Part shown: positions 1 through 64,000 of the stretch, one piece after another
How the letters are laid out: each line of letters begins with the position of its first letter
How positions within the stretch are numbered: the stretch's first letter is position 1
Source of the DNA: an uncultured bacterium
Lineage (GTDB): Bacteria; Fidelibacterota; UBA2242
DNA: 64,000 nucleotides
NCBI GenBank assembly: GCA_964441235.1
Contig: CAYTUQ010000002.1
Span: 1,705-65,704, forward strand
Direction: 5' to 3'
The notes under the pieces: generated by a model
What the model was told of the DNA's origin: nothing
Databases searched by the model: none
What the model saw: the letters and a program-made list of their open reading frames with translations, nothing else
Made by a program: the position numbers and the translations under genes

Positions 1-268
1 GATCGACAAAATTGATGTAGTCGTAACCGACGCAAACATACTTGAAAAGGACAGGAAAAACCTCGAAAATGCGGGTGTACAGGTTATTATTGTAGATTAA
101 AAGATGGATTCAAGTTCTAAGTGCAACAATCTAAGTAAAGTATTTTCACATAAATTCATTTTCCCCAAAACCCTCCAATATTGTGCGAGAGGATTTTGGG
201 AAAAATGAATTATAGAATCTCAGTGTTATACAGTATTATAATGTGTTGCACTTATTACTTGAACTCAC

Positions 269-1180
269 GTGATGTATAAAAGAGTAATCCTCATTATAAT
301 CGGTTTGTTTCTTTTATATACGTCGGTACTTGCAGATGGTTCAAAGCGTGACAAGTTAAATATCCAAATTCAATACCCTGAAAAGTACGAAGAAATAGCA
401 AAATATACTGAGTCAACGATTAGGAAAAACTTTTCAAAGATCTATTCTATATTTAGTAATCCTAAAGATACTATAATTTATATTCTGGTGGATTCTGAGA
501 AGCAATTCAGAAAATATACAGGTCCCTCTCTTCCCTCATGGGCAAATGGTGTGACTCTTTTTCCTCAAGGGGTAGTAGTTATTAAAACCCCTGATCTTAG
601 TCGTTCCACTCTTAAAAATTATAGAACGACAATCGTTCATGAGCTTGTCCATATCATTCAGGGTCAACAGGTACCTCTTAATCTAACGCCGGTGTGGTTT
701 AATGAAGGGTTAGCAGTATATTTTTCGGAAGATTATAATTTGCGAAGCAAAATAATTCTCTCAAGAGCCATTGCAAAGAAAAAATTAATACCACTGAATG
801 AACTGTCTGATATATTAAATTTCGGTGATCTAAAAGCAGAACTTGCATACGATGAAAGTGCTTCAGTAATTGAATATCTTGTTCAGGTTTACGGTTTTAA
901 AGTTTTAAAGGAGATATTTGAGAATATGCGGTCAGGGAACAGATTCGAAAAAAGTATTACAATCGCAACAGATATTGATTATTCAAACTTCTCATATTTT
1001 TGGGAGCGATATGTTTCCAGGACATACAGGTGGATATTTATTCTGGATATTCAATATATTTTGTGGCTTATTATGTCGTTACTTCTTATTTTAGCCTATC
1101 TGAGTATTCGTCGTCGAAACAGGGAAACTGCAAAAACATGGGAAGACCAAGAAAATAATGCGAACAGTATCAGTGCGTAA
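269..1180 (+). CDS. putative secreted zinc metallopeptidase (HExxH; peptidase-MA-like), C-terminal TM helix
   Basis: N-terminal signal peptide. HELVH motif followed by NEG, as in gluzincins. Hydrophobic C-terminal segment. Confidence 0.4.
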   Translation: MMYKRVILIIIGLFLLYTSVLADGSKRDKLNIQIQYPEKYEEIAKYTESTIRKNFSKIYSIFSNPKDTIIYILVDSEKQFRKYTGPSLPSWANGVTLFPQGVVVIKTPDLSRSTLKNYRTTIVHELVHIIQGQQVPLNLTPVWFNEGLAVYFSEDYNLRSKIILSRAIAKKKLIPLNELSDILNFGDLKAELAYDESASVIEYLVQVYGFKVLKEIFENMRSGNRFEKSITIATDIDYSNFSYFWERYVSRTYRWIFILDIQYILWLIMSLLLILAYLSIRRRNRETAKTWEDQENNANSISA

Positions 1181-2090
1181 ATATGTTGGATTTTACCTGA
1201 TAATTGCTGTTTTTGGTATTGTCAGTATGATGCAGGCACAGGCTCTATTTCAGGGTCTGAATCACCCTCTTAATTCACGTGGCTGGGGAATGGGTTCAGC
1301 CGTCTGCGGTTTAGTAAATGATGGGACGGGCATTTCATCTAACCCGGGTACTCTTTCCAGGGCACCGCTCTCCTGGCAGGTTAACTATACTTCATTCGTT
1401 CTTGATATTTATTCAACAACTGGTTTTGTAATTCTAAATGCCCCAGTAAAAGGGAAATATGCAGTTATGATACATTACCTTGATTATGGCTCTTTTAGTG
1501 AACGAAATCGTGAGGGTGAGGCTACAGGAAATTTTTGTGTTAATGATTTAAATATGGGTATAGCTTACGGAACTGATATAACACAGAAACTGAGTGCTGG
1601 CGCTTCAGCCTCAGTTGTTCATTCAAATCTTAATCTATTGTCCGCAAATGCTGTTCTTGGGACAATTGGAATTCTTTACTATGATAGCAATTCAAGTCTT
1701 GCTATTGGCTTTGCCTACAATAACTTTGGTACTCTGTTATCCGGATATAAAACAGAAGATGAACCTCTTCCCAGAACTTTCATAATTGGAGTATCTAAAC
1801 ATCTTGCTCACCTTCCTATGATTTTATCTTTTGATGTGTACCAAGCGTATAAAGATGAGTACATTGCTCGGATAGGTGGAGAATTTCATTTTCATAATCG
1901 TTTCTTTCTCCGGTGGGGTACATCAACCCGAAGATTTCAGATAAATACACAGCAAACTTTTAAAGACTTTTTAGCTGGTTCTTCAGCGGGAGTAGGGATA
2001 AAGTTAAGCAGGTTCCATTTTGATTTAGCATTCATGAGTTTTGGGAATATTGGAACGATTTCATCAATTAGCATATCGCAAAGTCTTTAA
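1158..2090 (+). CDS. outer-membrane beta-barrel protein, FadL/PorV-like
   Basis: Signal peptide. N-terminal 'RGWGMGSA...NDGTGISSNPGTL' matches the 'ARALGMGGA...DDASA..NPAGL' signature of the FadL/PorV superfamily. Ends in an aromatic-rich beta-strand. Confidence 0.4.
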   Translation: MRTVSVRKYVGFYLIIAVFGIVSMMQAQALFQGLNHPLNSRGWGMGSAVCGLVNDGTGISSNPGTLSRAPLSWQVNYTSFVLDIYSTTGFVILNAPVKGKYAVMIHYLDYGSFSERNREGEATGNFCVNDLNMGIAYGTDITQKLSAGASASVVHSNLNLLSANAVLGTIGILYYDSNSSLAIGFAYNNFGTLLSGYKTEDEPLPRTFIIGVSKHLAHLPMILSFDVYQAYKDEYIARIGGEFHFHNRFFLRWGTSTRRFQINTQQTFKDFLAGSSAGVGIKLSRFHFDLAFMSFGNIGTISSISISQSL

Positions 2091-2103
2091 AGGAGTAATC
2101 CTT

Positions 2104-2490
2104 ATGAAGAAAATTACATTTATATTCGTGAGCCTTGGAATTTTAATTATTACCGTTGCTTCTGTTTTAAGTTGTGAACCTGATGAAAAATACGATGTAA
2201 GTTTTTCTTATGATATTCAACCGATTTTTAACATAAAGTGTCTGGATTGCCATGGTGCAGGTGGAAATGCAAATCTTGACCTGTCCTCTTATTCAACCTT
2301 GATGAGCGGAGGAAATAATAATCCTCCTGTACTAATTCCATTTCAATCAGACCAGAGCTTATTATATGAGAAAGTTTCGCAACAATCTCCGAGTATTGGT
2401 GATAGAATGCCTCTTGGTAGAAATCCTTTAATTAATTCGGATATTATACTTATCAGAGATTGGATAGACCAGGGCGCGAAAGGTAATTAG
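2104..2490 (+). CDS. c-type cytochrome domain lipoprotein (PSCyt1-like CxxCH)
   Basis: RBS AAGGAG upstream of ATG at 2104. Lipoprotein signal ending in ...LSC. 'PIFNIKCLDCHG...NLDLSSY...GG...P...DRMPLG' matches the planctomycete-type cytochrome c domain. The ORF-track start at 2041 overlaps the previous gene and is unlikely. Confidence 0.5.
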   Translation: MKKITFIFVSLGILIITVASVLSCEPDEKYDVSFSYDIQPIFNIKCLDCHGAGGNANLDLSSYSTLMSGGNNNPPVLIPFQSDQSLLYEKVSQQSPSIGDRMPLGRNPLINSDIILIRDWIDQGAKGN

Positions 2491-2642
2491 ATTTTCCTCT
2501 GTGAATTTGTATATAGGAATCAAACTATATTTTACCGATTGACCATGAAGGTTACATAAAGTTATTAGTGATTGTTTTGATAAAAGAATAAAAAAGGCAA
2601 TATAAAAACATCACCTTTTTAAAATCTATCATGGTTTTTGCG

Positions 2643-3302
2643 TTAGCTCCTTAGTTTGAAAATTACAGGAATTGAAATATAAACACCAACTTTCCTGTCT
2701 CTTTGCATAGCAGGGATGAAACGGGTCATTTTTATGGCTTTAACTGCAGCCTCGTCAAGCCCGGTATTCGGCACACCTTTAAGTATTACGCAGTCTTGCA
2801 CTTTCCCCTTTTTATCTACAAATGCTTGAACGATAACTGTTCCCTCTATTCCGGCTTCCTGAGCAATTTCCGGGTAAACAACATTTTTTTGAATAGCTTC
2901 AAAACCACCAATAGGTTTTGGTGGTTCATCATAAGGGATAAAACGAATAGTTGGACCTGTATTTTCTTCGGGAGGTGCAGGTGGAGCTTCCCATGCTACA
3001 TAATCATCAAAATCCATGTCTATATCCATGGAAATGTCCTCGGAAAAATCTTCATCCTCCGATTCAACCGGGATTGCAGGTCTTGACGGAGGCTTTGCCA
3101 TTTCAATTTTTTGTTCTGTTATTGGAATATCGGTGGTTTCAATGATTATTTGGACCTCTTTCTGTGTTCTACTTCTTTGTTCGAGCTTAGGGAATAGTAC
3201 CATTACAGCGATAATAAAAGCAAGACTAACCACGAGTCCTACTCTAAGGACTAAATTATATCTTAATTTTAGACTGGCTTCGGGATATTTTCTAAGAATC
3301 AT
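2643..3302 (-). CDS. tonB: TonB family energy transducer
   Basis: N-terminal TM helix, Pro/Glu-rich spacer and C-terminal TonB domain (GIEGTVIVQAFVDKKGKV...). Last gene of the exbB-exbD-exbD-tonB operon. Confidence 0.7.
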   Translation of the reverse strand: MILRKYPEASLKLRYNLVLRVGLVVSLAFIIAVMVLFPKLEQRSRTQKEVQIIIETTDIPITEQKIEMAKPPSRPAIPVESEDEDFSEDISMDIDMDFDDYVAWEAPPAPPEENTGPTIRFIPYDEPPKPIGGFEAIQKNVVYPEIAQEAGIEGTVIVQAFVDKKGKVQDCVILKGVPNTGLDEAAVKAIKMTRFIPAMQRDRKVGVYISIPVIFKLRS

Positions 3303-3314
3303 TTGATAAAACCT

Positions 3315-3722
3315 CTAAATGGCAGTCTTTGTAGAATAATTTACTTTCAGAGCATCTGCCAATCTTAATTCTTTGTGAATCTTGTTCATAAGTCCCATAT
3401 TTACTCGTTGATCTGATCTTATGGATACAATAAGGTGTGGATCAGCTGTCCGTTTTTCATACATAACATTCCTGATACTTTTAACATCTAAGAGTTTACC
3501 ATCAATTGAAATCAATTCTTCTTTTGATACCCATAAATAAGTTACGTGCACTTTTGAGGCGAGTTTCTCAATCTGCCTGGCTTTGGGCAGGACGACATTT
3601 AATCCCTCGTATTCACGCAGAACAGAAGACACCATAAAAAAGAAAATCAACATAAAAATAATATCAGGCATTGATGCAGTTGGAATTCCAGTTTTCATCT
3701 TGCTTTTTTTCTTCAATTTCAT
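3315..3722 (-). CDS. exbD: ExbD/TolR biopolymer transport protein
   Basis: Single N-terminal TM helix followed by an ExbD periplasmic domain. Operon context. Confidence 0.75.
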   Translation of the reverse strand: MKLKKKSKMKTGIPTASMPDIIFMLIFFFMVSSVLREYEGLNVVLPKARQIEKLASKVHVTYLWVSKEELISIDGKLLDVKSIRNVMYEKRTADPHLIVSIRSDQRVNMGLMNKIHKELRLADALKVNYSTKTAI

Positions 3723-3734
3723 CTTTTTTCTTTC

Positions 3735-4127
3735 CTATTCAGCAATTGAAACTTTTGCACTTGTCTGTTTTAACTGATCAAGAACCTCAATATATGTGTG
3801 GTATTTGGTTCTTGCATGTGTTTTTACTGAAAATATCATCTTCGGATTTTTCAGTATAATACCCTCAACTGTAGATTTAATTTTGCTGATTTCTATTTCT
3901 TTGTTATCCAGTAATACTCTTCCTGTAGGATCAATTATGAGGTTTGTGATATTTTTCTTAGATATCTCAACCTGGTCTCCTTCTGCAGGTAGAATCAGTT
4001 GTATTCCTTTATCCATGTCAATAGTTGTAGCGACCATAAAGAAAATAAGAATAAGAAAAGCAATATCAGCCAGTGAGCTTGATGGTATTTCCGCTTCACG
4101 GATTCCTTTATTTTTTAATAAACTCAT
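3735..4127 (-). CDS. exbD: ExbD/TolR biopolymer transport protein (second copy)
   Basis: ExbD-like architecture, adjacent to exbB. Confidence 0.75.
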   Translation of the reverse strand: MSLLKNKGIREAEIPSSSLADIAFLILIFFMVATTIDMDKGIQLILPAEGDQVEISKKNITNLIIDPTGRVLLDNKEIEISKIKSTVEGIILKNPKMIFSVKTHARTKYHTYIEVLDQLKQTSAKVSIAE

Positions 4128-4138
4128 AATTATTGCCT

Positions 4139-4756
4139 TTAATCTTTTTTCACTTCATTTGCAGATAAGATATCTAAAAGATTTACTGAATTTTCTTCCA
4201 TATCAATGATAATACCATCTACACGTGCTGTAAAGAGATTATAGAAAATCGAGATAGTAATACCGACAATAAGACCAAATAAAGTGGTCAAAAGTGCTTC
4301 TGAAATACCACCTGCAACAACAGCAGGAGATATATCATTAGCAGCAGCAATATCTTGAAATGCTCTTACCATACCTGAAACTGTTCCGGCAAATCCTAAC
4401 ATGGGGGCAAGTGTGATAACTGTAGATAACCAGATCATTCCTTTCTCAAGGAAAGCCATTTCAATAGAACCTGCAGTTTCAATAGCTTTTTCAACAACCT
4501 CAACACCCTGGTCTGCACGAGAAAGACCGGCGTGAAAAACCTCAGCAATAGGTCCGGGAGTTTTCTTGCAAACTTCAAGAGCCTCAGCTACACCTTTATC
4601 ATTCAATGCCTTATTTATCTTTGGAATAAATTTTTTAGTAACCACAGAGGCTTTCGTTAAAGTGTAAATTCTTTCAAGTGTAACCATTAAACCGAAAATT
4701 AAGAGCCCCAAAATCGGCCACATAAAAATTCCACCCTGTAGAAAAAGATCAACCAT
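4139..4756 (-). CDS. exbB: MotA/TolQ/ExbB proton channel
   Basis: Three TM helices and conserved ExbB C-terminal core (...LGLLGTVSGM...). Confidence 0.8.
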   Translation of the reverse strand: MVDLFLQGGIFMWPILGLLIFGLMVTLERIYTLTKASVVTKKFIPKINKALNDKGVAEALEVCKKTPGPIAEVFHAGLSRADQGVEVVEKAIETAGSIEMAFLEKGMIWLSTVITLAPMLGFAGTVSGMVRAFQDIAAANDISPAVVAGGISEALLTTLFGLIVGITISIFYNLFTARVDGIIIDMEENSVNLLDILSANEVKKD

Positions 4757-5303
4757 TGAATTACTCCTTTAGTTATATAGTTATTCAGTTAAATCAAACG
4801 GCTGTTTATTTTAAGTGAATATTTTCTAAAAGTCAACATTATTTTCTATTTTATTTTCCGACAGTAAATAGCTTTTCACAATTATGTGTTAAATTAGAGT
4901 CAAGTTTATTAAAAATATTGGATATCAAAAATAATAAGTCCTCAAAAAAAATTCAAGTCGATGTTACTTCTATAAAAATATTTGATGGGATTGGCGGAGA
5001 CTCAGCTAAGGACTGATTTAATTAGAAATAATTAACGATTTATATTGCCATATTAATCTGAAAATACTACTTTGAACCGAAATCTTGATTTTTGATTTTG
5101 TGTGAAATAAAACCCAATTTCTGAGTTATTTATGATAGCGGGCATTTTTAACCTGAATAATTCGTGAATAAATGAATTTATAAGTTATTGGAGTTAAATT
5201 TCAAACAGTAAAAATAGGGAGGACTTAAAAGATTTATTTTCCTATCTTGGTATAAGTGCGAAAAATCCATAAGTTTTACTAGAACAGTGAGTAAAAGATT
5301 TAG

Positions 5304-6239
5304 ATGTACATAATTTATTTTTTAGCTGGATTAGTTTTACTCTACTATGGTGCTAATTTTCTTGTAAATGGCAGTTCCGCTATTGCAGTATCCCTCGGAG
5401 TTAAAAAAATTGTAGTTGGTCTAACACTTGTTGCTCTTGGTACATCAATGCCTGAGTTTGTTGTAAGTTTATTTGGTGCTGTTGAAAAGGTAGACGATGT
5501 AAGCGTTGGAAATATTGTTGGTAGCAATCTGGCAAATATTCTATTAGTTCTTGGAATCTCATCTTTTATTCATCCAATAAAAGCGAAGAGGAGGATATTT
5601 TTTCTTGACTTTCCAGTTCTCTTAATAATAACTGCTATTTTTATAATTTTTTGTTATGATGGGCGTTTAGTTTTTTACGAAGGTACCATTCTTCTAACCT
5701 TATTTGTCGCTTATATGTCATATATCATCGTTAATCGTAAAGTACAGGAAGAAAATGTTGTCGAAGTAAAAAATATTGAAAAGGGGCATATTTCAAAGAA
5801 TATAGCTTTATCTATTTTGGGATTAGGAGCATTGATAATGGGTGGGAATCTAACAGTTAGAGGAGCTATTGGATTGGCACGTGCTTTTGGTATTTCAGAA
5901 CTTATAATTGGTCTTACTATAGTTGCGCTTGGTACTTCTTTACCAGAACTCTTTACAAGTGTAATAGCAGTTATTAAAAGGGAAGATGAAATCTCTATAG
6001 GCAATATTATTGGGAGTAATCTTTTTAATACGGCATTTGTGTTAGGAATTATACCAATGGTCTATTCACTTAAAATAGATAAAAGCATAATCAGGATCGA
6101 GAATCCCTTTATGATGATTATTACTCTCATATTATTAATTTTTTTATTTATTGGGAAGAAATTGTCAAGAATTGAAGGAGTTTTTTTATTAATACTATAT
6201 GCCCTATTTATACTGAATCTGGGATATAGAATAATTTAG
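5304..6239 (+). CDS. Na+/Ca2+ exchanger family (CaCA, YrbG-like) membrane protein
   Basis: Two alpha-repeat signatures, GTSMPEFVVSL and GTSLPELFTSV. Ten predicted TM helices. Confidence 0.8.
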   Translation: MYIIYFLAGLVLLYYGANFLVNGSSAIAVSLGVKKIVVGLTLVALGTSMPEFVVSLFGAVEKVDDVSVGNIVGSNLANILLVLGISSFIHPIKAKRRIFFLDFPVLLIITAIFIIFCYDGRLVFYEGTILLTLFVAYMSYIIVNRKVQEENVVEVKNIEKGHISKNIALSILGLGALIMGGNLTVRGAIGLARAFGISELIIGLTIVALGTSLPELFTSVIAVIKREDEISIGNIIGSNLFNTAFVLGIIPMVYSLKIDKSIIRIENPFMMIITLILLIFLFIGKKLSRIEGVFLLILYALFILNLGYRII

Positions 6240-6517
6240 GGGGTGTGATAAAATAACCTTTAGGGGGTGTGTCGATCCTTAGGATTCCTTCGGAAAGACA
6301 TCCCTCTGGGAAGAAGAAATAAAATGGATTTTTGTATTATTCTAAGTTCAATCGCCAGACGGATCTCCGAAAAAATATTATGAATATAATTCTGTAAATG
6401 GTAATTAGTTTTTTCTCACCCCCTGAACATTTTTAGTATTGTAAATTCATCCCGAAGTTTCGGGACACAATGATAGTTAACCATGAATGACAACTTTATT
6501 CTATCACACCCCCTTAG
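6237..6517. mobile_element. MITE-like element with TAGGGGGTGTGATA terminal inverted repeats (~281 bp)
   Basis: The 14-15 nt motif is at 6237-6250, with a degenerate second copy at 6261-6275. Its reverse complement is at 6502-6517. A second, shorter 70-bp element with the same TIRs is at 43252-43321. Confidence 0.45.
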
Positions 6518-6537
6518 TGAAAAATTTGGAGTTAAAA

Positions 6538-8898
6538 ATGCCCGTAAAAATTATTACCGATGAGTCTTCAAGTTTAGATGAGGTAGATATTAAAAAATAT
6601 GGAATATCAATAATTCCATTCCTGATTAGCGATGCAGCTGGTAAGGAAGTGATAATTAAAGGTGAGCCAAATACGTATAATTCACAAGAGAATCAGACTA
6701 ATATCAGGAATTTTTCCTCGTTAAATGATTATTGTAGCTTTTTGGGTGGAATAAGAAACAAAGATGAGGCTCCAGTATCTGCAGCTCCAGATATTCATTG
6801 GTGTAAGAAATTTCTCGAAGATATTGTTCAGAAGGATGAAGGGGATATATGTTGCATTTTGCTGGCTAAGAATTTAAGCAAAATATATGATAATATTGAG
6901 ATTGCTTCTAAAGACATCAGTAAAAAGTATAATAGAAGAATAGAAGTAGTTGACTCAAATCAGGCATTTTGTCCTGAAGGACTGCTTGTGGTTGAAGCAG
7001 CAAAGATTGCAAAGCAGGGAAAAAGTCTTGATGAAATTATTGGCCATATTGATGATACAAAACATAAGATATTTTTCATCGCTTCTCTTGACAACTTAGA
7101 ATATTTGAGGAGATCTGGAAGGGTTCCTCTGCATAAAAGTATACTTACTAAGATAGCAGACCTTTTGGGAGTTGTTACAATTATTAGTTTTGCAGATAGT
7201 GTTCCACGTCCGATTTGCACTGTCAGAAAAGCTGATGTCAAAAAAAGGATGCTTCAAGAAATACGCGGAAGAATTGGGGATATGGAAACAATTGAACTTG
7301 TACTTGACTATTCAACCGAAAAACAGAGACTTTTTTTAGAGGAACTTAGTGAGACAGTTAAAAAAGAGTTCAATGTAGAAAAGATTTCATATAGACAGGC
7401 AAATAGGATTGTTGCTACTCATACTGGACCTCATATTTATAGTGCATCAATCCTCAGACTCGGTTATAACTCAATTAATACCTCCCTATTAATTAGAATG
7501 TTCAAGGAATCGGAAAAAAAATTAAGAAGATATCGGGGAATTATAGATAGTATAAATATTTTTCCTGTTAATGATTCAGATACTGGTAAAAATATATTGA
7601 GACCAATTGCTGGCGTAACTACAGGCTTAAGTGAAAAGGATATTGTAGTAAGAACGATCGATAAGATTTCAGGGAAAGCGTTTATGAAGGGGGGCGGTTG
7701 TTCTGGTAATGCACTATCCCAATATCTTTTAGGAATTAGTGATTATGTCAAATCTCATCTTTCTAAAGATAAGGATTTGGATCCTGAGACTTTTGTTTGT
7801 GCATTAAGAAAGGGAACCGAAAGCGTTTATGCTTCATTCAGCGACCCAAAAGAGGGAACGATACTTTCAGTGATGAAAGTGTTTGGCAAACAAGCTGAGG
7901 AAGCCCTTAAGAGAAAATATGAGTTTTCATATATTATTAAGAAGGCTTATTCTGCTAGTGTAAAAGAGCTATTAAATCCGATTGTGCAGGGAGTTAAAAT
8001 TCTGAGAGATAGTGATATTTCGGATTCTGGTGGCCTTGGCTTCATAATTTTTCTTCAGGGCTGGTTAGACACTCTAGGAATTTCTATGGACCCGAAAATC
8101 CAGAAACTCAATAGAAATCTGGAGAGGGAGATTAAAGACCAGATAGCCAGTCTAAAATATAAAGCAAAATATCCCGGTTTTTGTGTAGAATGTAATATTA
8201 AGGGCACTGTGGAGAGAGAAGAAATAAGCGACAGATTAAAGTCTCTTCCAAATAAAATTGACTATAATGCTTTGATAATAAGATACGGCGGCGGGTGCAC
8301 TTATATTCACATTCATGTATCTGATAGGGATTTAGTGGATAAAGTCAGACATATATGCAAGAGTTATGGTTACGAAGTCGAAGCAAAAACCCCGACCAGT
8401 TTATCTCAAAAAAAGATCGATATTTATAAACATAAGATTTTAAAATCATTGAAAAAATTAAAAGAAGTACCTTTCCTTTTTATGTACTGGTTTACACCTT
8501 TACCAAGGATATTCTTTGTAAGAAGCGAAATTAGAAAAAAGAAGAAGTATAAAGATATTTCAGAAGAAAGGGATTATCTCAAGCTTGTCTCAAGAGCTCT
8601 GGAGATAAAAACTGACGAAATGAGGACAATGATTCTAGTCTGTAATAAAAAAGGTGAAGTAATATATCTGAATAAGTTGGCAAGAGAATTTTACAACGTT
8701 GAAGATGGATATATAAAAGAGAAATTGAGCAAATTTTTATCTGAGGAAACATTTATATCTGCTGAGGAAAAGATAATTACAGGCTTGAGAGAGGAACATA
8801 TAATTAAAAACGATAATTCTACTTTATTGCTTAAACCAATACGAGTGAAAAGAAAAAATCTTGGAATAATGCTTGAAATAAAAGTAGAGGGAAATTAG
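6538..8898 (+). CDS. DegV-domain + DAK2(DhaL)-domain fusion protein (fatty-acid-kinase-like) with extra C-terminal region
   Basis: N-terminus MPVKIITDESSSL... resembles DegV (fatty-acid binding). The middle region 'EGTILSVMKVF...ILRDSDISDSGGLGFIIFLQG' resembles a Dak2/DhaL domain. The RBS GGAG precedes ATG 6538. The ORF-track start at 6487 lies inside the repeat element. Confidence 0.5.
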   Translation: MPVKIITDESSSLDEVDIKKYGISIIPFLISDAAGKEVIIKGEPNTYNSQENQTNIRNFSSLNDYCSFLGGIRNKDEAPVSAAPDIHWCKKFLEDIVQKDEGDICCILLAKNLSKIYDNIEIASKDISKKYNRRIEVVDSNQAFCPEGLLVVEAAKIAKQGKSLDEIIGHIDDTKHKIFFIASLDNLEYLRRSGRVPLHKSILTKIADLLGVVTIISFADSVPRPICTVRKADVKKRMLQEIRGRIGDMETIELVLDYSTEKQRLFLEELSETVKKEFNVEKISYRQANRIVATHTGPHIYSASILRLGYNSINTSLLIRMFKESEKKLRRYRGIIDSINIFPVNDSDTGKNILRPIAGVTTGLSEKDIVVRTIDKISGKAFMKGGGCSGNALSQYLLGISDYVKSHLSKDKDLDPETFVCALRKGTESVYASFSDPKEGTILSVMKVFGKQAEEALKRKYEFSYIIKKAYSASVKELLNPIVQGVKILRDSDISDSGGLGFIIFLQGWLDTLGISMDPKIQKLNRNLEREIKDQIASLKYKAKYPGFCVECNIKGTVEREEISDRLKSLPNKIDYNALIIRYGGGCTYIHIHVSDRDLVDKVRHICKSYGYEVEAKTPTSLSQKKIDIYKHKILKSLKKLKEVPFLFMYWFTPLPRIFFVRSEIRKKKKYKDISEERDYLKLVSRALEIKTDEMRTMILVCNKKGEVIYLNKLAREFYNVEDGYIKEKLSKFLSEETFISAEEKIITGLREEHIIKNDNSTLLLKPIRVKRKNLGIMLEIKVEGN

Positions 8899-8937
8899 CC
8901 GGAATTATTATTTCTGCCCTATAGGTTAAAAAAGATT

Positions 8938-9732
8938 ATGAAACTTGGAATTTTTCAGTTTGCTCCCATCTGGGGAAGTAAAGAAAAAAATCTTAAAAAA
9001 ATTGAAGGCACTATTTCTTCATATTCTGGTATTGATCTCTGGATTCTGCCAGAATTATGCATTACTGGTTACCAATTTAACTCCAAAGATGAAATTGAAG
9101 AACTCGCTGAAGAATTCCCCCTGGGCAAGTCTTCAAAAGTTCTACAAGAACTTTCGGAGAGCACTCAATCAGCGATAGTAATTGGGATTATGGAACGGGC
9201 TGATAATAGTTTTTTTAACAGTGCAGCTGTTTTTGATAAAGGAGAATTTTTAGGGACCTATCATAAGATTCATCTTTTTTACGAGGAAAAAATTTGGCTT
9301 TTACCTGGAACTGAAACTCCTTCTATTTTCGATATTAACGGAGTTAAAGTCGGAGTTATGATTTGCTTTGATTGGATTTTTCCGGAGATGGCGCGGACTC
9401 TTGCTCTGCAAGGAGCTCAAATAATTGCTCACCCTGCTAATCTGGTATTGCCCTATTGTCAGGATGCGATGATTACAAGAAGCATCGAAAACCGAGTTTT
9501 CACAGCTACTGCAAATAGAATTGGTACAGAAGTGATAAAAGGAAAACAACCTCTTACTTTTACTGGAAAAAGCCAGGTAATAGACCCGGGTGGAAAACGA
9601 CTCGGCAACCTCTCGGAAAATGAAGATGGCGTACTGATTGTTAATATCAATCCTGAAGAAGCTCTTAATAAAATGATTACACCAGTGAATGATATTTTTA
9701 AAGACCGTAATCCTTCGGTTTATCAATTATGA
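8938..9732 (+). CDS. carbon-nitrogen hydrolase (nitrilase superfamily) amidohydrolase
   Basis: Glu-Lys-Cys triad context (...ILPELCITGY..., ...VMICFDWIFPE...) typical of CN hydrolases. Confidence 0.7.
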   Translation: MKLGIFQFAPIWGSKEKNLKKIEGTISSYSGIDLWILPELCITGYQFNSKDEIEELAEEFPLGKSSKVLQELSESTQSAIVIGIMERADNSFFNSAAVFDKGEFLGTYHKIHLFYEEKIWLLPGTETPSIFDINGVKVGVMICFDWIFPEMARTLALQGAQIIAHPANLVLPYCQDAMITRSIENRVFTATANRIGTEVIKGKQPLTFTGKSQVIDPGGKRLGNLSENEDGVLIVNINPEEALNKMITPVNDIFKDRNPSVYQL

Positions 9733-9774
9733 ATAACTAATTCTGGAAAGGAATCTTTTAAAGAGTAATAATAT

Positions 9775-10056
9775 ATGTTAGTAAACGCCTCCGAAAAAAA
9801 ATATGAAGAAGAACAAAAGATTCAATGGCTCAGGAGATATTCTGATCTTGTTGTAAATAAATTAAGATCTGAAGATTTTACTGAAATAGAAGCTGCTGAA
9901 TTCCTTGAGTCAGTTAAACGAGAAATTCTGGAGCGATTTCCTGATAAAGAAGAGCAATATAACATAATTTATGAAAGGCGTTTTAAGAGGATTCTTCTAA
10001 AAAAAGGAATTTGCCTCAAACTTTACTCTGAAAATAGCACGAATGATTATAACTAA
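9775..10056 (+). CDS. hypothetical small protein
   Basis: Compact ORF between flanking genes, with no recognisable motif. Confidence 0.3.
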   Translation: MLVNASEKKYEEEQKIQWLRRYSDLVVNKLRSEDFTEIEAAEFLESVKREILERFPDKEEQYNIIYERRFKRILLKKGICLKLYSENSTNDYN

Positions 10057-10070
10057 AAATTATTTGGAGG

Positions 10071-10643
10071 GTGGAAATGGATAGAGAAAAAGCATGGAAT
10101 CTTTTATGCAAGTACACAAAAACTGAAAGTTTAAGAAAACATGCTCTTGCTGTCGAAGCAGCTATGCGTTACTATGCCGATTTTTATGGTGAAGATGTTG
10201 AACTTTGGGGGATAACAGGTCTGCTACATGACTTTGACTATGAGAAATATCCCGATGAGAAAAATCACCCTTATCGTGGAAATGAAATTCTTGAAAAGGA
10301 AGGTTATCCAGAAGAAATGCGCCATGCAATAATGGGGCATGCTTCATATACCGGGGTAACGAGAGACTCACTAATGGCAAAAGCGCTTTTCGCTGTTGAT
10401 GAACTTACAGGTTTTATAATTGCTGTTGCATTGGTTCGACCCTCTAAAAGTATCCTTGATGTGAAGCCGAAATCAGTGAAGAAAAAATTTAAGACAAAAG
10501 CTTTTGCGGCTAAAGTGAGTCGAGAAGAAATCAAACAGGGAATTGAGGAACTGGGCGTTGATGAAACCGAACATATTCAGAGAGTTATTGATGCACTCAA
10601 AACTATCGCAGATGATCTCGGTCTTGCAGGAGTAAAGGAATAA
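10071..10643 (+). CDS. HD-domain phosphohydrolase
   Basis: H...HD motif (LLHDFDY) and downstream His/Asp residues (MGHAS). Confidence 0.6.
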   Translation: MEMDREKAWNLLCKYTKTESLRKHALAVEAAMRYYADFYGEDVELWGITGLLHDFDYEKYPDEKNHPYRGNEILEKEGYPEEMRHAIMGHASYTGVTRDSLMAKALFAVDELTGFIIAVALVRPSKSILDVKPKSVKKKFKTKAFAAKVSREEIKQGIEELGVDETEHIQRVIDALKTIADDLGLAGVKE

Positions 10644-10645
10644 TA

Positions 10646-10915
10646 ATGAAAAAATGTAGATATTGCGGACATATTTTAGAAGAAGATGTGCTGCTTTGTC
10701 CTAATTGTGGACGTCGAATATATTTAAAGCGGTTTTACAGGTCCAGGAATGACAGGAAATTTTTAGGTATCTGCGGCGGGCTTGGAGAATATTTTGGAAT
10801 TGATTCAAACTTAATTCGTGTTATTGTCGCTTTAATTATTCTATGGACGGGAGTGTTACCCGGTTTTATTGTTTACTTTATACTTGGTGTCATAATTCCT
10901 TATTCAGATGAGTGA
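10646..10915 (+). CDS. PspC-domain membrane protein with N-terminal zinc ribbon
   Basis: CRYCGH...CPNCG ribbon. PspC motif 'RSRNDRKFLGICGGLGEYFGID...IRV' followed by a TM helix. Confidence 0.6.
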   Translation: MKKCRYCGHILEEDVLLCPNCGRRIYLKRFYRSRNDRKFLGICGGLGEYFGIDSNLIRVIVALIILWTGVLPGFIVYFILGVIIPYSDE

Positions 10916-11520
10916 AGTATCCCGGCATATTCTCAATATCACCCTAAACAGTATTGAATATTGAATAATGAACAGGGAATAATGAATTTTGAAGTTTTTT
11001 AAAATTAAAAGTTGTATTCTGAATGATTTGCTCTTCTTTATTCGACGTTCGTTGTTCGATATTCATCATTCAAAAGCACATTTATAAAAATTTGTGCCAC
11101 TTCGACTTCGCTCGGAGACCCGTCTGTCGTCAGGGCATTCTTTGTGCCTCGTATACTAAAAGTGGTCTTATTCATGGGTAGAAGAGATTTTAAAAATCTG
11201 TATCTTATTCTCTTTGATTATTACTTCTTATTTAAGAACAAGTTGAAAATCCCAAGTTGTCGGGGGATCAACGATTTTAAATTTTAGATGTTATCCATTC
11301 TCCCTCCTGCTCACTTACTCACTTGACTTTTAGTATAGTATCTCGTGGCTAATAACATCTCAAATATATATTGTTAAAATCGTAAATTTTAAGTAATATT
11401 CAGAGCATTGAAAATTGATTTTCATCTCATGATAAAAACTATCAGAAGGGTTTGGATGAATTAAATTATTTAATCAGCCAATACTCTGAATAGATAAAAA
11501 GATTTTATTGGAAGACTGTT

Positions 11521-14040
11521 TTGACTAAAAATATTCACTCTATCAATTATGATAGAGAGATTTTGCCTTTTGTGGAAAAGCCCGGTCGTTATGTAGGGCA
11601 TGAATTTAATATACAGCATAAAGACCTTTCAAAGGTAAAAGCATCTATTGTGCTTGGCTATCCTGACCTGTACGATGTCGGCATGTCTTATCATGGATTT
11701 CAGATACTTTATCATATTCTAAACAAAGACCGAGAAATAGCTGGAGAGCGTGTTTATGCTCCATGGCCGGATTTTGAAAAGCAACTCAGAAAGCATTCTG
11801 TTCCTTTATACAGCCTTGAGTCTTATACTTCTCTTCGCCAATTTGATATAGTAGGATTTACACTTCCTTATGAACTTACATTTACGAATATTCTGAATAT
11901 GCTGGATCTTTCCGGGATCCCGATATGGTCATACCAGCGGAAAGTAGATGATCCTTTTGTCATTGCAGGTGGGGTTGGGGCTTATAATCCGGAACCATTA
12001 GCTCCTTTTATTGACTTCTTCGTTATTGGAGATGCTGAGGAGGTAATAGTATCAATAGTGAAATTTGTTGCTGATAAACGAAGAAAAAAAGTGCCGCGCA
12101 TTGAGATTCTTAAAGAGCTGACTTACAGATTTCCCGGTATATACGTTCCTGCTCTTTATGAAATTGATATGGAAGAAAAGGACCTATTAAATCCAGCTCA
12201 TCCAATATTTGAGTATGTTCCTGAAAAAGTGAAATCTCTTAGAGTTTCAAAGCTTTTACCTGATTTTTACCCGGATTTTCCTATCATGCCGCTTGTTGAA
12301 ATTGTGCAGGATCGTCTGGTGATTGAGATTATGCGTGGATGTACACAAGGATGTAGGTTTTGCCAGGCAGGTATGATCTATAGACCTGTTAGGGAGCGAC
12401 CTTATAAAGACCTCGTAGACCAAATTCAGAAATCACTACCGAAAACTGGTTATAACGATATATCTTTGCTTTCTCTTTCTACATCAGATTATACAGGATT
12501 AGATAATCTTGCTAGCAAAGTTTTAGATAATTTGATTGCTCAGCATATATCAATTTCTCTCCCATCCCTTCGGCTTGATAGTTTTACTGAGAGAATAACA
12601 AAGTTGGCTAAGCAGACACGGAAGTCAGGATTAACATTTGCTCCTGAAGCTGGATCCTCAAGACTCAGGCATGTTATTAATAAAAATGTTACAGATGAGG
12701 ATTTGTTACAATCTACAGAAATAGCATTGCGGAATGGTTGGAGATTAATAAAACTCTACTATATGTTAGGTCTTCCAACAGAGACTGAAGCTGACATTGA
12801 TGCTGTTATTGAGCTTTCAGGAAAGGTTCTTCAAATTGGAAAGGGGAGACTTTCTCTCAATGTAACGCTTTCGACATTTATTCCTAAGCCGTTTACTCCC
12901 TTTCAATGGGAAGAACAAGATTCTGTGGAAAAGATCCAGAACAAACTGGACTTTGTAAAACCTGAACTCAGGTCGCTAAGAAAAATAAAAGTGATGGCTC
13001 GTGATCCTATATGCTCACAAATAGAAGGCGTGATTTCAAGGGGCGATAGAAGAATAGCAAATGTAATATTTGAGGCATGGAAACATGGTGCAAAGTTCGA
13101 TTCCTGGCATAAATATTTTTCAGCTGAAGTCTGGGACACTGCTTTTAAGAAAGCTGGCGTTGATTCTCAAAAATACATATCAGAAAGAAAAGAGGATAAA
13201 GCCTTATCATGGGATATTATAGACCCTTTAATAAGTAAAAAGTATCTTCTTAGTGAACGAGAAAAATCATATATGGGTGAGATAACACCTGACTGCCGCA
13301 ATGGATGTACCGGATGCGGTGTTTGTAAACCTAACATTTTGGATATGATAATTGTTGGCGGTAATAAGGGGACAACATCTGATAATCTTATTGAGAAAAA
13401 TGATAAAGAGGTTGAACCTGTAAAATACCGCCTGAAATATCGAAAAGGAAAGGAGATGAAATTTACATCACAGCTCGATATACTTCGAATATTTCAACAA
13501 GCTTTTAGGAGAGCTAAATTGAACCTTATCTATTCCCAGGGGTTTAATAAAAGGCCAAAGATTTCTACGGGTTTTTCACTACCTCTTGGATACACTTCAG
13601 AGGAAGAATATATCGAAATAACCTTAAAGAATAGAGTTCCTGAGCTATGTGAATGTATTAATGATAATCTTCCTAATGGTTTAAAAGTTATCAATTCTTT
13701 AGAAATACCATTAAAATCTCCTGCAATCTCCAGTTTAACTAATGGAATAGATTATGAAGTGACTTTTTATGCTGAATTGCCGCGAAATATTGATGATGCC
13801 ATAAATAATTTGTTGTTTAAGAAAGAACTTGCTATCAGCAGGAAGCGAGGTGAAGAAACAAAGCGAATTGATATTCGTAAATATATCAGTTCTATTTCAA
13901 GAAAAGATCGAAAATTACTTGTAAAAGTAAATGTAGAAGATGGGAAAACTGTAAGAATAATTGAGATACTTAAGAAATTAAATATAGAGAAATTTCCCAC
14001 TCAGGTACATAGATTAAAAACATATTTAAAAGAGTTATAA
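11521..14040 (+). CDS. radical SAM protein (TIGR03960-type B12-binding/rSAM) fused to DUF2344 (TIGR03936-like)
   Basis: CTQGCRFCQAG in the CxxxCxxC context. The N-terminal region is typical of the rng-associated rSAM family and the C-terminal ~250 aa are DUF2344-like. It lies directly upstream of rng. Start codon is TTG. Confidence 0.65.
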   Translation: MTKNIHSINYDREILPFVEKPGRYVGHEFNIQHKDLSKVKASIVLGYPDLYDVGMSYHGFQILYHILNKDREIAGERVYAPWPDFEKQLRKHSVPLYSLESYTSLRQFDIVGFTLPYELTFTNILNMLDLSGIPIWSYQRKVDDPFVIAGGVGAYNPEPLAPFIDFFVIGDAEEVIVSIVKFVADKRRKKVPRIEILKELTYRFPGIYVPALYEIDMEEKDLLNPAHPIFEYVPEKVKSLRVSKLLPDFYPDFPIMPLVEIVQDRLVIEIMRGCTQGCRFCQAGMIYRPVRERPYKDLVDQIQKSLPKTGYNDISLLSLSTSDYTGLDNLASKVLDNLIAQHISISLPSLRLDSFTERITKLAKQTRKSGLTFAPEAGSSRLRHVINKNVTDEDLLQSTEIALRNGWRLIKLYYMLGLPTETEADIDAVIELSGKVLQIGKGRLSLNVTLSTFIPKPFTPFQWEEQDSVEKIQNKLDFVKPELRSLRKIKVMARDPICSQIEGVISRGDRRIANVIFEAWKHGAKFDSWHKYFSAEVWDTAFKKAGVDSQKYISERKEDKALSWDIIDPLISKKYLLSEREKSYMGEITPDCRNGCTGCGVCKPNILDMIIVGGNKGTTSDNLIEKNDKEVEPVKYRLKYRKGKEMKFTSQLDILRIFQQAFRRAKLNLIYSQGFNKRPKISTGFSLPLGYTSEEEYIEITLKNRVPELCECINDNLPNGLKVINSLEIPLKSPAISSLTNGIDYEVTFYAELPRNIDDAINNLLFKKELAISRKRGEETKRIDIRKYISSISRKDRKLLVKVNVEDGKTVRIIEILKKLNIEKFPTQVHRLKTYLKEL

Positions 14041-14062
14041 AAGATTTTAACAGGATTTTACA

Positions 14063-15616
14063 ATGGACAAGACAATACTTATTAGTGAAACATCAAAAGA
14101 GACAAGAATAGCCATTCTTGAAAATGAAGATTTAGTAGAATTCTTTGTTGAGAAACCGGGAAGAACAAGAATGGTTGGCAATATTTACAAAGGAAAAGTT
14201 GAAAATGTTGTGCAGGGAATTCAAGCTGCTTTTATTGATATTGGTGATACTCAGAATGCATTTCTCCCTTTTTCGGAGATAGGTGACCCAACATCGGTTA
14301 CTACGATGATGGAAAGTATAAGTCATGATGATGAAGAGGACAGAGAAGAAAAGAAAGGTCTAAAACCTCGCAGACGTAGAGTTCCTCAAACTGGAGAAAT
14401 TAATCTAATAAAAGGACAGGATGTACTTGTACAGGTGATTAAAGAACCTTTCGGTACAAAAGGAGCTAGAGTTACAACTGATATCTCTATTCCCGGAAGA
14501 TTTCTTGTACTTGTTCCAGATGTTGATTTTATCGGAATTTCAAAAAAGATATATAACGTCTCTGAAAAAAAGCGTCTGAGAAGGATTGCGGATTCAATAA
14601 GACCTAAAAATTTTGGTCTGATCATAAGAACAATTACTAAGGGGAAAGATAAAAAAACACTAAATGCTGAACTTCAAAATTTGATGAAAATATGGCACGG
14701 CATAGAGGAGAATGTAAAAGAAAAAACCGCACCAATTTGTGTTTATAGCGATATGGAAATGGCAGCATCTGTTATTCGTGACCTGCTTACTCCAGATGTA
14801 AATAAAATCATTGTTGATACTAAGTATCTGTATAAAAATTTACATGCATATATTAAGTCAGTATCACCAGAATTTATTGATAAACTAAAATATTACCATT
14901 CGAGAAATCCTCTTTTTGAGCAAAATAATATTGAAAAGGAATTTGAAAAATCCCTTGATAAAAAAGTCTGGCTGAAAAGTGGTGGATTTATCGTAATTGA
15001 ACATACTGAAGCAATGGCTACAATTGATGTAAATAGTGGAAAATTTATAGGGAAAAAAGACCACGAAAAGAATTCATTAAAGATTGATCTCCAGGCAGCA
15101 AAAGAGATCGCCAGGCAGCTCAGACTTCGCGATATCGGTGGATTGATTGTAATTGATTTTATTGATATGGAAGAGGAGGAAAATAAAAAGAAAATATATC
15201 AGGAACTTGAACGTGAATTGAAAAAAGATAGAGCAAAAGTATCTTTGTCCCCAATTTCGGAATTTGGTCTACTCGAAATGACACGGCAGAGAGTTCGCGT
15301 AAATCTATTATATACTGTAAGTGAGGAGTGTCCAACATGTCATGGCTCAGGTCGAATTACTTCAAAAGAGTCTTTAGTAACTAAAATTGAAAGCTGGTTT
15401 AGACGCTTTAAAGTAAAGTCTAAAGAAAGAAGGTTGCATTTGCATGTTCAACCCGAAATTGCAGAGTATCTTAGAAAATCAACCGGGAACCTACTTAAAA
15501 GAATACAGTTGATAAATTTACTCCGGATAAAAATTTACGAAGATTCTTCAGTAAATATTAATGAGTTTAGAGTGTTTTCTGTAAAAACAGGAAAAGATAT
15601 TACTGATGAATATTAG
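14063..15616 (+). CDS. rng: ribonuclease G/E family (Rne/Rng)
   Basis: N-terminal S1 domain, RNase E/G catalytic core and a CPTCHGSG zinc-link. Confidence 0.8.
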   Translation: MDKTILISETSKETRIAILENEDLVEFFVEKPGRTRMVGNIYKGKVENVVQGIQAAFIDIGDTQNAFLPFSEIGDPTSVTTMMESISHDDEEDREEKKGLKPRRRRVPQTGEINLIKGQDVLVQVIKEPFGTKGARVTTDISIPGRFLVLVPDVDFIGISKKIYNVSEKKRLRRIADSIRPKNFGLIIRTITKGKDKKTLNAELQNLMKIWHGIEENVKEKTAPICVYSDMEMAASVIRDLLTPDVNKIIVDTKYLYKNLHAYIKSVSPEFIDKLKYYHSRNPLFEQNNIEKEFEKSLDKKVWLKSGGFIVIEHTEAMATIDVNSGKFIGKKDHEKNSLKIDLQAAKEIARQLRLRDIGGLIVIDFIDMEEEENKKKIYQELERELKKDRAKVSLSPISEFGLLEMTRQRVRVNLLYTVSEECPTCHGSGRITSKESLVTKIESWFRRFKVKSKERRLHLHVQPEIAEYLRKSTGNLLKRIQLINLLRIKIYEDSSVNINEFRVFSVKTGKDITDEY

Positions 15617-15683
15617 ACTTGACAAATCTCAATGGAATACATAAATTCACCAGCTTTTTTAAAGAGGAAAGTAAGAGAGTCTT

Positions 15684-16118
15684 ATGGAAAAAATGAATTA
15701 CGCTATCGCAGAAATTGCAGGTCAACAGGTTATTTTAGAGCCCGGGAAAAAGGTTTCGGTACCGAAGATTGATGTTGAAGAGGGAACTAAATATACTGCG
15801 GACAAAATTCTTTATATTCGACAGGATGGAAAAGTAAAAATTGGGAAACCTTATGTCAGAGGTGTCTCTGTCGAAACTGTTGTTAAAAAGCACAAACGAG
15901 CAGATAAGATAATTGTATTTAAAAAGAAACGTAGAAAAGGATACAAAGTAAAACGTGGACATCGTCAACCTTTCTGTGTACTTGAAGTAGGTGAGTTCAA
16001 AACAGGGGCAAAAAAAAAGCAGACAAAAAAGGCGGTTTCAAAAGTAAAGCCTAAGCCCGAAGAAGCACAAGTCGAGAAATTAAATGAGAATATAGGAGCT
16101 GATAAAAATGGCACATAA
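15684..16118 (+). CDS. rplU: 50S ribosomal protein L21 with Lys-rich C-terminal extension
   Basis: [12 protein letters not shown]...[15 protein letters not shown] matches L21. About 40 extra Lys-rich residues overlap the rpmA start. Confidence 0.85.
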
Positions 16119-16359
16119 AAAAGGTGTTGGAAGTTCAAGAAACGGTCGAGATAGCAATGCTCAGAGGTTAGGTATAAAACGATTCGGTGGACAAAATGTT
16201 ACCGCTGGCTCTATCATAGTCCGTCAACGAGGCACAAGAATCCACCCCGGAGATAATGTCGGTGTTGGTGGTGATTACACACTTTTTGCTCTTATTGATG
16301 GTACAGTAAAGTTTGGAAGAAAAGGACGTGACAGGAAAATAGTCAGTATTGTAGCTTAA
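16108..16359 (+). CDS. rpmA: 50S ribosomal protein L27
   Basis: [28 protein letters not shown]... is the canonical L27 N-terminus. Confidence 0.9.
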
Positions 16360-16365
16360 ATACAT

Positions 16366-16426
16366 CCCGCAATTTCAGTAAAGGGTTCCTCCCACTTACC
16401 CTTATATTTTGCGGGATTTTTATATT
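16366..16426 (+). terminator. putative intrinsic terminator after rpmA
   Basis: The inverted repeat atcccgcaa...ttgcgggat is followed by a T-run (tttttat). The loop is unusually long. Confidence 0.35.
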
Positions 16427-16478
16427 CTTAGCAAATGCAATAATCCCTGGAGGATTCTTTACATGATGAATCGGGATC

Positions 16479-16543
16479 GTCTCTAAGAGACCTCTGTCCC
16501 AAAGGGATCTCTTCGAGACGAGGCAATGACAGCTAATTCAGAC
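16479..16543. repeat. 65-bp GC-rich hairpin repeat (copy A)
   Basis: Near-identical (1 mismatch) inverted copy at 26747-26812. Contains the near-palindromes gtctctaagagac and tctcttcgagac. Confidence 0.6.
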
Positions 16544-16738
16544 TTTTTATCTCATGGAGATCCCATTGGGACGAATTCATCAATTTTGTTTCAAAAACAT
16601 AATTTGCAATTTAGACTATTCCATATACTATGTTCAAAAAAAGAAGTATTAACAATCATTATTAGTGAATCTTTTGCAAAATTAATATAGTCTAAAATTT
16701 ACCTTTCGAAAGTACCCTCTTTTACTCTCGACTTTCGC

Positions 16739-18025
16739 TTACCCCTTTAAATCCTTATTTATTTCACCAGCCTTTTCTAAACCAATTTTAGTCAATATAG
16801 GACCGATAATCTCAAAGAAAATACAGGTTGCGGTAACAATAGTTATTACTATTGCACCAAGTTTATCTCCTGAAGTAATATTAGTGCCATTAACAACTTC
16901 TACAATTTTGCCAAGCCCTTTGAATTCATGCTTAACAATTAGAGCTAAACCAATAGCAACACCTGCCTGAGATAAAATCCCCAACCCAAGATATTTTCTT
17001 ATTTTATCTTCAGCCTTACCAACTATTGCACCTATTTTTGCACCTGCGATGAGCCCACCTGAACGAGTTAAAACATATACAATTCCTAAAATCCCAAGTG
17101 AAGGTAGAACATTTAAATGAAGATTAGCTCCCGCCAAGGTGAAAAACAAAATAAATAACAAAGGCATAACAAGTGGTAATCTATCATGTATTTTTTGAAG
17201 TAATGAATGAGACTGGGTATTGACAACTATCATTCCAAATACCATATTTGTAAGAATGAGAGAAAGATGAAAAACTGTACAAATCCCATTTGAAGCAAGA
17301 ATAAATCCAAATATTAAAATTAAAATATCCCCGGCATTCTGCAACTTCCTTGTCAATAAAGAAAATATTGTTGCTATGATTCCACCAAGTAAAAAACTAA
17401 ATATAATTTCTTTGAATGGATAAAGCATCATTGACCAGAAATTCTCAGAAACCGCACCGGTTTCCCGCAAAAGAACAGCGCGGACAATAGCCGCAGCAAA
17501 TCCAAAAATAATTATCCCCAAACCGTCATCAAAGCCAACTACGGCATAAAGCGCTTTAGTTAAGCTCCCTTTTGCTTTATATTCCTGTATCACGGCAACC
17601 GTACCAGCCGGAGCGCTTGCAGGAGCAATTGCAGCAAAAATTAATGCAAGTGGTAAATTGCGAGTCAGTAAATATAATCCTGAAAATACCAATATAAATG
17701 CTCCAAAGGACTCAGCAAAAATAATGTAAATGATACTAATACCTAATTTTTTTAATGAAGAAAATTTAAGTTCCAGTCCAATACTAAATGCAACAAAACC
17801 TAAAGCTATTTCAGTAATAAATGATAACTGCTCCTGCAGTCCGTCGCTCATTATGTTTAAAATTGATGGACCTAAAATAACACCCAAAAGCATATAACCT
17901 ATTATTGATGGCAATTTTATAAACTTCATATTACGGCCAAAGTAAAATCCGAATATAATCGTAAGCCCAATCAATAATATTATCGGCATCGTAAAGTCAT
18001 TTAAATAGTTTATTAACCCCTCCAT
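16739..18025 (-). CDS. monovalent cation:proton antiporter (CPA2/Kef-like) membrane protein
   Basis: About 12 TM helices, Gly-rich helix pairs and no soluble domain. Confidence 0.55.
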   Translation of the reverse strand: MEGLINYLNDFTMPIILLIGLTIIFGFYFGRNMKFIKLPSIIGYMLLGVILGPSILNIMSDGLQEQLSFITEIALGFVAFSIGLELKFSSLKKLGISIIYIIFAESFGAFILVFSGLYLLTRNLPLALIFAAIAPASAPAGTVAVIQEYKAKGSLTKALYAVVGFDDGLGIIIFGFAAAIVRAVLLRETGAVSENFWSMMLYPFKEIIFSFLLGGIIATIFSLLTRKLQNAGDILILIFGFILASNGICTVFHLSLILTNMVFGMIVVNTQSHSLLQKIHDRLPLVMPLLFILFFTLAGANLHLNVLPSLGILGIVYVLTRSGGLIAGAKIGAIVGKAEDKIRKYLGLGILSQAGVAIGLALIVKHEFKGLGKIVEVVNGTNITSGDKLGAIVITIVTATCIFFEIIGPILTKIGLEKAGEINKDLKG

Positions 18026-18038
18026 TCCAGACCTTTAT

Positions 18039-18851
18039 TTAAATGTTAAGTGAGCCATTGAAATAAAAAACATCGTGTACTAAAACCAAAATGCCTGATT
18101 TTTCCTCTAAGTCCTCAATAACCATATTGATTCTTCTCAATACTTCATTTGAAAGGGATTTTTTTACTCCGGCAATTATTACTCTGCTGAAACCCTTATC
18201 TTTATCGCTCCAAAAACTTGAAAAAAGAGGTAGCGAATAAAGATACTTACTTGCATCATTGGCTTCAATAACAGTAACTGAACATTCATCGGTCTCGGTA
18301 AATATTTCAAGTATGTCATTAAATTTTTCTTCCAGTTGAATAACCACATAAAACAGACTATACTCCTTTGTTTCTTTAACTTCTTCCTCGATAACTGTAT
18401 GACGTAAAAAACTTTCACGAACAACTGAAGGACTTTTCCCTGATAACATTTCATTCACCTTTTCCGGATCGCGTAAGACACTGGAGATTTTAGATAATAA
18501 CCGTATGTGCTCGTTTCTCCTATCATTCGGCACAACAATAAAAACAAACAGTTCTGTTTTTTTTCTATCTAATGATTCGAAATCTACACCGTCAGGAACT
18601 GTTATAATGCCTATTACAAAATCAGATATTCCGTCTAAAGCACAATGTGGAATAGCAATATAATTACCAAATCCAGTTGAGCCTAATTTCTCTCGATCCT
18701 GTAATCCTTGTAAAATTTCATCTTCACTTTTATTGTCAAGTATGGAATTCCTTTTGGATAATTTCGCAATTTCTTTCAAAACTGAAATCTTATCAGAAGG
18801 TTTAAAATCGACTCGAATACATTCTTCGTGTAAAATTTCATATAAATTCAT
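18039..18851 (-). CDS. PTS EIIA type-2 (PtsN-like) domain regulatory protein
   Basis: The N-terminal 150 aa match the EIIA-2 fold with its conserved His context (...NYIAIPHCALDGI...). Co-oriented, just upstream of the antiporter. Confidence 0.5.
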   Translation of the reverse strand: MNLYEILHEECIRVDFKPSDKISVLKEIAKLSKRNSILDNKSEDEILQGLQDREKLGSTGFGNYIAIPHCALDGISDFVIGIITVPDGVDFESLDRKKTELFVFIVVPNDRRNEHIRLLSKISSVLRDPEKVNEMLSGKSPSVVRESFLRHTVIEEEVKETKEYSLFYVVIQLEEKFNDILEIFTETDECSVTVIEANDASKYLYSLPLFSSFWSDKDKGFSRVIIAGVKKSLSNEVLRRINMVIEDLEEKSGILVLVHDVFYFNGSLNI

Positions 18852-19261
18852 AACCTACCCCCAATGAAAAAAGGTTCATTAATAATAGTACTTATTGCAA
18901 AATACATTATAATCGTAATTATTTAGAAAAAATAACCCTATATTTACAAATCGAGTAATAATGAAAAGTAACAAACAGTAAAAGCAAAAAATAGGGCATT
19001 AACAACAAGCAATAGAAATTTACCATATTATTGGCAAAGAATTCAAGATACTTTGTTTTGCGAATGACAATGATAATCTAAGAAATTTACAGAAAAACGA
19101 AATCAATCATAGTTTATTTCACTATCAATTGTATCACTGGATTTTTTATATGTAGGCAGACCCAATTCATTGTTTTGATAATAAAAATATGTGTTTAATT
19201 TTAACCGGATTCTTTGAATGGATGATAAATAAAATTAAAATCGAGGTAAAGGCATAAAAAT

Positions 19262-21019
19262 ATGTTAAAAAGAACAGTAACGTGCGGTGAATTAAGAAGA
19301 GAAAATTCAGGACAAACCGTTGTTTTAAACGGCTGGGTAAACCGCAAACGGGATCACGGCGGACTGAGTTTTATAGATTTGCGTGATAGATATGGGCTAA
19401 CACAAATTGTCTTCGGTCCCGAAATGGGAGAAAAACTTCTAAATAAGGCGAAGAAGTTAGGTGCTGAAGATGTTGTAGCTGTTAGAGGAGTTGTAAGGAT
19501 TCGCCCTCAAGCCTCCCCAAATCGTGAAATGTCCACAGGTGAAATTGAAGTTCTCGCACAAGAGTTAGAAATTCTGAATAAGGCAAAAACATTGCCCTTC
19601 CTTGTAACTGACCGCTCTACCGGTCTCGAAGACTTGCGACTAAAATATAGATATCTTGATCTGCGTACAAAGGATTTACAACGAACAATTGCAATTAGAC
19701 ATTCTGCCGCTCAAAGTGTACGAAAATATTACATAAAGAACAATTTCTACGAAATCGAAACTCCTTTTTTGATGAAAAGTACTCCCGAAGGAGCAAGGGA
19801 TTATCTTGTACCGAGCAGAATTCACAAAGGCAAATTTTATGCTCTTCCTCAATCTCCGCAGACTTACAAACAACTCTTGATGATCTCAGGATTTGATAAA
19901 TATTTCCAGATTGTCAAATGCTTTCGCGATGAAGACCTCCGTGCTGATAGACAGCCGGAATTCACACAGATTGACGTCGAAATGTCATTTATTGAAGAAG
20001 AAGATGTAATTCAATCTACAGAGTCAATGCTCAGACATGTATTTAAAGAAGTAATCGGAATTGAACTGGTAAATCCCTTCCCGCGCATGACATACGAAAA
20101 GGCAATAGAACTTTACGGCTCTGATAAACCTGATATGAGATTCGGTATGGAAATTCACAAACTAAATAAAATTACCTACAAAACAGATTTTAAAGTCTTC
20201 AAATCTGTAATTGATAATGACGGAGTTGTTGCTGGAGTATGCGTTCCTGGTAGAGCAAAACTTTCCAGAAAAGAAATTGATAAATTAACTGAAAAGGCTC
20301 GGAATCTTGGTGCTAAAGGATTGGCATTTACAAAAGTCACCGAAAATGGCTTAGAGAGTGGAATTGCCAGATTTCTTTCTTCTGCTGATAAAGAAATAAT
20401 ACACGAGTTTAAAGCAGACATCGGTGATTTATTGCTGTTTGTAGCAGACCAAAAGAATATTACATATTCGGCACTTGGAAATCTACGTTTAGAAGTCGCA
20501 AAAAAATTAGATTTAATACCAACGGATACTTTTCAACCGGTTTGGGTGATACGCTTTCCCCTGCTTGAGTGGAGTGAAGAAGAAAAGCGTTATCTTGCAA
20601 CTCACCACCCGTTTACTTCATCAGTTCCTGAAGATACGGAGCTGCTGGATAAAGAACCGGAAAAAGCTCATTCACGCTCTTACGATATTGTAATTAACGG
20701 GCAGGAAATTGGTGGCGGCAGTATTAGAAATCATAACGTAGAGATGCAGGAAAAAATGTTTGAAGTATTGAGAATAAGTAAACAAGAGTCACGCAAAAAG
20801 TTCGGTTTCCTTCTGGATGCTCTGTCTTATGGTGCTCCACCCCATGGCGGAATAGCTCTCGGATTTGACCGACTTGTAATGATTTTAGCGGGAGTTGATA
20901 ATATCAGGGAGGTAATAGCCTTCCCAAAAACAACAAGCGCTTCATCTTTAATGGACGGCTGCCCTACAGATGTGGATGAGCAGCAGTTAAAAGAATTAGG
21001 AATTGCAATAAAACAGTGA
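19262..21019 (+). CDS. aspS: aspartate--tRNA ligase
   Basis: Class II aaRS motifs, an N-terminal OB anticodon-binding domain, a GAD insertion and the QSPQ/FRDEDLRADRQPEF signature. Confidence 0.9.
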   Translation: MLKRTVTCGELRRENSGQTVVLNGWVNRKRDHGGLSFIDLRDRYGLTQIVFGPEMGEKLLNKAKKLGAEDVVAVRGVVRIRPQASPNREMSTGEIEVLAQELEILNKAKTLPFLVTDRSTGLEDLRLKYRYLDLRTKDLQRTIAIRHSAAQSVRKYYIKNNFYEIETPFLMKSTPEGARDYLVPSRIHKGKFYALPQSPQTYKQLLMISGFDKYFQIVKCFRDEDLRADRQPEFTQIDVEMSFIEEEDVIQSTESMLRHVFKEVIGIELVNPFPRMTYEKAIELYGSDKPDMRFGMEIHKLNKITYKTDFKVFKSVIDNDGVVAGVCVPGRAKLSRKEIDKLTEKARNLGAKGLAFTKVTENGLESGIARFLSSADKEIIHEFKADIGDLLLFVADQKNITYSALGNLRLEVAKKLDLIPTDTFQPVWVIRFPLLEWSEEEKRYLATHHPFTSSVPEDTELLDKEPEKAHSRSYDIVINGQEIGGGSIRNHNVEMQEKMFEVLRISKQESRKKFGFLLDALSYGAPPHGGIALGFDRLVMILAGVDNIREVIAFPKTTSASSLMDGCPTDVDEQQLKELGIAIKQ

Positions 21020-21052
21020 TTATGAAATCATCTTTATTAAGGATTAAATATA

Positions 21053-22009
21053 ATGACATCAAAAGTTATTGAATTAAAGGGAGTGAACCCCTTTTTGGTA
21101 TTCGGAGTGAACGATGTTTTTCTTAAACTTATCGAGAAAAGCTTCCCATTGAACATCTTTGCAAGGGGAAATAAAATAACCCTCGAAGGCGATGAGAAAT
21201 GTATTCAGCAGGTAGATCGGATTTTAGGCGAAATGCTTTTAACAATTAATCAAAAAGGATTTGTAGATGAAAACGATGTTGTAGCACTAATTAATGTGGA
21301 AATCGGTGGACAAAAGTTAAAAGGAGAAATTACACCTGATACCGTTATACTATTTACAAAAAACGGTGCTGTGAAACCTCGCTCACCTAATCAAGAAAAG
21401 TATTACCAGTCAACACTCAAAAACGATATTGTATTTGGTATAGGACCGGCTGGAACCGGAAAAACCTATCTTGCTGTTGCAATAGCTATATCTGCATTCC
21501 GCAATCACGATGTTAAGCGGATAATACTGACTCGACCGGCGGTTGAAGCTGGCGAAAGTCTGGGATATTTACCGGGAGACCTCAAAGAAAAAATTGAGCC
21601 GTACCTCGCTCCATTATATGATGCTCTTCAAGATATGCTACCCTTAGAAAAAATAAAATCTCTGACCGAGCAACATGTAATCGAAATTCTACCGTTAGCA
21701 TATATGAGGGGGAGAACATTAAACAACGCCTTTGTTATTCTCGATGAAGCACAAAATACAGCCAGTATGCAAATGAAGATGTTTCTTACACGACTCGGTG
21801 TTAATTCGAAAGCAATTATTACAGGTGATATTACACAAATAGATATTCCGAATAGACAGAATTCAGGATTGATAGAAGCTAAAAATATTTTAAGAAATAT
21901 AGACGGTATAGATTTTATTTATTTCGACGAAGGAGATGTCGTTCGACATAGGTTGGTGAAGGAGATTATTAAAGCTTATAACGGTAAAAATAGTGCCAAT
22001 AATTTTTGA
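21053..22009 (+). CDS. phoH: PhoH family ATPase
   Basis: Walker A GPAGTGKTYLAVA and a PhoH C-terminal region. Confidence 0.85.
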   Translation: MTSKVIELKGVNPFLVFGVNDVFLKLIEKSFPLNIFARGNKITLEGDEKCIQQVDRILGEMLLTINQKGFVDENDVVALINVEIGGQKLKGEITPDTVILFTKNGAVKPRSPNQEKYYQSTLKNDIVFGIGPAGTGKTYLAVAIAISAFRNHDVKRIILTRPAVEAGESLGYLPGDLKEKIEPYLAPLYDALQDMLPLEKIKSLTEQHVIEILPLAYMRGRTLNNAFVILDEAQNTASMQMKMFLTRLGVNSKAIITGDITQIDIPNRQNSGLIEAKNILRNIDGIDFIYFDEGDVVRHRLVKEIIKAYNGKNSANNF

Positions 22010-22185
22010 GAAACTTAAAATCAAAGAAAATAAAGGGAATAAGGTAAAAGGGTATAAGGGAATTTCAAATTTCAAATATCAAATATCAAAGTGCCTAAAA
22101 GAGGCTCCTTCGGAGCAAATTTCAAACAAACCCATTTTAAAGCGAGCGTAGCGAGGTCAAATGGGCTTTGGTTTTACGGGAATAA

Positions 22186-22245
22186 AGGGATACCAAATTT
22201 CCCCAAAGGGGTCTCTTGCGAGACAAATCGCAGGAAAATTATTGC
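22186..22245. repeat. GC-rich hairpin repeat related to the 16.5 kb / 26.8 kb family
   Basis: ggggtctcttgcgagacaaatcgc resembles gggatctcttcgagacgagg. Confidence 0.35.
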
Positions 22246-22299
22246 AATCACAAATAAACTCGCTTTAATCCGTCAGCTGTGACAATCAAATAGGATTTT

Positions 22300-22773
22300 C
22301 TAATCCTTGATCAAAACATCAGCAGTCATCTCTTTGGGAATTTCCAAACTGAGTAAATACAAAACAGTAGGCGAAATATAGGACAGTTTTCCTCGGTCAA
22401 GAAGTTTTCTACCTAAAGAATCTCGGGCAACATATATCAATTCAACAGGAAATGTAGTATGGCTCGTTTTCAGTATCCATGTTTCATAATCGATCATCTG
22501 CTCTGAATTGCCATGGTCAGCTGTAATAAGTATATGAGCATCTAACTCCAGAAGTCTCTTGACTATTTTTCCTACATATTCATCTACAATTTCCACTGCT
22601 TGTTTTGCCGCATTAAAATCACCGGTGTGACCAACAATATCGCCATTTGCATAGTTGATCACTATAAAGGCGTAGAAATTATTTTTAAGACATTTTAACA
22701 GCGCTTCGGCTACATTGTATGTTTCCAGTTTGTTGGTATCATTAAAGTTAGACAGTTTATTTGTTTTCGCTGT
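22300..22773 (-). pseudogene. gpmI: C-terminal fragment of 2,3-bisphosphoglycerate-independent phosphoglycerate mutase (iPGM)
   Basis: The reading frame translates ...ETYNVAEALLKCLKNNFYAFIVINYANGDIVGHTG...ITADHGNSEQMID..., matching the C-terminal ~155 aa of iPGM. It is bounded upstream by an in-frame stop at 22774-22776. No N-terminal ~350 aa are found further upstream. Confidence 0.65.
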
Positions 22774-23038
22774 TCAGTCATCCGCAAGGCTATCCTATAA
22801 TCTTCTTGACTTCCAGGATTGAAAGATATATATTAAACCGTTACTTTAAAACGTGATTAAAAATAGGGAAACATGTGAAAATCATGTGCAGCCCCGCTAC
22901 TGTAACCGGAGCGTTTTCTGCATTATGTCACGATCCAAATAAATAGGGATTGGAAGGCGCAGAGAGCTGGATGCCGGAAGCCAGGACACCTGTTTGAAAT
23001 TACTTTAATCCAAAATGCGCGGGCATTAGAGGGTTGAA

Positions 23039-25195
23039 TTGTTTAAAAAATTATTAAAATCTTCACACTACTACTTTTTCAAATCCACTCTTAAATTTTT
23101 CATAGGCAACTACTGCATTCATCATATTGAATATCCCTTGAGGAATACCTTAATTTTAGCATTAGTCGTATATCCCCTGCTTACACTTAATGCTGGAAAC
23201 CAGTGGAAAGGTATGGTTGTCGATTCTTGCAACAATTCCGTTTCCTATGTTTTTATTAATAATTCAACAAAAAATTTATGGACAATTACCGACGAAAACG
23301 GTGAATTCACACTTCCATTTTCCTTTGAAGAAAACGATTCAGTAAGATTTTCCCGCATTGGTTTCAAAACAAAAACAATCAGATTATCAGAAAAGAATAA
23401 CTTACTTTACATAATACTTACAACAAATCCAGTTTTGCTAAAAGAGATAAAAGTATCTGCTAAAAAAGACCAAATAGACATCAGGAACCACAAAATGGCT
23501 GAGATATTCAAATCACCTGAATTAGGAGATATTGAGCACCGACAATTACTTGCTGTCATTCCCGGACTTTCAATCCGATCCTACGGAGGACCAGCTGGAA
23601 TTACTACATTAAGTCTTGATGGAGGACCTTCTTCACAAACCAAAGTTATGGTTTCTGGATTTGATCTGACCAATGCCCAAAATGGTGAAATGGACCTGTC
23701 CCAACTTCCCGGTCCTTTTGTGGAGAACGTAAGTTATATACCCCAGGATGAAAATTTTTACGGCTCGGGTAGCAATGAAAGTACTATACATCTAAACCCC
23801 TGGTCTGGGAAAACCGGATTGTCACTAAGCACTGGAAGTTATGAACATAGTTCTATCCATGGCACTTTAAACCTCAACAAAAACCAGTGGTTTGGAAACT
23901 TTTTGATAGGGAAACGACATGATGATGGCAATTATCCTTTCAAATGGAGAAATGAAAGTTTCAAGCGTGAGAACAACTACTTTGACCAAAAATTCATATC
24001 AGCCCGGTTTAACACAGTTATTCAGAAACGCGCATTTCTTCGTTTTCTCTACTTATTGTCTAATCAGAACAGAGGTATAGCCGGACAGTCGTGGAATCCG
24101 AGCAAAAATGCTAGTAGAGATGATAAACTACAAATAATTGGTGTAAAATTCGGATGGACTAACAAAAAGGGACATGGTTATATCCAAACTATGTATAGAT
24201 ATTCATATGAGCAATACAAAAATCCAATGATTGCAGTAAATAGTTTTCATAGGCTAAGCACATGGCAGGTAATACTGAATCAAGAGAAAAAAATTAACGA
24301 AAAAATTGGGGTAAATTTGCTTTTTGAAACTAAAAAAGATGGGCTTAAAAGCAAAGATACACATAATCATTCTAGAATTAGTTATAGCACTGCAATTACA
24401 ATTCCTTATCATATTTCAAAAACGTTTAAATTTCAACCTGCTTACTGTTACGACATTTCGCCGAATCTATATCATGAAAGCACTTATGAACTGAAATTGC
24501 TGACGTCATTCAATTTTCTTTTTATCAAATCATTAACTATTCATCAAGGCAGATATTTTCGCTATCCTACCTTTAATGATCTCTATTGGATTCCTGGTGG
24601 GAACCCGAATTTGAAGCCGGAACATACCGACAATATAAGTCTTGATATCAAATGTCATTTAATCCAGGATTCCGATCTTGAAATTTTATTATTTTATAAA
24701 TCCAGTGATGATTTAATTCAATGGACACCAATTAGTTCTTATTGGCAGCCTAAAAATATTCAGCATGCAGTCAGGAATGGATATAAAATAATTTATCGCT
24801 GGAATAGTCCAAATTTACCATTAAAAGCTTTTGCTCATTATAGCAGCAATAGAACCAAAGACTTATCTCCAGGTGATTGCTATGGAAAACCGCTTCGATA
24901 TGCACCGGAACAAACCGCTGCAGTAGGTATAAACTGTGAGCCCGAACCGCTATCCTTTCATCTTCAAATACATCATACAAGCGAAAGAATATCTATGTAT
25001 TCCTGGCCAGAAGATGTGATATTATCGGAAGTAGTACTCATATTTACCAGCTGTGCATATACATGGAAAAGACCTTCTGGAGATATAATTATTGTTTTTG
25101 CCATGGATAACCTGGCAAATAAAAGATATGAAACAATCAAGGGTTATCCAGAACCAGGTAGAACATTTAGAATGACAATAAGCTATCAACATTAA
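23039..25195 (+). CDS. TonB-dependent receptor-like outer-membrane protein (CarboxypepD_reg + plug)
   Basis: CarboxypepD_reg-like segment (NGEFTLPF...VRFSRIGFKTKTI) then a plug motif (IPGLSIRSYGG...) and a beta-rich C-terminus. The exact start is uncertain (TTG at 23039). Confidence 0.5.
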   Translation: MFKKLLKSSHYYFFKSTLKFFIGNYCIHHIEYPLRNTLILALVVYPLLTLNAGNQWKGMVVDSCNNSVSYVFINNSTKNLWTITDENGEFTLPFSFEENDSVRFSRIGFKTKTIRLSEKNNLLYIILTTNPVLLKEIKVSAKKDQIDIRNHKMAEIFKSPELGDIEHRQLLAVIPGLSIRSYGGPAGITTLSLDGGPSSQTKVMVSGFDLTNAQNGEMDLSQLPGPFVENVSYIPQDENFYGSGSNESTIHLNPWSGKTGLSLSTGSYEHSSIHGTLNLNKNQWFGNFLIGKRHDDGNYPFKWRNESFKRENNYFDQKFISARFNTVIQKRAFLRFLYLLSNQNRGIAGQSWNPSKNASRDDKLQIIGVKFGWTNKKGHGYIQTMYRYSYEQYKNPMIAVNSFHRLSTWQVILNQEKKINEKIGVNLLFETKKDGLKSKDTHNHSRISYSTAITIPYHISKTFKFQPAYCYDISPNLYHESTYELKLLTSFNFLFIKSLTIHQGRYFRYPTFNDLYWIPGGNPNLKPEHTDNISLDIKCHLIQDSDLEILLFYKSSDDLIQWTPISSYWQPKNIQHAVRNGYKIIYRWNSPNLPLKAFAHYSSNRTKDLSPGDCYGKPLRYAPEQTAAVGINCEPEPLSFHLQIHHTSERISMYSWPEDVILSEVVLIFTSCAYTWKRPSGDIIIVFAMDNLANKRYETIKGYPEPGRTFRMTISYQH

Positions 25196-25210
25196 AAAGA
25201 GGAGAGAAAA

Positions 25211-26530
25211 ATGAACAAACTATTACTTGTGATTTTGCTAATCCCTGTAACCATTCTTGCACAAACCAATGTATTTATTCTGTGTGAGGGAAACATGACT
25301 CAATTAAATTCTTCACTATGGATTTTAAATGAAGACTTAAATCAAATTACAGGTCCTATTCATTGGGATTCCATTGCAAATCCTCTCGGAGACGTTGGCC
25401 AATCAATGACTATTTACAACAATAAGCTTTATATCATTATGAATAACTCACATACAATAGAAGTTGTGGATTTATCAGATAGCATTCATTATGAAATGAC
25501 TATCTCTGTTCTGGGAGCAAGTCCACGTGAAATGGAAGTTGTTGAAGGAATTGGATACTTAACATGCTGGAATTTACATGGTATTTTAGTTATAGATCTT
25601 GATAGTGGTACTTTACTAGATACTCTTGTTTTATCCGATGTTGGGCAACCAGAGGATATAGTATTCAGTGACGGCAAATTATATACCTCAATTAAACAGA
25701 ACTCAGACTGGTCGGCAGGTCATCAAATTTTTGAAATTTCTATAAATACTGAACCTACTATTACGGACACATTTGAGGTTATTGACGGTCCAGGTCAAAT
25801 GTTAATTCATGACGGATTTCTGTATGTTGTAAGTACTTACTTTGATGCTTCATATAATTCATATATTGGCATGTCAAGGATAGACCTTTTAACAGGTGAA
25901 GTAACCAAGAAAGATTACGGACAGACGTATATCTATGATTCTGACATAACTTTCTATAATGATAAAATATATTTTACTTATTCTACCGGTATTGTGCCAT
26001 TGTCCGATTCCCTGACGATTGAAGAATCAGGGCTAATTGGTAATCTCAGTGGCATTTATTCAATGGCATCTTACAATGGTTATATTTATTTCGGCTTAAG
26101 TGATTATATTGCACCTGATGATATTATAGTGTTAGACTCTTTGGGTAACCAAATAGGAAGTTTTACAGTTGGGGCATGTCCGGGTTCCTTTGCATTTTAT
26201 TCCTCCCAACAAAATTCAATAAAAGATAACTCAAGTAATATACAAACTGCATCTTTATACTCACTACATCAAAATTTTCCCAATCCGTTTAATTCTTATA
26301 CAACAATTCCATATTACATTGGGGGAAAAAGCCATATTACGATTTCAATCTATGATCTTTTAGGACATCACATCGTTGATCTTGTTAATACGAACCAGAA
26401 TAAGGGTAACAAATCAATATCGTGGAATGGTAAAGATAAATTTGGCAAAACAGTCCCGGGGGGAATCTATATCTACGAGTTAAAAACAGGGGGAGTCTTC
26501 TTAGCGAAAAAATTGGTTTATATCAAATAA
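25211..26530 (+). CDS. secreted beta-propeller protein with T9SS C-terminal sorting domain
   Basis: Signal peptide. The C-terminal ~80 aa (FPNPFNSYTTIPYYIGGKSHITISIYDLLGHHIV...KSISWNGKD..GKTVPGGIYIYELKTGG...KKLVYIK) match the Por-secretion CTD pattern. Confidence 0.6.
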   Translation: MNKLLLVILLIPVTILAQTNVFILCEGNMTQLNSSLWILNEDLNQITGPIHWDSIANPLGDVGQSMTIYNNKLYIIMNNSHTIEVVDLSDSIHYEMTISVLGASPREMEVVEGIGYLTCWNLHGILVIDLDSGTLLDTLVLSDVGQPEDIVFSDGKLYTSIKQNSDWSAGHQIFEISINTEPTITDTFEVIDGPGQMLIHDGFLYVVSTYFDASYNSYIGMSRIDLLTGEVTKKDYGQTYIYDSDITFYNDKIYFTYSTGIVPLSDSLTIEESGLIGNLSGIYSMASYNGYIYFGLSDYIAPDDIIVLDSLGNQIGSFTVGACPGSFAFYSSQQNSIKDNSSNIQTASLYSLHQNFPNPFNSYTTIPYYIGGKSHITISIYDLLGHHIVDLVNTNQNKGNKSISWNGKDKFGKTVPGGIYIYELKTGGVFLAKKLVYIK

Positions 26531-26746
26531 GCCGTCCCGTTTCAATATTTAAAATTGAAACTTATAAGGATATTAAAATTTCCCACAGAGGTTCCAATTG
26601 AGAATTTAGCAATACCACAATCATTTTTAAAAAGAAGCCCGGCAATTGTTTGTCAGACTTCTTCAGTATATTATCATAAACCTACAAATTTATTTTTTTA
26701 TTAATTTGGATAAAATTGTCCCAACGGGATTTCCATGAGATAAAAA

Positions 26747-26812
26747 GTCTGAATTAGCTCTCATTGCCTCGTCTCGAAGAGATCCCTTTGGGACAGAGGT
26801 CTCTTAGAGACG
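26747..26812. repeat. 65-bp GC-rich hairpin repeat (copy B, inverted relative to copy A)
   Basis: Reverse complement of 16479-16543 with one mismatch. Further related GC-rich fragments lie at 26925-26965. Confidence 0.6.
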
Positions 26813-27090
26813 TTCCTGATTTATCAGAAGGAGCAATCTCCCGGGTCATAAGTACTTGTTTTTAATAGATTGCTCCGCCTGCCTGTCCTGCGGACACAGA
26901 CAGGGATACGCACAGGTAGACGTAGACAGGTCTCTCTGCTCCTCGTCTCGTGGAGAATCCTAAAGAACAAAGCAAAAATTCTGGTTACTAAAAACATGTA
27001 TTAAATCTTTCGAAATGTCAAAAGTGTCTCTGAATTTTAACAATTAAATTTGTATATTATATTTGTGAATAACATAAAGGAAAGTTATAA

Positions 27091-28551
27091 ATGAAAAAGT
27101 CTATTGTACCACTACTTGATTATATTCCAGAGAAAATGGAAAATGCATTTGCTGATTTTCAAAATAATTTTCCCTCTTTTAAAAGAACAAATTCCTTAGA
27201 CAACTTACGTAAGTTAGAATATTCTCGGTTAGACATTAATAACCAGATTTATCTTGATTACACTGGTGGTGGACAGTATGCCGATTTGCAACTCCGAAAG
27301 CATTTAGAGATATTGAGACAGGGCGTATTCGGTAATCCTCATTCTAATAATCCAAGTTCATTAGCATCAACAGCATTAGTACAGAAAGCTCGTTCCTGCG
27401 TACTTGAATTCTTCAACGCATCGCCCGATGAGTATGTGATAATTTTTACTACGAATGCTACCGGAGCAATTAAACTTGTAGCAGAATCCTATCCTTTTTC
27501 ATCAGGTAGTCAACTTCTAATGACTTTTGATAATCATAACTCCGTTAACGGTATTCGTGAGTATGCCCATGCTAAAAACTCTACGGTAAATTATGTACCC
27601 ATCACACCACCAGATTTGAGAGTAGATACGGATAAATTATTTGATTATTTTGAACGCTCCCAAAAAGACCATCATAATTTGTTTGTTTATCCCGCCCAAT
27701 CTAACTTTTCCGGTGTACAGCATCCGTTGGAATGGATTGCCATCGCACAGGATAAAGGTTGGGACGTTATTATAGATTCTGCGGCTTTTGCTCCTACAAA
27801 CCGTATTGACTTAAGTTTGTGGCATCCCGATTTTGTACCAATTTCTTTTTATAAAATGTTTGGATATCCGACTGGCGTGGGTTGTTTACTTGCTCGAAAA
27901 GAGAAATTGCATAAACTTAAGCGTCCCTGGTTTTCCGGAGGAACTATTACTATTTCTTCGGTACAGGGAGAAGGACATTACCTGGCAGAGGATGAAGTGG
28001 CTTTTGAGGATGGTACGGTTAATTACCTCAATCTGCCAGCCGTAGAAATAGGACTCAAGCATATAGCAATTATCGGAATAGAAATAATCCATGAACGTGT
28101 TAACTGTTTAGCAGATTGGCTGTTAAAACAATTATTGTCTTTACATCATAGTAATGGACTACCACTGATTCGGATTTATGGACCGACAGATATGAATATG
28201 CGTGGAGGAACAATTGCATTCAATTTCTATGATCCGCAGGAAAAACTTATCGATTACCGGCAAGTTGAAGCATTAGCCAATAGGGCAAATATTTCATTAC
28301 GTACCGGCTGTTTTTGCAATCCTGGTGTAAGCGAATCAATTCACGGTCTAACTGAAAATGAATTAAAAGATTGTTTCAAGAATAAAGAAAGAATGACATT
28401 CGAACAATTTATCACGGTGATACAGAAAATTGATGGAAAGAGCGCAGGTGCAATTCGTGTTTCGTTGGGTTTAGTAACAAACTTTCCGGATGTATATAGA
28501 TTCATGCAATTTGCCAAAGGTTTTCTGGATAAGCCAGCGGCAGAGACTTAA
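27091..28551 (+). CDS. class V aminotransferase-fold PLP enzyme, molybdenum-cofactor-sulfurase (NifS-like N-domain)-like
   Basis: YLDYTGGGQY...NPHSNNPSS...TTNATGAIKLVAE resembles the MOCOS/ABA3 N-terminal domain. Conserved Cys context FCNPG near the C-terminus. Confidence 0.5.
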   Translation: MKKSIVPLLDYIPEKMENAFADFQNNFPSFKRTNSLDNLRKLEYSRLDINNQIYLDYTGGGQYADLQLRKHLEILRQGVFGNPHSNNPSSLASTALVQKARSCVLEFFNASPDEYVIIFTTNATGAIKLVAESYPFSSGSQLLMTFDNHNSVNGIREYAHAKNSTVNYVPITPPDLRVDTDKLFDYFERSQKDHHNLFVYPAQSNFSGVQHPLEWIAIAQDKGWDVIIDSAAFAPTNRIDLSLWHPDFVPISFYKMFGYPTGVGCLLARKEKLHKLKRPWFSGGTITISSVQGEGHYLAEDEVAFEDGTVNYLNLPAVEIGLKHIAIIGIEIIHERVNCLADWLLKQLLSLHHSNGLPLIRIYGPTDMNMRGGTIAFNFYDPQEKLIDYRQVEALANRANISLRTGCFCNPGVSESIHGLTENELKDCFKNKERMTFEQFITVIQKIDGKSAGAIRVSLGLVTNFPDVYRFMQFAKGFLDKPAAET

Positions 28552-28636
28552 GCACCAATCTGTCATCCAATGGAAAGGCACAAATGAAAAAAGTGATTGG
28601 AAGTAAGTATATATGACATAGAAAATATTTAACAAT

Positions 28637-29369
28637 ATGAAGCTAATAATGAAAAGGATATTAACGCTGCTGATTTTTATGTTTTACACACTTTATTCCC
28701 ATGAAAAAATTGGGCTGGATTTTATATTCGCACATCCCAGAATCTGTTGGACTCCCCGGAAGAAATCAGATGGTCACCGGACGATTCTAAAATTGCATTC
28801 CTATGGAATAATTCAGGAGAACAATTCAGGGACATTCATCCGAGAGATAAAATGGTTACTTTATGACAATTTCCTTGCATTTAAAACTATCACCCACGAC
28901 TTGAAAAAGAGATACATCATTTTATCAAATACAAAATCAGGTGATCTGGGCACATTAATATTGCGAACACAGTAAAAAATGGATCGGCGACTTCGGAAAT
29001 AATCTCTTCTGGATTGAGAGCGGGGAAAAGATGTCATTTGGTGCCGGCAAAAATGGCTTTAACCATCTATACGCAATTCCAATCGAAAGCAGGCAGATTA
29101 TTGCTTTAACATGCGGTAAATGGAATGATATTGATTATAAAGTAGATGATTCCGGTCAGCATATTTTCTTTACCTCAACAAAAGATATCCCTAACGAACA
29201 CCACCTCTATTCTATTTCTATTACAAACGGAAAATCTGTTGATTTCATTTTCTATCCGTGTGAAAGCGATTGTATCAAATTAGATGGAAGCTATATAAAT
29301 TTATTCCAGAAGGTTTGTGAATATTTTGAAAGGAATTTAAAATGCTGCGGCGACCCACCGGAAAATTAG
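28637..29369 (+). pseudogene. frameshifted remnant of an S9 peptidase / dipeptidyl-peptidase-IV-type N-terminal beta-propeller
   Basis: Three frames together read ...PEEIRWSPDDSKIAFLWNNSGEQFRDI..., ...WIGDFGNNLFWIESGEK... and ...GKNGFNHLYAIPIES...DDSGQHIFFTSTKDIPNEHHLYSISITNGKS..., which are DPP-IV N-domain-like strings. The two 112-aa ORFs in the track are fragments of this. Confidence 0.45.
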
Positions 29370-29390
29370 ATACCTGGTTTTTACTAATCT

Positions 29391-29714
29391 TCAGTTAGGC
29401 AATTTATCAGGTGGAATTGGCTGAATACCGAACGGCAAATTTCTCTCTTTATCGGGCATTTTGACTTCACCAAACTTTGACTCAAACTTAGCAATGTTGT
29501 CTCTAAGTGTATAAAGCAGAGTTTTTGCATGTATTGGAGTCATAATAATCCTGCTTTGAACGACAGCTTTGGGAGCTCCTGGCATAACTCTGGCAAAATC
29601 AATGACAAATTCTGCGCCTGAATGTGATATTACCGTAAAGTTGCTATAGTTACCTTCAGCTTTTGATTCGGGTAGCTCTATTTTTATCTGAGTAACCTGC
29701 TTTTTTTGATCCAC
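29391..29714 (-). CDS. hypothetical protein (DUF3467-like)
   Basis: EGNYSNFTVISHSGAEFVIDF pattern. Confidence 0.3.
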   Translation of the reverse strand: MDQKKQVTQIKIELPESKAEGNYSNFTVISHSGAEFVIDFARVMPGAPKAVVQSRIIMTPIHAKTLLYTLRDNIAKFESKFGEVKMPDKERNLPFGIQPIPPDKLPN

Positions 29715-29752
29715 AATATCTCCTTGTTAAAAATCCCAAATTGTAAACCTGA

Positions 29753-30211
29753 TTATTTTTTCTTCTTTTTAGGTTTTTTCTTGGGTTTATCGGAAGATTC
29801 ATTTACTGAATTATCTTCATGGGATTCGTCCTCCCAATCATCAATAATTGCGATGTTATCCCCAAAAATATTCCATGCATCTTCTTCATTCTCATTTTGA
29901 AGACTTTTTTCGCGTTCTAATTCCTCTTCAAATTCGTCCCAGACTTCCTTACGCTTTTCAAACTTAGACGGATCTATTTCAGGCTCATCATAATCTTCCA
30001 GTTCTTCCTTTAACATTTCATCTCCATATAGACTCATATCAAAGAAATCTATATCATCTACTATATCATAGAAAACGAGTAACTCGAGGAAATTTAAATA
30101 TTTGGGATTTCGTAAATTTTTCTTACAGTGTGGACAAATTAAAGATTTTTTTAATTGTTCTTCCGATAATGGCTGACCACATTCTGGGCAAGCTAAATCT
30201 TCCATTGTCAC
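29753..30211 (-). CDS. zinc-ribbon protein with acidic middle and poly-Lys tail
   Basis: CPECG...CPHCKK ribbon, then a D/E-rich stretch and ...KKKPKKKKK. Confidence 0.35.
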   Translation of the reverse strand: MTMEDLACPECGQPLSEEQLKKSLICPHCKKNLRNPKYLNFLELLVFYDIVDDIDFFDMSLYGDEMLKEELEDYDEPEIDPSKFEKRKEVWDEFEEELEREKSLQNENEEDAWNIFGDNIAIIDDWEDESHEDNSVNESSDKPKKKPKKKKK

Positions 30212-30395
30212 TCCTCAATAATTGCGGCGGTAAATATAAACTGTTAAGCCCAGTTGGTCAAGAGAAATTTTAGATTTTTTTAATATTTTATTTTATGTAA
30301 AAATATTACTCTTAAAACGCATGAAACGCTTATTTTAATTACCTTTTATAATAAAATTCATACAGAACTTTTATATTGTGTATTACTGAAATTTT

Positions 30396-30929
30396 TCAAG
30401 TATTATTCTCAGTCGTCTGTTTATGTATAGATGTTATCAGGCTCTTTATTTGGATGTACCCGGATTCAATGGAATTATCTTCCTTCTTGTCAATTTGCAT
30501 ATTAAAACAGAAATCGGAATAATCTGATTTAAAGCCGATTCGTAATTGTACATTGCTATTATTAACGAAATATGCTGTCGTTAAATTGAAATCAATATTT
30601 AAATCAGCTGCTGCAATATAATTGTACTGAAAAATTTCTTTTACCAGACTATCTGAGGGTAGCAGAGACCTGCCAATATCAGAATTTAAAACAGGTATAA
30701 AACGGTTTGGGTCAATATTCTTGATAATCGGAAAAAATGCCTGGTGAATTATTGCCTTTATTTTAATACTATGCTCATCTATTAATGGGAAAAATACACG
30801 CTGTGCAATTTTAAATGGTATCGTATCAAATGGTAAACAAATGAGTATATATTCCTCATCTGAAGAATGCTGTGGACTGAGATTTCCGGTGCCCAATAAT
30901 TTTTTAACAGTTCGCTTTGATGTACTCAA
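30396..30929 (-). CDS. hypothetical protein
   Basis: ORF only. Marks the left edge of the defense island. Confidence 0.25.
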   Translation of the reverse strand: MSTSKRTVKKLLGTGNLSPQHSSDEEYILICLPFDTIPFKIAQRVFFPLIDEHSIKIKAIIHQAFFPIIKNIDPNRFIPVLNSDIGRSLLPSDSLVKEIFQYNYIAAADLNIDFNLTTAYFVNNSNVQLRIGFKSDYSDFCFNMQIDKKEDNSIESGYIQIKSLITSIHKQTTENNT

Positions 30930-31408
30930 TTATATCTCAATATTTTATCCTTATATCAAAATGCCTTTTTTTATATGGTACGCCTATAAGTCGAAGGGAA
31001 CGATTTTAAAAGACCTTTTTTCTTATCACTCACTAAACATTCCTTATTTTTTATTGGGTGGAAAATAAGTTATTCAGATGAAAAACAAAAGATATTTTAA
31101 ACCTGCACAGTAATTCACCAAGTTATAGGTTTTGCTCGTACCACGAAGCTCTGCTTCGCAAGCATATTTGCGAAGCAGTACGTAGGACGCGGTACATTTA
31201 TCCGTTTTAGTAAGAAGATCAGAAGACACGTCTGTGCCCGTAACTGACTCATTACCTTGCAAAACCAGGATAATGTTATCACTCATCAAACTTGTTATAT
31301 TATCTTAGATGATAAATAACAAAAGTTTTTATAGAAATTTAATTTATTGTCTTTTTACTTATTATCTGTAATTTTGTTTTCTGTGAAGATTTAAATAGGG
31401 AAATAACG

Positions 31409-31693
31409 ATGAGCATTAAAATAAAAAAGTTCGGCACTTTTGAGGGAGTTTTGACTCTACGCTCCTTGCTACTCTATTTTATTTACGGCAATAATTATAG
31501 AACTAAGCCTGCTGGTTATTCCGTAAATGATATTGGAAAAATAGATTTCTCCAAATTACGTAATGTTACAATTGGTAGGATTTTTTCTGAATTAAATATA
31601 ATTGAGCAGTGGGGACGGGAATTTACAAATATTATTGAATCTTGTAGGCAATATAAAAATATCGTTCCGGAATTCAAAGAAGAATTATTGTAG
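31409..31693 (+). pseudogene. remnant of HATPase_c_4-type (RecG-C-terminal-like) putative transcriptional regulator
   Basis: The C-terminal 'QWGREFTNIIESCRQYKNIVPEFKE' resembles the HATPase_c_4 tail 'G.GI.R..E.C...G.P.P.F'. At 94 aa it is far shorter than intact members. Confidence 0.3.
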
Positions 31694-32020
31694 TTTAAGA
31701 TTATTTTTTGGAATAAGAAAATAGATAAAAAAGTCGGAGATAAGCTCGGAGAAAAGGTGGTCAGAAAATCTTGCAAAAAGCTAAAAATATATTAGACTTA
31801 GTTAAAACAAATCCACATATTTCAAAAAGTGAACGCACTGCGTTCAGAATTGAGCTGGACGCATTATAGTCTATTGTTGAAGGTAGAAATTGATGTTGTT
31901 GACCATATTATTGCCACCAAAACTGAATATTTTAGTTTTAAAGATAGAAAATTATTGCAATGTTGCTGAAAGTTTAATATTTTCATTTACCTGTATAAAT
32001 TTATACAGGAATTATAAAAT

Positions 32021-32602
32021 ATGAAAAATATAAAGGCTATAGAAATCTTACAAAATTCAGGGAAGAAGATTTTCACCCTTTCTGAAATAAAGAATATTTT
32101 AGGCATTGAGAAAGATAATACAATCTACAAAAAAGTAGAATCTTTGATAAAAGATCGGATATTAAAAAGGGCAATTAAAGGAATCTATTATTTTACTTAT
32201 AATTCACCGTCAGATTTTGAATTAGCTAATCATCTTTATCAACCGTCTTATGTCTCTCTTACTTCGGCGTTAAATTTCCATGGAATTTTAGTCCAGGTGC
32301 CATATAAAATAACTTCTGTTACTCCTAAATTAACACGGGAAATTTATATTAACGAAAAGACCTTTAAATATTCTCATATCTCAAAAGATTATTTTTGGGG
32401 ATATCAAAAAGTAGAAGGATTTCTAATTGCAGAACCAGAAAAAGCATTTTTGGATGTTCTGTTCTTTATGAGCTTGGGGAGGATTATTATAAGTTACGAT
32501 GAACTTTTGTTAGATAGGATTGATTATGAAAAATTTTCAGAAATGACCAAAAAAATTAAAAACCCTAACTTTCACAGATTTTTAAAAAAATTAAAATTAT
32601 GA
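32021..32602 (+). CDS. AbiEi-type antitoxin/transcriptional regulator (type IV TA / abortive infection)
   Basis: N-terminal wHTH (KNILGIEKDNTIYKKVESLIKDRILKRAIKGIYYF). Its stop overlaps the start of the downstream AbiEii gene (ATGA). Confidence 0.55.
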   Translation: MKNIKAIEILQNSGKKIFTLSEIKNILGIEKDNTIYKKVESLIKDRILKRAIKGIYYFTYNSPSDFELANHLYQPSYVSLTSALNFHGILVQVPYKITSVTPKLTREIYINEKTFKYSHISKDYFWGYQKVEGFLIAEPEKAFLDVLFFMSLGRIIISYDELLLDRIDYEKFSEMTKKIKNPNFHRFLKKLKL

Positions 32603-33399
32603 TTACACCTGAACAGATTCAAGATTTATCAAAAAAAAAGAGGATAAATCAAGATACTATACTGCGAGAATATCTTCAACTTTTATTTTTGCAGAATCTT
32701 TATAGCGAAAAGTTGTCACAGAAAATTTATTTTAGAGGCGGAACAGCAATTCATTTGCTTTTAGGTTCTTCACGATTTTCAATGGATTTGGATTTTACTT
32801 CAGAAATTTCTACAACTTGTCTGGAAAAATTAATAAAAAAGATTGTTGATAGAATGAATTTGGAAATTCCAGATATCAGATTAAAATCATCAAGAAAAAG
32901 AATCAATCACTCATTTTCTAAGATTCTATCCTATTATCCAAAAGAGAAGAAATACCCTGTTAATATTGCAATTGATTTCTCTTTAAGAGAAAAACCTGTG
33001 AAAAAAACTCAAATAACAGTATTGAAAACTGATTTTCCAATAAGTGGTTTACCTGTAATTTCACATCTACATTGGCAGGAAATCTTAGCAGAAAAAATCA
33101 GGGCAATCTTGATTCGTGGAAAAGGAAGAGATTTATATGATATTTATTATTTGGTTATGAAAAATATCCGCCAGCTGGCAGATTGGGATGTGGTGAAAGA
33201 AAAAATGAAGATATATCCAGAAGTTGATATTGATACAAATATGAATACTCTTATTAGTAGAATTGAAAAATTGGGAAACAAAGAGCTTAAAAATGATTTA
33301 GCCCAGTTTTTACCTGATTCTGAAAGAAATTCTCTTTTGCCAATATTGAAAGACGAGTTAATTAAAGAACTTGAAAAATATAAACAAACACGAGGATGA
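32599..33399 (+). CDS. AbiEii/AbiGii nucleotidyltransferase toxin (DUF1814)
   Basis: YFRGGTAIHLLLGSSRFSMDLDF matches the GGTAL...R.S.DLDF nucleotidyltransferase signature. Confidence 0.7.
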   Translation: MITPEQIQDLSKKKRINQDTILREYLQLLFLQNLYSEKLSQKIYFRGGTAIHLLLGSSRFSMDLDFTSEISTTCLEKLIKKIVDRMNLEIPDIRLKSSRKRINHSFSKILSYYPKEKKYPVNIAIDFSLREKPVKKTQITVLKTDFPISGLPVISHLHWQEILAEKIRAILIRGKGRDLYDIYYLVMKNIRQLADWDVVKEKMKIYPEVDIDTNMNTLISRIEKLGNKELKNDLAQFLPDSERNSLLPILKDELIKELEKYKQTRG

Positions 33400-33490
33400 G
33401 TTTATAATTCGGTGAAAATTATGAACAAAAATAATTACCAAAATTGGACAAATGATGCTTATAATAATTAAATAGGACCATGAAATAGTT

Positions 33491-34216
33491 ATGGATGAAA
33501 AGAGTTGGATAAAAAATAGACCGGAGTATGAAAGACCTCGTGAAAAACTTTTGAAGTTTGGTTCTAAGAATCTTTCTAATTCGGAATTACTTGCTATCTT
33601 TCTTAGAATAGGTGTTAAAGACAAAAGTGCAATTCAACTTGCAGCAGAAATATTAGAAAAATTTGGTGGGATTAGAGGAATTTGTACTGCCAAAATAGAA
33701 GATTTACTTACAATAAAAGGATTGGGTATAGCAAAGATTGCTCAATTAAAAGCAACTTTAGAACTCGCTGAAAGGTATCTTAAAGAAGATGTTAAGCAAA
33801 AATCAATTGTAGAAAGCTCAAAGGAAGTTTTAAATTATCTTCATCATTCAATGCAAGATTTAGATCATGAATTAATGAAAGTAATCCTTTTGAATGGTCA
33901 AAATCAAATAATAAATATTGTAGATTTATTTAGAGGCTCTATAAGTTCATCAAGTGTTTATCCAAGGGAGATAATCAAATTGGCTCTTAAATATTCAGCT
34001 TTAGCAATTGTTATTGTTCATAATCATCCTTCTGGAATTTCAAAACCAAGCGAAGGTGATAAAAAACTTACAAAAGAAATTATTTTTGCATGTATTTCTA
34101 CAGGTATTAAAGTTCACGACCATATAATAATTGGCAATAAAAAGCATTATAGTTTTGCTGATGAGGGAATTATTGAAGTTTACGAAAAAGAATATGAAAA
34201 GAGGATGAAACTATGA
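33491..34216 (+). CDS. radC: RadC-like JAB/MPN domain protein
   Basis: N-terminal HhH (LLTIKGLGIAKIAQLKATLELAERY) and a JAMM motif (HNHPSG...S..D). Confidence 0.8.
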   Translation: MDEKSWIKNRPEYERPREKLLKFGSKNLSNSELLAIFLRIGVKDKSAIQLAAEILEKFGGIRGICTAKIEDLLTIKGLGIAKIAQLKATLELAERYLKEDVKQKSIVESSKEVLNYLHHSMQDLDHELMKVILLNGQNQIINIVDLFRGSISSSSVYPREIIKLALKYSALAIVIVHNHPSGISKPSEGDKKLTKEIIFACISTGIKVHDHIIIGNKKHYSFADEGIIEVYEKEYEKRMKL

Positions 34217-36096
34217 GTCCAGTAAAATATCAAAGAGTGGATGAAATAGAAAAAAGGGGATATTTAAGAGATTATGCAACGGGAAAATGGGTTAGGTCAA
34301 GGCCCGAAGAAGGACCAAGACAAATATTTGAAAAAAGGTTAGTTGGAGAATATGGCTACGACAAAGGTCAAATTGAAATTGAGTTCTTAATACAAAAAGG
34401 AGCTAGAAAAATCGGTCCTGCTGATATAGTTGTTTTTCACGATTCAAAAAGAAAAACATTTGATAACATAAAAATAGTGGTTGAAACAAAGAGAAAAGAA
34501 AAAAATGATGGAAAAGATCAATTAAGATCTTATTCAATATCACCATCCCAAGAATTTGCAGTTTGGTTTAACGGAAAAGACATTCTATTTCTACAGGTTC
34601 TGAAAAAAGCACCATGGTTTAGAGAAATCCCAGATATTCCTAAAAAAGGTGAGACATTAGAAGATGTAGGGCTTTATTATAAGAAGGATTTAAAACCTGC
34701 AACAGAACTGAAAACTGTTTTTGAGATTTGTCACAATTATATTTATGCAAATGAGGGACTCTTGAAAGAGAAGGTATTTAATGAGGTGCTAAAACTAATT
34801 TTTATCAAAATGGCTGATGAAAAGAAATCAAATCCCAAATGTGAGTTTAGAATTACTGACAAAGAATTAAAAGAATTAGAAGAGGGCAAAGAAAATGCAT
34901 TTGTGAATAGGATTTTGAATCTTTTTAGTGAAGTAAAAACAAGATATAGTGATGTTTTTGAGAAAAATGAAAGAATATATCTAAGACCTTTAACAATTGC
35001 CTTTATTGTCAGTCAATTCCAAAAATATAGTTTGATTAACACTAAAGCAGATGTTAAAGGAACAGCATTTCAAACATTTGTTTATGCTCATCAAAGAGGA
35101 GAGAGAGGGGAGTTCTTTACACCACATCCAATTGTTGAATTAGCAGTAAATATGCTAAATCCAAAAGACAATGAAAGATTTATTGACCCTGCTTGTGGTT
35201 CTGGCGGTTTCCTTGTTAAAGGAATGAATTATATTAAAGAAAAATTTATTAAAGATAATCCTCATAGGATAACTGAAGCAGATAAATTTATAGGTGAATA
35301 TGCACATTCTTATGTTTCTGGAATTGATATTAATCCTGATTTGGCAAAAGTTGCAAAGATGCACATGATTTTGTATGATGATGGACACACGGGAATTTTT
35401 TCAGCGAATACTTTAGAGAGTTTTGATAATTTGGTAAAAACTGCACAAGAAATGGGAGTTCCAAGAGCAATACAACCAAGACCAAATACTTTTCAAGTTT
35501 TGATGACCAATCCACCTTTTGGGACAAAGGGAAAAGTAACGAATAAAAGAATCTTGGAAAACTTTGAACTTGGCCATAAATGGAAAAACGATAAAGAAAT
35601 AGGAGGATGGATAAAAACAAATAAAATCTTGGATGGGCAAGTTCCAGATATTTTATTCATTGAGAGATGTTTGCGGTTATTGGACAATCATGGTAGAATG
35701 GCAATTGTTTTGCCTGACGGTGATTTAACAAATCAAAATACAGAGCATATAAGAGAATTTATTAAACAAAAAGCAAGATTACTGGCAGTAGTTTCTATGC
35801 CTATTGGAACATTTATGCATGCTGGAGTTAATCCAAAAGCAAGTGTATTGTTTTTACAAAAATTGGATGAAGAAAAATTAGAAGAGTTGAATAGAAAAGA
35901 TTATCCCATCTTCATGGCCATTGCTGAGAGGATAGGCTATGATTTAACAAGTAAAACACCTAAAATACTTTACAAAAGAGATGAGAAGGGAGAGATAATT
36001 AAATATAAAGAAGGAAAACCAATTATTGAATCTGATATTCCAGAAATAATAGAAGCGTTTAACGGATTCAAAAGGAAATATAACTTGAGGTTTTAA
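34213..36096 (+). CDS. hsdM: Type I-like N6-adenine DNA methyltransferase (HsdM) with N-terminal HsdR_N-like domain
   Basis: Motif I DPACGSGGFL and motif IV NPPFG. The N-terminal ~130 aa (ARKIGPADIVVFHD...IKIVVETKRKEK...QLRSYS...FAVWFNGKDI) match the HsdR_N PD-(D/E)xK-like fold. Confidence 0.75.
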   Translation: MSPVKYQRVDEIEKRGYLRDYATGKWVRSRPEEGPRQIFEKRLVGEYGYDKGQIEIEFLIQKGARKIGPADIVVFHDSKRKTFDNIKIVVETKRKEKNDGKDQLRSYSISPSQEFAVWFNGKDILFLQVLKKAPWFREIPDIPKKGETLEDVGLYYKKDLKPATELKTVFEICHNYIYANEGLLKEKVFNEVLKLIFIKMADEKKSNPKCEFRITDKELKELEEGKENAFVNRILNLFSEVKTRYSDVFEKNERIYLRPLTIAFIVSQFQKYSLINTKADVKGTAFQTFVYAHQRGERGEFFTPHPIVELAVNMLNPKDNERFIDPACGSGGFLVKGMNYIKEKFIKDNPHRITEADKFIGEYAHSYVSGIDINPDLAKVAKMHMILYDDGHTGIFSANTLESFDNLVKTAQEMGVPRAIQPRPNTFQVLMTNPPFGTKGKVTNKRILENFELGHKWKNDKEIGGWIKTNKILDGQVPDILFIERCLRLLDNHGRMAIVLPDGDLTNQNTEHIREFIKQKARLLAVVSMPIGTFMHAGVNPKASVLFLQKLDEEKLEELNRKDYPIFMAIAERIGYDLTSKTPKILYKRDEKGEIIKYKEGKPIIESDIPEIIEAFNGFKRKYNLRF

Positions 36097-37034
36097 TGAT
36101 GGAAAAAGAAAAAATGACTTTTGAGGATTTTTGGAATCATGAAACAGAATATTTTAAAGAAACGGCAAAAGAAAGTTTTAAAAAAAATAAACAGGGAGTT
36201 GAATATTTTATAGAATATCTCGATAATTATATAGATCTATTTGGCATAAACAAGTATTACCAAAAAGATGAAATAACAAATTCTATTTCTGCTATGTTTC
36301 TCTTTTACTCCTTTAAACAATTGCGATGGGTTAATCATGAGATTCTATCAGGTGCTTATTTTGAGGCAATCAGAGATTTAAGATTTGCATTTGAAACTAT
36401 TGTTTGGGCACATTTTTTAGATGAGTGGATTAACGAAAAAACAAAAGAATACCTAAAAGTAAGTATAGGAGCAGGAATATCTTTAAAATATGAGATTTTA
36501 AAGTTAAGAGATGAGATATATGATGTCAAAGGTTATAGAAAAAAGAAAAATGAAAGAGAGAAAATAGTTAAGGAAAATGTTGGCAAATTCATAAAAAAGC
36601 ATGCCCAAGATTTTACAAACGAAGAAACGTGGAAATATAAAGAACTTTATTTTGAAATCTTGAAGAACTTGGGAGTTGGATTTACTGGAAAAAATGGATT
36701 AATTGCTAAACTTCCCTTAGAAGAGGAAGATGAAAAGAAGTTGGACAAACTTTATTCAGAATTATCAAAATATATCCATCCATCAAACAGAATAATAAAA
36801 CCGTTTTATGAAGACGATATTGGTTTAATCTTTAATTTTTGCTATAATAAAATATTATTTAATAGCTGTATGAGGTTTCTTGTAGATGTTATGGACTTAT
36901 TTTATGCCATTCTTTACGTCCATTTTGAGAAACTTAGAGAAGTGATTAAAGAAAAAATTGTAGATTTTTGTAAGGTTAATTTTAATATGGAATTTCCGAT
37001 AACTGAAAAATTAATACGGGATGACCTAGTATGA
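36096..37034 (+). CDS. hypothetical protein embedded between hsdM and hsdS
   Basis: 312 aa with no recognisable motif. Start overlaps the hsdM stop and stop overlaps the hsdS start, so it is operonic. Confidence 0.3.
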   Translation: MMEKEKMTFEDFWNHETEYFKETAKESFKKNKQGVEYFIEYLDNYIDLFGINKYYQKDEITNSISAMFLFYSFKQLRWVNHEILSGAYFEAIRDLRFAFETIVWAHFLDEWINEKTKEYLKVSIGAGISLKYEILKLRDEIYDVKGYRKKKNEREKIVKENVGKFIKKHAQDFTNEETWKYKELYFEILKNLGVGFTGKNGLIAKLPLEEEDEKKLDKLYSELSKYIHPSNRIIKPFYEDDIGLIFNFCYNKILFNSCMRFLVDVMDLFYAILYVHFEKLREVIKEKIVDFCKVNFNMEFPITEKLIRDDLV

Positions 37035-39439
37035 TAATTTCAGAAGCAAAATTTTCAGAAGCTTATACCAAACTAAGATTTGATGCTGAATATTTTAAAA
37101 CAGAATTCATTGAAACACGATATAGATTAGAAAAAATTAATGCATCCAAACTTACTTCTATTGCTGAAATATCAAAATTAAGGAGGGATCCTACAAAAGA
37201 ATCGGATAAAGAATTTATATACATTGATATAAGCAATATTGATACATCTGTTGCTGATGTCAGTACACAGAAAATAATAGGTTATAAAGCACCAACAAGA
37301 GCGAGAAAATTAGTTCAAACAGGAGATGTTATAGTATCTACTGTACGACCGAATAGAAATGCCGTCGCAATTATACCAAAAGAATTAGATAATAGCGTTT
37401 GTTCTACAGGCTTTTGTGTTTTAAAACCGACGGAAGTAAATTTGCATTATTTGTTTGTTTTCTTAAAAACAAAATATGCAATAAATCAACTAGTAAGAGA
37501 AACTATGGCTTCTATGTATCCCGCAGTTAGTGAAGATCAAATTAAAAAGATATTGGTGTTTTTACCATCTTTTGAATTCCAGTTTCACGTAGAAAAACTC
37601 GTCAAAGAAGCATTTTCAAAACGAAAACTTGCTGATGAAAAATACAAACAAGCAAAACAACTTTTAGAAAAAGAATTAGGACTTGATAAATTAAAATTAA
37701 AAGAAGAAAAAACATTTGAAGCAAAATCATCAGAACTATTTGGAAGTAGAAGATTTGATTCTGAGTACTACAAGCCGAAGTGCAAACAAATCATAAGGTT
37801 TCTTAAAAATTCTGGGTTTGAAGTAAAGAAATTAAAAGAGATTGTAAAAATTTCAAATAAGAAAATTGACCCAACAAAGGAGCCAACCAAAAGGTTTAGA
37901 TATGTTCCAATAGCAAAGATAAATTCAAATGGAGAAATTGATGAGTGGGATGAATTTAATGGTTGGCAGGCACCAAGCAGGGCAAGAATGCTTATTAAAA
38001 AAGGGGATGTTTTAGTCTCATCATTAGGTGGTTCGCTTAACAAAATAGCATTAGTTCCTGAAGAATTAAATAATTCAATTGCTACAACAGGAACCTTTGT
38101 CATCAATTCTGAAAACTTTTATAGTGAATTCTTATTTTTATTATTCAGAACAGAACTAATCAAATTGCAGTTGGAGCGGAAAACAGCAGGTGCAATAATG
38201 ACTGCTGTTCCTAAAACAACTTTTGGAAATTTACTAATTCCAATTATTCCAAAACAAAAGCAAGAAAATATTGCAAAATTAATAAACCAATCTTTTACTT
38301 TGAGAAAAGAAGCAAAACAACTTTTAGAAGAGGCAAAAGAAAAGGTGGAAAGTATGATAGAAAATCCTTTAGAAATCTCTGAAACCCAACCCGTTCTCCG
38401 TAGTCCTGATAAAATTGGGACGAAGGGTGAACCTGAGATTATTATCCCTTTTCCTATTCCTTCAAAATTAATAAGCCTTAAACCGCCTGTCAAAGTAAAA
38501 TATAAAGATTACCAAATGCTTGATGGTTCAATAAAGAAATTGGTTCAACAAATAGGAGATGGTTCAATCATTAAAAGATTTGAAAAAACACCAATACCTA
38601 AAAGTAAAATAGATGTAGTTTGTCCTCATTTTCTTGAATTAAAATGGGCAACAGGATGTCCTTATGATTGTTCCTGGTGCTATCTGAAAGGAACTTTTAG
38701 ATTCTTGCCGTATAAAGCGAAACCACATATTAAGGATTTTGATAAGATAGAAAAACATACAAAGACATTTTTGGAATATGTTCAAACTCCTGAAGTATTA
38801 AATACAGGTGAGCTGGCAGACTCACTAATGCTTGAAGTAAAGAATAAATCATTTGTTAAGTTTATTGTTCCACTTTTTGAAAACCAAAATAAGCATAAGA
38901 TTCTCTTTTTGAGTAAATCAAACAAAATAGAAAATCTTTTATTACTTAATACACATCGTCAGGTTATAGTAAGTTTTAGTCTTAATGCTATTCCTGTGGC
39001 ACAAAGATGGGAAAAGAAAGCACCTTCAGTTGAAGACCGCATAAAAGCAGCAGGGATTCTATACAAACAACGATTTGAAGTAAGGATAAGGATAGACCCA
39101 ATGATCCCTGTGGAAAACTGGGAGCAACTTTATACTGATTTAATAGACCGCATATTTAATTCGTTTATACCTGAAAGAATTACTTTAGGTTCTCTTAGAG
39201 GATTACAGAGTACTATCAATGGAACATCAGATAAGTCCTGGGTAAAATATCTATCTGAACGCTCAAACTGGGGAAGAAAAATAGATATTAATTTAAGGCT
39301 TGCTATGTACAAAACAATTATCTCTTATTTAAATGAAAAGTATAAATATAATAAGGTCGCTCTTTGCAAAGAAACTTTGGCAATTTGGGATATACTAAAT
39401 ACGAATTATAAAAATATAAAATGTAATTGTGTGTGGTAG
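37031..39439 (+). CDS. hsdS: Type I specificity subunit (two TRDs) fused to a C-terminal SPL/COG1533-like radical SAM domain
   Basis: Residues 1-~450 carry two HsdS target-recognition domains (RFDAEYF...STGFCVLKP..., RFDSEYYKP...TTGTFVI...) with conserved coiled-coil spacers. Residues ~500-802 carry CPYDCSWCY (CxxxCxxC) followed by spore-photoproduct-lyase-family landmarks (LFLSKS, SFSLNA, IRIDPMIP). It is a single continuous ORF. Confidence 0.6.
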   Translation: MIISEAKFSEAYTKLRFDAEYFKTEFIETRYRLEKINASKLTSIAEISKLRRDPTKESDKEFIYIDISNIDTSVADVSTQKIIGYKAPTRARKLVQTGDVIVSTVRPNRNAVAIIPKELDNSVCSTGFCVLKPTEVNLHYLFVFLKTKYAINQLVRETMASMYPAVSEDQIKKILVFLPSFEFQFHVEKLVKEAFSKRKLADEKYKQAKQLLEKELGLDKLKLKEEKTFEAKSSELFGSRRFDSEYYKPKCKQIIRFLKNSGFEVKKLKEIVKISNKKIDPTKEPTKRFRYVPIAKINSNGEIDEWDEFNGWQAPSRARMLIKKGDVLVSSLGGSLNKIALVPEELNNSIATTGTFVINSENFYSEFLFLLFRTELIKLQLERKTAGAIMTAVPKTTFGNLLIPIIPKQKQENIAKLINQSFTLRKEAKQLLEEAKEKVESMIENPLEISETQPVLRSPDKIGTKGEPEIIIPFPIPSKLISLKPPVKVKYKDYQMLDGSIKKLVQQIGDGSIIKRFEKTPIPKSKIDVVCPHFLELKWATGCPYDCSWCYLKGTFRFLPYKAKPHIKDFDKIEKHTKTFLEYVQTPEVLNTGELADSLMLEVKNKSFVKFIVPLFENQNKHKILFLSKSNKIENLLLLNTHRQVIVSFSLNAIPVAQRWEKKAPSVEDRIKAAGILYKQRFEVRIRIDPMIPVENWEQLYTDLIDRIFNSFIPERITLGSLRGLQSTINGTSDKSWVKYLSERSNWGRKIDINLRLAMYKTIISYLNEKYKYNKVALCKETLAIWDILNTNYKNIKCNCVW

Positions 39440-39451
39440 AAAGGAAAGATT

Positions 39452-40549
39452 ATGTCTATTAAAGAAACAATATGGAAGATTGAACTGCACACACAGGCAA
39501 AGCATGAAATACTAAAGCGGTATCTTCAAGCGTGGCTTCCAATAATGAGTACTGTTAGTGGGCGTATTTTGTATATTGATGGCTTTGCAGGTCCAGGAAA
39601 GTATTTAGACGAAAATAATCAGCCAACTATTGATGGCTCTCCACTTGTGGCTATGAATGCAGCAATAAAGCACAAGTTACCGCTAAAGGCGGAGATAGTA
39701 TTTCTTTTAATTGAAGCAGACCCTAAAAGATTTGACTATCTTAAAAATTTGCTTTCAGAAATAACTTTTGCAGATAGTATGAAATATAAAGTAGTATGTA
39801 GTAAATTTGATGAAACTCTTACATCTATTCTAAACGACTTTGATGAGCAGAAGAAACAATTAGCTCCAACTTTTGCATTCATTGACCCATTTGGATATTC
39901 CGATACACCTCTTGCAGTTGTTAAACGAATAATGGAGAGCCCAAAGTGTGAGGTCCTTATTACATTTATGTATAGTTTTATAAAAAGAGCTATTGTCAAA
40001 CTCGACCAAGAAGATCATCTAGACATTCTTTTTGGTACCCAAGAATGGAGAAAAATTCGAGATATTGGTTATCCTTCAAAGAAACGAGAATTTGCCCAGC
40101 AACTTTATAAAAAACAATTGGAAAAGGAAGCCAATATAAAATATGTGCGTTTTTTTGAGATGATTAATAAGTTCAATCAAACTGAATATTTTTTATTTTT
40201 CGGAACTAATAGTCTTGAAGGACTTAGATATATGAATTCGTCAATGTGGAAAGTTGATCCGAGTGGAACATTTCAATTTTCTGATAGAACAAATCCTAAT
40301 CAAACAGTGCTCTTTACTCTAGAGCCTAACTATAACTTACTTAAAAGATTAATTGTCAGAGAATATAAAGGTAAAACGGTCTCAGTTGAAGAAGTTGATG
40401 AATTTGTATTAGTGGCTGGTTTCACTCATTTCAAAAAGAATATTTTGGAACCTATGGAAAGAGCAAAACCTGCTCAGATAGAAGTGATTAAGAGTAATAG
40501 GAAGAGAAGATATACTTATCCACCAAGAACTATAATTAAATTTTTGTAA
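39452..40549 (+). CDS. hypothetical protein with methyltransferase-like DxFxGxG motif, possible radical-SAM partner ('TcmP-like')
   Basis: LYIDGFAGPGKY resembles SAM-MTase motif I and FAFIDPFGY resembles a degenerate motif IV. Immediately downstream of the rSAM fusion, with a 12-nt gap. Assignment to the three-Cys-motif-partner family is from memory only. Confidence 0.3.
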   Translation: MSIKETIWKIELHTQAKHEILKRYLQAWLPIMSTVSGRILYIDGFAGPGKYLDENNQPTIDGSPLVAMNAAIKHKLPLKAEIVFLLIEADPKRFDYLKNLLSEITFADSMKYKVVCSKFDETLTSILNDFDEQKKQLAPTFAFIDPFGYSDTPLAVVKRIMESPKCEVLITFMYSFIKRAIVKLDQEDHLDILFGTQEWRKIRDIGYPSKKREFAQQLYKKQLEKEANIKYVRFFEMINKFNQTEYFLFFGTNSLEGLRYMNSSMWKVDPSGTFQFSDRTNPNQTVLFTLEPNYNLLKRLIVREYKGKTVSVEEVDEFVLVAGFTHFKKNILEPMERAKPAQIEVIKSNRKRRYTYPPRTIIKFL

Positions 40550-40643
40550 AAGAATTTAAAACATATTTTGATACAAAAATTAAATTTAATATCAGGTCAG
40601 TTTTAAAGTGAAATGCTAAATAAAAATTAAGGTGAGGAATAGG

Positions 40644-40922
40644 ATGAAGAAAAATCAGAAAACTGGCTACCAATATGAAAAATCTCAAGCAAAAAAACAC
40701 CGAGGTAAACATCTTGGTGGCCCAGGAAAACCGGATTATCAAAGAGGTAAAATTAAGGGTGAAGTAAAAGACTGGAAACATCCCGTACATAGCGGAGTAA
40801 TTAAAAAAGCCATAAAAAATGGTGTAAAAGAAGTTGTAAGTAAAAGTGGTTTCACAAAACCAGCTATACAATTGGCTAAAAAGAAAAATATAAAATTTAT
40901 AAGACGAGGAAAAAAAGTTTAG
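40644..40922 (+). CDS. small basic protein with PD-(D/E)xK-like motif (Mrr-cat-like restriction endonuclease fold?)
   Basis: GGPGKPDYQRGKIKGEVKDWKH fits D-x(9)-E-x-K. Very Lys/Arg-rich. RBS GGTGAGG precedes ATG 40644. Confidence 0.25.
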   Translation: MKKNQKTGYQYEKSQAKKHRGKHLGGPGKPDYQRGKIKGEVKDWKHPVHSGVIKKAIKNGVKEVVSKSGFTKPAIQLAKKKNIKFIRRGKKV

Positions 40923-41164
40923 AAAAAAATATAATTCTCCTATTCAGTCATTATAAATAAGATAAAAAATTTCTTATTTATAATGCAAATTTATTAGAAG
41001 CAATTGTTACTAAAAATCTTATTATTATGAAAAAAACATAGACATTTAGAGATTTGCCGATATAAGAGCAATAAATAGCATAAATGCAAAAGAAAAGCAA
41101 AATAGCTTTTTGAAGAAGCAAAAAGAAAAATTGAGAAGATGATTTTAAGATCATCTACAAGAAA

Positions 41165-41524
41165 ATGACTTTATTTATAGAGAACAAAATGAATAGAGAT
41201 AAAAATATCAGAAAAATAATTTCAAGAATGGTAGAGAAAATCAAAACTGAATATCAACCAGAAAGGATAGTTCTCTTTGGTTCTTATTCTTGGGGAAAGC
41301 CAACAAGGGATAGTGATGTAGATTTACTTATTATTAAAAAGACAAATGAAAGACATTTAGAGAGAGCAATTAGGGTTAGAGAAATTGTTGATAAAGAAAA
41401 CCGAATGGTTCCACTAGATATTGTGGTATATACTCCACAAGAGCTCAAACAGAGATTGAAAGCAAGAGATTGTTTTATAAAAACAATATTAACAAAAGGA
41501 GATGTAGTTTATGAACAAGAATGA
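41165..41524 (+). CDS. nucleotidyltransferase (MntA-like antitoxin, Pol-beta superfamily)
   Basis: LFGSYSWGKPTRDSDVDLLII is the GS...D.D motif. Overlaps the downstream HEPN gene by 14 nt. Confidence 0.7.
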   Translation: MTLFIENKMNRDKNIRKIISRMVEKIKTEYQPERIVLFGSYSWGKPTRDSDVDLLIIKKTNERHLERAIRVREIVDKENRMVPLDIVVYTPQELKQRLKARDCFIKTILTKGDVVYEQE

Positions 41525-41894
41525 AGCATTTAGATGGTTCAAACGAGCTCAAAAAGATATTGAAGATGCAGAATTCCTCTTGAAAGAAAGCCGAACTTTA
41601 GAAAATGTAGCACTCCTTATTCAACAAGCAATTGAAAAATATCTCAAAGGATTCATAATATATCATGATTGGGAATTGGAGAAAATCCATGATTTGATAA
41701 CGCTTATTAACTATGCGAGTAAAATTGACAAATCCTTTGAGAAGTTTGTTCCTTCTCTCAGAATTATCACTAATTTCTATTTTGAAAGCCGCTATCCTAT
41801 TACCTATGAACCAGATTATACAAAAGAAGAAATAAGAGAATCTCTTAAAGAAGCAAAGAAACTTATTGCTCTAATTAAAGAAAAAGTAAAATAA
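41511..41894 (+). CDS. HEPN domain protein (HepT-like toxin)
   Basis: HEPN helical fold with ...ESRYP...Y... signature. Paired with the MNT gene. Confidence 0.6.
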   Translation: MNKNEAFRWFKRAQKDIEDAEFLLKESRTLENVALLIQQAIEKYLKGFIIYHDWELEKIHDLITLINYASKIDKSFEKFVPSLRIITNFYFESRYPITYEPDYTKEEIRESLKEAKKLIALIKEKVK

Positions 41895-42013
41895 TGCTTT
41901 GATTACTTGTTCAATCCCCTGAAGCAACAAGAAGCAAAGCAACTCTTAGAAGAAGCAAAAAGAAAAGTTGAGAAGATAATGGATAGAGAAAGTGATAAAA
42001 ACAGGTAGGAAAA

Positions 42014-43051
42014 ATGTTTAAACCCAAATTTACATACACAAATAAAATTGTAAGGTTGCTTACCAGAATATCTGCAGCGAGAGAGATAATTCTTAATTCG
42101 CCTTTGATCCCGGGGTGGAATGTTACATTAAGGCAGGAAGCAATAATCCACAGTGCTCATTCGTCCACGCGTATTGAGGGAAATAGATTATCATTGGAAC
42201 AAGTAAGCGAATTATCTCTTGGAAGAGAAGTAATGGCGACTCGAAGAGATAAACAGGAAGTTTTGAACTATCTGAATGTGCTAAAAAATATTGATAAGCT
42301 GATAAAAGGAAATTCTATAAGTGAGAAAGATATCTTAAATATTCACCGTATGGTAACAGAAGACACATTAGACAATTCTAATGATTGTGGGGTTTATCGT
42401 AACCGTTATGTTGTGGTTGGAAATAGATTTACAGGGGAGATTTTCTTTAAGCCACCGCAAAATGAGGATGTTCCCGGGTTAATAGAAGATTTGATTGAAT
42501 GGATAAACTCTGAGGAATCAAAATCACTCGAGCCTGTTATTGAAGCGGGTATTGAGCATTATGAATTTGTCAGAATTCATCCTTTTGTTGATGGTAATGG
42601 GAGAACTGCAAGAGTTCTGGCAACTTTGATTCTCTACATGCGAGATTTCGACACAAAACAATTTTTTTGCCTTGATGATTATTACGATTCTGATAGACAA
42701 GCATACTATTTAGCATTACAAAGTGTTAAACAAGACACATTAGACCTGACAAACTGGTTGGAATATTTTGTCGAGGGAGTAAGTGTAAGCACTGAGGCTG
42801 TCAAAGAAAGAGTGATAAGGTTAAGTAGTGAGAGACTGAGAAGATCAAAAGGCGGGCAAATAGCTTTAACCGAAAGACAGATAAGAATTGTGGAATTTAT
42901 TAATAAAAATGGTAAAATAACTAATAGAGATGTACGGGGAATGTTTAAACTTTCGGATGAAGGTGCATTGAGAGAGATTAAAAAACTAATGGTGTTGAAA
43001 GTTATTCAAAGCCAGGGTAAAGGGAGAGGGTTGCATTATGTCCTTAAATAA
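42014..43051 (+). CDS. fic: Fic/DOC family protein with Fic_N and C-terminal wHTH
   Basis: HPFVDGNGRTARV is the Fic motif HPFx[DE]GNGR. N-terminal ...HSSTRIEGN... is a Fic_N motif. Confidence 0.8.
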   Translation: MFKPKFTYTNKIVRLLTRISAAREIILNSPLIPGWNVTLRQEAIIHSAHSSTRIEGNRLSLEQVSELSLGREVMATRRDKQEVLNYLNVLKNIDKLIKGNSISEKDILNIHRMVTEDTLDNSNDCGVYRNRYVVVGNRFTGEIFFKPPQNEDVPGLIEDLIEWINSEESKSLEPVIEAGIEHYEFVRIHPFVDGNGRTARVLATLILYMRDFDTKQFFCLDDYYDSDRQAYYLALQSVKQDTLDLTNWLEYFVEGVSVSTEAVKERVIRLSSERLRRSKGGQIALTERQIRIVEFINKNGKITNRDVRGMFKLSDEGALREIKKLMVLKVIQSQGKGRGLHYVLK

Positions 43052-43123
43052 GGTTGGCGATTAGGTTGGCGATTAGGTTGGCGATTAGGTTGATGATTAG
43101 GTTGATGATTAGGTTGATGATTT
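43052..43123. repeat. 12-bp tandem repeat (GGTTGGCGATTA x3, GGTTGATGATTA x3)
   Basis: Six perfect or near-perfect head-to-tail units, starting one base after the fic stop codon. Confidence 0.85.
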
Positions 43124-43251
43124 GACAATTTTATTTTGTCTAAATTTACCCTACAACGTCATTTGTCGCAGACATCTCTTTGAGATAGCAAATCAGGCAA
43201 ATGCCTGATATAGTTCGTACCATCAACTGTAAATACTACATCCGGTATATT

Positions 43252-43321
43252 TAAGGGGGTGTGATAGAATGAAGTTTTCACTCAGTCAACTTACTAAAGG
43301 TTATATTATCACACCCCCTAA
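43252..43321. mobile_element. 70-bp MITE-like element with TAAGGGGGTGTGATA TIRs
   Basis: taagggggtgtgata ... tatcacaccccctaa. Same TIR as the 6237-6517 element. Confidence 0.45.
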
Positions 43322-43360
43322 ATTTTTATATTACGTAGTAGGGTTAATAGTGGTGTAATA

Positions 43361-44200
43361 ATGAAACGATTATATTTTCAAAGAAATCTTTTTAGAATCC
43401 TTTGCATACTACCAGTTCTTATCTTCTTCTCATTTACTTCTGCTGCTCAGATAGATACTGTCGAAATTAAAAGTGAAGCGATGCAGAAGTCGCCAAAAGC
43501 GGTTGTAGTATTGCCTGAAAAATATTTAAGCAGCGACAGCAATTTCCCCGTACTCTATCTCTTACACGGTTGGAGTGGATGTTATGGGGATTGGAGCAAG
43601 CATATAGATTTGCGTCCTTTAGCGGATGAATACAATTTGATAATTGTCTGTCCTGACGGCGGTTATGCCGGCTGGTATATAGATAGTCCTCTGGTTGAAG
43701 ATTCTCAATATGAAACCTATATTTCCAATGAAGTGGTTGCTTTTGTTGATAAAAATTATAGAACAATTGAAAAGACAGATGGCAGGGTGATTTGTGGTTT
43801 AAGTATGGGTGGGCATGGTGCGATTAGTCTGCTTGCCAAACATCCTGATATTTACTGTGCTGCGGGAAGTATGAGTGGCGTAATGGAATTGACTTCATCA
43901 AGTAAAAAATACGGGCTTACTAATTTGCTTGGTGATTACAGGACGAATAAAAATAAGTGGAGAAAGAATTCTTGTATTAATTTGGCTGGTAAATTAGTTG
44001 GGAAAAATAGAGGAGTTATTATTGATTGCGGTGTAGATGATTTTCTCGTTAAAGGTAATAGGAAAATGCACAAGAAACTTCTGAAATTGAAGATAGAACA
44101 CGATTATTATGAGAGAACGGGGAAACACAGTTGGAGCTATTGGACAAATGCTCTGGAATACCATATTTTATTTTTTAGCAAGTTTTTAAGGCATGAATAG
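43361..44200 (+). CDS. putative esterase (alpha/beta hydrolase, esterase D/S-formylglutathione-hydrolase-like)
   Basis: Signal peptide, VLYLLHGWSG and GLSMGGHGA nucleophile elbow. Confidence 0.6.
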   Translation: MKRLYFQRNLFRILCILPVLIFFSFTSAAQIDTVEIKSEAMQKSPKAVVVLPEKYLSSDSNFPVLYLLHGWSGCYGDWSKHIDLRPLADEYNLIIVCPDGGYAGWYIDSPLVEDSQYETYISNEVVAFVDKNYRTIEKTDGRVICGLSMGGHGAISLLAKHPDIYCAAGSMSGVMELTSSSKKYGLTNLLGDYRTNKNKWRKNSCINLAGKLVGKNRGVIIDCGVDDFLVKGNRKMHKKLLKLKIEHDYYERTGKHSWSYWTNALEYHILFFSKFLRHE

Positions 44201-44265
44201 TAATATGAATCTTTTTATCAGAGAAAAAGGAATCATTTTACTTATAGTTTCAAAATCAGATCAAT

Positions 44266-45306
44266 TTGAGGAATAGTATGAAAGCTATGGTATTGAATGC
44301 TATTTGTGATATAAGGGGAAATAAAACTCCTTTAGAACTTGTAGATATGCCGAAACCAAAGCCTGGTGAAAAAGAGATTTTGATTAAGGTTACTGCATGC
44401 GGTGTATGTCATACAGAATTAGATGAAATTGAAGGGAGAACACCTCCCCCTAAATTCCCGGTGGTTCCTGGACATGAGGTAGTTGGCAAAGTTGAAGAAG
44501 CTGGTAGTCAGGCTAACCGTTTTAAGATTGGAGACAGAGTGGGAGTCGCATGGATATTTTCCTCGTGTGGGAAATGTAAATTCTGCCTATCCGGAAATGA
44601 AAACCTCTGCCCGGACTTTAAAGCAACCGGGAGAGATGCAAACGGAGGTTATGCACAATATATGACGGTACCGGAAGATTTTGCTTATTCTATTCCAGAT
44701 ATTTTCAGTGATACCGAAGCAGCTCCACTTTTATGTGCCGGGGCAATTGGATATCGTTCGTTGAAGTTATCGGGTTTGAAAGATGGACAGAATCTTGGGC
44801 TCACCGGGTTTGGAGCTTCCGCTCACCTGGTATTGAAAATGGTAAAACACAAATATCCTAATACGAATGTCTATGTGTTTGCGAGGAGTGAAAAGGAGCA
44901 GATATTTGCGAGGGAACTTGGAGCAGTATGGGCAAGTGACACAGAAAAAACTTCCCCTGTCAAACTAGATTCTATTATAGATACAACCCCAGTATGGAAA
45001 CCAATAGTCGAAGCGATGAAAAATCTTGAGCCCGGTGGAAGATTGATCATAAATGCAATACGCAAAGAGGAGATAGATAAAGAATATTTACTAAAATTAA
45101 ATTATCCAACACATCTCTGGATGGAAAAAGAGATAAAGAGCGTTGCTAATGTTGCGAGTAACGATGTCAGCGAGTTTATTAAATTGGCTGCTGAAATTCC
45201 AATAAAGCCGGAAGTTCAGGAATATAGCCTTGAGGAAGCCAATAAAGCTCTGCTTGAACTTAAGGAACAAAAAATCAGGGGAGCGAAAGTTTTAAAAATA
45301 GAGTAA
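44266..45306 (+). CDS. zinc-dependent alcohol dehydrogenase (MDR family)
   Basis: GVCHTELD...PGHEVVG catalytic Zn site, a structural Zn Cys cluster (CGKCKFC...C) and a GLTGFGASAH Rossmann motif. Confidence 0.8.
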   Translation: MRNSMKAMVLNAICDIRGNKTPLELVDMPKPKPGEKEILIKVTACGVCHTELDEIEGRTPPPKFPVVPGHEVVGKVEEAGSQANRFKIGDRVGVAWIFSSCGKCKFCLSGNENLCPDFKATGRDANGGYAQYMTVPEDFAYSIPDIFSDTEAAPLLCAGAIGYRSLKLSGLKDGQNLGLTGFGASAHLVLKMVKHKYPNTNVYVFARSEKEQIFARELGAVWASDTEKTSPVKLDSIIDTTPVWKPIVEAMKNLEPGGRLIINAIRKEEIDKEYLLKLNYPTHLWMEKEIKSVANVASNDVSEFIKLAAEIPIKPEVQEYSLEEANKALLELKEQKIRGAKVLKIE

Positions 45307-45394
45307 ACAATTGATTAAAACAGTATGATTTGTTAAAATGAATGCGAATGATCACGGCTCAAGTTGAAAATATTAGTCAGGGGAGATATAAGAA

Positions 45395-46417
45395 ATGAAT
45401 TACACAAAAACACTGCAGGGAAAACATCTAATTACAACACAGGATTGGGGAAAAGTAGAATTAGATATTGTCCTTGGACTTGCAAAGGAAATGAAAAAAA
45501 ATCGTTTCCATCACCCGTTAAACAAATCCCTGGAGAATAAAAGTTTCTTTATGTTTTTTTACAATCCATCAGTAAGGACCCGGCAATCATTTGAAGTTGC
45601 AGCTACAGAGTTGGGTGGGCATGCTCTGTTTCTGGAGCCTAAATCCATGAGGCTTAAAACAGCAACGACCGCGGGAGAAACAATTGAAGATGCTGCTAAG
45701 GTAATGTCAAGATATGCTTGCGGTTTGGGCATAAGAATACTTGAAGATAAAATTCCACATTATGGGGCTGGAGAAGAGCTGGTTCGTGAATATGCTAAAT
45801 ATTCGACTATCCCAATTGTATCTATGGCACATGATAAATACCACCCATGTCAGGGATTAGCAGACATTATGGGGATTCAGGAGCATTTAGGCGAACTTAA
45901 AGGGAAAAAAACTTTATTAACATGGGGATGCAGTGCTCTTGCCCGGTCATGGTGTTCTGTTCAGGAGTATTTATTGATTGCTTCGCGATATGGTATGTCT
46001 GTTAACCTTGCTTTCCCTGAGAGTTATGATTTGGATCCGGAAATAATTGAGCAGGCGAAAAAGAATTGTGAGCAGAATTCTCAGGAATTTAATATCACAA
46101 ATGATGTGAAAGAGGGATATGAGGACGTTGATGTTGTCTATTCCAGAAACTGGATGAGTCCGCAGGCGTATAGAGACAACAAGTTGCATAAGGATGAGGA
46201 GATTGAAAAAGCATTACAGTTCAATGAATGGATATTTGATGCGGAGAAAATGAGATTAACAAATGATGCGTTATTTATTCATCCGATGCCTATTGATAGG
46301 GAAAATGAAGTTACAGATGAGATAGCATCAGGTTCACGTTCTATCATATATGATGTTGCCGAAAACAGACTTCATGTTCAAAAGGCGGTAATGGCGTTGA
46401 CAATGGGTGAATTCTAA
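45395..46417 (+). CDS. aspartate/ornithine carbamoyltransferase family protein (OTCase/YgeW-type)
   Basis: STRTRQSFE carbamoyl-phosphate-binding motif, HPCQGLAD and a C-terminal HPMP-like motif. Confidence 0.75.
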   Translation: MNYTKTLQGKHLITTQDWGKVELDIVLGLAKEMKKNRFHHPLNKSLENKSFFMFFYNPSVRTRQSFEVAATELGGHALFLEPKSMRLKTATTAGETIEDAAKVMSRYACGLGIRILEDKIPHYGAGEELVREYAKYSTIPIVSMAHDKYHPCQGLADIMGIQEHLGELKGKKTLLTWGCSALARSWCSVQEYLLIASRYGMSVNLAFPESYDLDPEIIEQAKKNCEQNSQEFNITNDVKEGYEDVDVVYSRNWMSPQAYRDNKLHKDEEIEKALQFNEWIFDAEKMRLTNDALFIHPMPIDRENEVTDEIASGSRSIIYDVAENRLHVQKAVMALTMGEF

Positions 46418-46447
46418 TCAGTGTTCGCAAGGTTTAAGGAGAGTAGT

Positions 46448-47530
46448 ATGGGAATTAAGAGAATTAGAATATTTGCATTAGGTGGAAATGAAGTATCCCC
46501 AATTGATATTAAAGATAAAAATGGAAGTTCTGTAAGAGCTGATATCCCAATGCAGTGGCAACGGACAGCGGATACATGTAAAGAAATAGCCAATATTATT
46601 GAGGAGTTCCCGGAAGATTCCTTTATAATAACACATGGGAACGGTCCACAGGTAGGGAATATTTTGTTAAGAGCCGAACACTCTTTGGATATATTACCAC
46701 CTTTGCCTTTAGATGTATGCGGAGCTGATAGTCAGGGTGCAATTGGTTATATGATTGGTCAGCTTTTGAATAATGAATTAAGAACGAGAAATATCAAAAG
46801 GAACGTTGATACTATTATAACACAGGTAGTCGTTGATAGAAACGACCCTAATTTTAAAAATCAGACCAAATTTATCGGACCTGCCTTTACGAAAGAAGAG
46901 GCGCTGGAGAGAAAAGAAAAAGCAGGTTGGATTGTGAAACTTTACAAAAAAGACCCTGAGGGATATGAGATATGGCGGAGAGTCGTACCTTCTCCTCAAC
47001 CCATAGATATTGTTGAACTTGATCTGGTTCAATCTACTTTGGAAAAAGGGATTATACCTATTACAGTTGGTGGCGGTGGTATCCCGGTTATAGAAGTTGA
47101 GGCAGATAATAGAGGAGTTTACAAATGTAATTATAACATAAAGTATCAAAATGAAAGAGATTTGAAAATTTTCACCGGTGTTGAAGTTGTTATTGATAAA
47201 GACCTTGCATCCGCACTTCTTGGAGTATTATTAATACAAAGATATAAAAGATATGGCGAGTGTGTTGAGGTAATGTTGACGATTTTCACGGCCGAAGATG
47301 GAGCTAAACTATATTATCAGAAACCAGATCAGAGTGATTTAAGAATTGTAACACTCGACGAGATAAAAGAGTATTATAATGCTGGACATTTTCCGCCAGG
47401 TAGTATGGGCCCCAAAATCAAAGCCATTATTAATTTTATGGAGGGTGGCGGTGAGAGAGCCTATATTTCACTTACTAAGAAATATAAAAAAACAATTAGA
47501 GGTGAAGCGGGAACTACTATTGTCAAGTAA
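46448..47530 (+). CDS. arcC: carbamate kinase (with internal insertion)
   Basis: ITHGNGPQVGN, VVPSPQPIDI, GGGGIPV, DKDLAS and AGHFPPGSMGPKI all match carbamate kinase. An RBS AAGGAG precedes ATG 46448. Confidence 0.75.
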   Translation: MGIKRIRIFALGGNEVSPIDIKDKNGSSVRADIPMQWQRTADTCKEIANIIEEFPEDSFIITHGNGPQVGNILLRAEHSLDILPPLPLDVCGADSQGAIGYMIGQLLNNELRTRNIKRNVDTIITQVVVDRNDPNFKNQTKFIGPAFTKEEALERKEKAGWIVKLYKKDPEGYEIWRRVVPSPQPIDIVELDLVQSTLEKGIIPITVGGGGIPVIEVEADNRGVYKCNYNIKYQNERDLKIFTGVEVVIDKDLASALLGVLLIQRYKRYGECVEVMLTIFTAEDGAKLYYQKPDQSDLRIVTLDEIKEYYNAGHFPPGSMGPKIKAIINFMEGGGERAYISLTKKYKKTIRGEAGTTIVK

Positions 47531-47585
47531 CAATGATTTATAAATTGAAAAAGAATATTAACAAATAGAAAATAGGAGGATCAAA

Positions 47586-48662
47586 ATGAGATCAAATAAA
47601 TTTTTAGGGAAAGATTGGATTGATGCCGAATTGGATTTTACAAAAGAGGAATGGGAAACATTAATTGACGTGGCGCTTTATTTAAAACGCCGTCACGCCA
47701 TGAATGAAGATCAAAGCAATATTCTAAAAGGTAAAACTTTATTTACGATGTTTTTCAATCAATCACTGAGAACTCGCAGTACTTTTGCAGTGGGGATTCA
47801 GCAGTTGGGCGGTATTCACGTGGATTTAGAACCTGGAAAAACATATACTCCGGCAAGGAAAGGTTTTGATATTCCATATAAAACCGAGAGAATTTCTGAT
47901 GTAGCGAGAATGTTAAGCAGAGTTGGTGATGCTATAGCTATTCGTATGTATGGTCCGCCGGCTTACTGGATATACGGATTTGCAAATGCTACGGTAAAAG
48001 AGTTTGCGGAATATGCTGGAATTCCTATCATTAATATGGAATGTGATAAATACCATCCGACACAAGCCCTTGCAGATCTCATTACTATTAAAGAAAAATT
48101 CGGTACGTTTAAGGCTGTGAATCTTACAATGTCCTGGGCATATTCGGGCTCTATCGAAAAACCGAGAGCTGTACCTCAAAGCGTCATACTTGCTGCAACT
48201 AAAATGGGAATGAATGTAACTTTAGCACATCCTGAAGGGTTTGAATTAGACCCTGAAGTCAACAAGGCATGTCAGAAGTTTTCAGAACAGACAAATGGTT
48301 CATTCAAGATAACCAATGATTTTGAGGAAGGTTTTAAAGGTGCAGATGTTGTATATCCTAAATCCTGGGGCGCCGCTTCCTGCTTTAATTATACGGATGA
48401 AAAAGGCAATACTATTAAGAAACAAGATCATGAGGAAGCGGAAAGATTGAACAATGCCAGTAAAAATTGGATGACTACAGAGAAACAGATGCGATTAGTT
48501 AATAAAAATGGTGTCTATATGCACTGTCTCCCGGCAGATAGAGGACAGGAAGTGACTGACGAAGTGATTGACGGACCCAATTCTGTTGTTATTGATGAAG
48601 CGGAGAACAGACTGCACGCTCACAAGGCTATTATGGCGATGATCATGGGGGGAAGGCTGTAG
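47586..48662 (+). CDS. second carbamoyltransferase (OTCase/YgeW-type paralog)
   Basis: SLRTRSTF, HPTQALADL and C-terminal HCLPA motifs. Confidence 0.75.
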   Translation: MRSNKFLGKDWIDAELDFTKEEWETLIDVALYLKRRHAMNEDQSNILKGKTLFTMFFNQSLRTRSTFAVGIQQLGGIHVDLEPGKTYTPARKGFDIPYKTERISDVARMLSRVGDAIAIRMYGPPAYWIYGFANATVKEFAEYAGIPIINMECDKYHPTQALADLITIKEKFGTFKAVNLTMSWAYSGSIEKPRAVPQSVILAATKMGMNVTLAHPEGFELDPEVNKACQKFSEQTNGSFKITNDFEEGFKGADVVYPKSWGAASCFNYTDEKGNTIKKQDHEEAERLNNASKNWMTTEKQMRLVNKNGVYMHCLPADRGQEVTDEVIDGPNSVVIDEAENRLHAHKAIMAMIMGGRL

Positions 48663-49004
48663 GATTGTAGATTGTGATTAGAGATTTTCGATTTGAAATA
48701 CAGAAGACTGAAATTAGACAAATATGGTTATTTCATTGTAGAGCACAACTTACATAACCACAGCGGTGAATTGTCGCAGATTGCACCTGGATCATTCAAG
48801 TTAAGCCCAACAAGTTATTCTCATTGTATTCTACCAGACCCGTTTGTTTTGAAAAACGGTCAAACAATTTACAAGCCAAAGGATTGGTGATGCAGGTTTC
48901 GATTGTTAAATATTCAGAGTTTGCGAATGTCTATCTTCAGTTGTATTTTGTTTTAATGAACTATTTCCAGAATCTCGTTAATTTCATTAACATAGAAGGA
49001 TTAT

Positions 49005-50213
49005 ATGAAGTTTTATTACAAATGTATCGATTGTGATGCTGAATATTCATCGGATAAGATCCTTTACCTTTGTCCAAAATGTGAGAAAGAGCAAATATCC
49101 GGCGAATTTCAAAAAGGTGTTCTCCGGACTAAGTTGGATGAAGATTATCTCAAATCACTTCAACGAAAATTTGAAATCAGTCCCGATGACTTCTCTGTTT
49201 ATAAAATTCCACATTCTGAATCCTATCCGGTTGGGGGTACACCGTTTATTTCACCAATACGTTTGAGACAGAAAACCGGGTTTAAATATCTTTATTTTAA
49301 GAATGACAGTACAAATCCATCCGGTTCTTTGAAAGACAGAGCGTCACGGCTCGTAGCAGCGCAGGCAATTTACCACAAAGAAAAAACCGTAACCCTTGCA
49401 TCAACGGGCAATGCAGGCTCAGCCATGGCTTGTGCCGGTGCTGCTTATGGATTAGATATTGTGCTTTTTGTACCGGAGAGTGCTCCGAAAGCAAAATTGA
49501 TTCAATCACTGTTATATGGTGCTAAAGTAATACCGATAAAAGGCACTTATGATGATGCATTTCGGCTTTCGATAGAATTTACAAATATGTATGGTGGAAT
49601 AAACCGAAATACTGCCTATAATCCGCTGACAATAGAGGGCAAAAAAACGGTATCGGTTGAAATTTACAATCAATTAAATAAAACTGCTCCTGATATTGTC
49701 TATTTACCAGTTGGTGACGGCGTAATATATTCCGGTGTGTATAAAGGATTTTCGGATTTACAAGAGGCAGGACTTATTGAAAATATACCTCAAATTGTAG
49801 GTGTTCAATCAGTAGGAAGCAATGCGATTTCCAGGGCATTTCATACTGGGAAAATGAAAGCGCTCGAATCTGCGAACACAATAGCGGATTCGATTTCCGT
49901 CGCCTCACCTGCGTGTGGTAGAATGGCGGTTAAATATTTAAAGAGTTGTAAGGGTTGGATGACTGAAGTTACAGATGACGAAATTTCCAAAGCGCAATTG
50001 CAGCTCTGCCGCGATTCGGGAATCTTCGTAGAGCCAGCTGCTGCTGCATCGTGGGCTGGATTTTTAAAAGACAGCGACAAACTGGATAAAGATAAAACAA
50101 TTGTTATTCTTTTGACGGGAACTGGTTTAAAAGATATGAAAGCGGTGGAAGATATTGTGTCAATTCCTGATTCAATTAAGCCCGAATTAAAAGAGGTTGA
50201 AAAGTTATTTTGA
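49005..50213 (+). CDS. fold-type II PLP enzyme, threonine-synthase-like, with N-terminal zinc ribbon
   Basis: CIDC...CPKC ribbon. The NPSGSLKDRAS PLP-lysine motif and the Gly-rich loop GNAGSAMA. Confidence 0.6.
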   Translation: MKFYYKCIDCDAEYSSDKILYLCPKCEKEQISGEFQKGVLRTKLDEDYLKSLQRKFEISPDDFSVYKIPHSESYPVGGTPFISPIRLRQKTGFKYLYFKNDSTNPSGSLKDRASRLVAAQAIYHKEKTVTLASTGNAGSAMACAGAAYGLDIVLFVPESAPKAKLIQSLLYGAKVIPIKGTYDDAFRLSIEFTNMYGGINRNTAYNPLTIEGKKTVSVEIYNQLNKTAPDIVYLPVGDGVIYSGVYKGFSDLQEAGLIENIPQIVGVQSVGSNAISRAFHTGKMKALESANTIADSISVASPACGRMAVKYLKSCKGWMTEVTDDEISKAQLQLCRDSGIFVEPAAAASWAGFLKDSDKLDKDKTIVILLTGTGLKDMKAVEDIVSIPDSIKPELKEVEKLF

Positions 50214-50782
50214 ATATCGAAGCGATTGTACTTGCAGCCGGCAAATCAAGCAGGATGACTGGATTTAAACCGTTACTCCTATATGGAAATTCCACGATCA
50301 TTGAAACTGTCATAGAAAGTGCGCTTTCCGTCGCAGAAAGGGCAATTGTTGTTGTAGGATATTATAGCGATAGAATACTGAATTTAAAAAATTGGGATGA
50401 CAGAATCCTATTTGTAAAAAACCCAAATCCCGAATTCGGGATGTTTTCTTCAGTAAAGATTGGCGTAAAAGAAATTACAACCCCGAGATTTTTTATAGTC
50501 TTAGGTGATCAGCCGCAGGTCTCAAAGAAAGTTTATAAACAGTTGTTAGAAGTCACTGATGCCGATGTAGTTTCGCCAAGGTATAAAGAAATATCCGGTC
50601 ATCCGGTACTATTGTCAGAAGCCGTAAGGATACGTATTTTGCAAGCAGATGAAAAAGATAGTTCAGTTACTTTAAGGACCATTTTATCAGAATTTAAGCA
50701 CAAATATATAGAAGTAAATGATGAATGGATTTTGTGGAATATTAATACCGATGATCAATACCGGGAAATATTAAAAAAATAG
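50210..50782 (+). CDS. MobA-like nucleotidyltransferase (molybdenum cofactor cytidylyl/guanylyltransferase, MocA-like)
   Basis: IVLAAGKSSRMTGFKPLL N-terminal signature. Its start overlaps the upstream stop. Confidence 0.6.
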   Translation: MNIEAIVLAAGKSSRMTGFKPLLLYGNSTIIETVIESALSVAERAIVVVGYYSDRILNLKNWDDRILFVKNPNPEFGMFSSVKIGVKEITTPRFFIVLGDQPQVSKKVYKQLLEVTDADVVSPRYKEISGHPVLLSEAVRIRILQADEKDSSVTLRTILSEFKHKYIEVNDEWILWNINTDDQYREILKK

Positions 50783-50857
50783 ATATAGGCAGTTGATATT
50801 GCCGATTTTCTATTTTTGGGTAAATTCTAAACAATAAGGAGGTTATTAAAGGGAATT

Positions 50858-51655
50858 GTGGACATTTTTAAAGAAATCACTGCTATCAGAAATTCCGGAA
50901 CTCCTTGTGTTCTTGTCACAGTTATTAAAACAATAGGTGCTTCACCAGGGAAAAAATCCTTCAAAATGATTGTTCTGCCCGATGGGAAGACATTTGGAAC
51001 CGTTGGAGGAGGTGATGTTGAACAAATGGCTTTGCAAGAAGCTCTTAAAGTCCTGAAGAGTGAAATTTCCGGATTAAAGGAATATGACCTTGATAAACTT
51101 CAGATGGAGTGCGGCGGAAGTATTTCGCTGTTTTACGATTTCATTCCACCAGAACGCCAATTGTTAATCTTTGGTGGAGGACACGTAGGACAGGCGCTTT
51201 ATAGGATTGCGAGGAATGTTTCATTTTATACGAGAGTTTATGACGATAGAGAAAGTTTGAAATCAAATTTTGACGCACAAGATTTTGTTCTTTGTAATTT
51301 TGAAAATCTGCCAGTGGAAATGTTTCCTGTTTCAAATTCTTATGTGGCTATTATGACCTATAATCACAAATACGATTATACAGTTTTAAAACAAGTTTTG
51401 AAATGCGGGGAGTCTTTTAAATATATTGGCTTAATTGGATCAAATAAAAAAGTCGAGGCTACTCATAAAAAGTTGCTTAAGGAGGGAATTAATATACCTG
51501 ATAATCTATATGCGCCAATTGGATTGGATATCGGAGCAAAAACCGCTGAAGAAATAGCAGTAGCAATAATGGGAGAAATCATCGGCGTAGCAAATAAAAA
51601 AGAAGTTGATTCTATGAGGAAATCAATTACCCACAAAACACACGAAAAACACTAA
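50858..51655 (+). CDS. xdhC: XdhC/CoxI family molybdo-enzyme maturation protein
   Basis: XdhC_CoxI N-domain and Rossmann-like C-domain (LLIFGGGHVGQAL). Confidence 0.7.
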   Translation: MDIFKEITAIRNSGTPCVLVTVIKTIGASPGKKSFKMIVLPDGKTFGTVGGGDVEQMALQEALKVLKSEISGLKEYDLDKLQMECGGSISLFYDFIPPERQLLIFGGGHVGQALYRIARNVSFYTRVYDDRESLKSNFDAQDFVLCNFENLPVEMFPVSNSYVAIMTYNHKYDYTVLKQVLKCGESFKYIGLIGSNKKVEATHKKLLKEGINIPDNLYAPIGLDIGAKTAEEIAVAIMGEIIGVANKKEVDSMRKSITHKTHEKH

Positions 51656-51721
51656 TAGTATTTGTAGAAAGATTTTACCATTTTAGAGTGTTTCGTGGGA
51701 AAAGAGAAAGTTGTTATTTAA

Positions 51722-53944
51722 ATGGGATATGTAGGGAAAAGTATAAATAGAGTTGATGCACCTGACAAGATTCGAGGGAAAGCGAAGTACATTGATGATT
51801 TAACTTTTCCGTATATGTTATTTGGGATAACCGTTCGTTCTACGAGGCAGCGTGCTCACATTGTTGACATAAAAATACCCGAATTGCCCAAAGATGTTTT
51901 TACTTTCACTGCTGATGAAATTCCCGGTGATAACTATGTAGCACTATTTAAAGAAGACCAACCGTTTTTAGCATGTGGTATTGTACAGTATATAGGTGAG
52001 CCTGTACTTTTGCTTGCAGGTCCCGATAAAAATATACTCCGTGAAGTTGAAGACAAAATTAAGATAAATTACGAGGATATTCCAGCGATCAATACTATTG
52101 AAGAAGCGCTGTCCGGCAAATTTCTTCCAATTTATGGCGAAGAAAATATTTACAAAAAGTATGGCTACGTAAAAGGTGATCCCAATTCCATTTTCAAGGA
52201 GAAAGAAAAAAGTAAAAAGTATAAAATATTTTGTGGCACTTATAAAACTGGTTACCAGGAACATGTCTATATGGAAACACAGGGCATGATAGCAATGCCG
52301 TATGGAAGTGGTGTAAAAATCTTGGGTTCTATGCAATGTCCTTTTTATATCAATAGGGCTCTGGCAATTGGATTGGGACTTAAGCCTGACGATGTTGTAA
52401 TAGAGCAGGTTTGTACCGGGGGCGCATTTGGTGGGAAGGAAGAATTTCCCTCGTTAATAGCGGGTCATGCTGCATTTCTTGCCTTAAAAACCGGAAAACC
52501 GGTCAAAATGGTCTATGATCGCCAGGAAGACCTTTTAGTTACTACCAAACGTCACCCTTCAAAAACAGCTCAAAGAATTGCATTTGATTCTGATAATAGA
52601 ATTGTAGCCCTGGACACTGATTTCACTCTTGATGGAGGAGCACACAGCACTTTATCAGAAGTAGTATTAGCACGAGGAGCGCTGGCCGCAACAGGAGTTT
52701 ATCGCTGTAAGAACTCTAAACTATCGAGTCGGGTGGTCAGTACAAATAATGTTCCCTCCGGTGCATTTAGAGGTTTTGGTGCACCGCAAGCTTTTTTCGC
52801 CATTGAACAATCAATCAACCATTCAGCATATAGACTGGGGGTAAATCCTTACGACCTGCGAAAAATTAATATATTAAGAAAAGGTGACATCTCAACAACA
52901 GGACAATTGCTAAGCGAGTCTATTGGTTTGGAGAGAGTTTTAGATGCAGTTGAAAAGGCAACTGATTTTAAAAGAAAGTATAAATCTTATAAAAATAGAG
53001 AACCTGATGATAAACCGTTAAAAGGGATAGGTATTTCCTCATTTTTCCATGGAATCGGATTTACAGGCAAGGGAGAAGAAATTATAAAAGCAACGGCTAC
53101 GGTTGAATATTCAATAAAGTACGGCGCCGTTATCAAAATTGGCACAGTGGAAATGGGGCAGGGAATGAATACAGTCATAAGGCAAATCGGAGCAGATTCT
53201 TTACATCTTCCGATTTCTGAAGTTCATATCTCTGCACCCGATACTTCAAGGGTTCCCAATTCAGGTCCAACAGTTGCATCAAGAACGACAACAATTGTAG
53301 GTGGATTGGTTTATCAGTGCTGTATGGAATTGAGAGAAAAAGTTAATGCAAAAGATTTTTCCAGAGATTTTTCCTTTTTGGCGAAAGAGAATTTACGTAA
53401 GGAAGAAGTTATTTCATCTACGAAAAGTTATAAAATTCCGAAGGATGTTCACTGGGACGATGATAATTTTATTGGAAGTGCATATCCTACTTATTCATGG
53501 GCAGCGGCAGTTGTAGAAGTCGAAGTTGATCCGACAACTTTTGAGGTTTCCGTAGAGAAAATTACAGCGGCACATGACATTGGAAAAGCAATTAATCCGA
53601 TTTTAGTAGAAGGACAGATAGAAGGCGGCTCAGTTCAGGGACTGGGTTACGCTTCGATGGAAGTGATGACGATAACTAATGGTAAAATTAATAATCCTAA
53701 TTTGACTGATTATATAATTCCTACATCACTTGATACTCCGGAGATTGATTCAATTATTGTAGAAGAAAGATACCCTCGCGGTCCATTTGGTGCGAAAGGC
53801 GTCGGCGAGCAGCCTCTGGTTGGAGTTCCACCTGCTTATATCGGAGCGGTGGAAAATGCACTTGGCGTGGAATTTTATAAAATACCATTAACGCCAGAAA
53901 AAATCTATAATAAATTAAAAGATACTAACCGCAGAGGACGCTGA
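51722..53944 (+). CDS. xanthine dehydrogenase family molybdopterin-binding subunit
   Basis: a/b hammerhead followed by the MoCo-binding domain (GGAFGGKE, ...FRGFGAPQ..., the ...ENPILVEGQ... equivalent, and a C-terminal GVGE motif). Confidence 0.8.
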   Translation: MGYVGKSINRVDAPDKIRGKAKYIDDLTFPYMLFGITVRSTRQRAHIVDIKIPELPKDVFTFTADEIPGDNYVALFKEDQPFLACGIVQYIGEPVLLLAGPDKNILREVEDKIKINYEDIPAINTIEEALSGKFLPIYGEENIYKKYGYVKGDPNSIFKEKEKSKKYKIFCGTYKTGYQEHVYMETQGMIAMPYGSGVKILGSMQCPFYINRALAIGLGLKPDDVVIEQVCTGGAFGGKEEFPSLIAGHAAFLALKTGKPVKMVYDRQEDLLVTTKRHPSKTAQRIAFDSDNRIVALDTDFTLDGGAHSTLSEVVLARGALAATGVYRCKNSKLSSRVVSTNNVPSGAFRGFGAPQAFFAIEQSINHSAYRLGVNPYDLRKINILRKGDISTTGQLLSESIGLERVLDAVEKATDFKRKYKSYKNREPDDKPLKGIGISSFFHGIGFTGKGEEIIKATATVEYSIKYGAVIKIGTVEMGQGMNTVIRQIGADSLHLPISEVHISAPDTSRVPNSGPTVASRTTTIVGGLVYQCCMELREKVNAKDFSRDFSFLAKENLRKEEVISSTKSYKIPKDVHWDDDNFIGSAYPTYSWAAAVVEVEVDPTTFEVSVEKITAAHDIGKAINPILVEGQIEGGSVQGLGYASMEVMTITNGKINNPNLTDYIIPTSLDTPEIDSIIVEERYPRGPFGAKGVGEQPLVGVPPAYIGAVENALGVEFYKIPLTPEKIYNKLKDTNRRGR

Positions 53945-54080
53945 GACCGCAGAGCGAGAAAATTAAAAAAATGTTTGGGAAAACGTTCATACTTTTATTG
54001 TCTATAAAGAATGCTAATCCTAATTATTGTAGAGACTCATCTATATTCTCAGCGTTCTCTGCGAACTCTGCGGTGAGAAA
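53941..54080. repeat. CGCAGAG-type inverted-repeat element
   Basis: Arms gagaccgcagagcgag and ctcagcgttctctgcgaactctgcggtgag flank an AT-rich core. Related to the 62352-62588 element. Confidence 0.4.
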
Positions 54081-54092
54081 AGTGAGGAAGTT

Positions 54093-54533
54093 TTGAAGAT
54101 TATAGTTAATGGAATTGAATATCTCCCAACCGTTTCCCCAACAATGAGGTTACTTGATTATCTAAGAAAAGAAATAAAACTAACCGGTACAAAAGAGGGC
54201 TGCGATGAAGGTGAATGTGGAGCGTGTTCTGTTCTTATAGATGGCAAATTAGTGAACTCATGTATGGTTTTATTAGGGCAGGTTGATGATAAATCGGTTA
54301 CGACGATTGAAGGTATTGACGAGCCGGAACTGTTCAGAGCATTTGAAGAAACAGGGGCGGTGCAGTGCGGATTTTGCACGCCGGGAATGATTATGGCGGC
54401 AACTGCTCTGTTGAGAAAAAATCCAAATCCATCTGTTTATGAAATTAAAGAAGCAATTTCCGGAAATCTCTGCCGCTGTACGGGATATAAGAAAATTGTG
54501 GAAGCGATTTCGAAAGTGAAACGTGAATTGTGA
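54093..54533 (+). CDS. (2Fe-2S)-binding subunit of xanthine-dehydrogenase-family enzyme
   Basis: CDEGECGACSV plant-type cluster plus the second cluster GFCTPG...CRCTGY. Confidence 0.85.
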   Translation: MKIIVNGIEYLPTVSPTMRLLDYLRKEIKLTGTKEGCDEGECGACSVLIDGKLVNSCMVLLGQVDDKSVTTIEGIDEPELFRAFEETGAVQCGFCTPGMIMAATALLRKNPNPSVYEIKEAISGNLCRCTGYKKIVEAISKVKREL

Positions 54534-54549
54534 ATCGTGAACATAAAAT

Positions 54550-54635
54550 TATCAATAGTCAATAATCAATGGTCAATAGTCAATAATCAATAGCCAATAG
54601 TCAATAATCAATGGTCAATGGTCAATAGACAATCG
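54550..54635. repeat. heptamer microsatellite ((A/G)TCAATA-like, ~12 units)
   Basis: atcaatagtcaataatcaatggtcaatagtcaataatcaatagccaatagtcaataatcaatggtcaatggtcaatagacaat, lying between the FeS and FAD subunit genes. Confidence 0.8.
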
Positions 54636-54643
54636 AGTAAGGG

Positions 54644-55465
54644 ATGTGGTACGAATCACTAAAATTTGAGAATCCGAAAACCGTAGAAGAAGCATTAAAC
54701 TGTCTGGAAACTGATGGTGCAGAAATCATTGCCGGGGGTACGGATGAACTCATTCAGATAAGAGAAAAGAAAAAATGTATAAAAAAATTAGTCAATATTG
54801 GAGATATAAAATCTCTTAAAAAGATAAAGAAAAAAGATAATACTCTAATTATTGGAGCATGTGTAACATATTCGGAGTTTCTTGAACTTGCTTCTGAAAA
54901 TTTGCCTCCATTGACAGATGCCGTAAAGCAAATTGCATCTCCCTCGATAAGAAATATTGCTACTTTTGGAGGAAATATTGTGAACGCTTCCCCTGCAGGT
55001 GATACTTTACCTGTTTTGTATGCTTTTAATGCGGAATTGGTTCTGGAGTCTTTGCAGGGCAAGAGAGTTGTAAAGATAAGCGATTTTATTGTCGGCCCAG
55101 GCAAAACAATACTGAATAATATAGAACTTCTAACCGAAATTCGGGTAAATATTCCATCCTTCACTTGTTACTATCGAAAATTCGGTCCACGTAAAGCATT
55201 AGCACTTTCGAAGGTTTCTTTTTGCGGAGTTCACCTGACTGATTACGATGAAATCCGATTGGCGTACGGCTCGGTGGGGCCTACTGTCATAAGGGCTTAT
55301 GAAGCAGAGGAATTATATAAAAAAGGTCAAAAAGACAAAATCCCAAAGTTAATAAATAAATTAGTTCAGCCAATAAATGACCAGCGCTCTACTGCGGAAT
55401 ATCGGAGATATCTGTGCGTGGAAATGACGAGGGAGTTTTTAAAAAAGTGTGAAAATTTGTCTTAA
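54644..55465 (+). CDS. FAD-binding subunit (CO dehydrogenase flavoprotein-like) of molybdo-hydroxylase
   Basis: FAD_binding_5-type motifs (AGGTDEL, ...FGGNIVNASPAGD...). Lacks the CO_deh_flav_C extension. Confidence 0.75.
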   Translation: MWYESLKFENPKTVEEALNCLETDGAEIIAGGTDELIQIREKKKCIKKLVNIGDIKSLKKIKKKDNTLIIGACVTYSEFLELASENLPPLTDAVKQIASPSIRNIATFGGNIVNASPAGDTLPVLYAFNAELVLESLQGKRVVKISDFIVGPGKTILNNIELLTEIRVNIPSFTCYYRKFGPRKALALSKVSFCGVHLTDYDEIRLAYGSVGPTVIRAYEAEELYKKGQKDKIPKLINKLVQPINDQRSTAEYRRYLCVEMTREFLKKCENLS

Positions 55466-55716
55466 ATTTTCTATTGATTGTTTCATTTTATTTGGTTACA
55501 CTAACTAATAGTATAAGTGATAAAGAGGAGAAATGAGATTTTATTACTTTAAATTTATAAATCAGAAAGATTTTGTAGATTATCCTAAATTTTCTTCAAT
55601 AATATCTAAATATGTCGAATATAGTAGAAGTCTGTATTAGGTATATGTTGTATTTATAATTTTTCAGGATTCTTTCGTGAGTAATGTTGGATTTTTAGAA
55701 ATTTATAATCGTTAAT

Positions 55717-56388
55717 ATGGAAAATAAAATGAATTTTGATGATCTTTATTTAAATAGAGTGATTTTGGAATTTAGATATGATGGAGGATTTCTATATTGG
55801 GACAAATGTGGAGAAACAATTTTAGATATTCAGAGTAATTTTCCTGAGTGGAATTGGGAAGGAATTTCAACTGAATTAGCAAGGTTGAAAAACCATACAA
55901 GAAATATGGAACTTGTGTTTAATTATAAAAATATACGCTTCATTCAAAATGAAGTCGAGAATCTGAACCAGTTCAAAGAAGCAGCAAGTAAGATTACACC
56001 AATAATTGTCAAAAGCCTTGAGATAAACAAATTCAAGCGAATAGGTAACAGATATCAGTATGTTTTTCCTCTGGAGAATCCTGAGCAGGGCAAGAAAATC
56101 ATAAGAGAGAGTTCCTTGATTAAAATACCTGAGGGAAAACTGGCCTTGTTTGGAGAGAATTCCATTAAAACTAATTTTATTGTCCACATTGAAAACGAAA
56201 ATTATCGTTACAGGATTGAACTTGTAGGCATCGAGCGAGTTGAGGTGCCAAAGAATATTAAGATTGATGAGCGGTTTAACCCCAAATATGGACTGCGTGT
56301 TGATGTAGATATTGCTACTATTAATAAAGTTAATGCTTTAGATTTTGATTGCAGTAGCTTTATTCAATCAAGCAAGAAGTTCCTGTAA
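55717..56388 (+). CDS. hypothetical protein (paralogous in architecture to 58883..59581; TIGR04255-like?)
   Basis: The N-terminal ...LNRVILEFRYD... and central ...FKRIGNRYQYVFPLE... parallel ...PVIEAVFEIRFP... and ...LNRTGLRYINHIPIE... in the second copy. Confidence 0.3.
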   Translation: MENKMNFDDLYLNRVILEFRYDGGFLYWDKCGETILDIQSNFPEWNWEGISTELARLKNHTRNMELVFNYKNIRFIQNEVENLNQFKEAASKITPIIVKSLEINKFKRIGNRYQYVFPLENPEQGKKIIRESSLIKIPEGKLALFGENSIKTNFIVHIENENYRYRIELVGIERVEVPKNIKIDERFNPKYGLRVDVDIATINKVNALDFDCSSFIQSSKKFL

Positions 56389-56418
56389 AATAATTTAATT
56401 AAATTTATCTAAGAATCA

Positions 56419-57087
56419 GTGATAAAGGAGGTAGTTCTTGTGAATAACACAACCACTGAGACAAGAATTGATGAGAGAGGTGAAGGAATCGCCAAATATG
56501 TTCTCTCAAGAGGAATGACTCAGGTTGAAACTGTAGGCACGTTCCCAAAAGAGCAATTTGCACCGTTCTATTTGCCAACAGAGGAAGAAGAAACTCATAA
56601 GGAATTAGAAGAAACAGATATGACTTTATCAACATCTCCTACAGGTGAAATTGAAAGAGAAATTATACCCACTATAAAAAGGCTAGTTGAAATCATTGAA
56701 TCTGCAATTAGTTTGCTTGATGAGGTATTGGAAGTTTATGATGATGAGATTGAAAGGATAAACACGTTTTCACTCTTTGAAGAAGAAATTAAATCTCTGT
56801 GGGAGTTACGGGAAGAGGCAAACAAGAACTTTGTAGATGTTCTCGTTCTTTTAGAAGTAGCAGCTAAAAATTCACATTATAAAAATTATCAGAAACATCA
56901 GTACCAATCTATAAAAATGGTTTTAGAAAAAATTAAGAGTATCTATATCACACCCCAGAACGCAAGAGAATGTAGAAGATTATTAATGGACAATGGGATT
57001 GACCTTTTTGCTCCTATCAGAAACTGGGAGAATTATACAGTTGAAATAAAGAAAAATAGTATCCTCTCAATAAAGCATGGTAAATAA
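56419..57087 (+). CDS. hypothetical acidic protein (partner of 55717 gene)
   Basis: Glu-rich, no recognisable motif. Separated from the 55717 gene by 30 nt. Confidence 0.25.
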   Translation: MIKEVVLVNNTTTETRIDERGEGIAKYVLSRGMTQVETVGTFPKEQFAPFYLPTEEEETHKELEETDMTLSTSPTGEIEREIIPTIKRLVEIIESAISLLDEVLEVYDDEIERINTFSLFEEEIKSLWELREEANKNFVDVLVLLEVAAKNSHYKNYQKHQYQSIKMVLEKIKSIYITPQNARECRRLLMDNGIDLFAPIRNWENYTVEIKKNSILSIKHGK

Positions 57088-57326
57088 ATTCTAAATTCTA
57101 ATATCTAAACTCTAAACAATTTTAAAATTCAAATGTTCAAATGCTCAAAATTCGGCAGATGCTGGACCGATGATTAAATGGATTCCCGTCGATACTTTTG
57201 GTCATTTTGATTTTGGGTTTTTAATTTGTTTAGTATTTCGGATTTCGTACTTCGGATTTTACCTTGTTGGAAATTTACTAATATCAAAGAAACTTACCAT
57301 AAGATATTGAGCGGATACGAAAAATA

Positions 57327-58019
57327 TTGAAACAAAATAGAAAGTTATTTTTAGAAACCACTATCCAGATAGATCGGTTCTCTGCTGACCTAGATAAAAA
57401 GGAAAGAATAGATAAGATAATTTCCCAGTTTAGCCAGATTCTAAGTTCTACTTACGTGAAGATGGAATTCAGAAGAAGGTTTATCCAGGATTTAGTTTAC
57501 CTTTACAATGAAGCCATTTGGGGTGCTGAAACTTTTGCCGATGTCTATGCTAGAATTGACAAACTACATTCTGATTTCCATAAAAGGAAAATTAAAGGGA
57601 TAGTTGCCAGTTTTTACAGATTTTTTTCAGATACCAAAGATGAAGAAATTTCAGGAACATTAGGTAAGATAATTTTAGAAAAAGTAAGACCGTATTTTAA
57701 ACAAATTATATTAGCTGCCTGGGAAAGTTTTGATTTTGGGATCAATACAATACTAAATGAGATTAATTGCTATCATGGATTGAGAGGTCCAGTTCAAAAA
57801 GGCGGGAAGTTTGATAATAGGATGAGCAAGTGTAAAAAAGCAGATATAAGATGTAAGATTCAGGAATTCTTCAATAGAAATATGGAAACTTTCAGAAAAA
57901 TATATGACAAATTTTCTCAAATGGACTGTTTGGATAGTGAACAACAAAAGATGAAGAAATTCTTGAAAAATATAATTCGCTTGAAGGGCTTGCAAATCAG
58001 CCACTTGAAAATTTATTGA
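57327..58019 (+). CDS. hypothetical protein
   Basis: ORF only. Confidence 0.25.
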   Translation: MKQNRKLFLETTIQIDRFSADLDKKERIDKIISQFSQILSSTYVKMEFRRRFIQDLVYLYNEAIWGAETFADVYARIDKLHSDFHKRKIKGIVASFYRFFSDTKDEEISGTLGKIILEKVRPYFKQIILAAWESFDFGINTILNEINCYHGLRGPVQKGGKFDNRMSKCKKADIRCKIQEFFNRNMETFRKIYDKFSQMDCLDSEQQKMKKFLKNIIRLKGLQISHLKIY

Positions 58020-58107
58020 AAATTAAAGGCATATCCGACGTGAAGATAATACGAATAGCTGCAGCTTTTGAAATAGCACTGAGACTGATAGAAAGAAAGA
58101 AGAAATA
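57941..58107 (+). pseudogene. RadC N-terminal (HhH) remnant
   Basis: The frame reads ...DEEILEKYNSLEGLANQPLENLLKIKGISDVKIIRIAAAFEIALRLIERKKK*, matching the RadC N-terminal 'LL..FGSL.GL..A..EEL..IKGIG.AKA.QL.A..ELA.R'. The JAB domain is absent. Confidence 0.4.
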
Positions 58108-58130
58108 ATTTGTCTAATAAGAAAACCAGG

Positions 58131-58536
58131 CTAACTGAAAGAGCAACAAGTTATTTTAAAAGGGATTATTACTGAGAGTGGAACATATTATTATGAAACA
58201 AATAATATAAATGAGGCATTATATTTACTATCTGTTCTAAATTCGGTAATAGTAGATAAACTTGTCAAACCACTTCAAGTGCGTGGGCTATGGGGATCCC
58301 GTCATTTTCATAAAAAAGTTCTCAAGCTGCCCATTCCGCAATTTGGTGTAAATAATACGCATCATCATAGACTAGCAGAAATTGGTAAAGAATGTAGTAA
58401 AAAAGTAGAAAAATGGTTAAAATGTGGTGGAGTGGGAAAGATTAGAAGTATTGGGAAGTTGCGGAGTATGGTGAGGGAAATGTTGAGGGGAGAGTTGGGG
58501 GAGATTGATGGGGTGGTGGAAGGGATTCTTAGATAA
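58131..58536 (+). pseudogene. remnant of a DNA methyltransferase / type IIG enzyme C-terminal TaqI_C-like target-recognition domain
   Basis: ...YYYETNNINEALYLLSVLNSVIVDKLVKPLQVRGLWGSRHFHKKVLKLPIPQF... is paralogous to 60309..60740. It fits the 'YYLLaiLNS.l..fy.k.....G......i..lPIP' pattern and is N-terminally truncated by a stop. Confidence 0.4.
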
Positions 58537-58882
58537 AAAAAAGCACAAAGGATAAAACAGAAGTTATTTGCGAAATATTATAACTCGTTTCATAATGAAT
58601 TATCAAATTGATTTTTTAATAAAGATTTAGACGAGGGAGTTTTTAAATGACTTATGCAAAATTTCTTGTTGATTTATTTATTTCATTTACTTAAAATAAT
58701 TATAGGAAAGATGTACAAGAGAAGAAATATTGCCTTATCATTTAAATCTGTTGTATTATTGGGTATTAATTTTACGATTTTTGATTACTTTTTGAACAAT
58801 TGAGTGAGGAAAGTAGTCAAGAGATTGGGAATAGAATATTAAACTTTTAATCAGAATTGGTTAAAGTAAATCTGAGGACAAA

Positions 58883-59581
58883 ATGAATACTAAATATATT
58901 GATCCTCCTGTTATAGAGGCTGTTTTCGAAATTAGATTTCCTGCAGAATTATCTATAGAATCTCAAAGAGATAAGTACTATGAAAAGATTAGAGAATATT
59001 TCCCCGATATTTCCGTTCCTAAGGTTGAAAGTCCAGAGCCTTATCCTCTAAAACCTTATCGGTTTGAAACTTCTGATAAATTAAAGATGATCCAATTTTC
59101 AATCAATAGATTTTCTTTTCATACTAAGAAGTATAATACATTTAATGAATTCAATACGGAAGTGATTAATTATATTGAATCTTTTTGCGAGCTGTATAGA
59201 ATATCAAAACTCAATAGAACAGGATTAAGATATATCAATCACATTCCTATAGAACGAGAAAATGGAGTTTTGCAAATATCTAAATATTTGAAATTTGGAT
59301 ATATTTTACCTGATATTATTCCAAGCAACTTAGAACTGTTTCAAACGGTCTTATTGTCACGAATTGAAGAGGGGAAATTAAGGATATTAATTGCTTCTCA
59401 AAATGCAATAGGTACCGGGGATGGAGAGATTATGGTGCTTGACTTTGATTTCTTTTTTGAGGGTGATCTTTCTGTAGATTTGTTAAAGAATTATTTACAA
59501 AATTCTCATATACATACTAAGAAAGTTTTTGAAAGTTTGATTAGTAAAGAATACAGAAGTATTCCAGAGAAAGGGGATTAA
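58883..59581 (+). CDS. hypothetical protein (second copy of 55717-type family; TIGR04255-like?)
   Basis: See 55717. Its stop abuts the next gene's ATG. Confidence 0.3.
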   Translation: MNTKYIDPPVIEAVFEIRFPAELSIESQRDKYYEKIREYFPDISVPKVESPEPYPLKPYRFETSDKLKMIQFSINRFSFHTKKYNTFNEFNTEVINYIESFCELYRISKLNRTGLRYINHIPIERENGVLQISKYLKFGYILPDIIPSNLELFQTVLLSRIEEGKLRILIASQNAIGTGDGEIMVLDFDFFFEGDLSVDLLKNYLQNSHIHTKKVFESLISKEYRSIPEKGD

Positions 59582-60061
59582 ATGGATGTTTCTGGTGAAA
59601 CAGTTGAAAAGTTAACTTATCACAATATGTATGATTATCCGGGTGGACAGATTGAGACTTACAAGGGATGGACAGGACCCGGCAAATTTATTGCTCAGGG
59701 AGGTTCCTATGTACCTTTAGCCTATGTTCCGATAAGGCGTGAAGTTCTAACTATGCTTTTATCAGTTGATTCCCAGGTACAAGGCATTATTGAAAAAATA
59801 AATGGCTTGGAAAATAGAGTTTCTACGTTGGAAAAAGGAATTTCATCGGTAGGGATGATTGAGATTTCTGAATCAAATCCAATTGAAGGTAATATTAGGA
59901 TAACAAAAACGGAGGCGAGGAAAAAGATATTAAAACACTTTCAGCTAAGAGGTGAGTTAGATTACTTTGACATAGTAGAAGATCTTGGTCTAGACTTGAA
60001 ATTTGTTGTTGAAATTTGTGAAGAACTAGAAAATGAGAAAGAAATAAAAGCAGTAAAATAA
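59582..60061 (+). CDS. hypothetical protein (partner of 58883 gene)
   Basis: ORF only. Translationally coupled to the upstream gene. Confidence 0.25.
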   Translation: MDVSGETVEKLTYHNMYDYPGGQIETYKGWTGPGKFIAQGGSYVPLAYVPIRREVLTMLLSVDSQVQGIIEKINGLENRVSTLEKGISSVGMIEISESNPIEGNIRITKTEARKKILKHFQLRGELDYFDIVEDLGLDLKFVVEICEELENEKEIKAVK

Positions 60062-60308
60062 TGCCAATATATTTCAAAGAGGGGGATGCAATTCAGGGTG
60101 AAAAATTAGTTTTCACTTGTAGGAAATTTAGTATCTCTAAGAAACCTGTAAAACGAACATCAGCTCATAGAGCACAGAGTGGGAAATTAGATAACGCATA
60201 TTGTGTAATAAATAAGCGTTTTAGGCACATACCAGAGAAATGAAGGTAAAAAAGTATCAATTATATGCTATTTTAAAATAAAATCATCATGTAATTTACA
60301 AATATCGA

Positions 60309-60740
60309 GTGATTTGTAATACTTCGGGGACATTTCTTACTGCTGCAACTGTTGAAAATGAACCTATAGCATTTGAGATTAACGGTCAGAAAATTATATC
60401 AAATGGATTCGTAGCTGATTATGTAACTTACTATTTCGAAACATCAAATTTTAAAGAAGCATACTATCTTAGTTCAATTCTGAACTCTCCTATCCTGAAC
60501 ATTCTGATCAAGCCTATGCAAGCACGGGGCTTATGGGGTCCTCGGGATATTCATAAAAAAGTTCTCGAGTTGCCCATTCCGCAGTTTGATGCGGAAAACT
60601 CCCAACATCGGCAATTGACTGAATTGGGCCAAGCCTGCTCTGCCAAAGTCAGGCAGTGGGTCAACAGCGGCGGTCTCGGCAATATTCGCAGCATCGGTAC
60701 GCTGCTCACACGATGGAAACGTTATACGAAACCGGTATAA
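60309..60740 (+). pseudogene. fragment: TaqI_C-like C-terminal target-recognition domain of an N6-MTase / type IIG enzyme, no catalytic domain
   Basis: ...EAYYLSSILNSPILNILIKPMQARGLWGPRDIHKKVLELPIPQFDAENSQHRQLTELGQ... No NPPY/FxGxG-bearing ORF lies upstream. Confidence 0.4.
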
Positions 60741-61312
60741 TTTAATTTTGGGTTATTTTTAAAGTAAGGAAGTGTATTATGGTTGAACAATTAAGTAAGG
60801 AAATTCTTGCTTTTGAAAGTGATCATATATGGGTACATGAGAATTTTGATGATTTGCTTAAAGATTATCAAGACCGGTGGATTGACAAATTTCAAGTTTC
60901 AATCATAGCCTCAGCCTTTGTAGTCAATGGGACAGGCAAGTTTCAAGTATCACGTTTTACGTATTAATTTATATGAAAGTAACCACGAATTACACTAATT
61001 ACACTAATTGAAACCGTTCACCCCGTTAGATACTTACTATTTTAAACAATGAATATCTATCAGGGGTTGTTATCTTACGGGGTTCATGGTTTACAGTTTA
61101 TGGTTAACGGTCTCTTAATCCCACCCCGATTTGTATAAGTTAGTTTTGAACATTAGACATTGAGATTTGTAATTTGTTTGAAATTTGATCCGCCAGCTGG
61201 TGGATTAATATTTGCAATTTGCAATTTGATATTTATTTTGTCTCAGCCTTTTTAAATTTCACGCTTCGTTGTGGTGAAAAATCATGGGTGTTATTAACAA
61301 TATGTTGCTAAT

Positions 61313-62281
61313 ATGTACTTTGAAGCTGAATTAAACGAAGCCATTCGGTTGAAACAGAAGAAGGAATATCACCGGGCATGGGAACTGTTTGATGAGATTT
61401 CAAAGTCCAATCCCCGGTCGGCTTATTTCTGGTCCAATTATGCCCATTTGGCATTCCTGATGAACCGATATCAGAAAGCAAAGGAGTTTTCGGAAACGGC
61501 TTTGAGCATTGACCCCCTGTCCAGATTTGTGAGGTCGTTATATTCATCTATCCTGCTTCACACTAATGATACAGCGTCTTCTCTGGAATTAATACAGGAA
61601 CTCATCGAAGAAAAAATGGAAGTTCCTCTTTTGAAAAAATTGGTGAAAGCCGGTGAATCTCTGGGAATTCTCAACGATCTTGAGCCGTATTTCAATGATT
61701 GGATTCTACGATTTCACAGTGATAGAGAATTTGTTTCAACAGCGGCTGAGTATTACCATAAAATTGGTAAGACAGAGAAGACAATTGAACTTTATCAACG
61801 ACTGGTATCGGAAGAAAAATCAAACGATTTTATTTATGAACGTTTGATAGCACTTAAGACACTGGGCAAGTCAAGTCAGGAAAAAATCCGCGAACTGGAA
61901 ATAATACTGAAGCTTCCATCTCAGGAGAGGAATATTCACCTACTTGGTCTGTTGGCACGAGAGTACAAGAAAAGCAAGGAGTGGGGAAAGGCAGAACAAA
62001 CATATCGCAAGATACTTTCCATTAATCCTGATGATTTGTTTCAAAAGAAACAGATGGGATTTCTCTACGCCCGGAGTGGCAATCTGGAACAGGCTGTTGA
62101 AATCTTGAAAGATTGTTTATTTAAAGACCCAGACGACCATTTTGTCCGTAGTTCCCTGCTCTCAGCTTTTAAAAAGATGAACAGTAAGGAAAAAGCTCTT
62201 CAATTCATTGATCAGTTGCTCCTCCATTATCCTGAGAAGAAGAGTTATCTGGGTATTCGGAAAAGAGTTGAGAAGTGGTAA
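61313..62281 (+). CDS. tetratricopeptide-repeat protein
   Basis: Multiple 34-aa TPR-like repeats (W..LG/A..Y...G....A...Y..AL..DP). Confidence 0.6.
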   Translation: MYFEAELNEAIRLKQKKEYHRAWELFDEISKSNPRSAYFWSNYAHLAFLMNRYQKAKEFSETALSIDPLSRFVRSLYSSILLHTNDTASSLELIQELIEEKMEVPLLKKLVKAGESLGILNDLEPYFNDWILRFHSDREFVSTAAEYYHKIGKTEKTIELYQRLVSEEKSNDFIYERLIALKTLGKSSQEKIRELEIILKLPSQERNIHLLGLLAREYKKSKEWGKAEQTYRKILSINPDDLFQKKQMGFLYARSGNLEQAVEILKDCLFKDPDDHFVRSSLLSAFKKMNSKEKALQFIDQLLLHYPEKKSYLGIRKRVEKW

Positions 62282-62351
62282 TTGATAATTGGTGAGTGGT
62301 GTTTACTTAAATGTAAAAATTCAGTAAACTACGTCTGACTTAAAAAAAGAT

Positions 62352-62588
62352 TAAAACGCAGAGGCGCAGAGAACGCAGGGAGAAAAAGAAATATTGTAAA
62401 TAGATAAGATGTCGAAAATAGTATCATTAATTAGACGCTAAGGAAAGTTGAAAGATTATGAACATATATTTTAAACAGAGATTGTGAAATGAATAGGAAA
62501 ATTAACATAACTAATCATAAAAATTCTGCGTCTAAAGAATATTATATATCATTTAAATCTCTGCGTTCTCTGCGCCTCTGCGTTTATA
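62352..62588. repeat. ~240-bp element bounded by a perfect 25-nt inverted repeat (AAACGCAGAGGCGCAGAGAACGCAG)
   Basis: 62356-62380 equals the reverse complement of 62561-62585. The core is AT-rich. It lies immediately upstream of the brxC-like gene. Confidence 0.7.
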
Positions 62589-62640
62589 AATTTGGTTCTT
62601 TTTTTGTTCTGGTTTGTCCAAGTTAGGTGCACAACACTAT

Positions 62641-64000
62641 GAATAAACATGACCTAAAAATAGCTGATCTCATCACCGTTCCACCAGTGGAGACGGTAAT
62701 TCAACTTGAAACGGCGGACAGCAGAGATTTAGATCTCAGCCGGGGACTCCTCACCTCATTCGTACTCACTGATGAAATCGAAAATGCCCTTGCTCAACTT
62801 TTTACGCACATTCTGGAAAAGAAGGGTGCAGGGGCATTCCTGAAAGGGAATTACGGCTCCGGTAAATCTCATTTTCTGGCTGTCGTCTCATTGTTGTTGG
62901 AATCAAACCAGTGCTGGCAGTTTATCACTCACCCTCTACTCAAACAGTTTTCTGACATTCAGAAGCAACAGACTTTAATCGTAAAAATTGCTCTACATAA
63001 CTATTCAGCCGGAGAACCTCTGGAAGCTATTATTCTGGAAGAAACAGAAAAGGCGCTTCAAGACCGAACTGGTAAACCCATACTTCTCCGCAGTAAGGCT
63101 TTGCTGATTGAGCATTTCAACCGATATATCCTTCCACAGCATTCAGAATTCTTAAAATCCGCTGACCACTCCAGAGAGAGTTGGAAACGTTTTTGTAAAA
63201 CTGATCTGTCCCAAGCAGTGAAAAAGGTCACTGCCTTCATCCAATCCCATGGTATTCCTCTAAAAGCGCAATTCGATCGCCGTCAATCCCTTAGAACACT
63301 CCTATCATTTTTGAAGAACGAGCAATTTGCGGGGATATTCTTCGCCGTAGATGAACTATCGGAATTCCTGAAATCCAAAAGCAATTCATCCCTCCTCTCT
63401 GAAGACCTTCGCTTTTTACAGTTTCTTGGGGAAGCATGCAAACAGAACCCTTTCTATCTGGTAGCTACCCTCCAAGAAAATATTGAACAAACGGGGTATG
63501 TGGAAGATGACCTGGTATACCGGATCAAGGACCGTTTCCCCTTAAGATTTAGCCTGTCTGCACACCACGTCAACCAGTTGATTTCCAAACGTCTTGTACA
63601 AAAGAAAGCAGGTTCGGATAAACCCATCCAGGTTGTGTACGACCGTTTCCGGTCATCTTTTCCAAAACTTGAAGTGGGACCAAAGACATTTACCGAAATA
63701 TATCCGGTTCATCCGGATACGGTTACTATGCTGGAAGGTCTGACACCTATCTTCTCCCAACACCGAGGAGTGGTGGACTTCATCTATCACCAGTTGACAG
63801 GTGATGAAAACAGGCAATGGGATGGAATGCTTTCACTTGGTGCCGATTGCCTGATGACTCCCGACACCATCTTTGACCATTTCCGCGAGCGAATCAAAGA
63901 GCACCCGGATTTAGAAGCCTATTCGGAAGTTGTATTCAAAACTATAGAGCGTGAAATCCCTGCTTTGTTTGAATCAGAGAAGGATCAACATATTGCCCTT
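62641..64000 (+). CDS. brxC: BrxC/PglY-like P-loop ATPase (DUF499-type), 3'-partial at window end
   Basis: Walker A GNYGSGKSHFL, Walker B FFAVDELSEF and a YPVHPDTVTMLE...FSQHRGVVDFI motif resembling the DUF499 'YPFHP...FQrTRG' motif. No stop before 64000. GC is visibly higher than the rest of the window. Confidence 0.5.

Follow-up and report, generated by a model that had tools for sequence, protein, structure and literature searches.

A putative HEPN-like effector gene, exchanged as a cassette, at the methylase-specificity junction of a type IIB-like restriction-modification operon

The window analyzed here is a stretch of 64,000 nucleotides from an uncultured bacterium of the phylum Fidelibacterota. 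It contains a restriction-modification (R-M) operon in which a gene for a 312-aa protein, herein referred to as X, is inserted between the genes for the modification (M) and specificity (S) proteins. Is X a part of the R-M enzyme, an effector controlled by it, or cargo that is merely co-expressed with it? The features on which the answer depends are listed in Table 1.

Table 1. Gene X, its conserved elements, and the other genes of the operon (coordinates within the window).
Feature	Coordinates	Strand	Description or basis
RadC-like JAB protein, first operon gene	33491..34216	+	Pfam RadC, UPF0758_N
RM ("M") protein, 627 aa	34213..36096	+	Pfam; PDB sequence match; NCBIfam
Coupling signals at the X 5' end	36087..36098	+	Sequence read directly; junction compared with L007 and L098
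Gene X	36096..37034	+	312 codons; 37.8 kDa; predicted soluble, all-helical product
R93-E100 (R-D-L-R-F-A-F-E), signature R-x2-R-x3-E	36372..36395	+	Column conservation, 114 sequences
Basic K/E-rich helical insert, codons ~140-195	36513..36680	+	Alignment occupancy 0.15-0.26
L223-S230 (L-S-K-Y-I-H-P-S), family motif L-[S/C/N]-x-[Y/F]-x-H-x-S	36762..36785	+	Column conservation
ATGA, overlap of the X TGA stop and the S-gene ATG	37031..37034	+	Sequence read directly
S protein, 802 aa	37031..39439	+	Pfam Methylase_S, SPL, Radical_SAM
TcmP (three-Cys-motif partner protein), 12 nt after S	39452..40549	+	TIGR04474; PADLOC

X is a real gene and not a chance open reading frame. At the 30% GC of this region, the chance of a 312-codon open frame is ~6e-12 per start position and ~8e-7 over the whole window, and a protein identical to X was predicted on 20 contigs from several metagenomes. 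The dN/dS ratios of 0.15-0.27, obtained against homologues of 65-77% identity, show that the gene is under purifying selection. The sequence-only reading, made before any database search, had proposed a gene translationally coupled on both sides, and the junctions bear this out. Upstream, in the TAATG at 36094-36098, one base is common to the TAA stop of the preceding gene and the ATG of X, and a Shine-Dalgarno-like GAGG is located at 36087-36090; downstream, X and S overlap by ATGA. A second in-frame ATG at 36099 may be the start that is really in use, because the homologue in operon L007 begins with MDKEK at the aligned position. In the promoter and terminator scan, sites were no more frequent than expected by chance, and neither an Rfam family nor a repeat array suggestive of a type III RNA antitoxin was found near X.

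The genes for RadC, RM, X, S, and TcmP form an operon, with overlapping stops and starts (4 nt between the RadC-like and RM genes) up to S and a short gap before TcmP. The M protein combines an N-terminal PD-(D/E)xK nuclease domain of the HSDR_N_2 type, with an intact motif (D71, E91, and K93, invariant in alignment A4), and a gamma-class N6-adenine methyltransferase with NPPF at positions 433-436. Its best PDB sequence match is the type IIB enzyme RM.BsaXI (9e-25, methylase region only, residues 165-561), and by sequence M resembles a type IIB RM subunit. The S protein contains two target-recognition domains (~1-450) followed by a C-terminal radical-SAM domain (CPYDCSWC) similar to spore photoproduct lyase (SPL); its PDB matches are the S subunits 5ybb and 3okg and the SPL 4rh0. 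Instead of the hsdM and hsdS assigned to the flanks of X by the sequence-only reading, the genes thus encode a type IIB-like PD-(D/E)xK-methyltransferase fusion and an S-radical-SAM fusion. A classical type I R-M system was rejected, since methylase and nuclease domain are parts of one fusion protein and no separate HsdR, helicase, or ResIII was found among the scanned large ORFs of the window or the genes of the island. A MADS system was also rejected: M scores 476 bits against MAD2 (cutoff 720) and S 134 bits against MAD5 (cutoff 400), and neither X nor TcmP matches any MAD model. TcmP is well supported by TIGR04474 (218.9 bits, cutoff 53) and by the PADLOC defense candidate PDC-M30A (3e-60). 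Other neighboring genes encode AbiE, MNT/HEPN, and Fic proteins. In some relatives, M is joined to a half-S domain within a single chain.

In total, 80 related operons were examined, ~30 of which have RadC before the methylase, and 71 could be resolved at the M-S junction. M is directly followed by S in 50 of these and fused to S in 7, and another gene occupies the slot in the remaining 14. Eight of the 14 inserts encode YhcG/DUF1016 nucleases of the PDDEXK type, spaced as tightly as X; further inserts include two AbiJ-like HEPN genes (AbiJ_NTD4/Abi_C), two others with an Rx4H motif, and, in the closest relative, a gene for an OLD-family ATPase, and genes with an RNxxQH motif and DUF3644/HEPN-like members are found among the occupants. 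The M-S junction in this operon family is therefore a hotspot for insertion, as had been proposed from the sequence, and X itself recurs there in two other operons (L007 and L098). The further proposal that X is probably a functional accessory of the module is not supported: coupling does not imply it, the slot is empty in the 50 operons just mentioned, relatives of X occur outside M-S operons, X has been exchanged between divergent operons (see below), and the operon L061, which lacks X, also has an S-radical-SAM fusion and TcmP. The protein is dispensable for the module.

The occupants of the slot with AbiJ_NTD4/Abi_C HEPN domains or RNxxQH motifs, together with the YhcG and OLD genes, count toward an effector function. 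So do the relatives of X that adjoin nucleases or other systems in L010 and L094 (see below) and the relative P0085, which is fused to an Mrr_N-like winged helix at the place normally taken by a nuclease domain. Our preferred reading, held tentatively, is that X is a swappable cassette of this slot, encoding a HEPN-like effector of the abortive-infection type that is co-expressed with the R-M enzyme.

The exchange of X is seen in the comparison of the window with L007 and L098. The DNA identity is 81-93% for X, 57-73% for M, and 34-57% for S, and the boundaries of the high-identity region fall exactly at the ends of the X gene. This jump in identity, confined to X, indicates that the gene behaves as an exchanged cassette and that it has moved as a discrete unit; co-divergence of X with M is refuted by the same comparison. 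Such an exchange, in which the M genes of the operons share 63-67% identity, would also be expected if X were an autonomous cassette for defense or a toxin that simply occupies the slot and acts independently of the R-M proteins, with the junction providing only transcription, translation, and a recombination-friendly landing site between conserved gene ends. This explanation is the strongest of the alternatives, though we regard it as rather unlikely. It is also favored by the contents of the slot in the closest M relatives, where an OLD-family ATPase is found in L097 (M 88% identical) and nothing in L013 (M 77% identical), and by the occurrence of the YhcG, AbiJ-like, and OLD families outside the slot. 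Relatives of X are likewise found without M-S genes: one stands alone after a 176-nt gap (L008), one adjoins GmrSD-HNH and Mrr-like nucleases (L010), and one adjoins an SNF2/DUF1156-methylase/DUF499 system (L094). However, all three close copies with enough flanking sequence (window, L007, and L098) are located at this junction, in two divergent lineages and with the same overlap geometry, which suggests a preference rather than random landing, and the precedents at M-S junctions, PrrC and RonA, depend on the R-M complex.

The nature of the protein was approached through its family. Searches with X against Pfam, NCBIfam, PADLOC (no match at E<0.1), PHROG, and PDB sequences gave nothing usable, the PWI match (E 0.06) and the PHROG matches (E 0.011 and 0.04) being noise, and no housekeeping family was matched. 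Word-index searches with X or the profile yielded just 6-8 proteins. The family comprises 185 relatives (cluster representatives) and has neither a name nor an annotation. In an alignment of 114 sequences with pairwise identity of ~25%, the residues Y88, R93, R96, E100, H228, and D267 are conserved, and all are kept in X. R96 is invariant (100%), and R93, E100, and H228 are conserved in 90%, 94%, and 98% of the sequences, respectively; the R-x2-R-x3-E signature is carried on a long helix predicted at positions 88-120. The sequence-only reading had seen no recognizable motif in X, which stands for the libraries and does not for the family, where both this helix and the L-[S/C/N]-x-[Y/F]-x-H-x-S motif become visible. 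The basic insert is missing in ~85% of the aligned relatives (alignment A3), which are mostly ~240 aa long, and can also be seen from relatives matching X in two stretches. A first AlphaFold model, built from 6 sequences, reached a pLDDT of just 62 and was set aside; the model obtained from the 114-sequence alignment is confident and predicts an all-helical protein. Structure prediction, suggested earlier for this gene together with profile comparison, has provided a fold without a significant match, by Foldseek in PDB and BFVD or by hhalign as given below; the family profile also found nothing among PDB sequences.

From these elements, the core of X appears to resemble a HEPN domain most. The spacing of its H motif is that of HEPN R-[N]-x3-H, with Leu in place of Arg. 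When compared with the Rx4-6H motif with a polar residue after R (PMC3710099), the family retains the polar residue and the His, but the position of the Arg is Leu in 99% of the sequences. HEPN proteins have a second conserved acidic residue upstream, typically in Ex3[KR]; in the X family, E100 lies on the preceding long helix with R93 and R96, in the order R-x3-E and not E-x3-K/R. Between this helix and the one ending in the H motif lies a variable insert, and this topology fits HEPN, in which the core, a four-helix up-and-down bundle of ~100-120 residues, often has an insert between helices 2 and 3. HEPN variants that keep the His without the Arg are documented, e.g., Parep1/8 and c2405 (PMC3710099). 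No signal was obtained with hhalign when the family profile was compared with the HEPN protein of the window and with two slot occupants bearing HEPN motifs.

The best explanation for the origin of the family is that it is a distant offshoot of Pfam DUF5677 (PF18928, gathering threshold 27.1 bits). This is the sole library family matched repeatedly by relatives of X, and the matches cover nearly the whole profile, including the H-motif region. They were found in 19 of the 114 relatives, all below the gathering score, and not in X itself. The best ones are those of P0009 (25.7 bits, profile positions 16-162 of 166) and P0070 (21.8 bits), and in the latter the region matching the H motif of X aligns to profile positions 117-163. 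Compared with DUF5677, X also has extra N-terminal helices and a ~55-residue insert. DUF6988 was matched by five relatives and DUF4145 by two, and in NCBIfam the same 114 sequences gave nothing beyond single chance matches. AbiV was rejected, with no PADLOC AbiV match in X or its relatives, as was kinship with the DUF5677-like 426-aa gene of L099, which does not match the X profile.

The missing catalytic Arg could also mean that X has no catalytic activity and serves as a helical adaptor or regulator. As a degenerate HEPN-like binding domain, it would then influence how the R-M enzyme is assembled, what it recognizes, or how active it is (e.g., by restraining restriction while the genome is unmethylated), or it would bind nucleic acid without cleaving it. 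Domains of the HEPN type without the motif have been proposed to have binding or regulatory roles, e.g., MtlR (PMC3710099), and the segment 121-209 of X, which encloses the insert, has a pI of 9.6. In some relatives, the domain is combined with HEAT repeats, transmembrane segments, or a GT4 glycosyltransferase, as is typical of interaction modules; these fusions and the lone L008 gene are as compatible with binding or sensing as with enzymatic activity. Against an adaptor, R93, R96, E100, H228, and D267 are near-invariant at such a low overall identity, a pattern that points to an active site more than to a scaffold; in addition, the majority of related operons function with no such protein, and the other genes found in the slot encode nucleases or toxins. 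We consider this explanation improbable. Least probable of all is a passenger without a role in defense, present by chance in a low-GC island: X has no match among defense models, no relatives were found in viral contigs, phage records, or plasmids, and a DUF5677 gene of Enterococcus faecalis was not among the ORFs protecting against six phages (PMC12632615), but defense genes flank X or its relatives in every informative neighborhood, related operons fill the slot with defense-type genes, no housekeeping family matches, and three of the 114 relatives (only these) match the PADLOC candidate PDC-S52 (best E 4.9e-5).

An effector of the abortive-infection type remains the preferred reading, against which count the lack of a canonical Rx4-6H, of an hhalign signal for HEPN, and of a defense-model match for X, as well as the dispensability of X for the module, the stand-alone and fused relatives, and the negative result for the DUF5677 gene of E. 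faecalis. That X is homologous to HEPN proteins, acts as an RNase, is toxic, and is in any way controlled by the R-M complex is inferred. X and the R-M enzyme would be made from one transcript, and X would serve as a second-line effector, its target probably being RNA, attacked via the candidate cluster of R93, R96, and E100 together with H228. By analogy with PrrC and RonA, an intact R-M complex would keep X silent, and X would become active once a phage disables the complex, a mode of control that we favor tentatively. A more detailed version, to which we give little credence, is that X is the toxin of a guard built into the type IIB-like enzyme. As an RNase of a non-canonical, HEPN-like kind, it would combine R96 and E100 from one helix with H228 from another in its active site and would be held inactive by RM-S and freed by a phage DNA mimic, and the junction would be a site where effectors (X, AbiJ-like, YhcG, and OLD) are exchanged by recombination at conserved gene ends. 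If true, this would provide the first function for the DUF5677-like superfamily and extend guarding of the PrrC/Ronin type beyond type I systems.

When phages neutralize restriction, a second layer of immunity comes into play, made up of accessory effectors encoded within R-M operons, among them PrrC, RonA, and many HEPN families. A swappable effector in an R-M operon is a known arrangement, of which X is most likely a new example. The locus adds an unannotated family to the candidate R-M-embedded effectors, with a confident structural model and a small set of residues that may be catalytic. The contents of the M-S junction in this very widespread nuclease-methylase family, with roughly 5,400 homologues of the methylase, change between close relatives, and the region of high identity is bounded by the ends of X; the slot is therefore a practical place to seek further effectors, and it allows a test of whether such cargo answers to the R-M complex or is simply co-expressed with it. 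In the genome collection, one locus with the X family was found.

Among known systems, the closest precedent is PrrC of EcoprrI, an effector kept latent by the R-M complex until a phage anti-restriction factor frees it (PMC1484252); PrrC bears a HEPN-type nuclease domain (PMC3710099). As with X, its gene is located inside the R-M operon, next to hsdM and hsdS (type Ic). However, PrrC has an N-terminal ABC-type NTPase and a canonical Rx4H, and X has neither (Pfam, NCBIfam, and alignment); a PrrC/RloC anticodon nuclease was rejected on the lack of any ATPase or P-loop match and of Rx4H, and with it the prrC comparison of the sequence-only reading. EcoprrI is also a type I enzyme with HsdR, in contrast to the two-subunit type IIB-like module of X. 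In the Ronin system, RonA on its own is lethal; HsdMS suppresses it, and Ocr, ArdA, or Aop1 sets it off (bioRxiv 10.1101/2023.04.06.535777). Its gene, too, is tightly linked to hsdM and hsdS and encodes a cell-death effector, but RonA is a 61-aa membrane peptide and Ronin lacks a nuclease, whereas X is soluble and helical, with 312 aa, and lies next to an enzyme whose PD-(D/E)xK motif is intact. The HEPN families found in R-M operons and predicted to be RNase effectors include AbiJ, Abi2/AbiD/F, AbiU2, ApeA, DUF4145, and EC042_2821/DUF3644 (PMC3710099). They are likewise small to mid-sized helical proteins, and their AbiJ-like and DUF3644/HEPN-like members share the slot of X in related operons; X, however, matches none of their models, lacks the Arg of the motif, and resembles the variants of the Parep1/8 and c2405 type. 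YhcG/DUF1016 proteins occupy the same slot, though their PD-(D/E)xK fold and sequence are unrelated to X. The host module itself is most similar to type IIB systems of the BsaXI and BcgI kind, with a nuclease-methyltransferase subunit and a separate S, and differs from them by the fusion of S to a radical-SAM domain and by the presence of RadC and TcmP in the operon.

The gene under study, herein referred to as X, is genuine and is kept under purifying selection. The sequence-only reading had placed a 312-codon ORF here and described it as translationally coupled on both sides, and both statements are correct. At its 5' end, X shares one base of its ATG with the TAA stop of M, the 627-aa gene upstream (TAATG), and a GAGG motif is found 5-6 nt before this first ATG; at its 3' end, the TGA stop of X overlaps the ATG of S, the 802-aa gene downstream (ATGA). 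Translation may instead begin at a second in-frame ATG (36099), which lines up with the start in the closest homologues. Open frames as long as X are expected about 8e-7 times per window for a region of 30% GC. Gene calls on 20 contigs, which come from several metagenomes, include a protein identical to X and show one and the same arrangement throughout; the dN/dS of X against homologues at 65-77% identity is 0.15-0.27.

The flanking genes had been labelled hsdM and hsdS, but neither is classical: M joins a PD-(D/E)xK domain to an N6-adenine methylase and S is fused to a radical-SAM domain. The features of this region and of the compared metagenomic loci are listed below.

Features of the operon, of its low-GC island and of compared loci
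Feature	Position	Description
Low-GC island	~30000-43100	GC about 29-30% vs 36%; housekeeping genes on flanks
HATPase_c_4 fragment	31409-31693	94 aa; in island
AbiEi-like (DUF6088-like)/AbiEii pair	32021-33399	In island
RadC-like JAB gene (RadC)	33491-34216	4-nt overlap with start of M
M (RM protein)	34213-36096	N-terminal HSDR_N_2 PD-(D/E)xK domain, then N6-adenine methylase
X	36096-37034	+ strand; 312 codons
S	37031-39439	Specificity subunit with two target-recognition domains; C-terminal 280 residues radical-SAM, spore photoproduct lyase (SPL)-like, CPYDCSWC
Three-Cys-motif partner protein (TcmP)	39452-40549	12 nt 3' of S; TIGR04474; PADLOC candidate PDC-M30A
Lysine-rich ORF	40632-40922	96 aa, very rich in lysine; just 3' of TcmP
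MNT/HEPN pair	41165-41894	In island
Fic protein	42014-43051	In island
Tandem array	43051-43116	12-nt unit AGGTTGGCGATT, 5.5 copies, 96% matches
OLD-family ATPase	1984-3852 of L097	622 aa; OLD-like Toprim domain
HEAT-repeat relative of X	3953-5692 of L010
Locus with relative P0012	355-9290 of L094
Operon with empty M-S junction	478-13312 of L099

In M, D71, E91, K93 and NPPF are invariant among 17 homologues. Of the proteins with solved structures, the type IIB RM subunit of BsaXI matches M best (9e-25), and in some relatives M and a half-S domain form a single chain. The match of M to NCBIfam MAD2 (476 bits) is below the cutoff of 720. No HsdR-like protein was found among the scanned large ORFs of the window or the island genes. 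The M family has more than 5,400 matches at 60-88% identity in bacteria, archaea (Thermoplasmatota) and CPR bacteria (Paceibacterota); such identity across this range is unusually high for a restriction-modification (R-M) enzyme and implies that the family spreads horizontally very actively. About 30 of the 80 related loci have RadC 5' of the methylase, so that it seems to be a third, conserved component of the R-M family. Given their tight spacing and overlaps, the genes for RadC, M, X, S and TcmP form one tightly packed operon, housed in the low-GC island.

A radical-SAM enzyme tethered to a DNA-recognition subunit hints at sequence-directed DNA chemistry other than methylation, and the arrangement of the S-radical-SAM fusion with TcmP is possibly more unusual than X. 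The same fusion and TcmP were found in locus L061, without X. TcmP and a radical-SAM protein recur 3' of S in related operons, as separate genes (L027, L028 and L038) or joined in one fusion (L014). The lysine-rich ORF was called as a 92-aa gene in all copies of the region (L001-L005), with no family matches above noise. The tandem array starts exactly where the Fic gene ends, on the right-hand edge of the island, and could be a boundary mark or a regulatory element.

In total, 80 related metagenomic loci, chosen by the M family, were retrieved and classified by their M-S arrangement. M is directly followed by S in 50 loci (gap -4 to +176 nt) and fused to it in 7; one or two genes lie between them in 14, and 9 are unresolved or cut by contig ends. 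The inserted genes encode a YhcG/DUF1016 PDDEXK nuclease (8 loci), an AbiJ_NTD4 plus DUF7014/Abi_C HEPN protein (2 loci), a 300-aa protein that bears LHDLRNxxQHH and matches DUF3644/HEPN weakly (2 loci), a 395-aa protein with RNKKYPVH (1 locus) and a 163-aa unknown (1 locus). Thus, the M-S junction is a hotspot, as had been suggested. In the locus with the closest M (L097, 88% identical), the junction is occupied by the OLD-family ATPase. The L099 operon, with a methylase 80% identical to M, lies in an island with Piwi-domain (prokaryotic Argonaute), SACS/NOV_C and DUF5655 proteins; a 426-aa protein downstream matched DUF5677 at 26.8 bits, yet did not match the X family profile.

None of the 80 loci carries X. 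It occupies exactly this junction in two others, L007 (RadC, M, X, a plain 446-aa S, MNT) and L098. The M proteins of these loci are only 63-67% identical to that of the window, yet X is 76% identical, and M relatives at 77-88% identity are without X. In a sliding-window comparison with L007, nucleotide identity is 57-73% over RadC and M, 81-93% over X (~36.05-37.03 kb) and 34-57% over S. This jump over X alone shows that X has been swapped as a discrete unit, with its own start and stop as the borders, between operons that are themselves divergent; X has reached the same position in two operon lineages.

No match to X was found in Pfam, NCBIfam, PADLOC, PHROGs or PDB sequences. A word-index search retrieved six proteins only, and an exhaustive HMMER search with their alignment yielded 185 cluster representatives at E<=1e-3, 73 of them at E<=1e-10. 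Relatives were found in other contexts as well. A copy 65% identical to X (L008) stands alone among small unrelated ORFs. In a 42%-identical branch (L010, P0007, P0275, L009), HEAT repeats are fused or adjacent: a ~170-aa uncharacterised middle domain and C-terminal HEAT repeats follow. In L010, a locus of a Spirochaete metagenome-assembled genome, the member is preceded by genes for a GmrSD_N-HNH protein and an Mrr-like endonuclease. P0012 (27-29% identical to X) lies immediately 5' of an SNF2/NOV_C helicase, DUF1156 methylase and DUF499; HEPN domains have been linked to this R-M-like multi-gene system (PMC3710099). Family members are also fused to an Mrr_N/DUF7669-like winged helix, to transmembrane segments and to a GT4 glycosyltransferase, and one N-terminal region bears RSDIVHG, as judged by motif alone. 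No relatives were found in viral contigs, phage records or plasmids. These neighbourhoods describe a defence-island family leaning to methylation-based systems, not an obligate partner of M-S operons. Such relatives outside R-M operons, together with the cassette exchange, speak for the main alternative, namely that X acts autonomously and the junction is a mere convenient site of expression and recombination; the repeated choice of exactly the same junction favours coupling.

The earlier statement that X has no recognisable motif holds for library searches but not at the family level, where two motifs emerge from 114 aligned members (~25% identity to X). One, located on a long helix, is G-x-Y-x2-A-x-R-x-L-R-x3-E; the other is L-Y-x2-L-[S/C/N]-x-[Y/F]-x-H-x-S. 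The most conserved positions are R96 (100%), L223 (99%), H228 (98%), Y88 (96%), E100 (94%), R93 (90%), G86 (88%), T27 (86%) and D267 (85%), all retained in X but T27 (Ser in X). Most relatives are ~240 aa long and align in two blocks, without the basic K/E-rich insert of X (residues ~140-195). Among the 114 members, weak Pfam matches were found to DUF5677 (19), DUF6988 (5) and DUF4145 (2), whereas NCBIfam matches were single and scattered, at chance level for the set. P0009 (~33% identical to X) matches positions 16-162 of the 166 in the DUF5677 profile at 25.7 bits (cutoff 27.1), and the H-motif region of P0070 aligns with the C-terminal part of this profile. The repeated DUF5677 matches mark the X family as an unnamed distant offshoot of DUF5677.

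The AlphaFold model of X improved from pLDDT 62 with six sequences to 94.7 (pTM 0.90, 14 helices) with the 114-sequence alignment. Foldseek gave no significant match in the PDB or BFVD; the top 41 structures include further HEPN proteins (1ufb, 4nqf, 5yep, 7ae2, 1wwp, 8xdj, 1ylm, AbiA and Csm6). The topology agrees with that published for HEPN domains, in which a variable insert separates helices 2 and 3, a conserved acidic/basic pair lies upstream and a His-bearing motif downstream (PMC3710099). The L-S-K-Y-I-H of X is spaced like R-N-x3-H, and Leu takes the place of Arg; HEPN variants without this Arg, with other basic residues conserved elsewhere, are documented (PMC3710099). Membership of X in the HEPN superfamily is, on balance, probable. 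X as a non-catalytic regulator is possible, since the canonical Arg is missing, but the invariant charged cluster argues against it.

The best-supported reading of X is a HEPN-like effector cassette of an abortive-infection-type second defence layer. In this reading X is transcribed together with a type IIB-like R-M enzyme, is coupled to it in translation and would add this layer to it, with RNA as its probable target. The view of the sequence-only reading that X is probably an accessory of the module is an inference. An Enterococcus faecalis DUF5677 gene was not among the ORFs protecting against six phages (PMC12632615); this is negative evidence, though weak, for the superfamily at large. 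X is an unnamed addition to the HEPN-type or Abi-type genes found inside R-M operons. What is new is the family, together with its model and the residues that are candidates for catalysis; the variable junction is well documented by operon comparison, and an effector inside an R-M operon is an established theme. PrrC stays latent on EcoprrI until a T4 inhibitor activates it (PMC1484252). RonA is lethal alone and suppressed by HsdMS, with Ocr, ArdA or Aop1 as triggers (bioRxiv 10.1101/2023.04.06.535777). By analogy with these two precedents, the most attractive version for X would be control by the R-M complex.

Follow-up and report, generated by a model that had tools for sequence, protein, structure and literature searches.

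To our knowledge, restriction-modification (R-M) systems and related defenses all work by polar chemistry: they transfer methyl groups or sulfur, or cut with hydrolytic nucleases. The locus reported here resembles several of them in part. With classical type I R-M (EcoKI-type, HsdM2-HsdS-HsdR2) it shares two TRDs with coiled-coil spacers, the swapping of TRDs or cassettes, and Abi-like accessory genes embedded between hsd genes. It also resembles the type IIB enzyme BsaXI (8w0p; BcgI is another type IIB restriction-modification enzyme); enzymes of this type cut both strands on either side of a bipartite site. Both have an RM subunit in which a gamma-class N6-adenine methyltransferase (MTase) is preceded by a PD-(D/E)xK domain at the N terminus, both have two TRDs on a distinct S subunit, and both lack HsdR. 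In MADS (methylation-associated defense system), too, an HsdR-less M+S pair works with non-canonical genes, and the M and S described below are distantly related to MAD2 and MAD5. The last point of comparison is spore photoproduct lyase (SPL, SplB; TIGR04070, PDB 4fhc), which itself acts on duplex DNA and in which Cys140 (G. thermodenitrificans) is the H-atom donor and Tyr96/Tyr98 the relay.

The window (the whole 64-kb stretch of DNA that was analysed) contains a low-GC defense island of ∼12 kb. In it lies a tightly coupled operon encoding RadC, an RM-type methyltransferase (M), an accessory protein (orf312), a fusion of an HsdS subunit to a radical SAM domain (S::rSAM), and TcmP, the three-Cys-motif partner protein. 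Two modules that are each also found on their own are brought together in it. The first is an HsdR-less M+S pair of type I/type IIB design whose M carries a PD-(D/E)xK domain; the second is a widespread pairing of TcmP, a winged-helix protein with a methyltransferase fold, with an SPL-like radical SAM enzyme.

The fusion is encoded by one unbroken reading frame of 802 codons (37031..39439, +). It is genuine, selectively maintained and recurrent in relatives, which upholds the HsdS::rSAM architecture read from this frame in the initial annotation. Separate JGI, Logan and NCBI assemblies (at least five samples, three assembly sources) yield an identical 802-aa product on 18 contigs in all, and there are four other S::rSAM fusions (P0243, P0242, P0266 and L105) at 55–60% identity. 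Since the reading frame runs on through linkers of unequal length in the diverged fusions (807, 800, 791 and at least 566 aa), and the same product recurs on so many contigs, there is no assembly join or frameshift near the junction. Operon order in the other fusion loci matches that of the window (RadC, MTase, S::rSAM, TcmP), with no TcmP in the DNA covered at L089. The fusion has been kept in at least five diverged lineages whose TRDs and M partners differ, and alignment of the homologues reveals TRDs that have been exchanged beside an unchanged junction. Between the window and L087, for example, RadC is 96% and the linker plus rSAM domain 92% identical, against 37% for M and 27% for the TRDs of S: the M/S cassette has evidently been swapped and the junction kept. 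Homologous S–rSAM fusions thus exist, but HsdS is not the regular partner: rSAM is mostly a standalone protein, mainly adjoining or fused to TcmP.

The HsdS module occupies residues 1–445 (37031..38365, +) and comprises two TRDs and two conserved helical spacers. Pfam Methylase_S (PF01420) matches the fusion in two stretches; PADLOC Specificity_I profiles align over nearly their full length, covering both halves of the S part; and positions 18–390 of the 392 in the PADLOC mad5 profile align to fusion residues 52–443. Among S subunits in the PDB, TRD1 has matches in 5ybb_D and 3okg and TRD2 in 1yf2; S.BsaXI matches the window's S part weakly. The agreement among these matches bears out the proposal of a complete two-TRD HsdS in the N-terminal ∼450 residues. 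Both spacers are legible in the sequence (residues ∼190–225 and ∼415–450) as the repeated helices KEA..K..A..KY.QAKQLLEKELG and RKEAKQLLEEAKEKVESMIE. The features of HsdS membership are therefore present, namely two TRDs, central and C-terminal spacers, and an adjacent N6-adenine MTase. Standalone S proteins carrying these TRDs are also found (P0244, 68% identity).

Alignment with standalone S and rSAM proteins, together with composition, places the linker at residues 446–489 (38366..38497, +). It had been described as a Pro/Lys-rich linker followed by a ∼300-aa domain; the composition agrees (9 Pro and 7 Lys among the 50 residues 446–495), but conserved rSAM sequence starts at ∼490 and only ∼20 linker residues are new, the remainder being the native N-terminal tail of standalone rSAM homologues. 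In L052, where S and rSAM are separate genes, the S stop codon overlaps the rSAM start codon, so that a small indel would suffice to fuse them.

The SPL-like radical SAM domain extends over residues 490–802 (38498..39439, +). Its CxxxCxxC motif (C543/C547/C550, nt 38657–38680) forms part of CPYDCSWCY (residues 543–551) and lies in a partial TIM barrel, as expected of the radical SAM superfamily; four more cysteines (C531, C779, C798 and C800) are invariant. SPL is the nearest relative in both sequence and fold, and Pfam SPL (PF20903, a broad COG1533-type model) matches with 57.4 bits against a gathering threshold of 27. An SPL-like radical SAM domain, as originally assigned, is thus supported by the Pfam match and the cluster motif, but the SPL landmarks are only partial. 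The SPL equivalog TIGR04070 scores 71.5–73.2 bits against a cutoff of 400; only SPL residues 113–284, the core, can be aligned, at 13% identity; and in no homologue does the segment aligned with the Cys140 position, LNTGE(I/L)ADSLM, contain a Cys. Tyr98 of SPL is kept as Y551, and Tyr96 corresponds to an invariant Trp (W549). The low equivalog score and the missing H-donor Cys rule out that the domain is a true SPL or an SPL orthologue.

The family of which the domain is a member is large, highly conserved and uncharacterised. Its ∼2000 homologues (cluster representatives in metagenomes) share seven invariant cysteines and are 55–80% identical across bacteria and archaea, which is consistent with a demanding enzymatic chemistry. 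Members were found in 197 stretches across GTDB species genomes of bacteria and archaea; all hosts are MAGs, from lineages that we take to be anaerobic, and there are up to three copies per MAG (L044, L045, L069; also L007, L059). In viral contigs the family is nearly absent (4 close matches in 2.9 million), as it is in isolated phages. An N6-MTase lies near rSAM in 14 of 80 loci (about one in five or six) and is the commonest operonic upstream neighbour, accounting for 11 of 75 upstream genes (∼45 loci). The modules fused to the N terminus of rSAM, and the genes that partner it, are all DNA-binding: HsdS, TcmP with its winged helix-turn-helix (wHTH), the RadC_N helix-hairpin-helix (HhH), or a wHTH by itself.

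TcmP, encoded directly downstream (39452..40549, +), has a class I SAM-methyltransferase fold (residues ∼1–270) and a C-terminal winged helix (∼276–365). It scores 218.9 bits with TIGR04474 (curated cutoff 53) and matches PADLOC PDC-M30A at 3e-60; the rSAM domain has no match among the PADLOC models, even at E ≤1. The TcmP family counts ∼2700 cluster representatives in metagenomes; Methanobacterium formicicum, too, encodes a TcmP (P0178). Its SAM-binding motif is intact and its DP motif kept in 56 of 56 versions, and its nearest folds are the RNA methyltransferases RlmJ, Trm1 and TYW4. The suggested co-occurrence with this gene is strongly confirmed: TcmP adjoins or is fused to rSAM in ∼58 of 80 loci. 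The M–S–rSAM loci L052 and L089 show no TcmP within the DNA covered. In most loci the TcmP–rSAM pair stands alone, with neither nuclease nor other MTase, and some pairs hold stable housekeeping positions (recX/alaS, mtnA/mtnP). The order in the FCB-group loci L054, L060, L065 and L073 is cinA, thpR, recA, recX, TcmP–rSAM, alaS; other loci have RecR or an HhH-GPD glycosylase nearby, and several standalone loci adjoin tRNA-related genes (alaS, mnmA, mnmE, trmO, dus). The named three-Cys-motif partner family of TcmP is presumably DUF5131. RadicalSAM.org places DUF5131 and SPL in one megacluster (PMC9477430). Our literature search returned no biochemical or genetic data on TcmP or on any protein of the rSAM family, and no published function for the pairing of TcmP with either the three-Cys-motif protein or SPL-like rSAM.

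At the head of the operon, RadC (33491..34216, +) consists of a UPF0758_N HhH and a RadC JAB domain (Pfam RadC 5.9e-40, UPF0758_N 1.1e-27; NCBIfam RadC 248 bits, cutoff 180), and its stop codon overlaps the MTase start. RadC or its N-terminal domain also precedes MTase/rSAM in L014, L016, L020, L024, L026, L052, L087, L090, L105 and L115. The M subunit (627 aa; 34213..36096, +) carries an N-terminal nuclease-like domain of the PD-(D/E)xK-like HSDR_N_2 type (residues 31–143, nt 34303–34641, +; Pfam 1.8e-16) and a gamma-class N6-adenine MTase domain with IDPACGSGGF and NPPFG motifs (residues 291–561, nt 35083–35895, +; Pfam N6_Mtase 1.3e-34). P69-A-D71 ... E91-T-K93 reads as an apparently intact PD-(D/E)xK motif (D71, E91, K93), and the best PDB match of M is RM.BsaXI (8w0p, 9.1e-25), which outranks the HsdM proteins of type I systems. 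HsdR is absent from the island, as the initial annotation had it: profile matches reveal no SF2-helicase/ResIII ORF there, and the ORFs of at least 700 aa in the 64-kb window are all housekeeping. Because M has its own PD-(D/E)xK domain, the lack of HsdR does not mean the lack of a nuclease. The idea that HsdS positions a radical enzyme in place of a nuclease agrees with the missing HsdR, but it overlooked this domain of M, and M+S also occurs alone.

Between M and S, orf312 (36096..37034, +) fills a variable accessory slot outside the conserved system. It has no match in Pfam, NCBIfam, PADLOC or the PDB; Y88, R93 and R96 are invariant among 93 representative homologues, one of which matches DUF5677. 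The slot is taken in relatives by a YhcG nuclease (L091) or AbiJ/Abi_C (L103), and orf312 is missing from the fusion loci L087, L089, L090 and L105, contrary to the suggestion that it accompanies the fusion. The upstream flank of the island holds an AbiEi/AbiEii toxin–antitoxin pair (32021..33399, +), itself outside the system, which borders the fusion operon of L087 and L088 as well. The downstream flank (41165..43051, +) holds an MNT/HEPN pair (41165..41894) and a Fic-domain protein (42014..43051), as identified by PADLOC (PDC-S09; SoFic, 6e-58) and Pfam.

The two modules are joined in more than one way. M+S is found without rSAM/TcmP in other loci, and beside the overlapping but separate S and rSAM genes of L052 there are loci in which S is followed by TcmP::rSAM (L015, L114), in which an M::S fusion is followed by TcmP::rSAM (L111–L113), and in which a type IIG-like RM is followed by TcmP and rSAM (L014, L020, L026, L028, L033, L036, L058).

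Together these data suggest that rSAM and TcmP, a widespread and unstudied pair of enzymes, carry out radical chemistry at specific sites in DNA. DNA is the probable substrate of rSAM because all its partners are DNA-binding modules and its nearest fold is that of a DNA enzyme, SPL. In the model that we favour, to which we assign a probability of roughly 40%, S-guided rSAM and TcmP would covalently modify a base at the M+S site. The S subunit would assemble with two M subunits on a bipartite site, and the ∼45-residue tether would hold the radical SAM domain, plus TcmP, above the same DNA. A 5′-deoxyadenosyl radical, formed by reductive cleavage of SAM, would take a hydrogen atom from a flipped-out nucleotide in the site or next to it. 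The outcome may be a covalent base modification, that is, a second or elaborated self-mark, conceivably built on a methyl group. TcmP might contribute a SAM-dependent transfer step; this step would not be obligatory, given that L052 and L089 show no TcmP. The four extra invariant cysteines could, from their conservation, hold a second metal or Fe–S site, and restriction may fall to M through its PD-(D/E)xK domain. Modification rather than damage is indicated by the TcmP motifs, intact in all versions, and by its fold near RlmJ and Trm1; by the tendency of the pair to occur alone, at times in housekeeping positions; and by the nuclease-like domain that adjacent RM proteins already carry.

Some observations run against this model. 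The M+S pair is already predicted to write m6A, and the need for a second mark is not evident; protective DNA modifications usually differ from this family in its near-absence from viral contigs and phages; and the defense-island setting, with TcmP/rSAM in the usual hsdR position, fits an effector role equally well.

Our preference for site-directed modification over such an effector is held with low confidence, even if we consider the latter, on balance, rather unlikely. In that case the system would be type I-like but without HsdR, with TcmP and rSAM as its effector and m6A from M+S as the self-mark. S-tethered rSAM would abstract hydrogen from deoxyribose or base at unmethylated sites, and a strand break, an abasic site or a replication-blocking lesion (e.g., an intrastrand crosslink, the SPL reaction in reverse) would inactivate the invader. 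The low-GC insert with its AbiE, MNT/HEPN and Fic neighbours is consistent with this, as is the place of TcmP/rSAM after S, where a restriction component usually lies, with stop and start codons often overlapping. HsdR-less M+S pairs serve other multi-gene defenses, and by score the window's M and S are distantly related to the NCBIfam MADS models MAD2 and MAD5; several copies per MAG are usual for R-M systems; the family is scarce in viral contigs; and TcmP counts in PADLOC, as PDC-M30A, among the components of defense candidates. However, 66 of 80 loci have no separate protective MTase nearby, some lying between housekeeping genes, so that TcmP itself would have to protect the host from a DNA-damaging rSAM. 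We know of no radical SAM enzyme that acts as a nuclease, M already has an apparently intact PD-(D/E)xK motif, and conservation this high is unusual among arms-race effectors.

It is improbable that the enzyme is one of repair or erasure, reversing a DNA lesion anaerobically or stripping alkyl or methyl groups, as a radical equivalent of repair by direct reversal, with the S fusion serving to proofread or reset M+S sites. The nearest characterised relative, SPL, is indeed a direct-reversal DNA repair enzyme, and RadC has historically been annotated as a repair protein; the FCB-group pairs sit beside recA, recX and alaS, and others near RecR or an HhH-GPD glycosylase; and in hosts regarded as anaerobic O2-dependent dealkylation would be unavailable. 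Yet there is no counterpart of the Cys with which SPL completes its repair cycle, nor any Cys in the region, a repair enzyme has no obvious need of swappable TRDs or of a partner with an intact methyltransferase motif, and a multi-copy, island-borne, horizontally scattered distribution is atypical of repair genes.

We give less credence still to the view that loss of a stop codon joined independent neighbours to no mechanistic effect, with rSAM/TcmP acting on something other than DNA, for instance tRNA or rRNA. The RNA methyltransferase folds nearest to TcmP and the tRNA-related neighbours of several standalone loci would accord with it, and overlapping stop/start codons ease accidental fusion; but the fusion persists in diverged lineages with different TRDs and M partners, the M–S association recurs unfused and differently fused, and HsdS, RadC_N HhH and wHTH partners all indicate double-stranded DNA. 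Finally, an artificial fusion made by a chimeric join or frameshift, checked for because the window is of metagenomic origin, is refuted by the 18 identical copies and the independent diverged fusions with their differing linkers, and nothing was found in its favour.

If site-directed radical chemistry is confirmed, a radical SAM enzyme tied covalently to a sequence-reading subunit would be a new chemistry for the sequence-specific marking or destruction of DNA, and would give the first functional handle on the very conserved, uncharacterised rSAM/TcmP family. The fusion is a Rosetta stone: it points to double-stranded DNA at a defined site as the rSAM substrate, and makes the open-ended problem of an unknown rSAM experimentally testable. 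Should the product be a new base modification, it might provide both a new epigenetic mark and a programmable DNA-modifying tool with swappable TRDs.

Set beside known systems, the locus differs from each. Classical type I R-M has the HsdR translocase/nuclease that the 64-kb window lacks, whereas here M has its own nuclease-like domain. Compared with BsaXI, M is shorter (627 against 916 aa) and its nuclease is predicted from sequence; we know of no type IIB enzyme that has TcmP as a partner or whose S carries a radical SAM domain. Against MADS, NCBIfam scores are 476 bits for MAD2 (cutoff 720) and 134 for MAD5 (cutoff 400), PADLOC detects no other mad genes in the island, and no MADS-named model in the libraries searched represents a radical SAM protein or TcmP. 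The gene that follows the fusion encodes a genuine TcmP, matching PDC-M30A and TIGR04474, but its partner is an SPL-like rSAM that no PADLOC model matches. Unlike RlmJ (the 23S rRNA m6A2030 methyltransferase, 6qe5), to which a profile search detects no sequence similarity, TcmP has DPFG rather than DPPY, an added winged helix and an rSAM partner. The rSAM domain shares with SPL the CxxxCxxC in the context GC...C..CYL, including the Tyr after the third Cys; it departs from SPL in its unalignable N- and C-terminal regions, its four extra cysteines, its regular TcmP partner and its hosts, MAGs of non-sporulating bacteria and archaea. No model or paper describing such a system was found in Pfam, NCBIfam, PADLOC or the literature, in keeping with the novelty first claimed for the architecture. 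We consider it an even bet that the TcmP/SPL-like rSAM pair is a widespread, unrecognised DNA-acting class of radical enzymes of anaerobic bacteria and archaea, and that this operon is the first R-M-type system in which S delivers sequence-specific radical SAM chemistry to DNA, either to write a non-methyl mark, such as an elaborated methylated base, or to inactivate unmarked DNA.

The open reading frame at 37031..39439 (+) is a single uninterrupted frame of 802 codons. Residues ~1-445 form a full type I specificity (S) subunit: Methylase_S (Pfam) matches twice, alignments with the mad5 and PADLOC Specificity_I models extend over almost their full length, and solved S subunits match both the first (5ybb_D, 3okg) and the second (1yf2) target recognition domain (TRD). 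A linker (residues 446-495) containing 9 Pro and 7 Lys leads into a C-terminal radical SAM (rSAM) domain that resembles spore photoproduct lyase (SPL). The initial annotation had described a two-TRD HsdS at residues ~1-450 and a Pro/Lys-rich linker, both of which are borne out. It had also named an assembly join or a frameshift as a possible source of the fusion; neither is present, and an artefact is excluded by two observations. Separate JGI, Logan and NCBI assemblies contribute 18 contigs that encode the exact 802-aa product, and diverged fusions exist: P0243 (807 aa), P0242 (800 aa), one at locus L105 (791 aa) and the partial P0266 from a Ca. Aerophobetes MAG. A contig from the same MAG (L008) begins within the rSAM domain and carries the gene for TcmP, a protein with a methyltransferase fold and a winged helix, and therefore probably continues the P0266 locus. 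A search with the rSAM domain alone omitted the 802-aa protein itself and the 92%-identical P0243, both present in the database, so that search underestimates the number of long fusions.

From 33491 to 40549 each successive gene begins before or just after the stop of its predecessor, which defines an operon of RadC (33491..34216), a 627-aa methyltransferase (M, 34213..36096), a gene here called orf312 (36096..37034), the S::rSAM fusion (37031..39439) and TcmP (39452..40549). The operon lies within a ~12-kb segment (30000-42000) of 27-33% GC, compared with 36-39% for the chromosome and flanks. AbiEi/AbiEii (32021-33399) stand upstream; an MNT/HEPN pair (41165-41894) and a Fic protein (42014-43051; PADLOC SoFic, 6e-58) stand downstream. 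Elsewhere the window carries housekeeping genes, among them those for AspRS, RNase G and a MoCo dehydrogenase. Amid these genes is a second, unrelated radical SAM protein of 839 aa (Radical_SAM_N2 + DUF2344; 11521-14040), which is unconnected with the fusion. A promoter and terminator scan returned sites no more numerous than in shuffled sequence and was left unused.

The methyltransferase has a gamma-class N6-adenine core (motifs IDPACGSGGF and NPPFG) and, at its N-terminus, an HSDR_N_2 domain with a readable PD-(D/E)xK motif (P69-A-D71 ... E91-T-K93). Among solved structures the best match is to RM.BsaXI, which in a type IIB enzyme forms the nuclease-methylase subunit and works beside a separate two-TRD S subunit; S.BsaXI weakly matches the S part of the fusion. 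By its domain content the methyltransferase is thus an RM-type subunit with a putative nuclease domain. It had been proposed that HsdS positions a radical enzyme in a system lacking HsdR. The 64-kb window indeed holds no HsdR candidate, but 'no HsdR' does not mean 'no nuclease', since M bears a PD-(D/E)xK-type domain. M and S together constitute an autonomous module, because close relatives occur without any rSAM: RadC, OLD nuclease, M and S in L093; RadC, HARE-HTH, M, AbiJ/Abi_C and S in L103, on an element that also encodes a serine recombinase; M and S followed by HMG-CoA reductase in L102.

What lies between M and S varies: orf312 in the window (36096-37034), a DUF1016/YhcG nuclease in L091 (6967-8004), an AbiJ_NTD4/Abi_C protein in L103 (3762-4652) and no gene in L087, L090 or L105. 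This slot looks like a hot spot where accessory defense genes become embedded. The family of orf312 is small (93 representatives; Y88, R93 and R96 invariant). Co-occurrence of this gene with the fusion had been raised, and it is missing from the other fusion loci, which rules it out as a conserved component. Neither the 315-aa gene beside rSAM in L007 nor the 308-aa gene that follows S in L093 is similar to it, and matches of its profile to HEAT/alphaRep structures in the PDB are due to a HEAT-repeat-fused member of the alignment and are uninformative on orf312. Between the S gene and the standalone rSAM gene of L091 a pair comprising an AAA_15/AAA_21 ATPase and DUF4276 is inserted (9753-11464), which we take to resemble the PARIS system.

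The C-terminal 352 aa of the fusion match ~2000 cluster representatives; the top 120 listed share 58-81% identity with the query although they come from many bacterial and archaeal phyla. Most homologs occur as standalone proteins 305-345 aa long. In the one-genome-per-species GTDB data 197 stretches encode the family, all of them from MAGs, with labels that include Dehalococcoidia, Zixibacteria, Omnitrophota, Nitrospirota, ANME-1, Methanoperedens and Bathyarchaeota; we regard these lineages as anaerobic. Several MAGs hold two or three copies. A phage origin or a phage hypermodification module is disfavored, because the family is almost absent from viral sequence: only four close matches were found in IMG/VR, none in isolated phages. 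Tandem rSAM paralogs with TcmP on the opposite strand are found in L085 (2090-4200), L095 (8885-11015), L096 (9983-12113) and L097 (3429-5563); by comparison with the window's domain these paralogs are ~37% identical to each other, and the loci include three of the four IMG/VR contigs holding the family. A further SPL-like rSAM neighborhood recurs in L007 (6223-11005), L081 (10001-14972) and L072, with an HATPase_c_3 protein of ~530 aa, a ~300-aa protein without family match and an unrelated radical SAM protein of 382-434 aa.

Assignment of the domain to the COG1533/SplB type holds for the CxxxCxxC motif and the barrel core; the landmarks of the hydrogen donor Cys and Tyr96 are absent. The domain scores 73 against TIGR04070 (cutoff 400) and can be aligned with SPL over the barrel core only. 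The segment LNTGE(I/L)ADSLM, which aligns to the region of the SPL hydrogen donor Cys140, is without Cys, and the position of SPL Tyr96 is an invariant Trp; a true SPL ortholog is thereby ruled out. Seven Cys, namely the CxxxCxxC triad plus C531, C779, C798 and C800 (fusion numbering), are retained by 79-80 of 80 sequences. Conservation of the four beyond the triad suggests a second metal or Fe-S site.

Co-occurrence with the 39452 gene, also raised by the initial annotation, is widespread: in ~58 of 80 loci rSAM adjoins TcmP on either side or is joined to it in a TcmP::rSAM fusion of 580-770 aa. Elsewhere the N-terminal partner is a lone GMT-like winged helix (e.g. P0026, P0102, L024), and in L016 and L024 a RadC N-terminal helix-hairpin-helix domain is encoded by the gene preceding rSAM. 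Every rSAM partner is a DNA-binding module. Among 56 TcmPs adjoining or fused with rSAM, the motif I residues DxFAGxG are kept in 49-55, the G and S of the GSP motif in 55 and its P in 51, an acidic motif II residue in 50 and the D-P of motif IV in all 56. Conservation of these motifs makes TcmP look like an active SAM-dependent enzyme rather than a scaffold. A TcmP profile search of the PDB found nothing; no sequence-level link to RlmJ was thus detected, and the similarity is at the level of fold. The name TcmP refers to a partner that we take to be DUF5131. SPL and DUF5131 fall within one RadicalSAM.org megacluster (PMC9477430).

N6-adenine DNA methyltransferases are the commonest operonic family upstream of TcmP/rSAM (11 of 75 genes, ~45 loci), followed by RadC N-terminal, TaqI_C and Methylase_S domains. 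By an HMM of the methyltransferase core, 14 of 80 loci have such a gene on the same strand at a distance of no more than 3.5 kb. The arrangements are M, S::rSAM, TcmP (the window, L087, L090 with L008, and L105); M, S, rSAM (L052); M, S, TcmP::rSAM (L015, L114); M::S, TcmP::rSAM (L111-L113); and type IIG-like RM, TcmP, rSAM (L014, L020, L026, L028, L033, L036, L058). The remaining loci hold the TcmP/rSAM pair alone, some at conserved housekeeping positions and others beside MNT/HEPN pairs. In Ignavibacteria and Zixibacteria MAGs the order is cinA, thpR-like, recA, recX, the pair, alaS (L054, L060, L065, L073; ~6000-14000 in each), which may hint at a role related to DNA damage or simply reflect an ancient, stable insertion. 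The Dehalococcoidia loci place the pair between an mtnA-like (IF-2B family) and an mtnP-like (PNP_UDP_1) gene (L033, L034, L040, L042, L050, L063, L066), with an optional type IIG-like RM gene upstream (L028, L033, L036, L058); genes of the mtnA/mtnP type salvage the SAM by-products methylthioadenosine and 5'-deoxyadenosine. No consistent third partner beyond the methyltransferase and RadC was found: downstream are housekeeping genes or MNT/HEPN pairs.

Comparison of the P0243 locus with the window reveals how the fusion has been maintained. The linker and rSAM domain are 92% identical and the flanking RadC 96%, whereas the methyltransferase is only 37% and the TRDs only 27% identical, indicating that the M/S specificity cassette was swapped with the S::rSAM junction kept. 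Within the stretches compared (window 33491-40549, L087 7527-13540) the exchanged cassette sits between conserved flanks, and recombination appears to have ended at the 3' end of radC on one side and within the last S helix or the linker on the other. P0242 and P0266 have TRD1 in common with the window and a different TRD2; TRD exchange is the usual route by which type I S subunits diversify. Preservation of the junction while M/S and TRDs were exchanged marks the fusion as functional and under selection. The same genes are unfused in L052, where the S stop overlaps the rSAM start; a minor indel therefore suffices to join them.

What the analysis shows is a genuine, recurring fusion with both parts intact, and an rSAM whose habitual partners bind DNA; from this we infer that the rSAM enzyme acts on double-stranded DNA and that in this case sequence specificity comes from the S subunit. 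The function we favor, with a probability of roughly 0.4, is site-directed covalent modification. It is favored because TcmP keeps a methyltransferase active site, and because the extra invariant Cys suggest a chemistry that goes further than plain hydrogen abstraction. The serious rival, somewhat less probable, is a radical restriction effector: the defense-island context, the TcmP/rSAM module in the usual position of hsdR, the multi-copy distribution and the scarcity in phages all speak for it. Persistence of the pair alone, with neither protective enzyme nor nuclease, argues for modification, as does the presence of nuclease-like domains in the neighboring RM proteins. A role in repair or erasure is distinctly less probable, and a mechanistically meaningless fusion, with an rSAM domain that acts on a non-DNA substrate, is less probable still.

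Membership of MADS is ruled out, given that both scores are under the equivalog cutoffs and no further mad genes are present. The initial annotation knew of no described R-M or defense system with an S-rSAM architecture, and our searches agree: a radical SAM domain on S with a TcmP partner is absent from named Pfam architectures, NCBIfam, PADLOC and the searchable literature. The literature likewise yielded no functional study of TcmP, the three-Cys-motif, COG1533 in defense, SPL with restriction-modification, DUF5131 or PDC-M30. The chances that the TcmP/rSAM module represents a categorically new DNA chemistry are roughly even. Because the fusion names both a substrate and a targeting mechanism, a large orphan family becomes directly open to functional tests. 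The chassis itself is of a known kind: an HsdR-less M+S module of type I / type IIB design, set in a defense island and holding embedded accessory genes.

What the first reader, a model, noticed from the sequence alone, without database searches (positions are those of the whole stretch)
55717..60061. Duplicated two-gene cassette of unknown function inside a defense-gene graveyard
The 55717 and 58883 products share architecture, an N-terminal '...EFRYD/EIRFP...' block and an internal 'RxGxRYxxxxPxE' block. Each is followed by a closely coupled second gene (56419, 59582).

Between and after them lie a RadC N-terminal remnant (57941-58107) and two TaqI_C-like methyltransferase TRD tails (58131-58536, 60309-60740) that are paralogous to each other. 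The cassette could be an uncharacterised defense or TA-like pair that repeatedly lands in such hotspots.
Basis: partly seen in the sequence, partly recalled or inferred. Interest (0 to 1): 0.5.

Follow-up and report, generated by a model that had tools for sequence, protein, structure and literature searches.

The report
Two TIGR04255-led three-gene toxin-antitoxin-like cassettes
The flagged region holds two very distantly related copies, one decayed and one intact, of a widespread but unstudied three-gene mobile module. In each, a TIGR04255-type protein is followed by a variable small protein and a variable putative toxin, which is HicA or PIN in relatives, so this looks like an undescribed three-part toxin-antitoxin-like family and not a duplicated gene pair.

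Summary
The ORFs exist as described. The two first-gene products are true but very remote homologues:
- BLASTP is not significant.
- Profile-profile comparison gives E 7e-6.
- The predicted folds are the same.

A2 (58883-59581) is a bona fide TIGR04255 member (109.6 bits). A1 (55717-56388) falls below the family cut-off.

The "duplicated two-gene cassette" reading is wrong in two ways. The second genes are unrelated to each other, and each cassette is a conserved three-gene operon.

- **Cassette 1** is A1 + B1 + C1 (57327-58019). The same trio occurs in about 18 metagenome loci.
- **Cassette 2** is A2 + B2 + c2 (60061-60243). The same trio occurs in L106 and L117.

In 75 other genomes TIGR04255 genes are followed, usually with 4-nt or 1-nt overlaps, by a HicB-fold protein and then a class-8 HicA toxin. 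In a few loci a PIN nuclease is third instead. Flanking genes are not conserved.

Cassette 1 is a relic:
- a nonsense codon in A1;
- a 260-bp MITE at the B1/C1 junction;
- C1 truncated and joined to a RadC fragment;
- a 35-nt deletion in B1 in another sample.

Cassette 2 looks intact.

Best reading: these are tripartite toxin-antitoxin-like or defence modules in which the TIGR04255 protein, a TBP-like pseudo-dimer with a conserved charged sheet face, is a constant accessory or sensor subunit. This is inferred, not shown.

The parts
55426..55534 (+). 3' end of the xanthine-dehydrogenase-type FAD-subunit gene (54644-55465) plus downstream spacer. This is copy 1 of a ~109-nt segment that precedes each cassette.
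   Evidence: There is an 18-nt exact repeat at 55426 and 58630. The similarity extends to 109 nt at 68% identity, E 4e-4. The local alignment score is 55 versus 25 +/- 3.3 in shuffles.
55717..56388 (+). A1: a distant TIGR04255-superfamily protein and gene 1 of cassette 1. It ends at a premature TAA, 8 codons before the native stop at 56410-56412.
   Evidence: NCBIfam TIGR04255 gives 0.014 / 15 bits. hhalign against the TIGR04255 clade gives E 7e-6. The model has pLDDT 89.5 and the same fold as A2. All 22 aligned homologues continue as ...FLENNLIKFI, while the window reads FL*NNLIKFI*. The relative L115, at the same genomic site, has an intact 231-aa gene.
56440..57087 (+). B1: gene 2 of cassette 1 (the ORF opens at 56419; the likely start is GTG 56440). 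It has a variable N-terminal ~85 aa and a conserved helical C-terminal domain of unknown family. Its last codons now run into the MITE.
   Evidence: A B1 homologue follows the A1-type gene in 22 of 25 loci. There were no significant Pfam, NCBIfam, PADLOC, PHROG or PDB matches.
57059..57318 (.). A 260-bp MITE-like insertion with 22-bp terminal inverted repeats. It is flanked by a perfect 8-bp target-site duplication, GAAAAATA, at 57051-57058 and 57319-57326.
   Evidence: The segment is absent from all four homologous loci compared, where the flanking sequences are contiguous. The terminal repeats match at 17 of 22 positions and the target-site duplication is exact. Removing the element restores the B1 end ...VEIKKNIETK* and the canonical 14-nt overlap with the start of C1.
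57327..58019 (+). C1: gene 3 of cassette 1 (the 'f3' family, ~270 aa in relatives), here truncated. Homology ends at 57970, so the C-terminal ~50 residues are lost, including the conserved NCWNCGDAIIAVE...TTNxKHF block. I take it to be a PIN-like nuclease on motif grounds only.
   Evidence: A homologue is present and overlaps gene 2 by 4-17 nt in most of the A1-type loci with sequence downstream (18 loci counted). DNA homology runs 57321-57970. Pfam, NCBIfam and PDB gave nothing significant.
57932..58107 (+). Remnant of a RadC N-terminal helix-hairpin-helix region, abutting the truncated C1.
   Evidence: The translation reads ...LEGLANQPLENLLKIKGISDVKIIRIAAAFEIALRLIERKKK*. The Pfam matches are weak: HHH_5 7.5e-4 and UPF0758_N 6.5e-3.
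58131..58536 (+). C-terminal fragment 1 of a Type IIG restriction-methyltransferase-like gene.
   Evidence: It is a paralogue of fragment 2. It has no family hit of its own.
58630..58728 (+). Copy 2 of the FAD-gene 3' end plus spacer. It reads TREFLNDLCKISC*, compared with TREFLKKCENLS* at the end of the real gene.
58883..59581 (+). A2: a TIGR04255 family protein and gene 1 of cassette 2, full length.
   Evidence: NCBIfam TIGR04255 gives 2.1e-31 and 109.6 bits against a cut-off of 30. There are 118 homologues. The model has pLDDT 88.8 and a TBP-like pseudo-dimer fold.
59582..60061 (+). B2: gene 2 of cassette 2. It has a variable N-terminus, a coiled-coil-like middle and a conserved C-terminal GELDYxxIxxxLxLDLKxVVEICEELExEK domain. 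By eye this domain may be a winged helix.
   Evidence: There is a 0-nt gap after A2. Homologues sit in the same position in L106 (48% identity) and L117 (39%). The word-index search found only the protein itself. It is unrelated to B1 and to the HicB-like partners.
60061..60243 (+). c2: gene 3 of cassette 2. It is a 60-aa basic protein of an uncharacterised family and overlaps the B2 stop by 1 nt. I take it to be the candidate toxin or effector (inferred).
   Evidence: It is 73% identical to the ORF in the same position in L106 and 53% to that in L117. The family has 27 cluster representatives of 55-77 aa at E <= 1e-3 in 1.84 billion proteins. R21, H36 and C48 are nearly invariant. It has no PDB relative and is unrelated to HicA.
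60309..60740 (+). C-terminal fragment 2 of a Type IIG restriction-methyltransferase-like gene.
   Evidence: PADLOC REase_MTase_IIG models give 4e-7 and 2e-6, matching the last ~80 profile positions.

Best explanation
The region carries two independent members of one large family of mobile three-gene modules.

- **Gene 1** is a TIGR04255-superfamily protein. Its predicted fold is a TBP-like pseudo-dimer (beta-alpha-beta4-alpha followed by beta-alpha-beta3-alpha). The conserved residues are charged and sit at alternating positions on three strands: E..E.R, R.G.R and D.D.
- **Gene 2** is a lineage-variable small protein with a poorly conserved N-terminal stretch and a conserved C-terminal domain.
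- **Gene 3** is a variable putative toxin.

In most TIGR04255 loci genes 2 and 3 are a HicB-fold antitoxin and a class-8 HicA RNase. In others gene 3 is a PIN nuclease. In this window the pairs are B1 + C1 (PIN-like by motifs only) and B2 + c2 (unknown small basic protein).

Most likely mechanism (inferred):
1. Gene 3 arrests growth, probably as an RNase.
2. Gene 2 neutralises it through its conserved domain.
3. The TIGR04255 protein is a constant third subunit. It holds the gene-2 protein, or the toxin-antitoxin complex, through the variable N-terminal stretch.
4. It couples toxin release to something bound on its charged sheet face, such as a nucleotide or nucleic acid, for example during phage infection.

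Cassette 1 is a dead relic: the toxin is truncated and the rest is decaying. Cassette 2 appears intact and could be active.

Shown: architecture, coupling, conservation, module borders, partner identities in relatives, fold and decay. Inferred: toxicity, neutralisation, and the role of gene 1.
For: - **Three-gene architecture.** 61 of 66 TIGR04255 loci with room downstream have a same-strand gene within +/-60 nt (36 with a 4-nt overlap, 11 with a 1-nt overlap). 52 of 63 have a third coupled gene. 22 of 25 A1-type loci have a B1-type second gene, and 18 have a coupled third gene.
- **Gene 3 in canonical loci.** 8 of 37 members hit Pfam HicA_toxin (best 1.9e-4). The family HMM hits Gerdes' class-8 HicA from Thermococcus litoralis at 2e-20 (sequences from PMC10865869 Table S1).
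- **Gene 2 in canonical loci.** 17 of 35 members hit the PHD_like antitoxin family (best 3.3e-4). The profile hits PDB 3k6q at 0.008. The HMM hits the HicB-fold C-terminus of class-8 HicB at 2e-12.
- **PIN third genes.** L109 at 2.3e-7, L080 at 3.3e-7 and L116 (weak).
- **Bridging locus.** L100 has an A1-like gene 1 with the HicB/HicA-type partners.
- **The module moves as a unit.** Synteny with L106 covers only 58861-60277. Synteny with four other loci covers only 55718-57970.
- **No conserved neighbourhood.** There are 139 Pfam families among 143 nearest neighbours, none seen more than twice. Some genomes carry two loci.
- **GC content.** It falls to 26-35% across the island, against 38-40% upstream.
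- **Decay pattern fits a toxin-first loss.** C1 is truncated, the MITE uncouples it, there is a nonsense codon in A1, and a 35-nt B1 deletion is polymorphic.
- **Past selection.** A1 and B1 were under purifying selection until recently (dN/dS about 0.2 against L115).
- **Possible physical link.** One in-frame A1-B1 fusion ORF exists, in L081.
- **Gene-2 proteins have poorly conserved N-terminal halves**.
Against: - No toxicity, neutralisation or interaction has been tested. No paper in the library mentions TIGR04255.
- The window's own partners (B1, C1, B2, c2) match no toxin or antitoxin family. The PIN-like reading of C1 and the winged-helix reading of B2 rest on motifs seen by eye. hhalign of the f3 family against one PIN protein found nothing.
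- PADLOC has no model matching A1 or A2.
- Neighbours are not predominantly defence genes.
- The module is almost absent from viral contigs (2 of 2.9 million) and from plasmids (1 record).
Confidence: 0.5

Rival explanations
1. Chaperone model, like the toxin-antitoxin-chaperone (TAC) systems. The TIGR04255 protein is a dedicated chaperone. It binds a destabilising extension of the antitoxin and protects it from aggregation or proteolysis. It has no sensing or catalytic role.
For: - One conserved component is combined with several unrelated toxin-antitoxin pairs. SecB-like chaperones do the same with HigBA, MqsRA and HicAB (PMC5105189).
- Gene-2 proteins carry extra, poorly conserved N-terminal segments, reminiscent of the non-similar ChAD chaperone-addiction extensions.
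Against: - The conserved residues of gene 1 are charged (E, R, R.G.R, D.D, H/T/K) and not a hydrophobic groove.
- The gene order differs: the accessory gene comes first here.
Confidence: 0.15
2. Gene 1 is itself the effector enzyme, for example an ATP-using modifier with a guanidino-kinase/McsB-like sheet. Gene 2 is its inhibitor, and gene 3 is an auxiliary or second toxin.
For: - Glutamate-cysteine ligase and glutamine synthetase appear lower in the list.
- Alternating conserved Arg, Asp and Glu on adjacent strands resembles a nucleotide and metal site.
Against: - TBP, Med20 and AdoMetDC score equally well.
- In relatives gene 3 is an established toxin type (HicA, PIN) with its own antitoxin-type partner.
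- In the decayed cassette gene 3 is the most damaged gene, as expected if it is the toxic part.
Confidence: 0.12
3. One reading: a recent tandem duplication of a two-gene cassette.
For: Both cassettes are preceded by copies of the same ~109-nt segment. Both are followed by paralogous Type IIG C-terminal fragments. The 'slot' therefore does look duplicated.
Against: - A1 and A2 are not similar by BLASTP.
- B1 and B2 are unrelated, and so are C1 and c2.
- Each trio has closer relatives in other organisms than in the neighbouring cassette.
- A relative at 86% nucleotide identity already has cassette 1 at this site.
Confidence: 0.03
4. There is no functional unit. TIGR04255 is an ordinary stand-alone gene that happens to lie next to toxin-antitoxin genes in gene-dense islands.
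For: Function is unknown. Neighbours include many toxin-antitoxin genes, for example VapBC beside the Thermus plasmid copy.
Against: - Overlapping stop and start codons occur in most loci.
- The same three-gene order is found across Zixibacteria, Omnitrophota, Nitrospirota, Acidobacteriota, Elusimicrobiota, Planctomycetota and an Asgard archaeon.
- Synteny breaks exactly at the edges of the trio.
Confidence: 0.05

Closest known systems
NCBIfam TIGR04255 family protein (function unknown; named 'sporadTIGR04255')
   Same: A2 is a full-length member (109.6 bits; cut-off 30). A1 has the same predicted fold, the same collinear motifs, and a weak partial hit.
   Different: A1 fails the curated cut-off (15.2 bits) and belongs to a separate clade with its own partners. 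The family has no described function or operon context in the searchable literature.
Class 8 hicBA modules (Gerdes 2024, mBio, PMC10865869)
   Same: The second and third genes of most TIGR04255 operons are homologous to the class-8 HicB C-terminal HicB-fold domain and to the ~95-aa class-8 HicA. Gene order is antitoxin then toxin, with overlaps.
   Different: Class-8 HicB is 331-376 aa, with N-terminal domains that the TIGR04255 HMMs do not match. In the TIGR04255 loci studied here (not in this window) HicB is short (~140 aa) and a separate TIGR04255 gene lies upstream. The two cassettes in this window contain no HicA or HicB at all.
Tripartite toxin-antitoxin-chaperone (TAC) systems with SecB-like chaperones (PMC5105189, PMC6377645)
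   Same: A conserved third protein is combined with several unrelated toxin-antitoxin families. The antitoxins carry non-conserved extensions.
   Different: The third protein here has a TBP-like fold with conserved charged residues, not a SecB fold. It is encoded first, not last. The extension is N-terminal. No chaperone activity has been shown.
VapBC / PIN-domain toxin-antitoxin pairs
   Same: In L080, L109 and L116 the third gene is a Pfam PIN-domain protein preceded by a small partner. The f3 family (C1) has four PIN-like acidic motif positions by eye.
   Different: f3 gives no significant PIN match. It is ~270 aa and has a Cys-rich insert. There is an extra upstream TIGR04255 gene.
TBP-domain superfamily and the guanidino-kinase/glutamine-synthetase-type sheet (fold level)
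   Different: Sequence identity is 3-12%. None of the catalytic or DNA-binding signatures was tested or seen. This is a resemblance only.

Membership tests
TIGR04255 (NCBIfam) | Whole-protein score at or above the curated cut-off of 30 bits, with a full-length match to the 252-position model. | tested here: met
   A2 scores 109.6 bits, E 2.1e-31, matching residues 5-225 to model positions 2-248.
TIGR04255 (NCBIfam) | The same criterion applied to A1 (55717-56388). | tested here: not met
   A1 scores 15.2 bits, E 0.014, a partial match of residues 68-167 to model positions 82-183. Superfamily-level homology is supported instead by hhalign E 7e-6, HMM cross-hits and the same predicted fold.
HicBA toxin-antitoxin (class 8) | A HicA dsRBD-type toxin gene adjacent to a HicB-fold antitoxin gene. 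| tested here: not met
   For the window's own cassettes, B1, B2, C1 and c2 show no similarity to the HicB-like or HicA-like profiles or to the Pfam HicA/HicB families. The criterion is met only in related TIGR04255 loci.
Type II toxin-antitoxin system (generic) | Small adjacent co-directional genes that are translationally coupled, sporadically distributed and mobile. | tested here: met
   Gaps are 0 nt and -1 nt in cassette 2. A -14 overlap is restored in cassette 1 once the MITE is removed. Synteny is limited to the trio. Neighbours are heterogeneous.
Type II toxin-antitoxin system (generic) | One product is toxic and is neutralised by direct binding of the other. | not testable with these tools
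   This requires expression and rescue assays.
PIN-domain nuclease (for C1 / the f3 family) | A significant match to a PIN profile, or a PIN fold with four conserved acidic residues. | tested here: inconclusive
   Pfam PIN matched 1 of 14 members, at 0.08. NCBIfam and PDB gave nothing. hhalign against the L109 PIN protein was negative. The motifs LFL(D/E)TT, STYVKME, CGDAII and TTNxKHF are present by eye. The window copy lacks the last two.
TAC (toxin-antitoxin-chaperone) | The third component is a SecB-like chaperone. | tested here: not met
Known anti-phage defence systems (PADLOC-DB v2) | A match of any cassette protein to a PADLOC model. | tested here: not met
   A1, A2, C1, B2 and c2 gave no hit. 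B1 gave only 0.065 to PDC-M09A. Only the Type IIG tail matched.
Phosphagen / protein-arginine kinase catalytic domain | Sequence-level homology and the catalytic motifs of guanidino kinases. | tested here: not met

The most novel reading that the evidence does not exclude
The TIGR04255 superfamily is a previously unrecognised, widespread 'third subunit'. It plugs into many unrelated toxin-antitoxin pairs: class-8 HicBA, PIN-type pairs, and several wholly new pairs such as B1/C1 and B2/c2. It would act as a ligand- or nucleic-acid-sensing switch that decides when the toxin is released. That would make it a new tripartite toxin-antitoxin or defence architecture, and it would bring at least four new partner families to light.
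Probability: 0.35. Interest if true: 0.7.

Novelty: new variant of a known kind. Interest (0 to 1): 0.55.

Why it matters
TIGR04255 is a curated family that has had no function since it was defined. No paper in the searchable library mentions it.

Its near-constant position ahead of a HicB/HicA pair or a PIN-type pair gives it a concrete, testable context. The same holds for its pairing with novel partner families in this window.

It also extends the known class-8 hicBA arrangement, whose regulation was noted as unexplained (PMC10865869).

If the first gene is a sensor or gate, this would be a new way of controlling toxin-antitoxin or abortive-infection modules. The four uncharacterised partner families (B1, f3, B2, c2) would then be candidate new antitoxins and toxins.

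Cassette 2 is a compact 1.4-kb unit that appears intact and is suitable for direct cloning.

Tried and rejected
- **Direct similarity.** BLASTP of A1 against A2 and of B1 against B2 was not significant. Homology of the first genes needed profiles.
- **Common origin of the second and third genes.** hhalign of B2, B1 and c2 against the HicB-like and HicA-like profiles was all negative.
- **Class-8 HicB as a TIGR04255-HicB fusion.** The TIGR04255 HMMs do not hit its N-terminal 250 aa, so this was rejected.
- **Naming the f3 family.** Pfam, NCBIfam, a PDB profile search and hhalign against one PIN protein gave nothing significant.
- **Naming B1, B2 and c2.** Pfam, NCBIfam, PADLOC, PHROGs and PDB profiles gave only sub-threshold noise, such as HlyE, MarR and AcaB.
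- **c2 truncated in the window.** Rejected. Family lengths are 55-77 aa and the tails vary.
- **A third copy of the 18-nt repeat, as an att-like triple.** None found.
- **Other copies of the MITE in the window.** None found.
- **Promoter and terminator scans.** Uninformative in this AT-rich DNA.
- **AFDB50 fold search.** The library was unavailable.
- **Viral fold library.** It returned only TBP-like or unnamed proteins.

Full report
**What is there**

- A1, 55717-56388
- B1, 56419-57087
- A2, 58883-59581
- B2, 59582-60061

The segment 55500-60500 has 26-35% G+C, against 38-40% in the xanthine-dehydrogenase-type operon upstream. In a longer contig of the same organism the next genes downstream are a TPR protein, a 1748-aa BrxC/PglY-like protein and a DEAD-box helicase. 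The setting is therefore a variable, defence-flavoured island.

**Are the two first genes related?**

BLASTP says no (E 0.27). NCBIfam places A2 firmly in TIGR04255 (109.6 bits, cut-off 30) and A1 only marginally (15.2 bits).

Each protein has its own family: 118 hits for A2 and 47 for A1. Several lines of evidence link the two families:
- Comparing the two family alignments gives a collinear 188-column match (hhalign 84%, E 7.4e-6).
- HMMs built from each family cross-hit members of the other, down to 2e-9.
- AlphaFold models of both are confident (pLDDT 88.8 and 89.5). Both have the same order of elements: beta-alpha-beta4-alpha, then beta-alpha-beta3-alpha.

The two are homologues at superfamily level, with a TBP-like pseudo-dimeric fold. 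A1 is not a TIGR04255 member by the curated test.

**The unit is a trio, and the two trios are different**

I fetched 75 genomic loci for the A2 family and 25 metagenomic loci for the A1 family and called ORFs in them.

*TIGR04255-type loci.*
- 61 of 66 with room downstream have a same-strand gene within +/-60 nt: 36 with a 4-nt overlap and 11 with a 1-nt overlap.
- 52 of 63 have a third coupled gene.
- In 57 loci the second gene is one ~140-aa family. In 48 loci the third is one ~95-100-aa family.

*Identity of those partners.*
- The third family is HicA-like. 8 of 37 members hit Pfam HicA_toxin. Its HMM hits the class-8 HicA of Thermococcus litoralis from Gerdes 2024 at 2e-20.
- The second family carries a HicB-type fold. 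17 of 35 members hit PHD_like antitoxin, and the profile hits PDB 3k6q at 0.008. Its HMM hits the class-8 HicB C-terminal domain at 2e-12.
- The large N-terminal part of class-8 HicB is not TIGR04255.
- Other TIGR04255 loci have a PIN protein as third gene: L109 at 2.3e-7, L080 at 3.3e-7 and L116 (weak). Others have further unknown pairs.

*A1-type loci.*
- 22 of 25 have a B1 homologue.
- 18 then have a ~270-aa 'f3' protein overlapping it by 4-17 nt. The window's C1 is this protein.
- One A1-like locus (L100) instead carries the HicB/HicA-type pair, which bridges the two clades.

*Cassette 2.* The trio recurs in L106 (A 65%, B2 48%, c2 73% identity) and in L117. c2 belongs to a real small-protein family: 27 cluster representatives of 55-77 aa, with R21, H36 and C48 nearly invariant.

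B1, B2 and the HicB-like family are mutually unrelated. So are c2 and the HicA-like family.

**The module behaves like a selfish or defence element**

- Similarity to L106 covers only window 58861-60277. Similarity to four cassette-1 relatives covers only 55718-57056 and 57321-57970.
- The nearest flanking proteins of about 75 loci fall into 139 Pfam families out of 143 proteins, and none recurs more than twice. They mix housekeeping enzymes with GmrSD, AbiEii-like ATPases, integrases, BrxL and a transposase.
- Several genomes carry two loci.
- The module is rare on viral contigs (2 hits).
- A single plasmid in the collection carries it. In that plasmid, from Thermus, the gene sits beside VapBC, a DNA methylase and cas6.

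**State of the two cassettes**

*Cassette 1 is a relic.*
- A1 ends at a TAA where all 22 homologues have Glu. The eight native codons and the native stop are still readable behind it.
- A 260-bp element sits exactly at the B1/C1 junction. It has 22-bp inverted ends and a perfect 8-bp target duplication (GAAAAATA). Removing it restores the B1 C-terminus and the canonical 14-nt overlap with C1.
- C1 loses homology at 57970. It lacks the conserved C-terminal ~50 residues and runs into a RadC N-terminal fragment.
- Another sample of the same population has a 35-nt deletion in B1.
- A relative at 86% nucleotide identity (L115) has an intact A1 and B1 at the same place, behind the same FAD-subunit gene. 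Cassette 1 is therefore an old resident and the damage is recent.
- dN/dS against that relative is about 0.2 for both genes.

*Cassette 2 looks intact.* It has full-length genes, a 0-nt gap and a 1-nt overlap.

**The slot**

Each cassette is preceded by a copy of the same ~109-nt segment. Copy 1 is the true 3' end of the FAD-subunit gene. Copy 2 still reads TREFLN....

Each cassette is also followed by a paralogous C-terminal fragment of a Type IIG restriction-methyltransferase.

So the flanks look duplicated, but the cargo does not. This fits two successive arrivals or replacements at a duplicated site better than a duplication of the cassette itself. I could not resolve the history further.

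**Mechanism**

*Shown.* The coupled three-gene architecture; the constancy of gene 1 and the interchangeability of genes 2 and 3; the HicB/HicA and PIN identity of partners in relatives; the fold of gene 1; and its conserved charged residues at alternating positions on three strands (E12/E16/R18, R112/G114/R116 and D187/D189 in A2, with counterparts in A1).

*Inferred.* Gene 3 is the toxin. Gene 2 is its antitoxin. Gene 1 is an accessory subunit that binds the variable N-terminal part of gene 2 (conservation profile) and gates toxin release in response to a ligand on its charged face.

One natural in-frame A1-B1 fusion (L081) is a weak hint of physical association.

A SecB-like chaperone role, as in TAC systems, and an enzymatic effector role for gene 1 are the main alternatives.

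I put about 0.5 on the tripartite toxin-antitoxin-like or defence reading. I put about 0.25 on the specific sensor or gate role of gene 1.

**Novelty**

A2's family is already catalogued, and class-8 hicBA has been described bioinformatically. The following appear undescribed, since no paper in the library mentions TIGR04255:
- the systematic placement of a TIGR04255-superfamily gene ahead of HicBA, PIN and novel pairs;
- the A1 clade with its B1 and f3 partners;
- the B2/c2 pair.

I rate this a new variant of a known kind, tripartite toxin-antitoxin-like modules.

**Limits**

- The f3, B1, B2 and c2 families remain unnamed.
- The PIN-like reading of C1 and the winged-helix reading of B2 are by eye only.
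- No coordinates of the models were available to map residues in 3-D.

Noticed in passing
window 57051-57326: A 260-bp MITE-like element (57059-57318) has 22-bp terminal inverted repeats (17 of 22 matching) and a perfect 8-bp target-site duplication, GAAAAATA. There is no other copy in the window, and the parent transposon family is unknown.
   Followed up: partly
window 56930-56964 (versus L001 6377-6381): A contig of the same organism from another sample (JGI 3300031864) lacks these 35 nt. That truncates B1 to 171 aa, so cassette 1 is polymorphic and decaying within the population.
   Followed up: partly
window 55426-55534 and 58630-58728: The 3' end of the FAD-subunit gene plus its downstream spacer is duplicated (68% over 109 nt, including an 18-nt exact core) in front of cassette 2. 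Together with the two paralogous Type IIG tails, this suggests an old duplication of the insertion slot or an att-like scar. No integrase was seen.
   Followed up: partly
L115 (SRR26275509 contig) versus window 55072-57042: A relative at 86% nucleotide identity has the same FAD gene - A1 - B1 arrangement with an intact A1. Synonymous divergence of A1 (dS 0.155) is far lower than that of the flanking FAD gene (1.08) or B1 (0.85). This hints at a recent recombination or gene-conversion tract over A1.
   Followed up: no
L081 147-1484: In this metagenome contig the A1 stop codon is replaced by CAA. A1 and B1 therefore form one in-frame 445-aa ORF, while the internal ribosome-binding site and GTG start are kept. 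It could be a real fusion or an assembly error.
   Followed up: no
window 62354-62381 and 62558-62585: A 28-nt inverted repeat (96% identity) lies in the spacer between the TPR gene (61313-62281) and the start (~62639) of the 1748-aa BrxC/PglY-like gene, which runs off the window.
   Followed up: no
window 60779-60967: By eye, this 62-aa ORF after Type IIG tail 2 begins like a DUF5678-type small protein. L106 has a DUF5678 gene two ORFs downstream of its c2 gene. A 21-nt near-copy of the ORF's start lies at 58792-58812. There is no family hit.
   Followed up: no
L109, L116 versus window, L106, L117: Among the closest A2 relatives (56-65% identity) the third gene alternates between the small c2 type (60-69 aa) and a ~200-aa PIN protein. 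The second gene changes with it, and the PIN-linked versions lack the GELDY...VVEICEELE domain. The toxin-antitoxin part is therefore swapped beneath an almost unchanged gene 1.
   Followed up: partly
L114 (Acinetobacter 'phage' MD-2021a contig) 3986-6133; L113 (Thermus brockianus pTB1) 5001-6303: Distant TIGR04255-like genes (23% identity) again head coupled downstream ORFs. In Acinetobacter the sizes are 260 + 181 + 270 aa. In Thermus a 147-aa ORF follows, next to VapBC, an N4/N6 methylase and cas6.
   Followed up: no
window 56419-56440: The B1 ORF opens at GTG 56419. However, a strong ribosome-binding site (AAGGAGG, 56425-56431) and the homologue alignments point to GTG 56440 as the real start. 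Likewise, A1 homologues mostly start at the ATG at 55729, not at 55717.
   Followed up: yes
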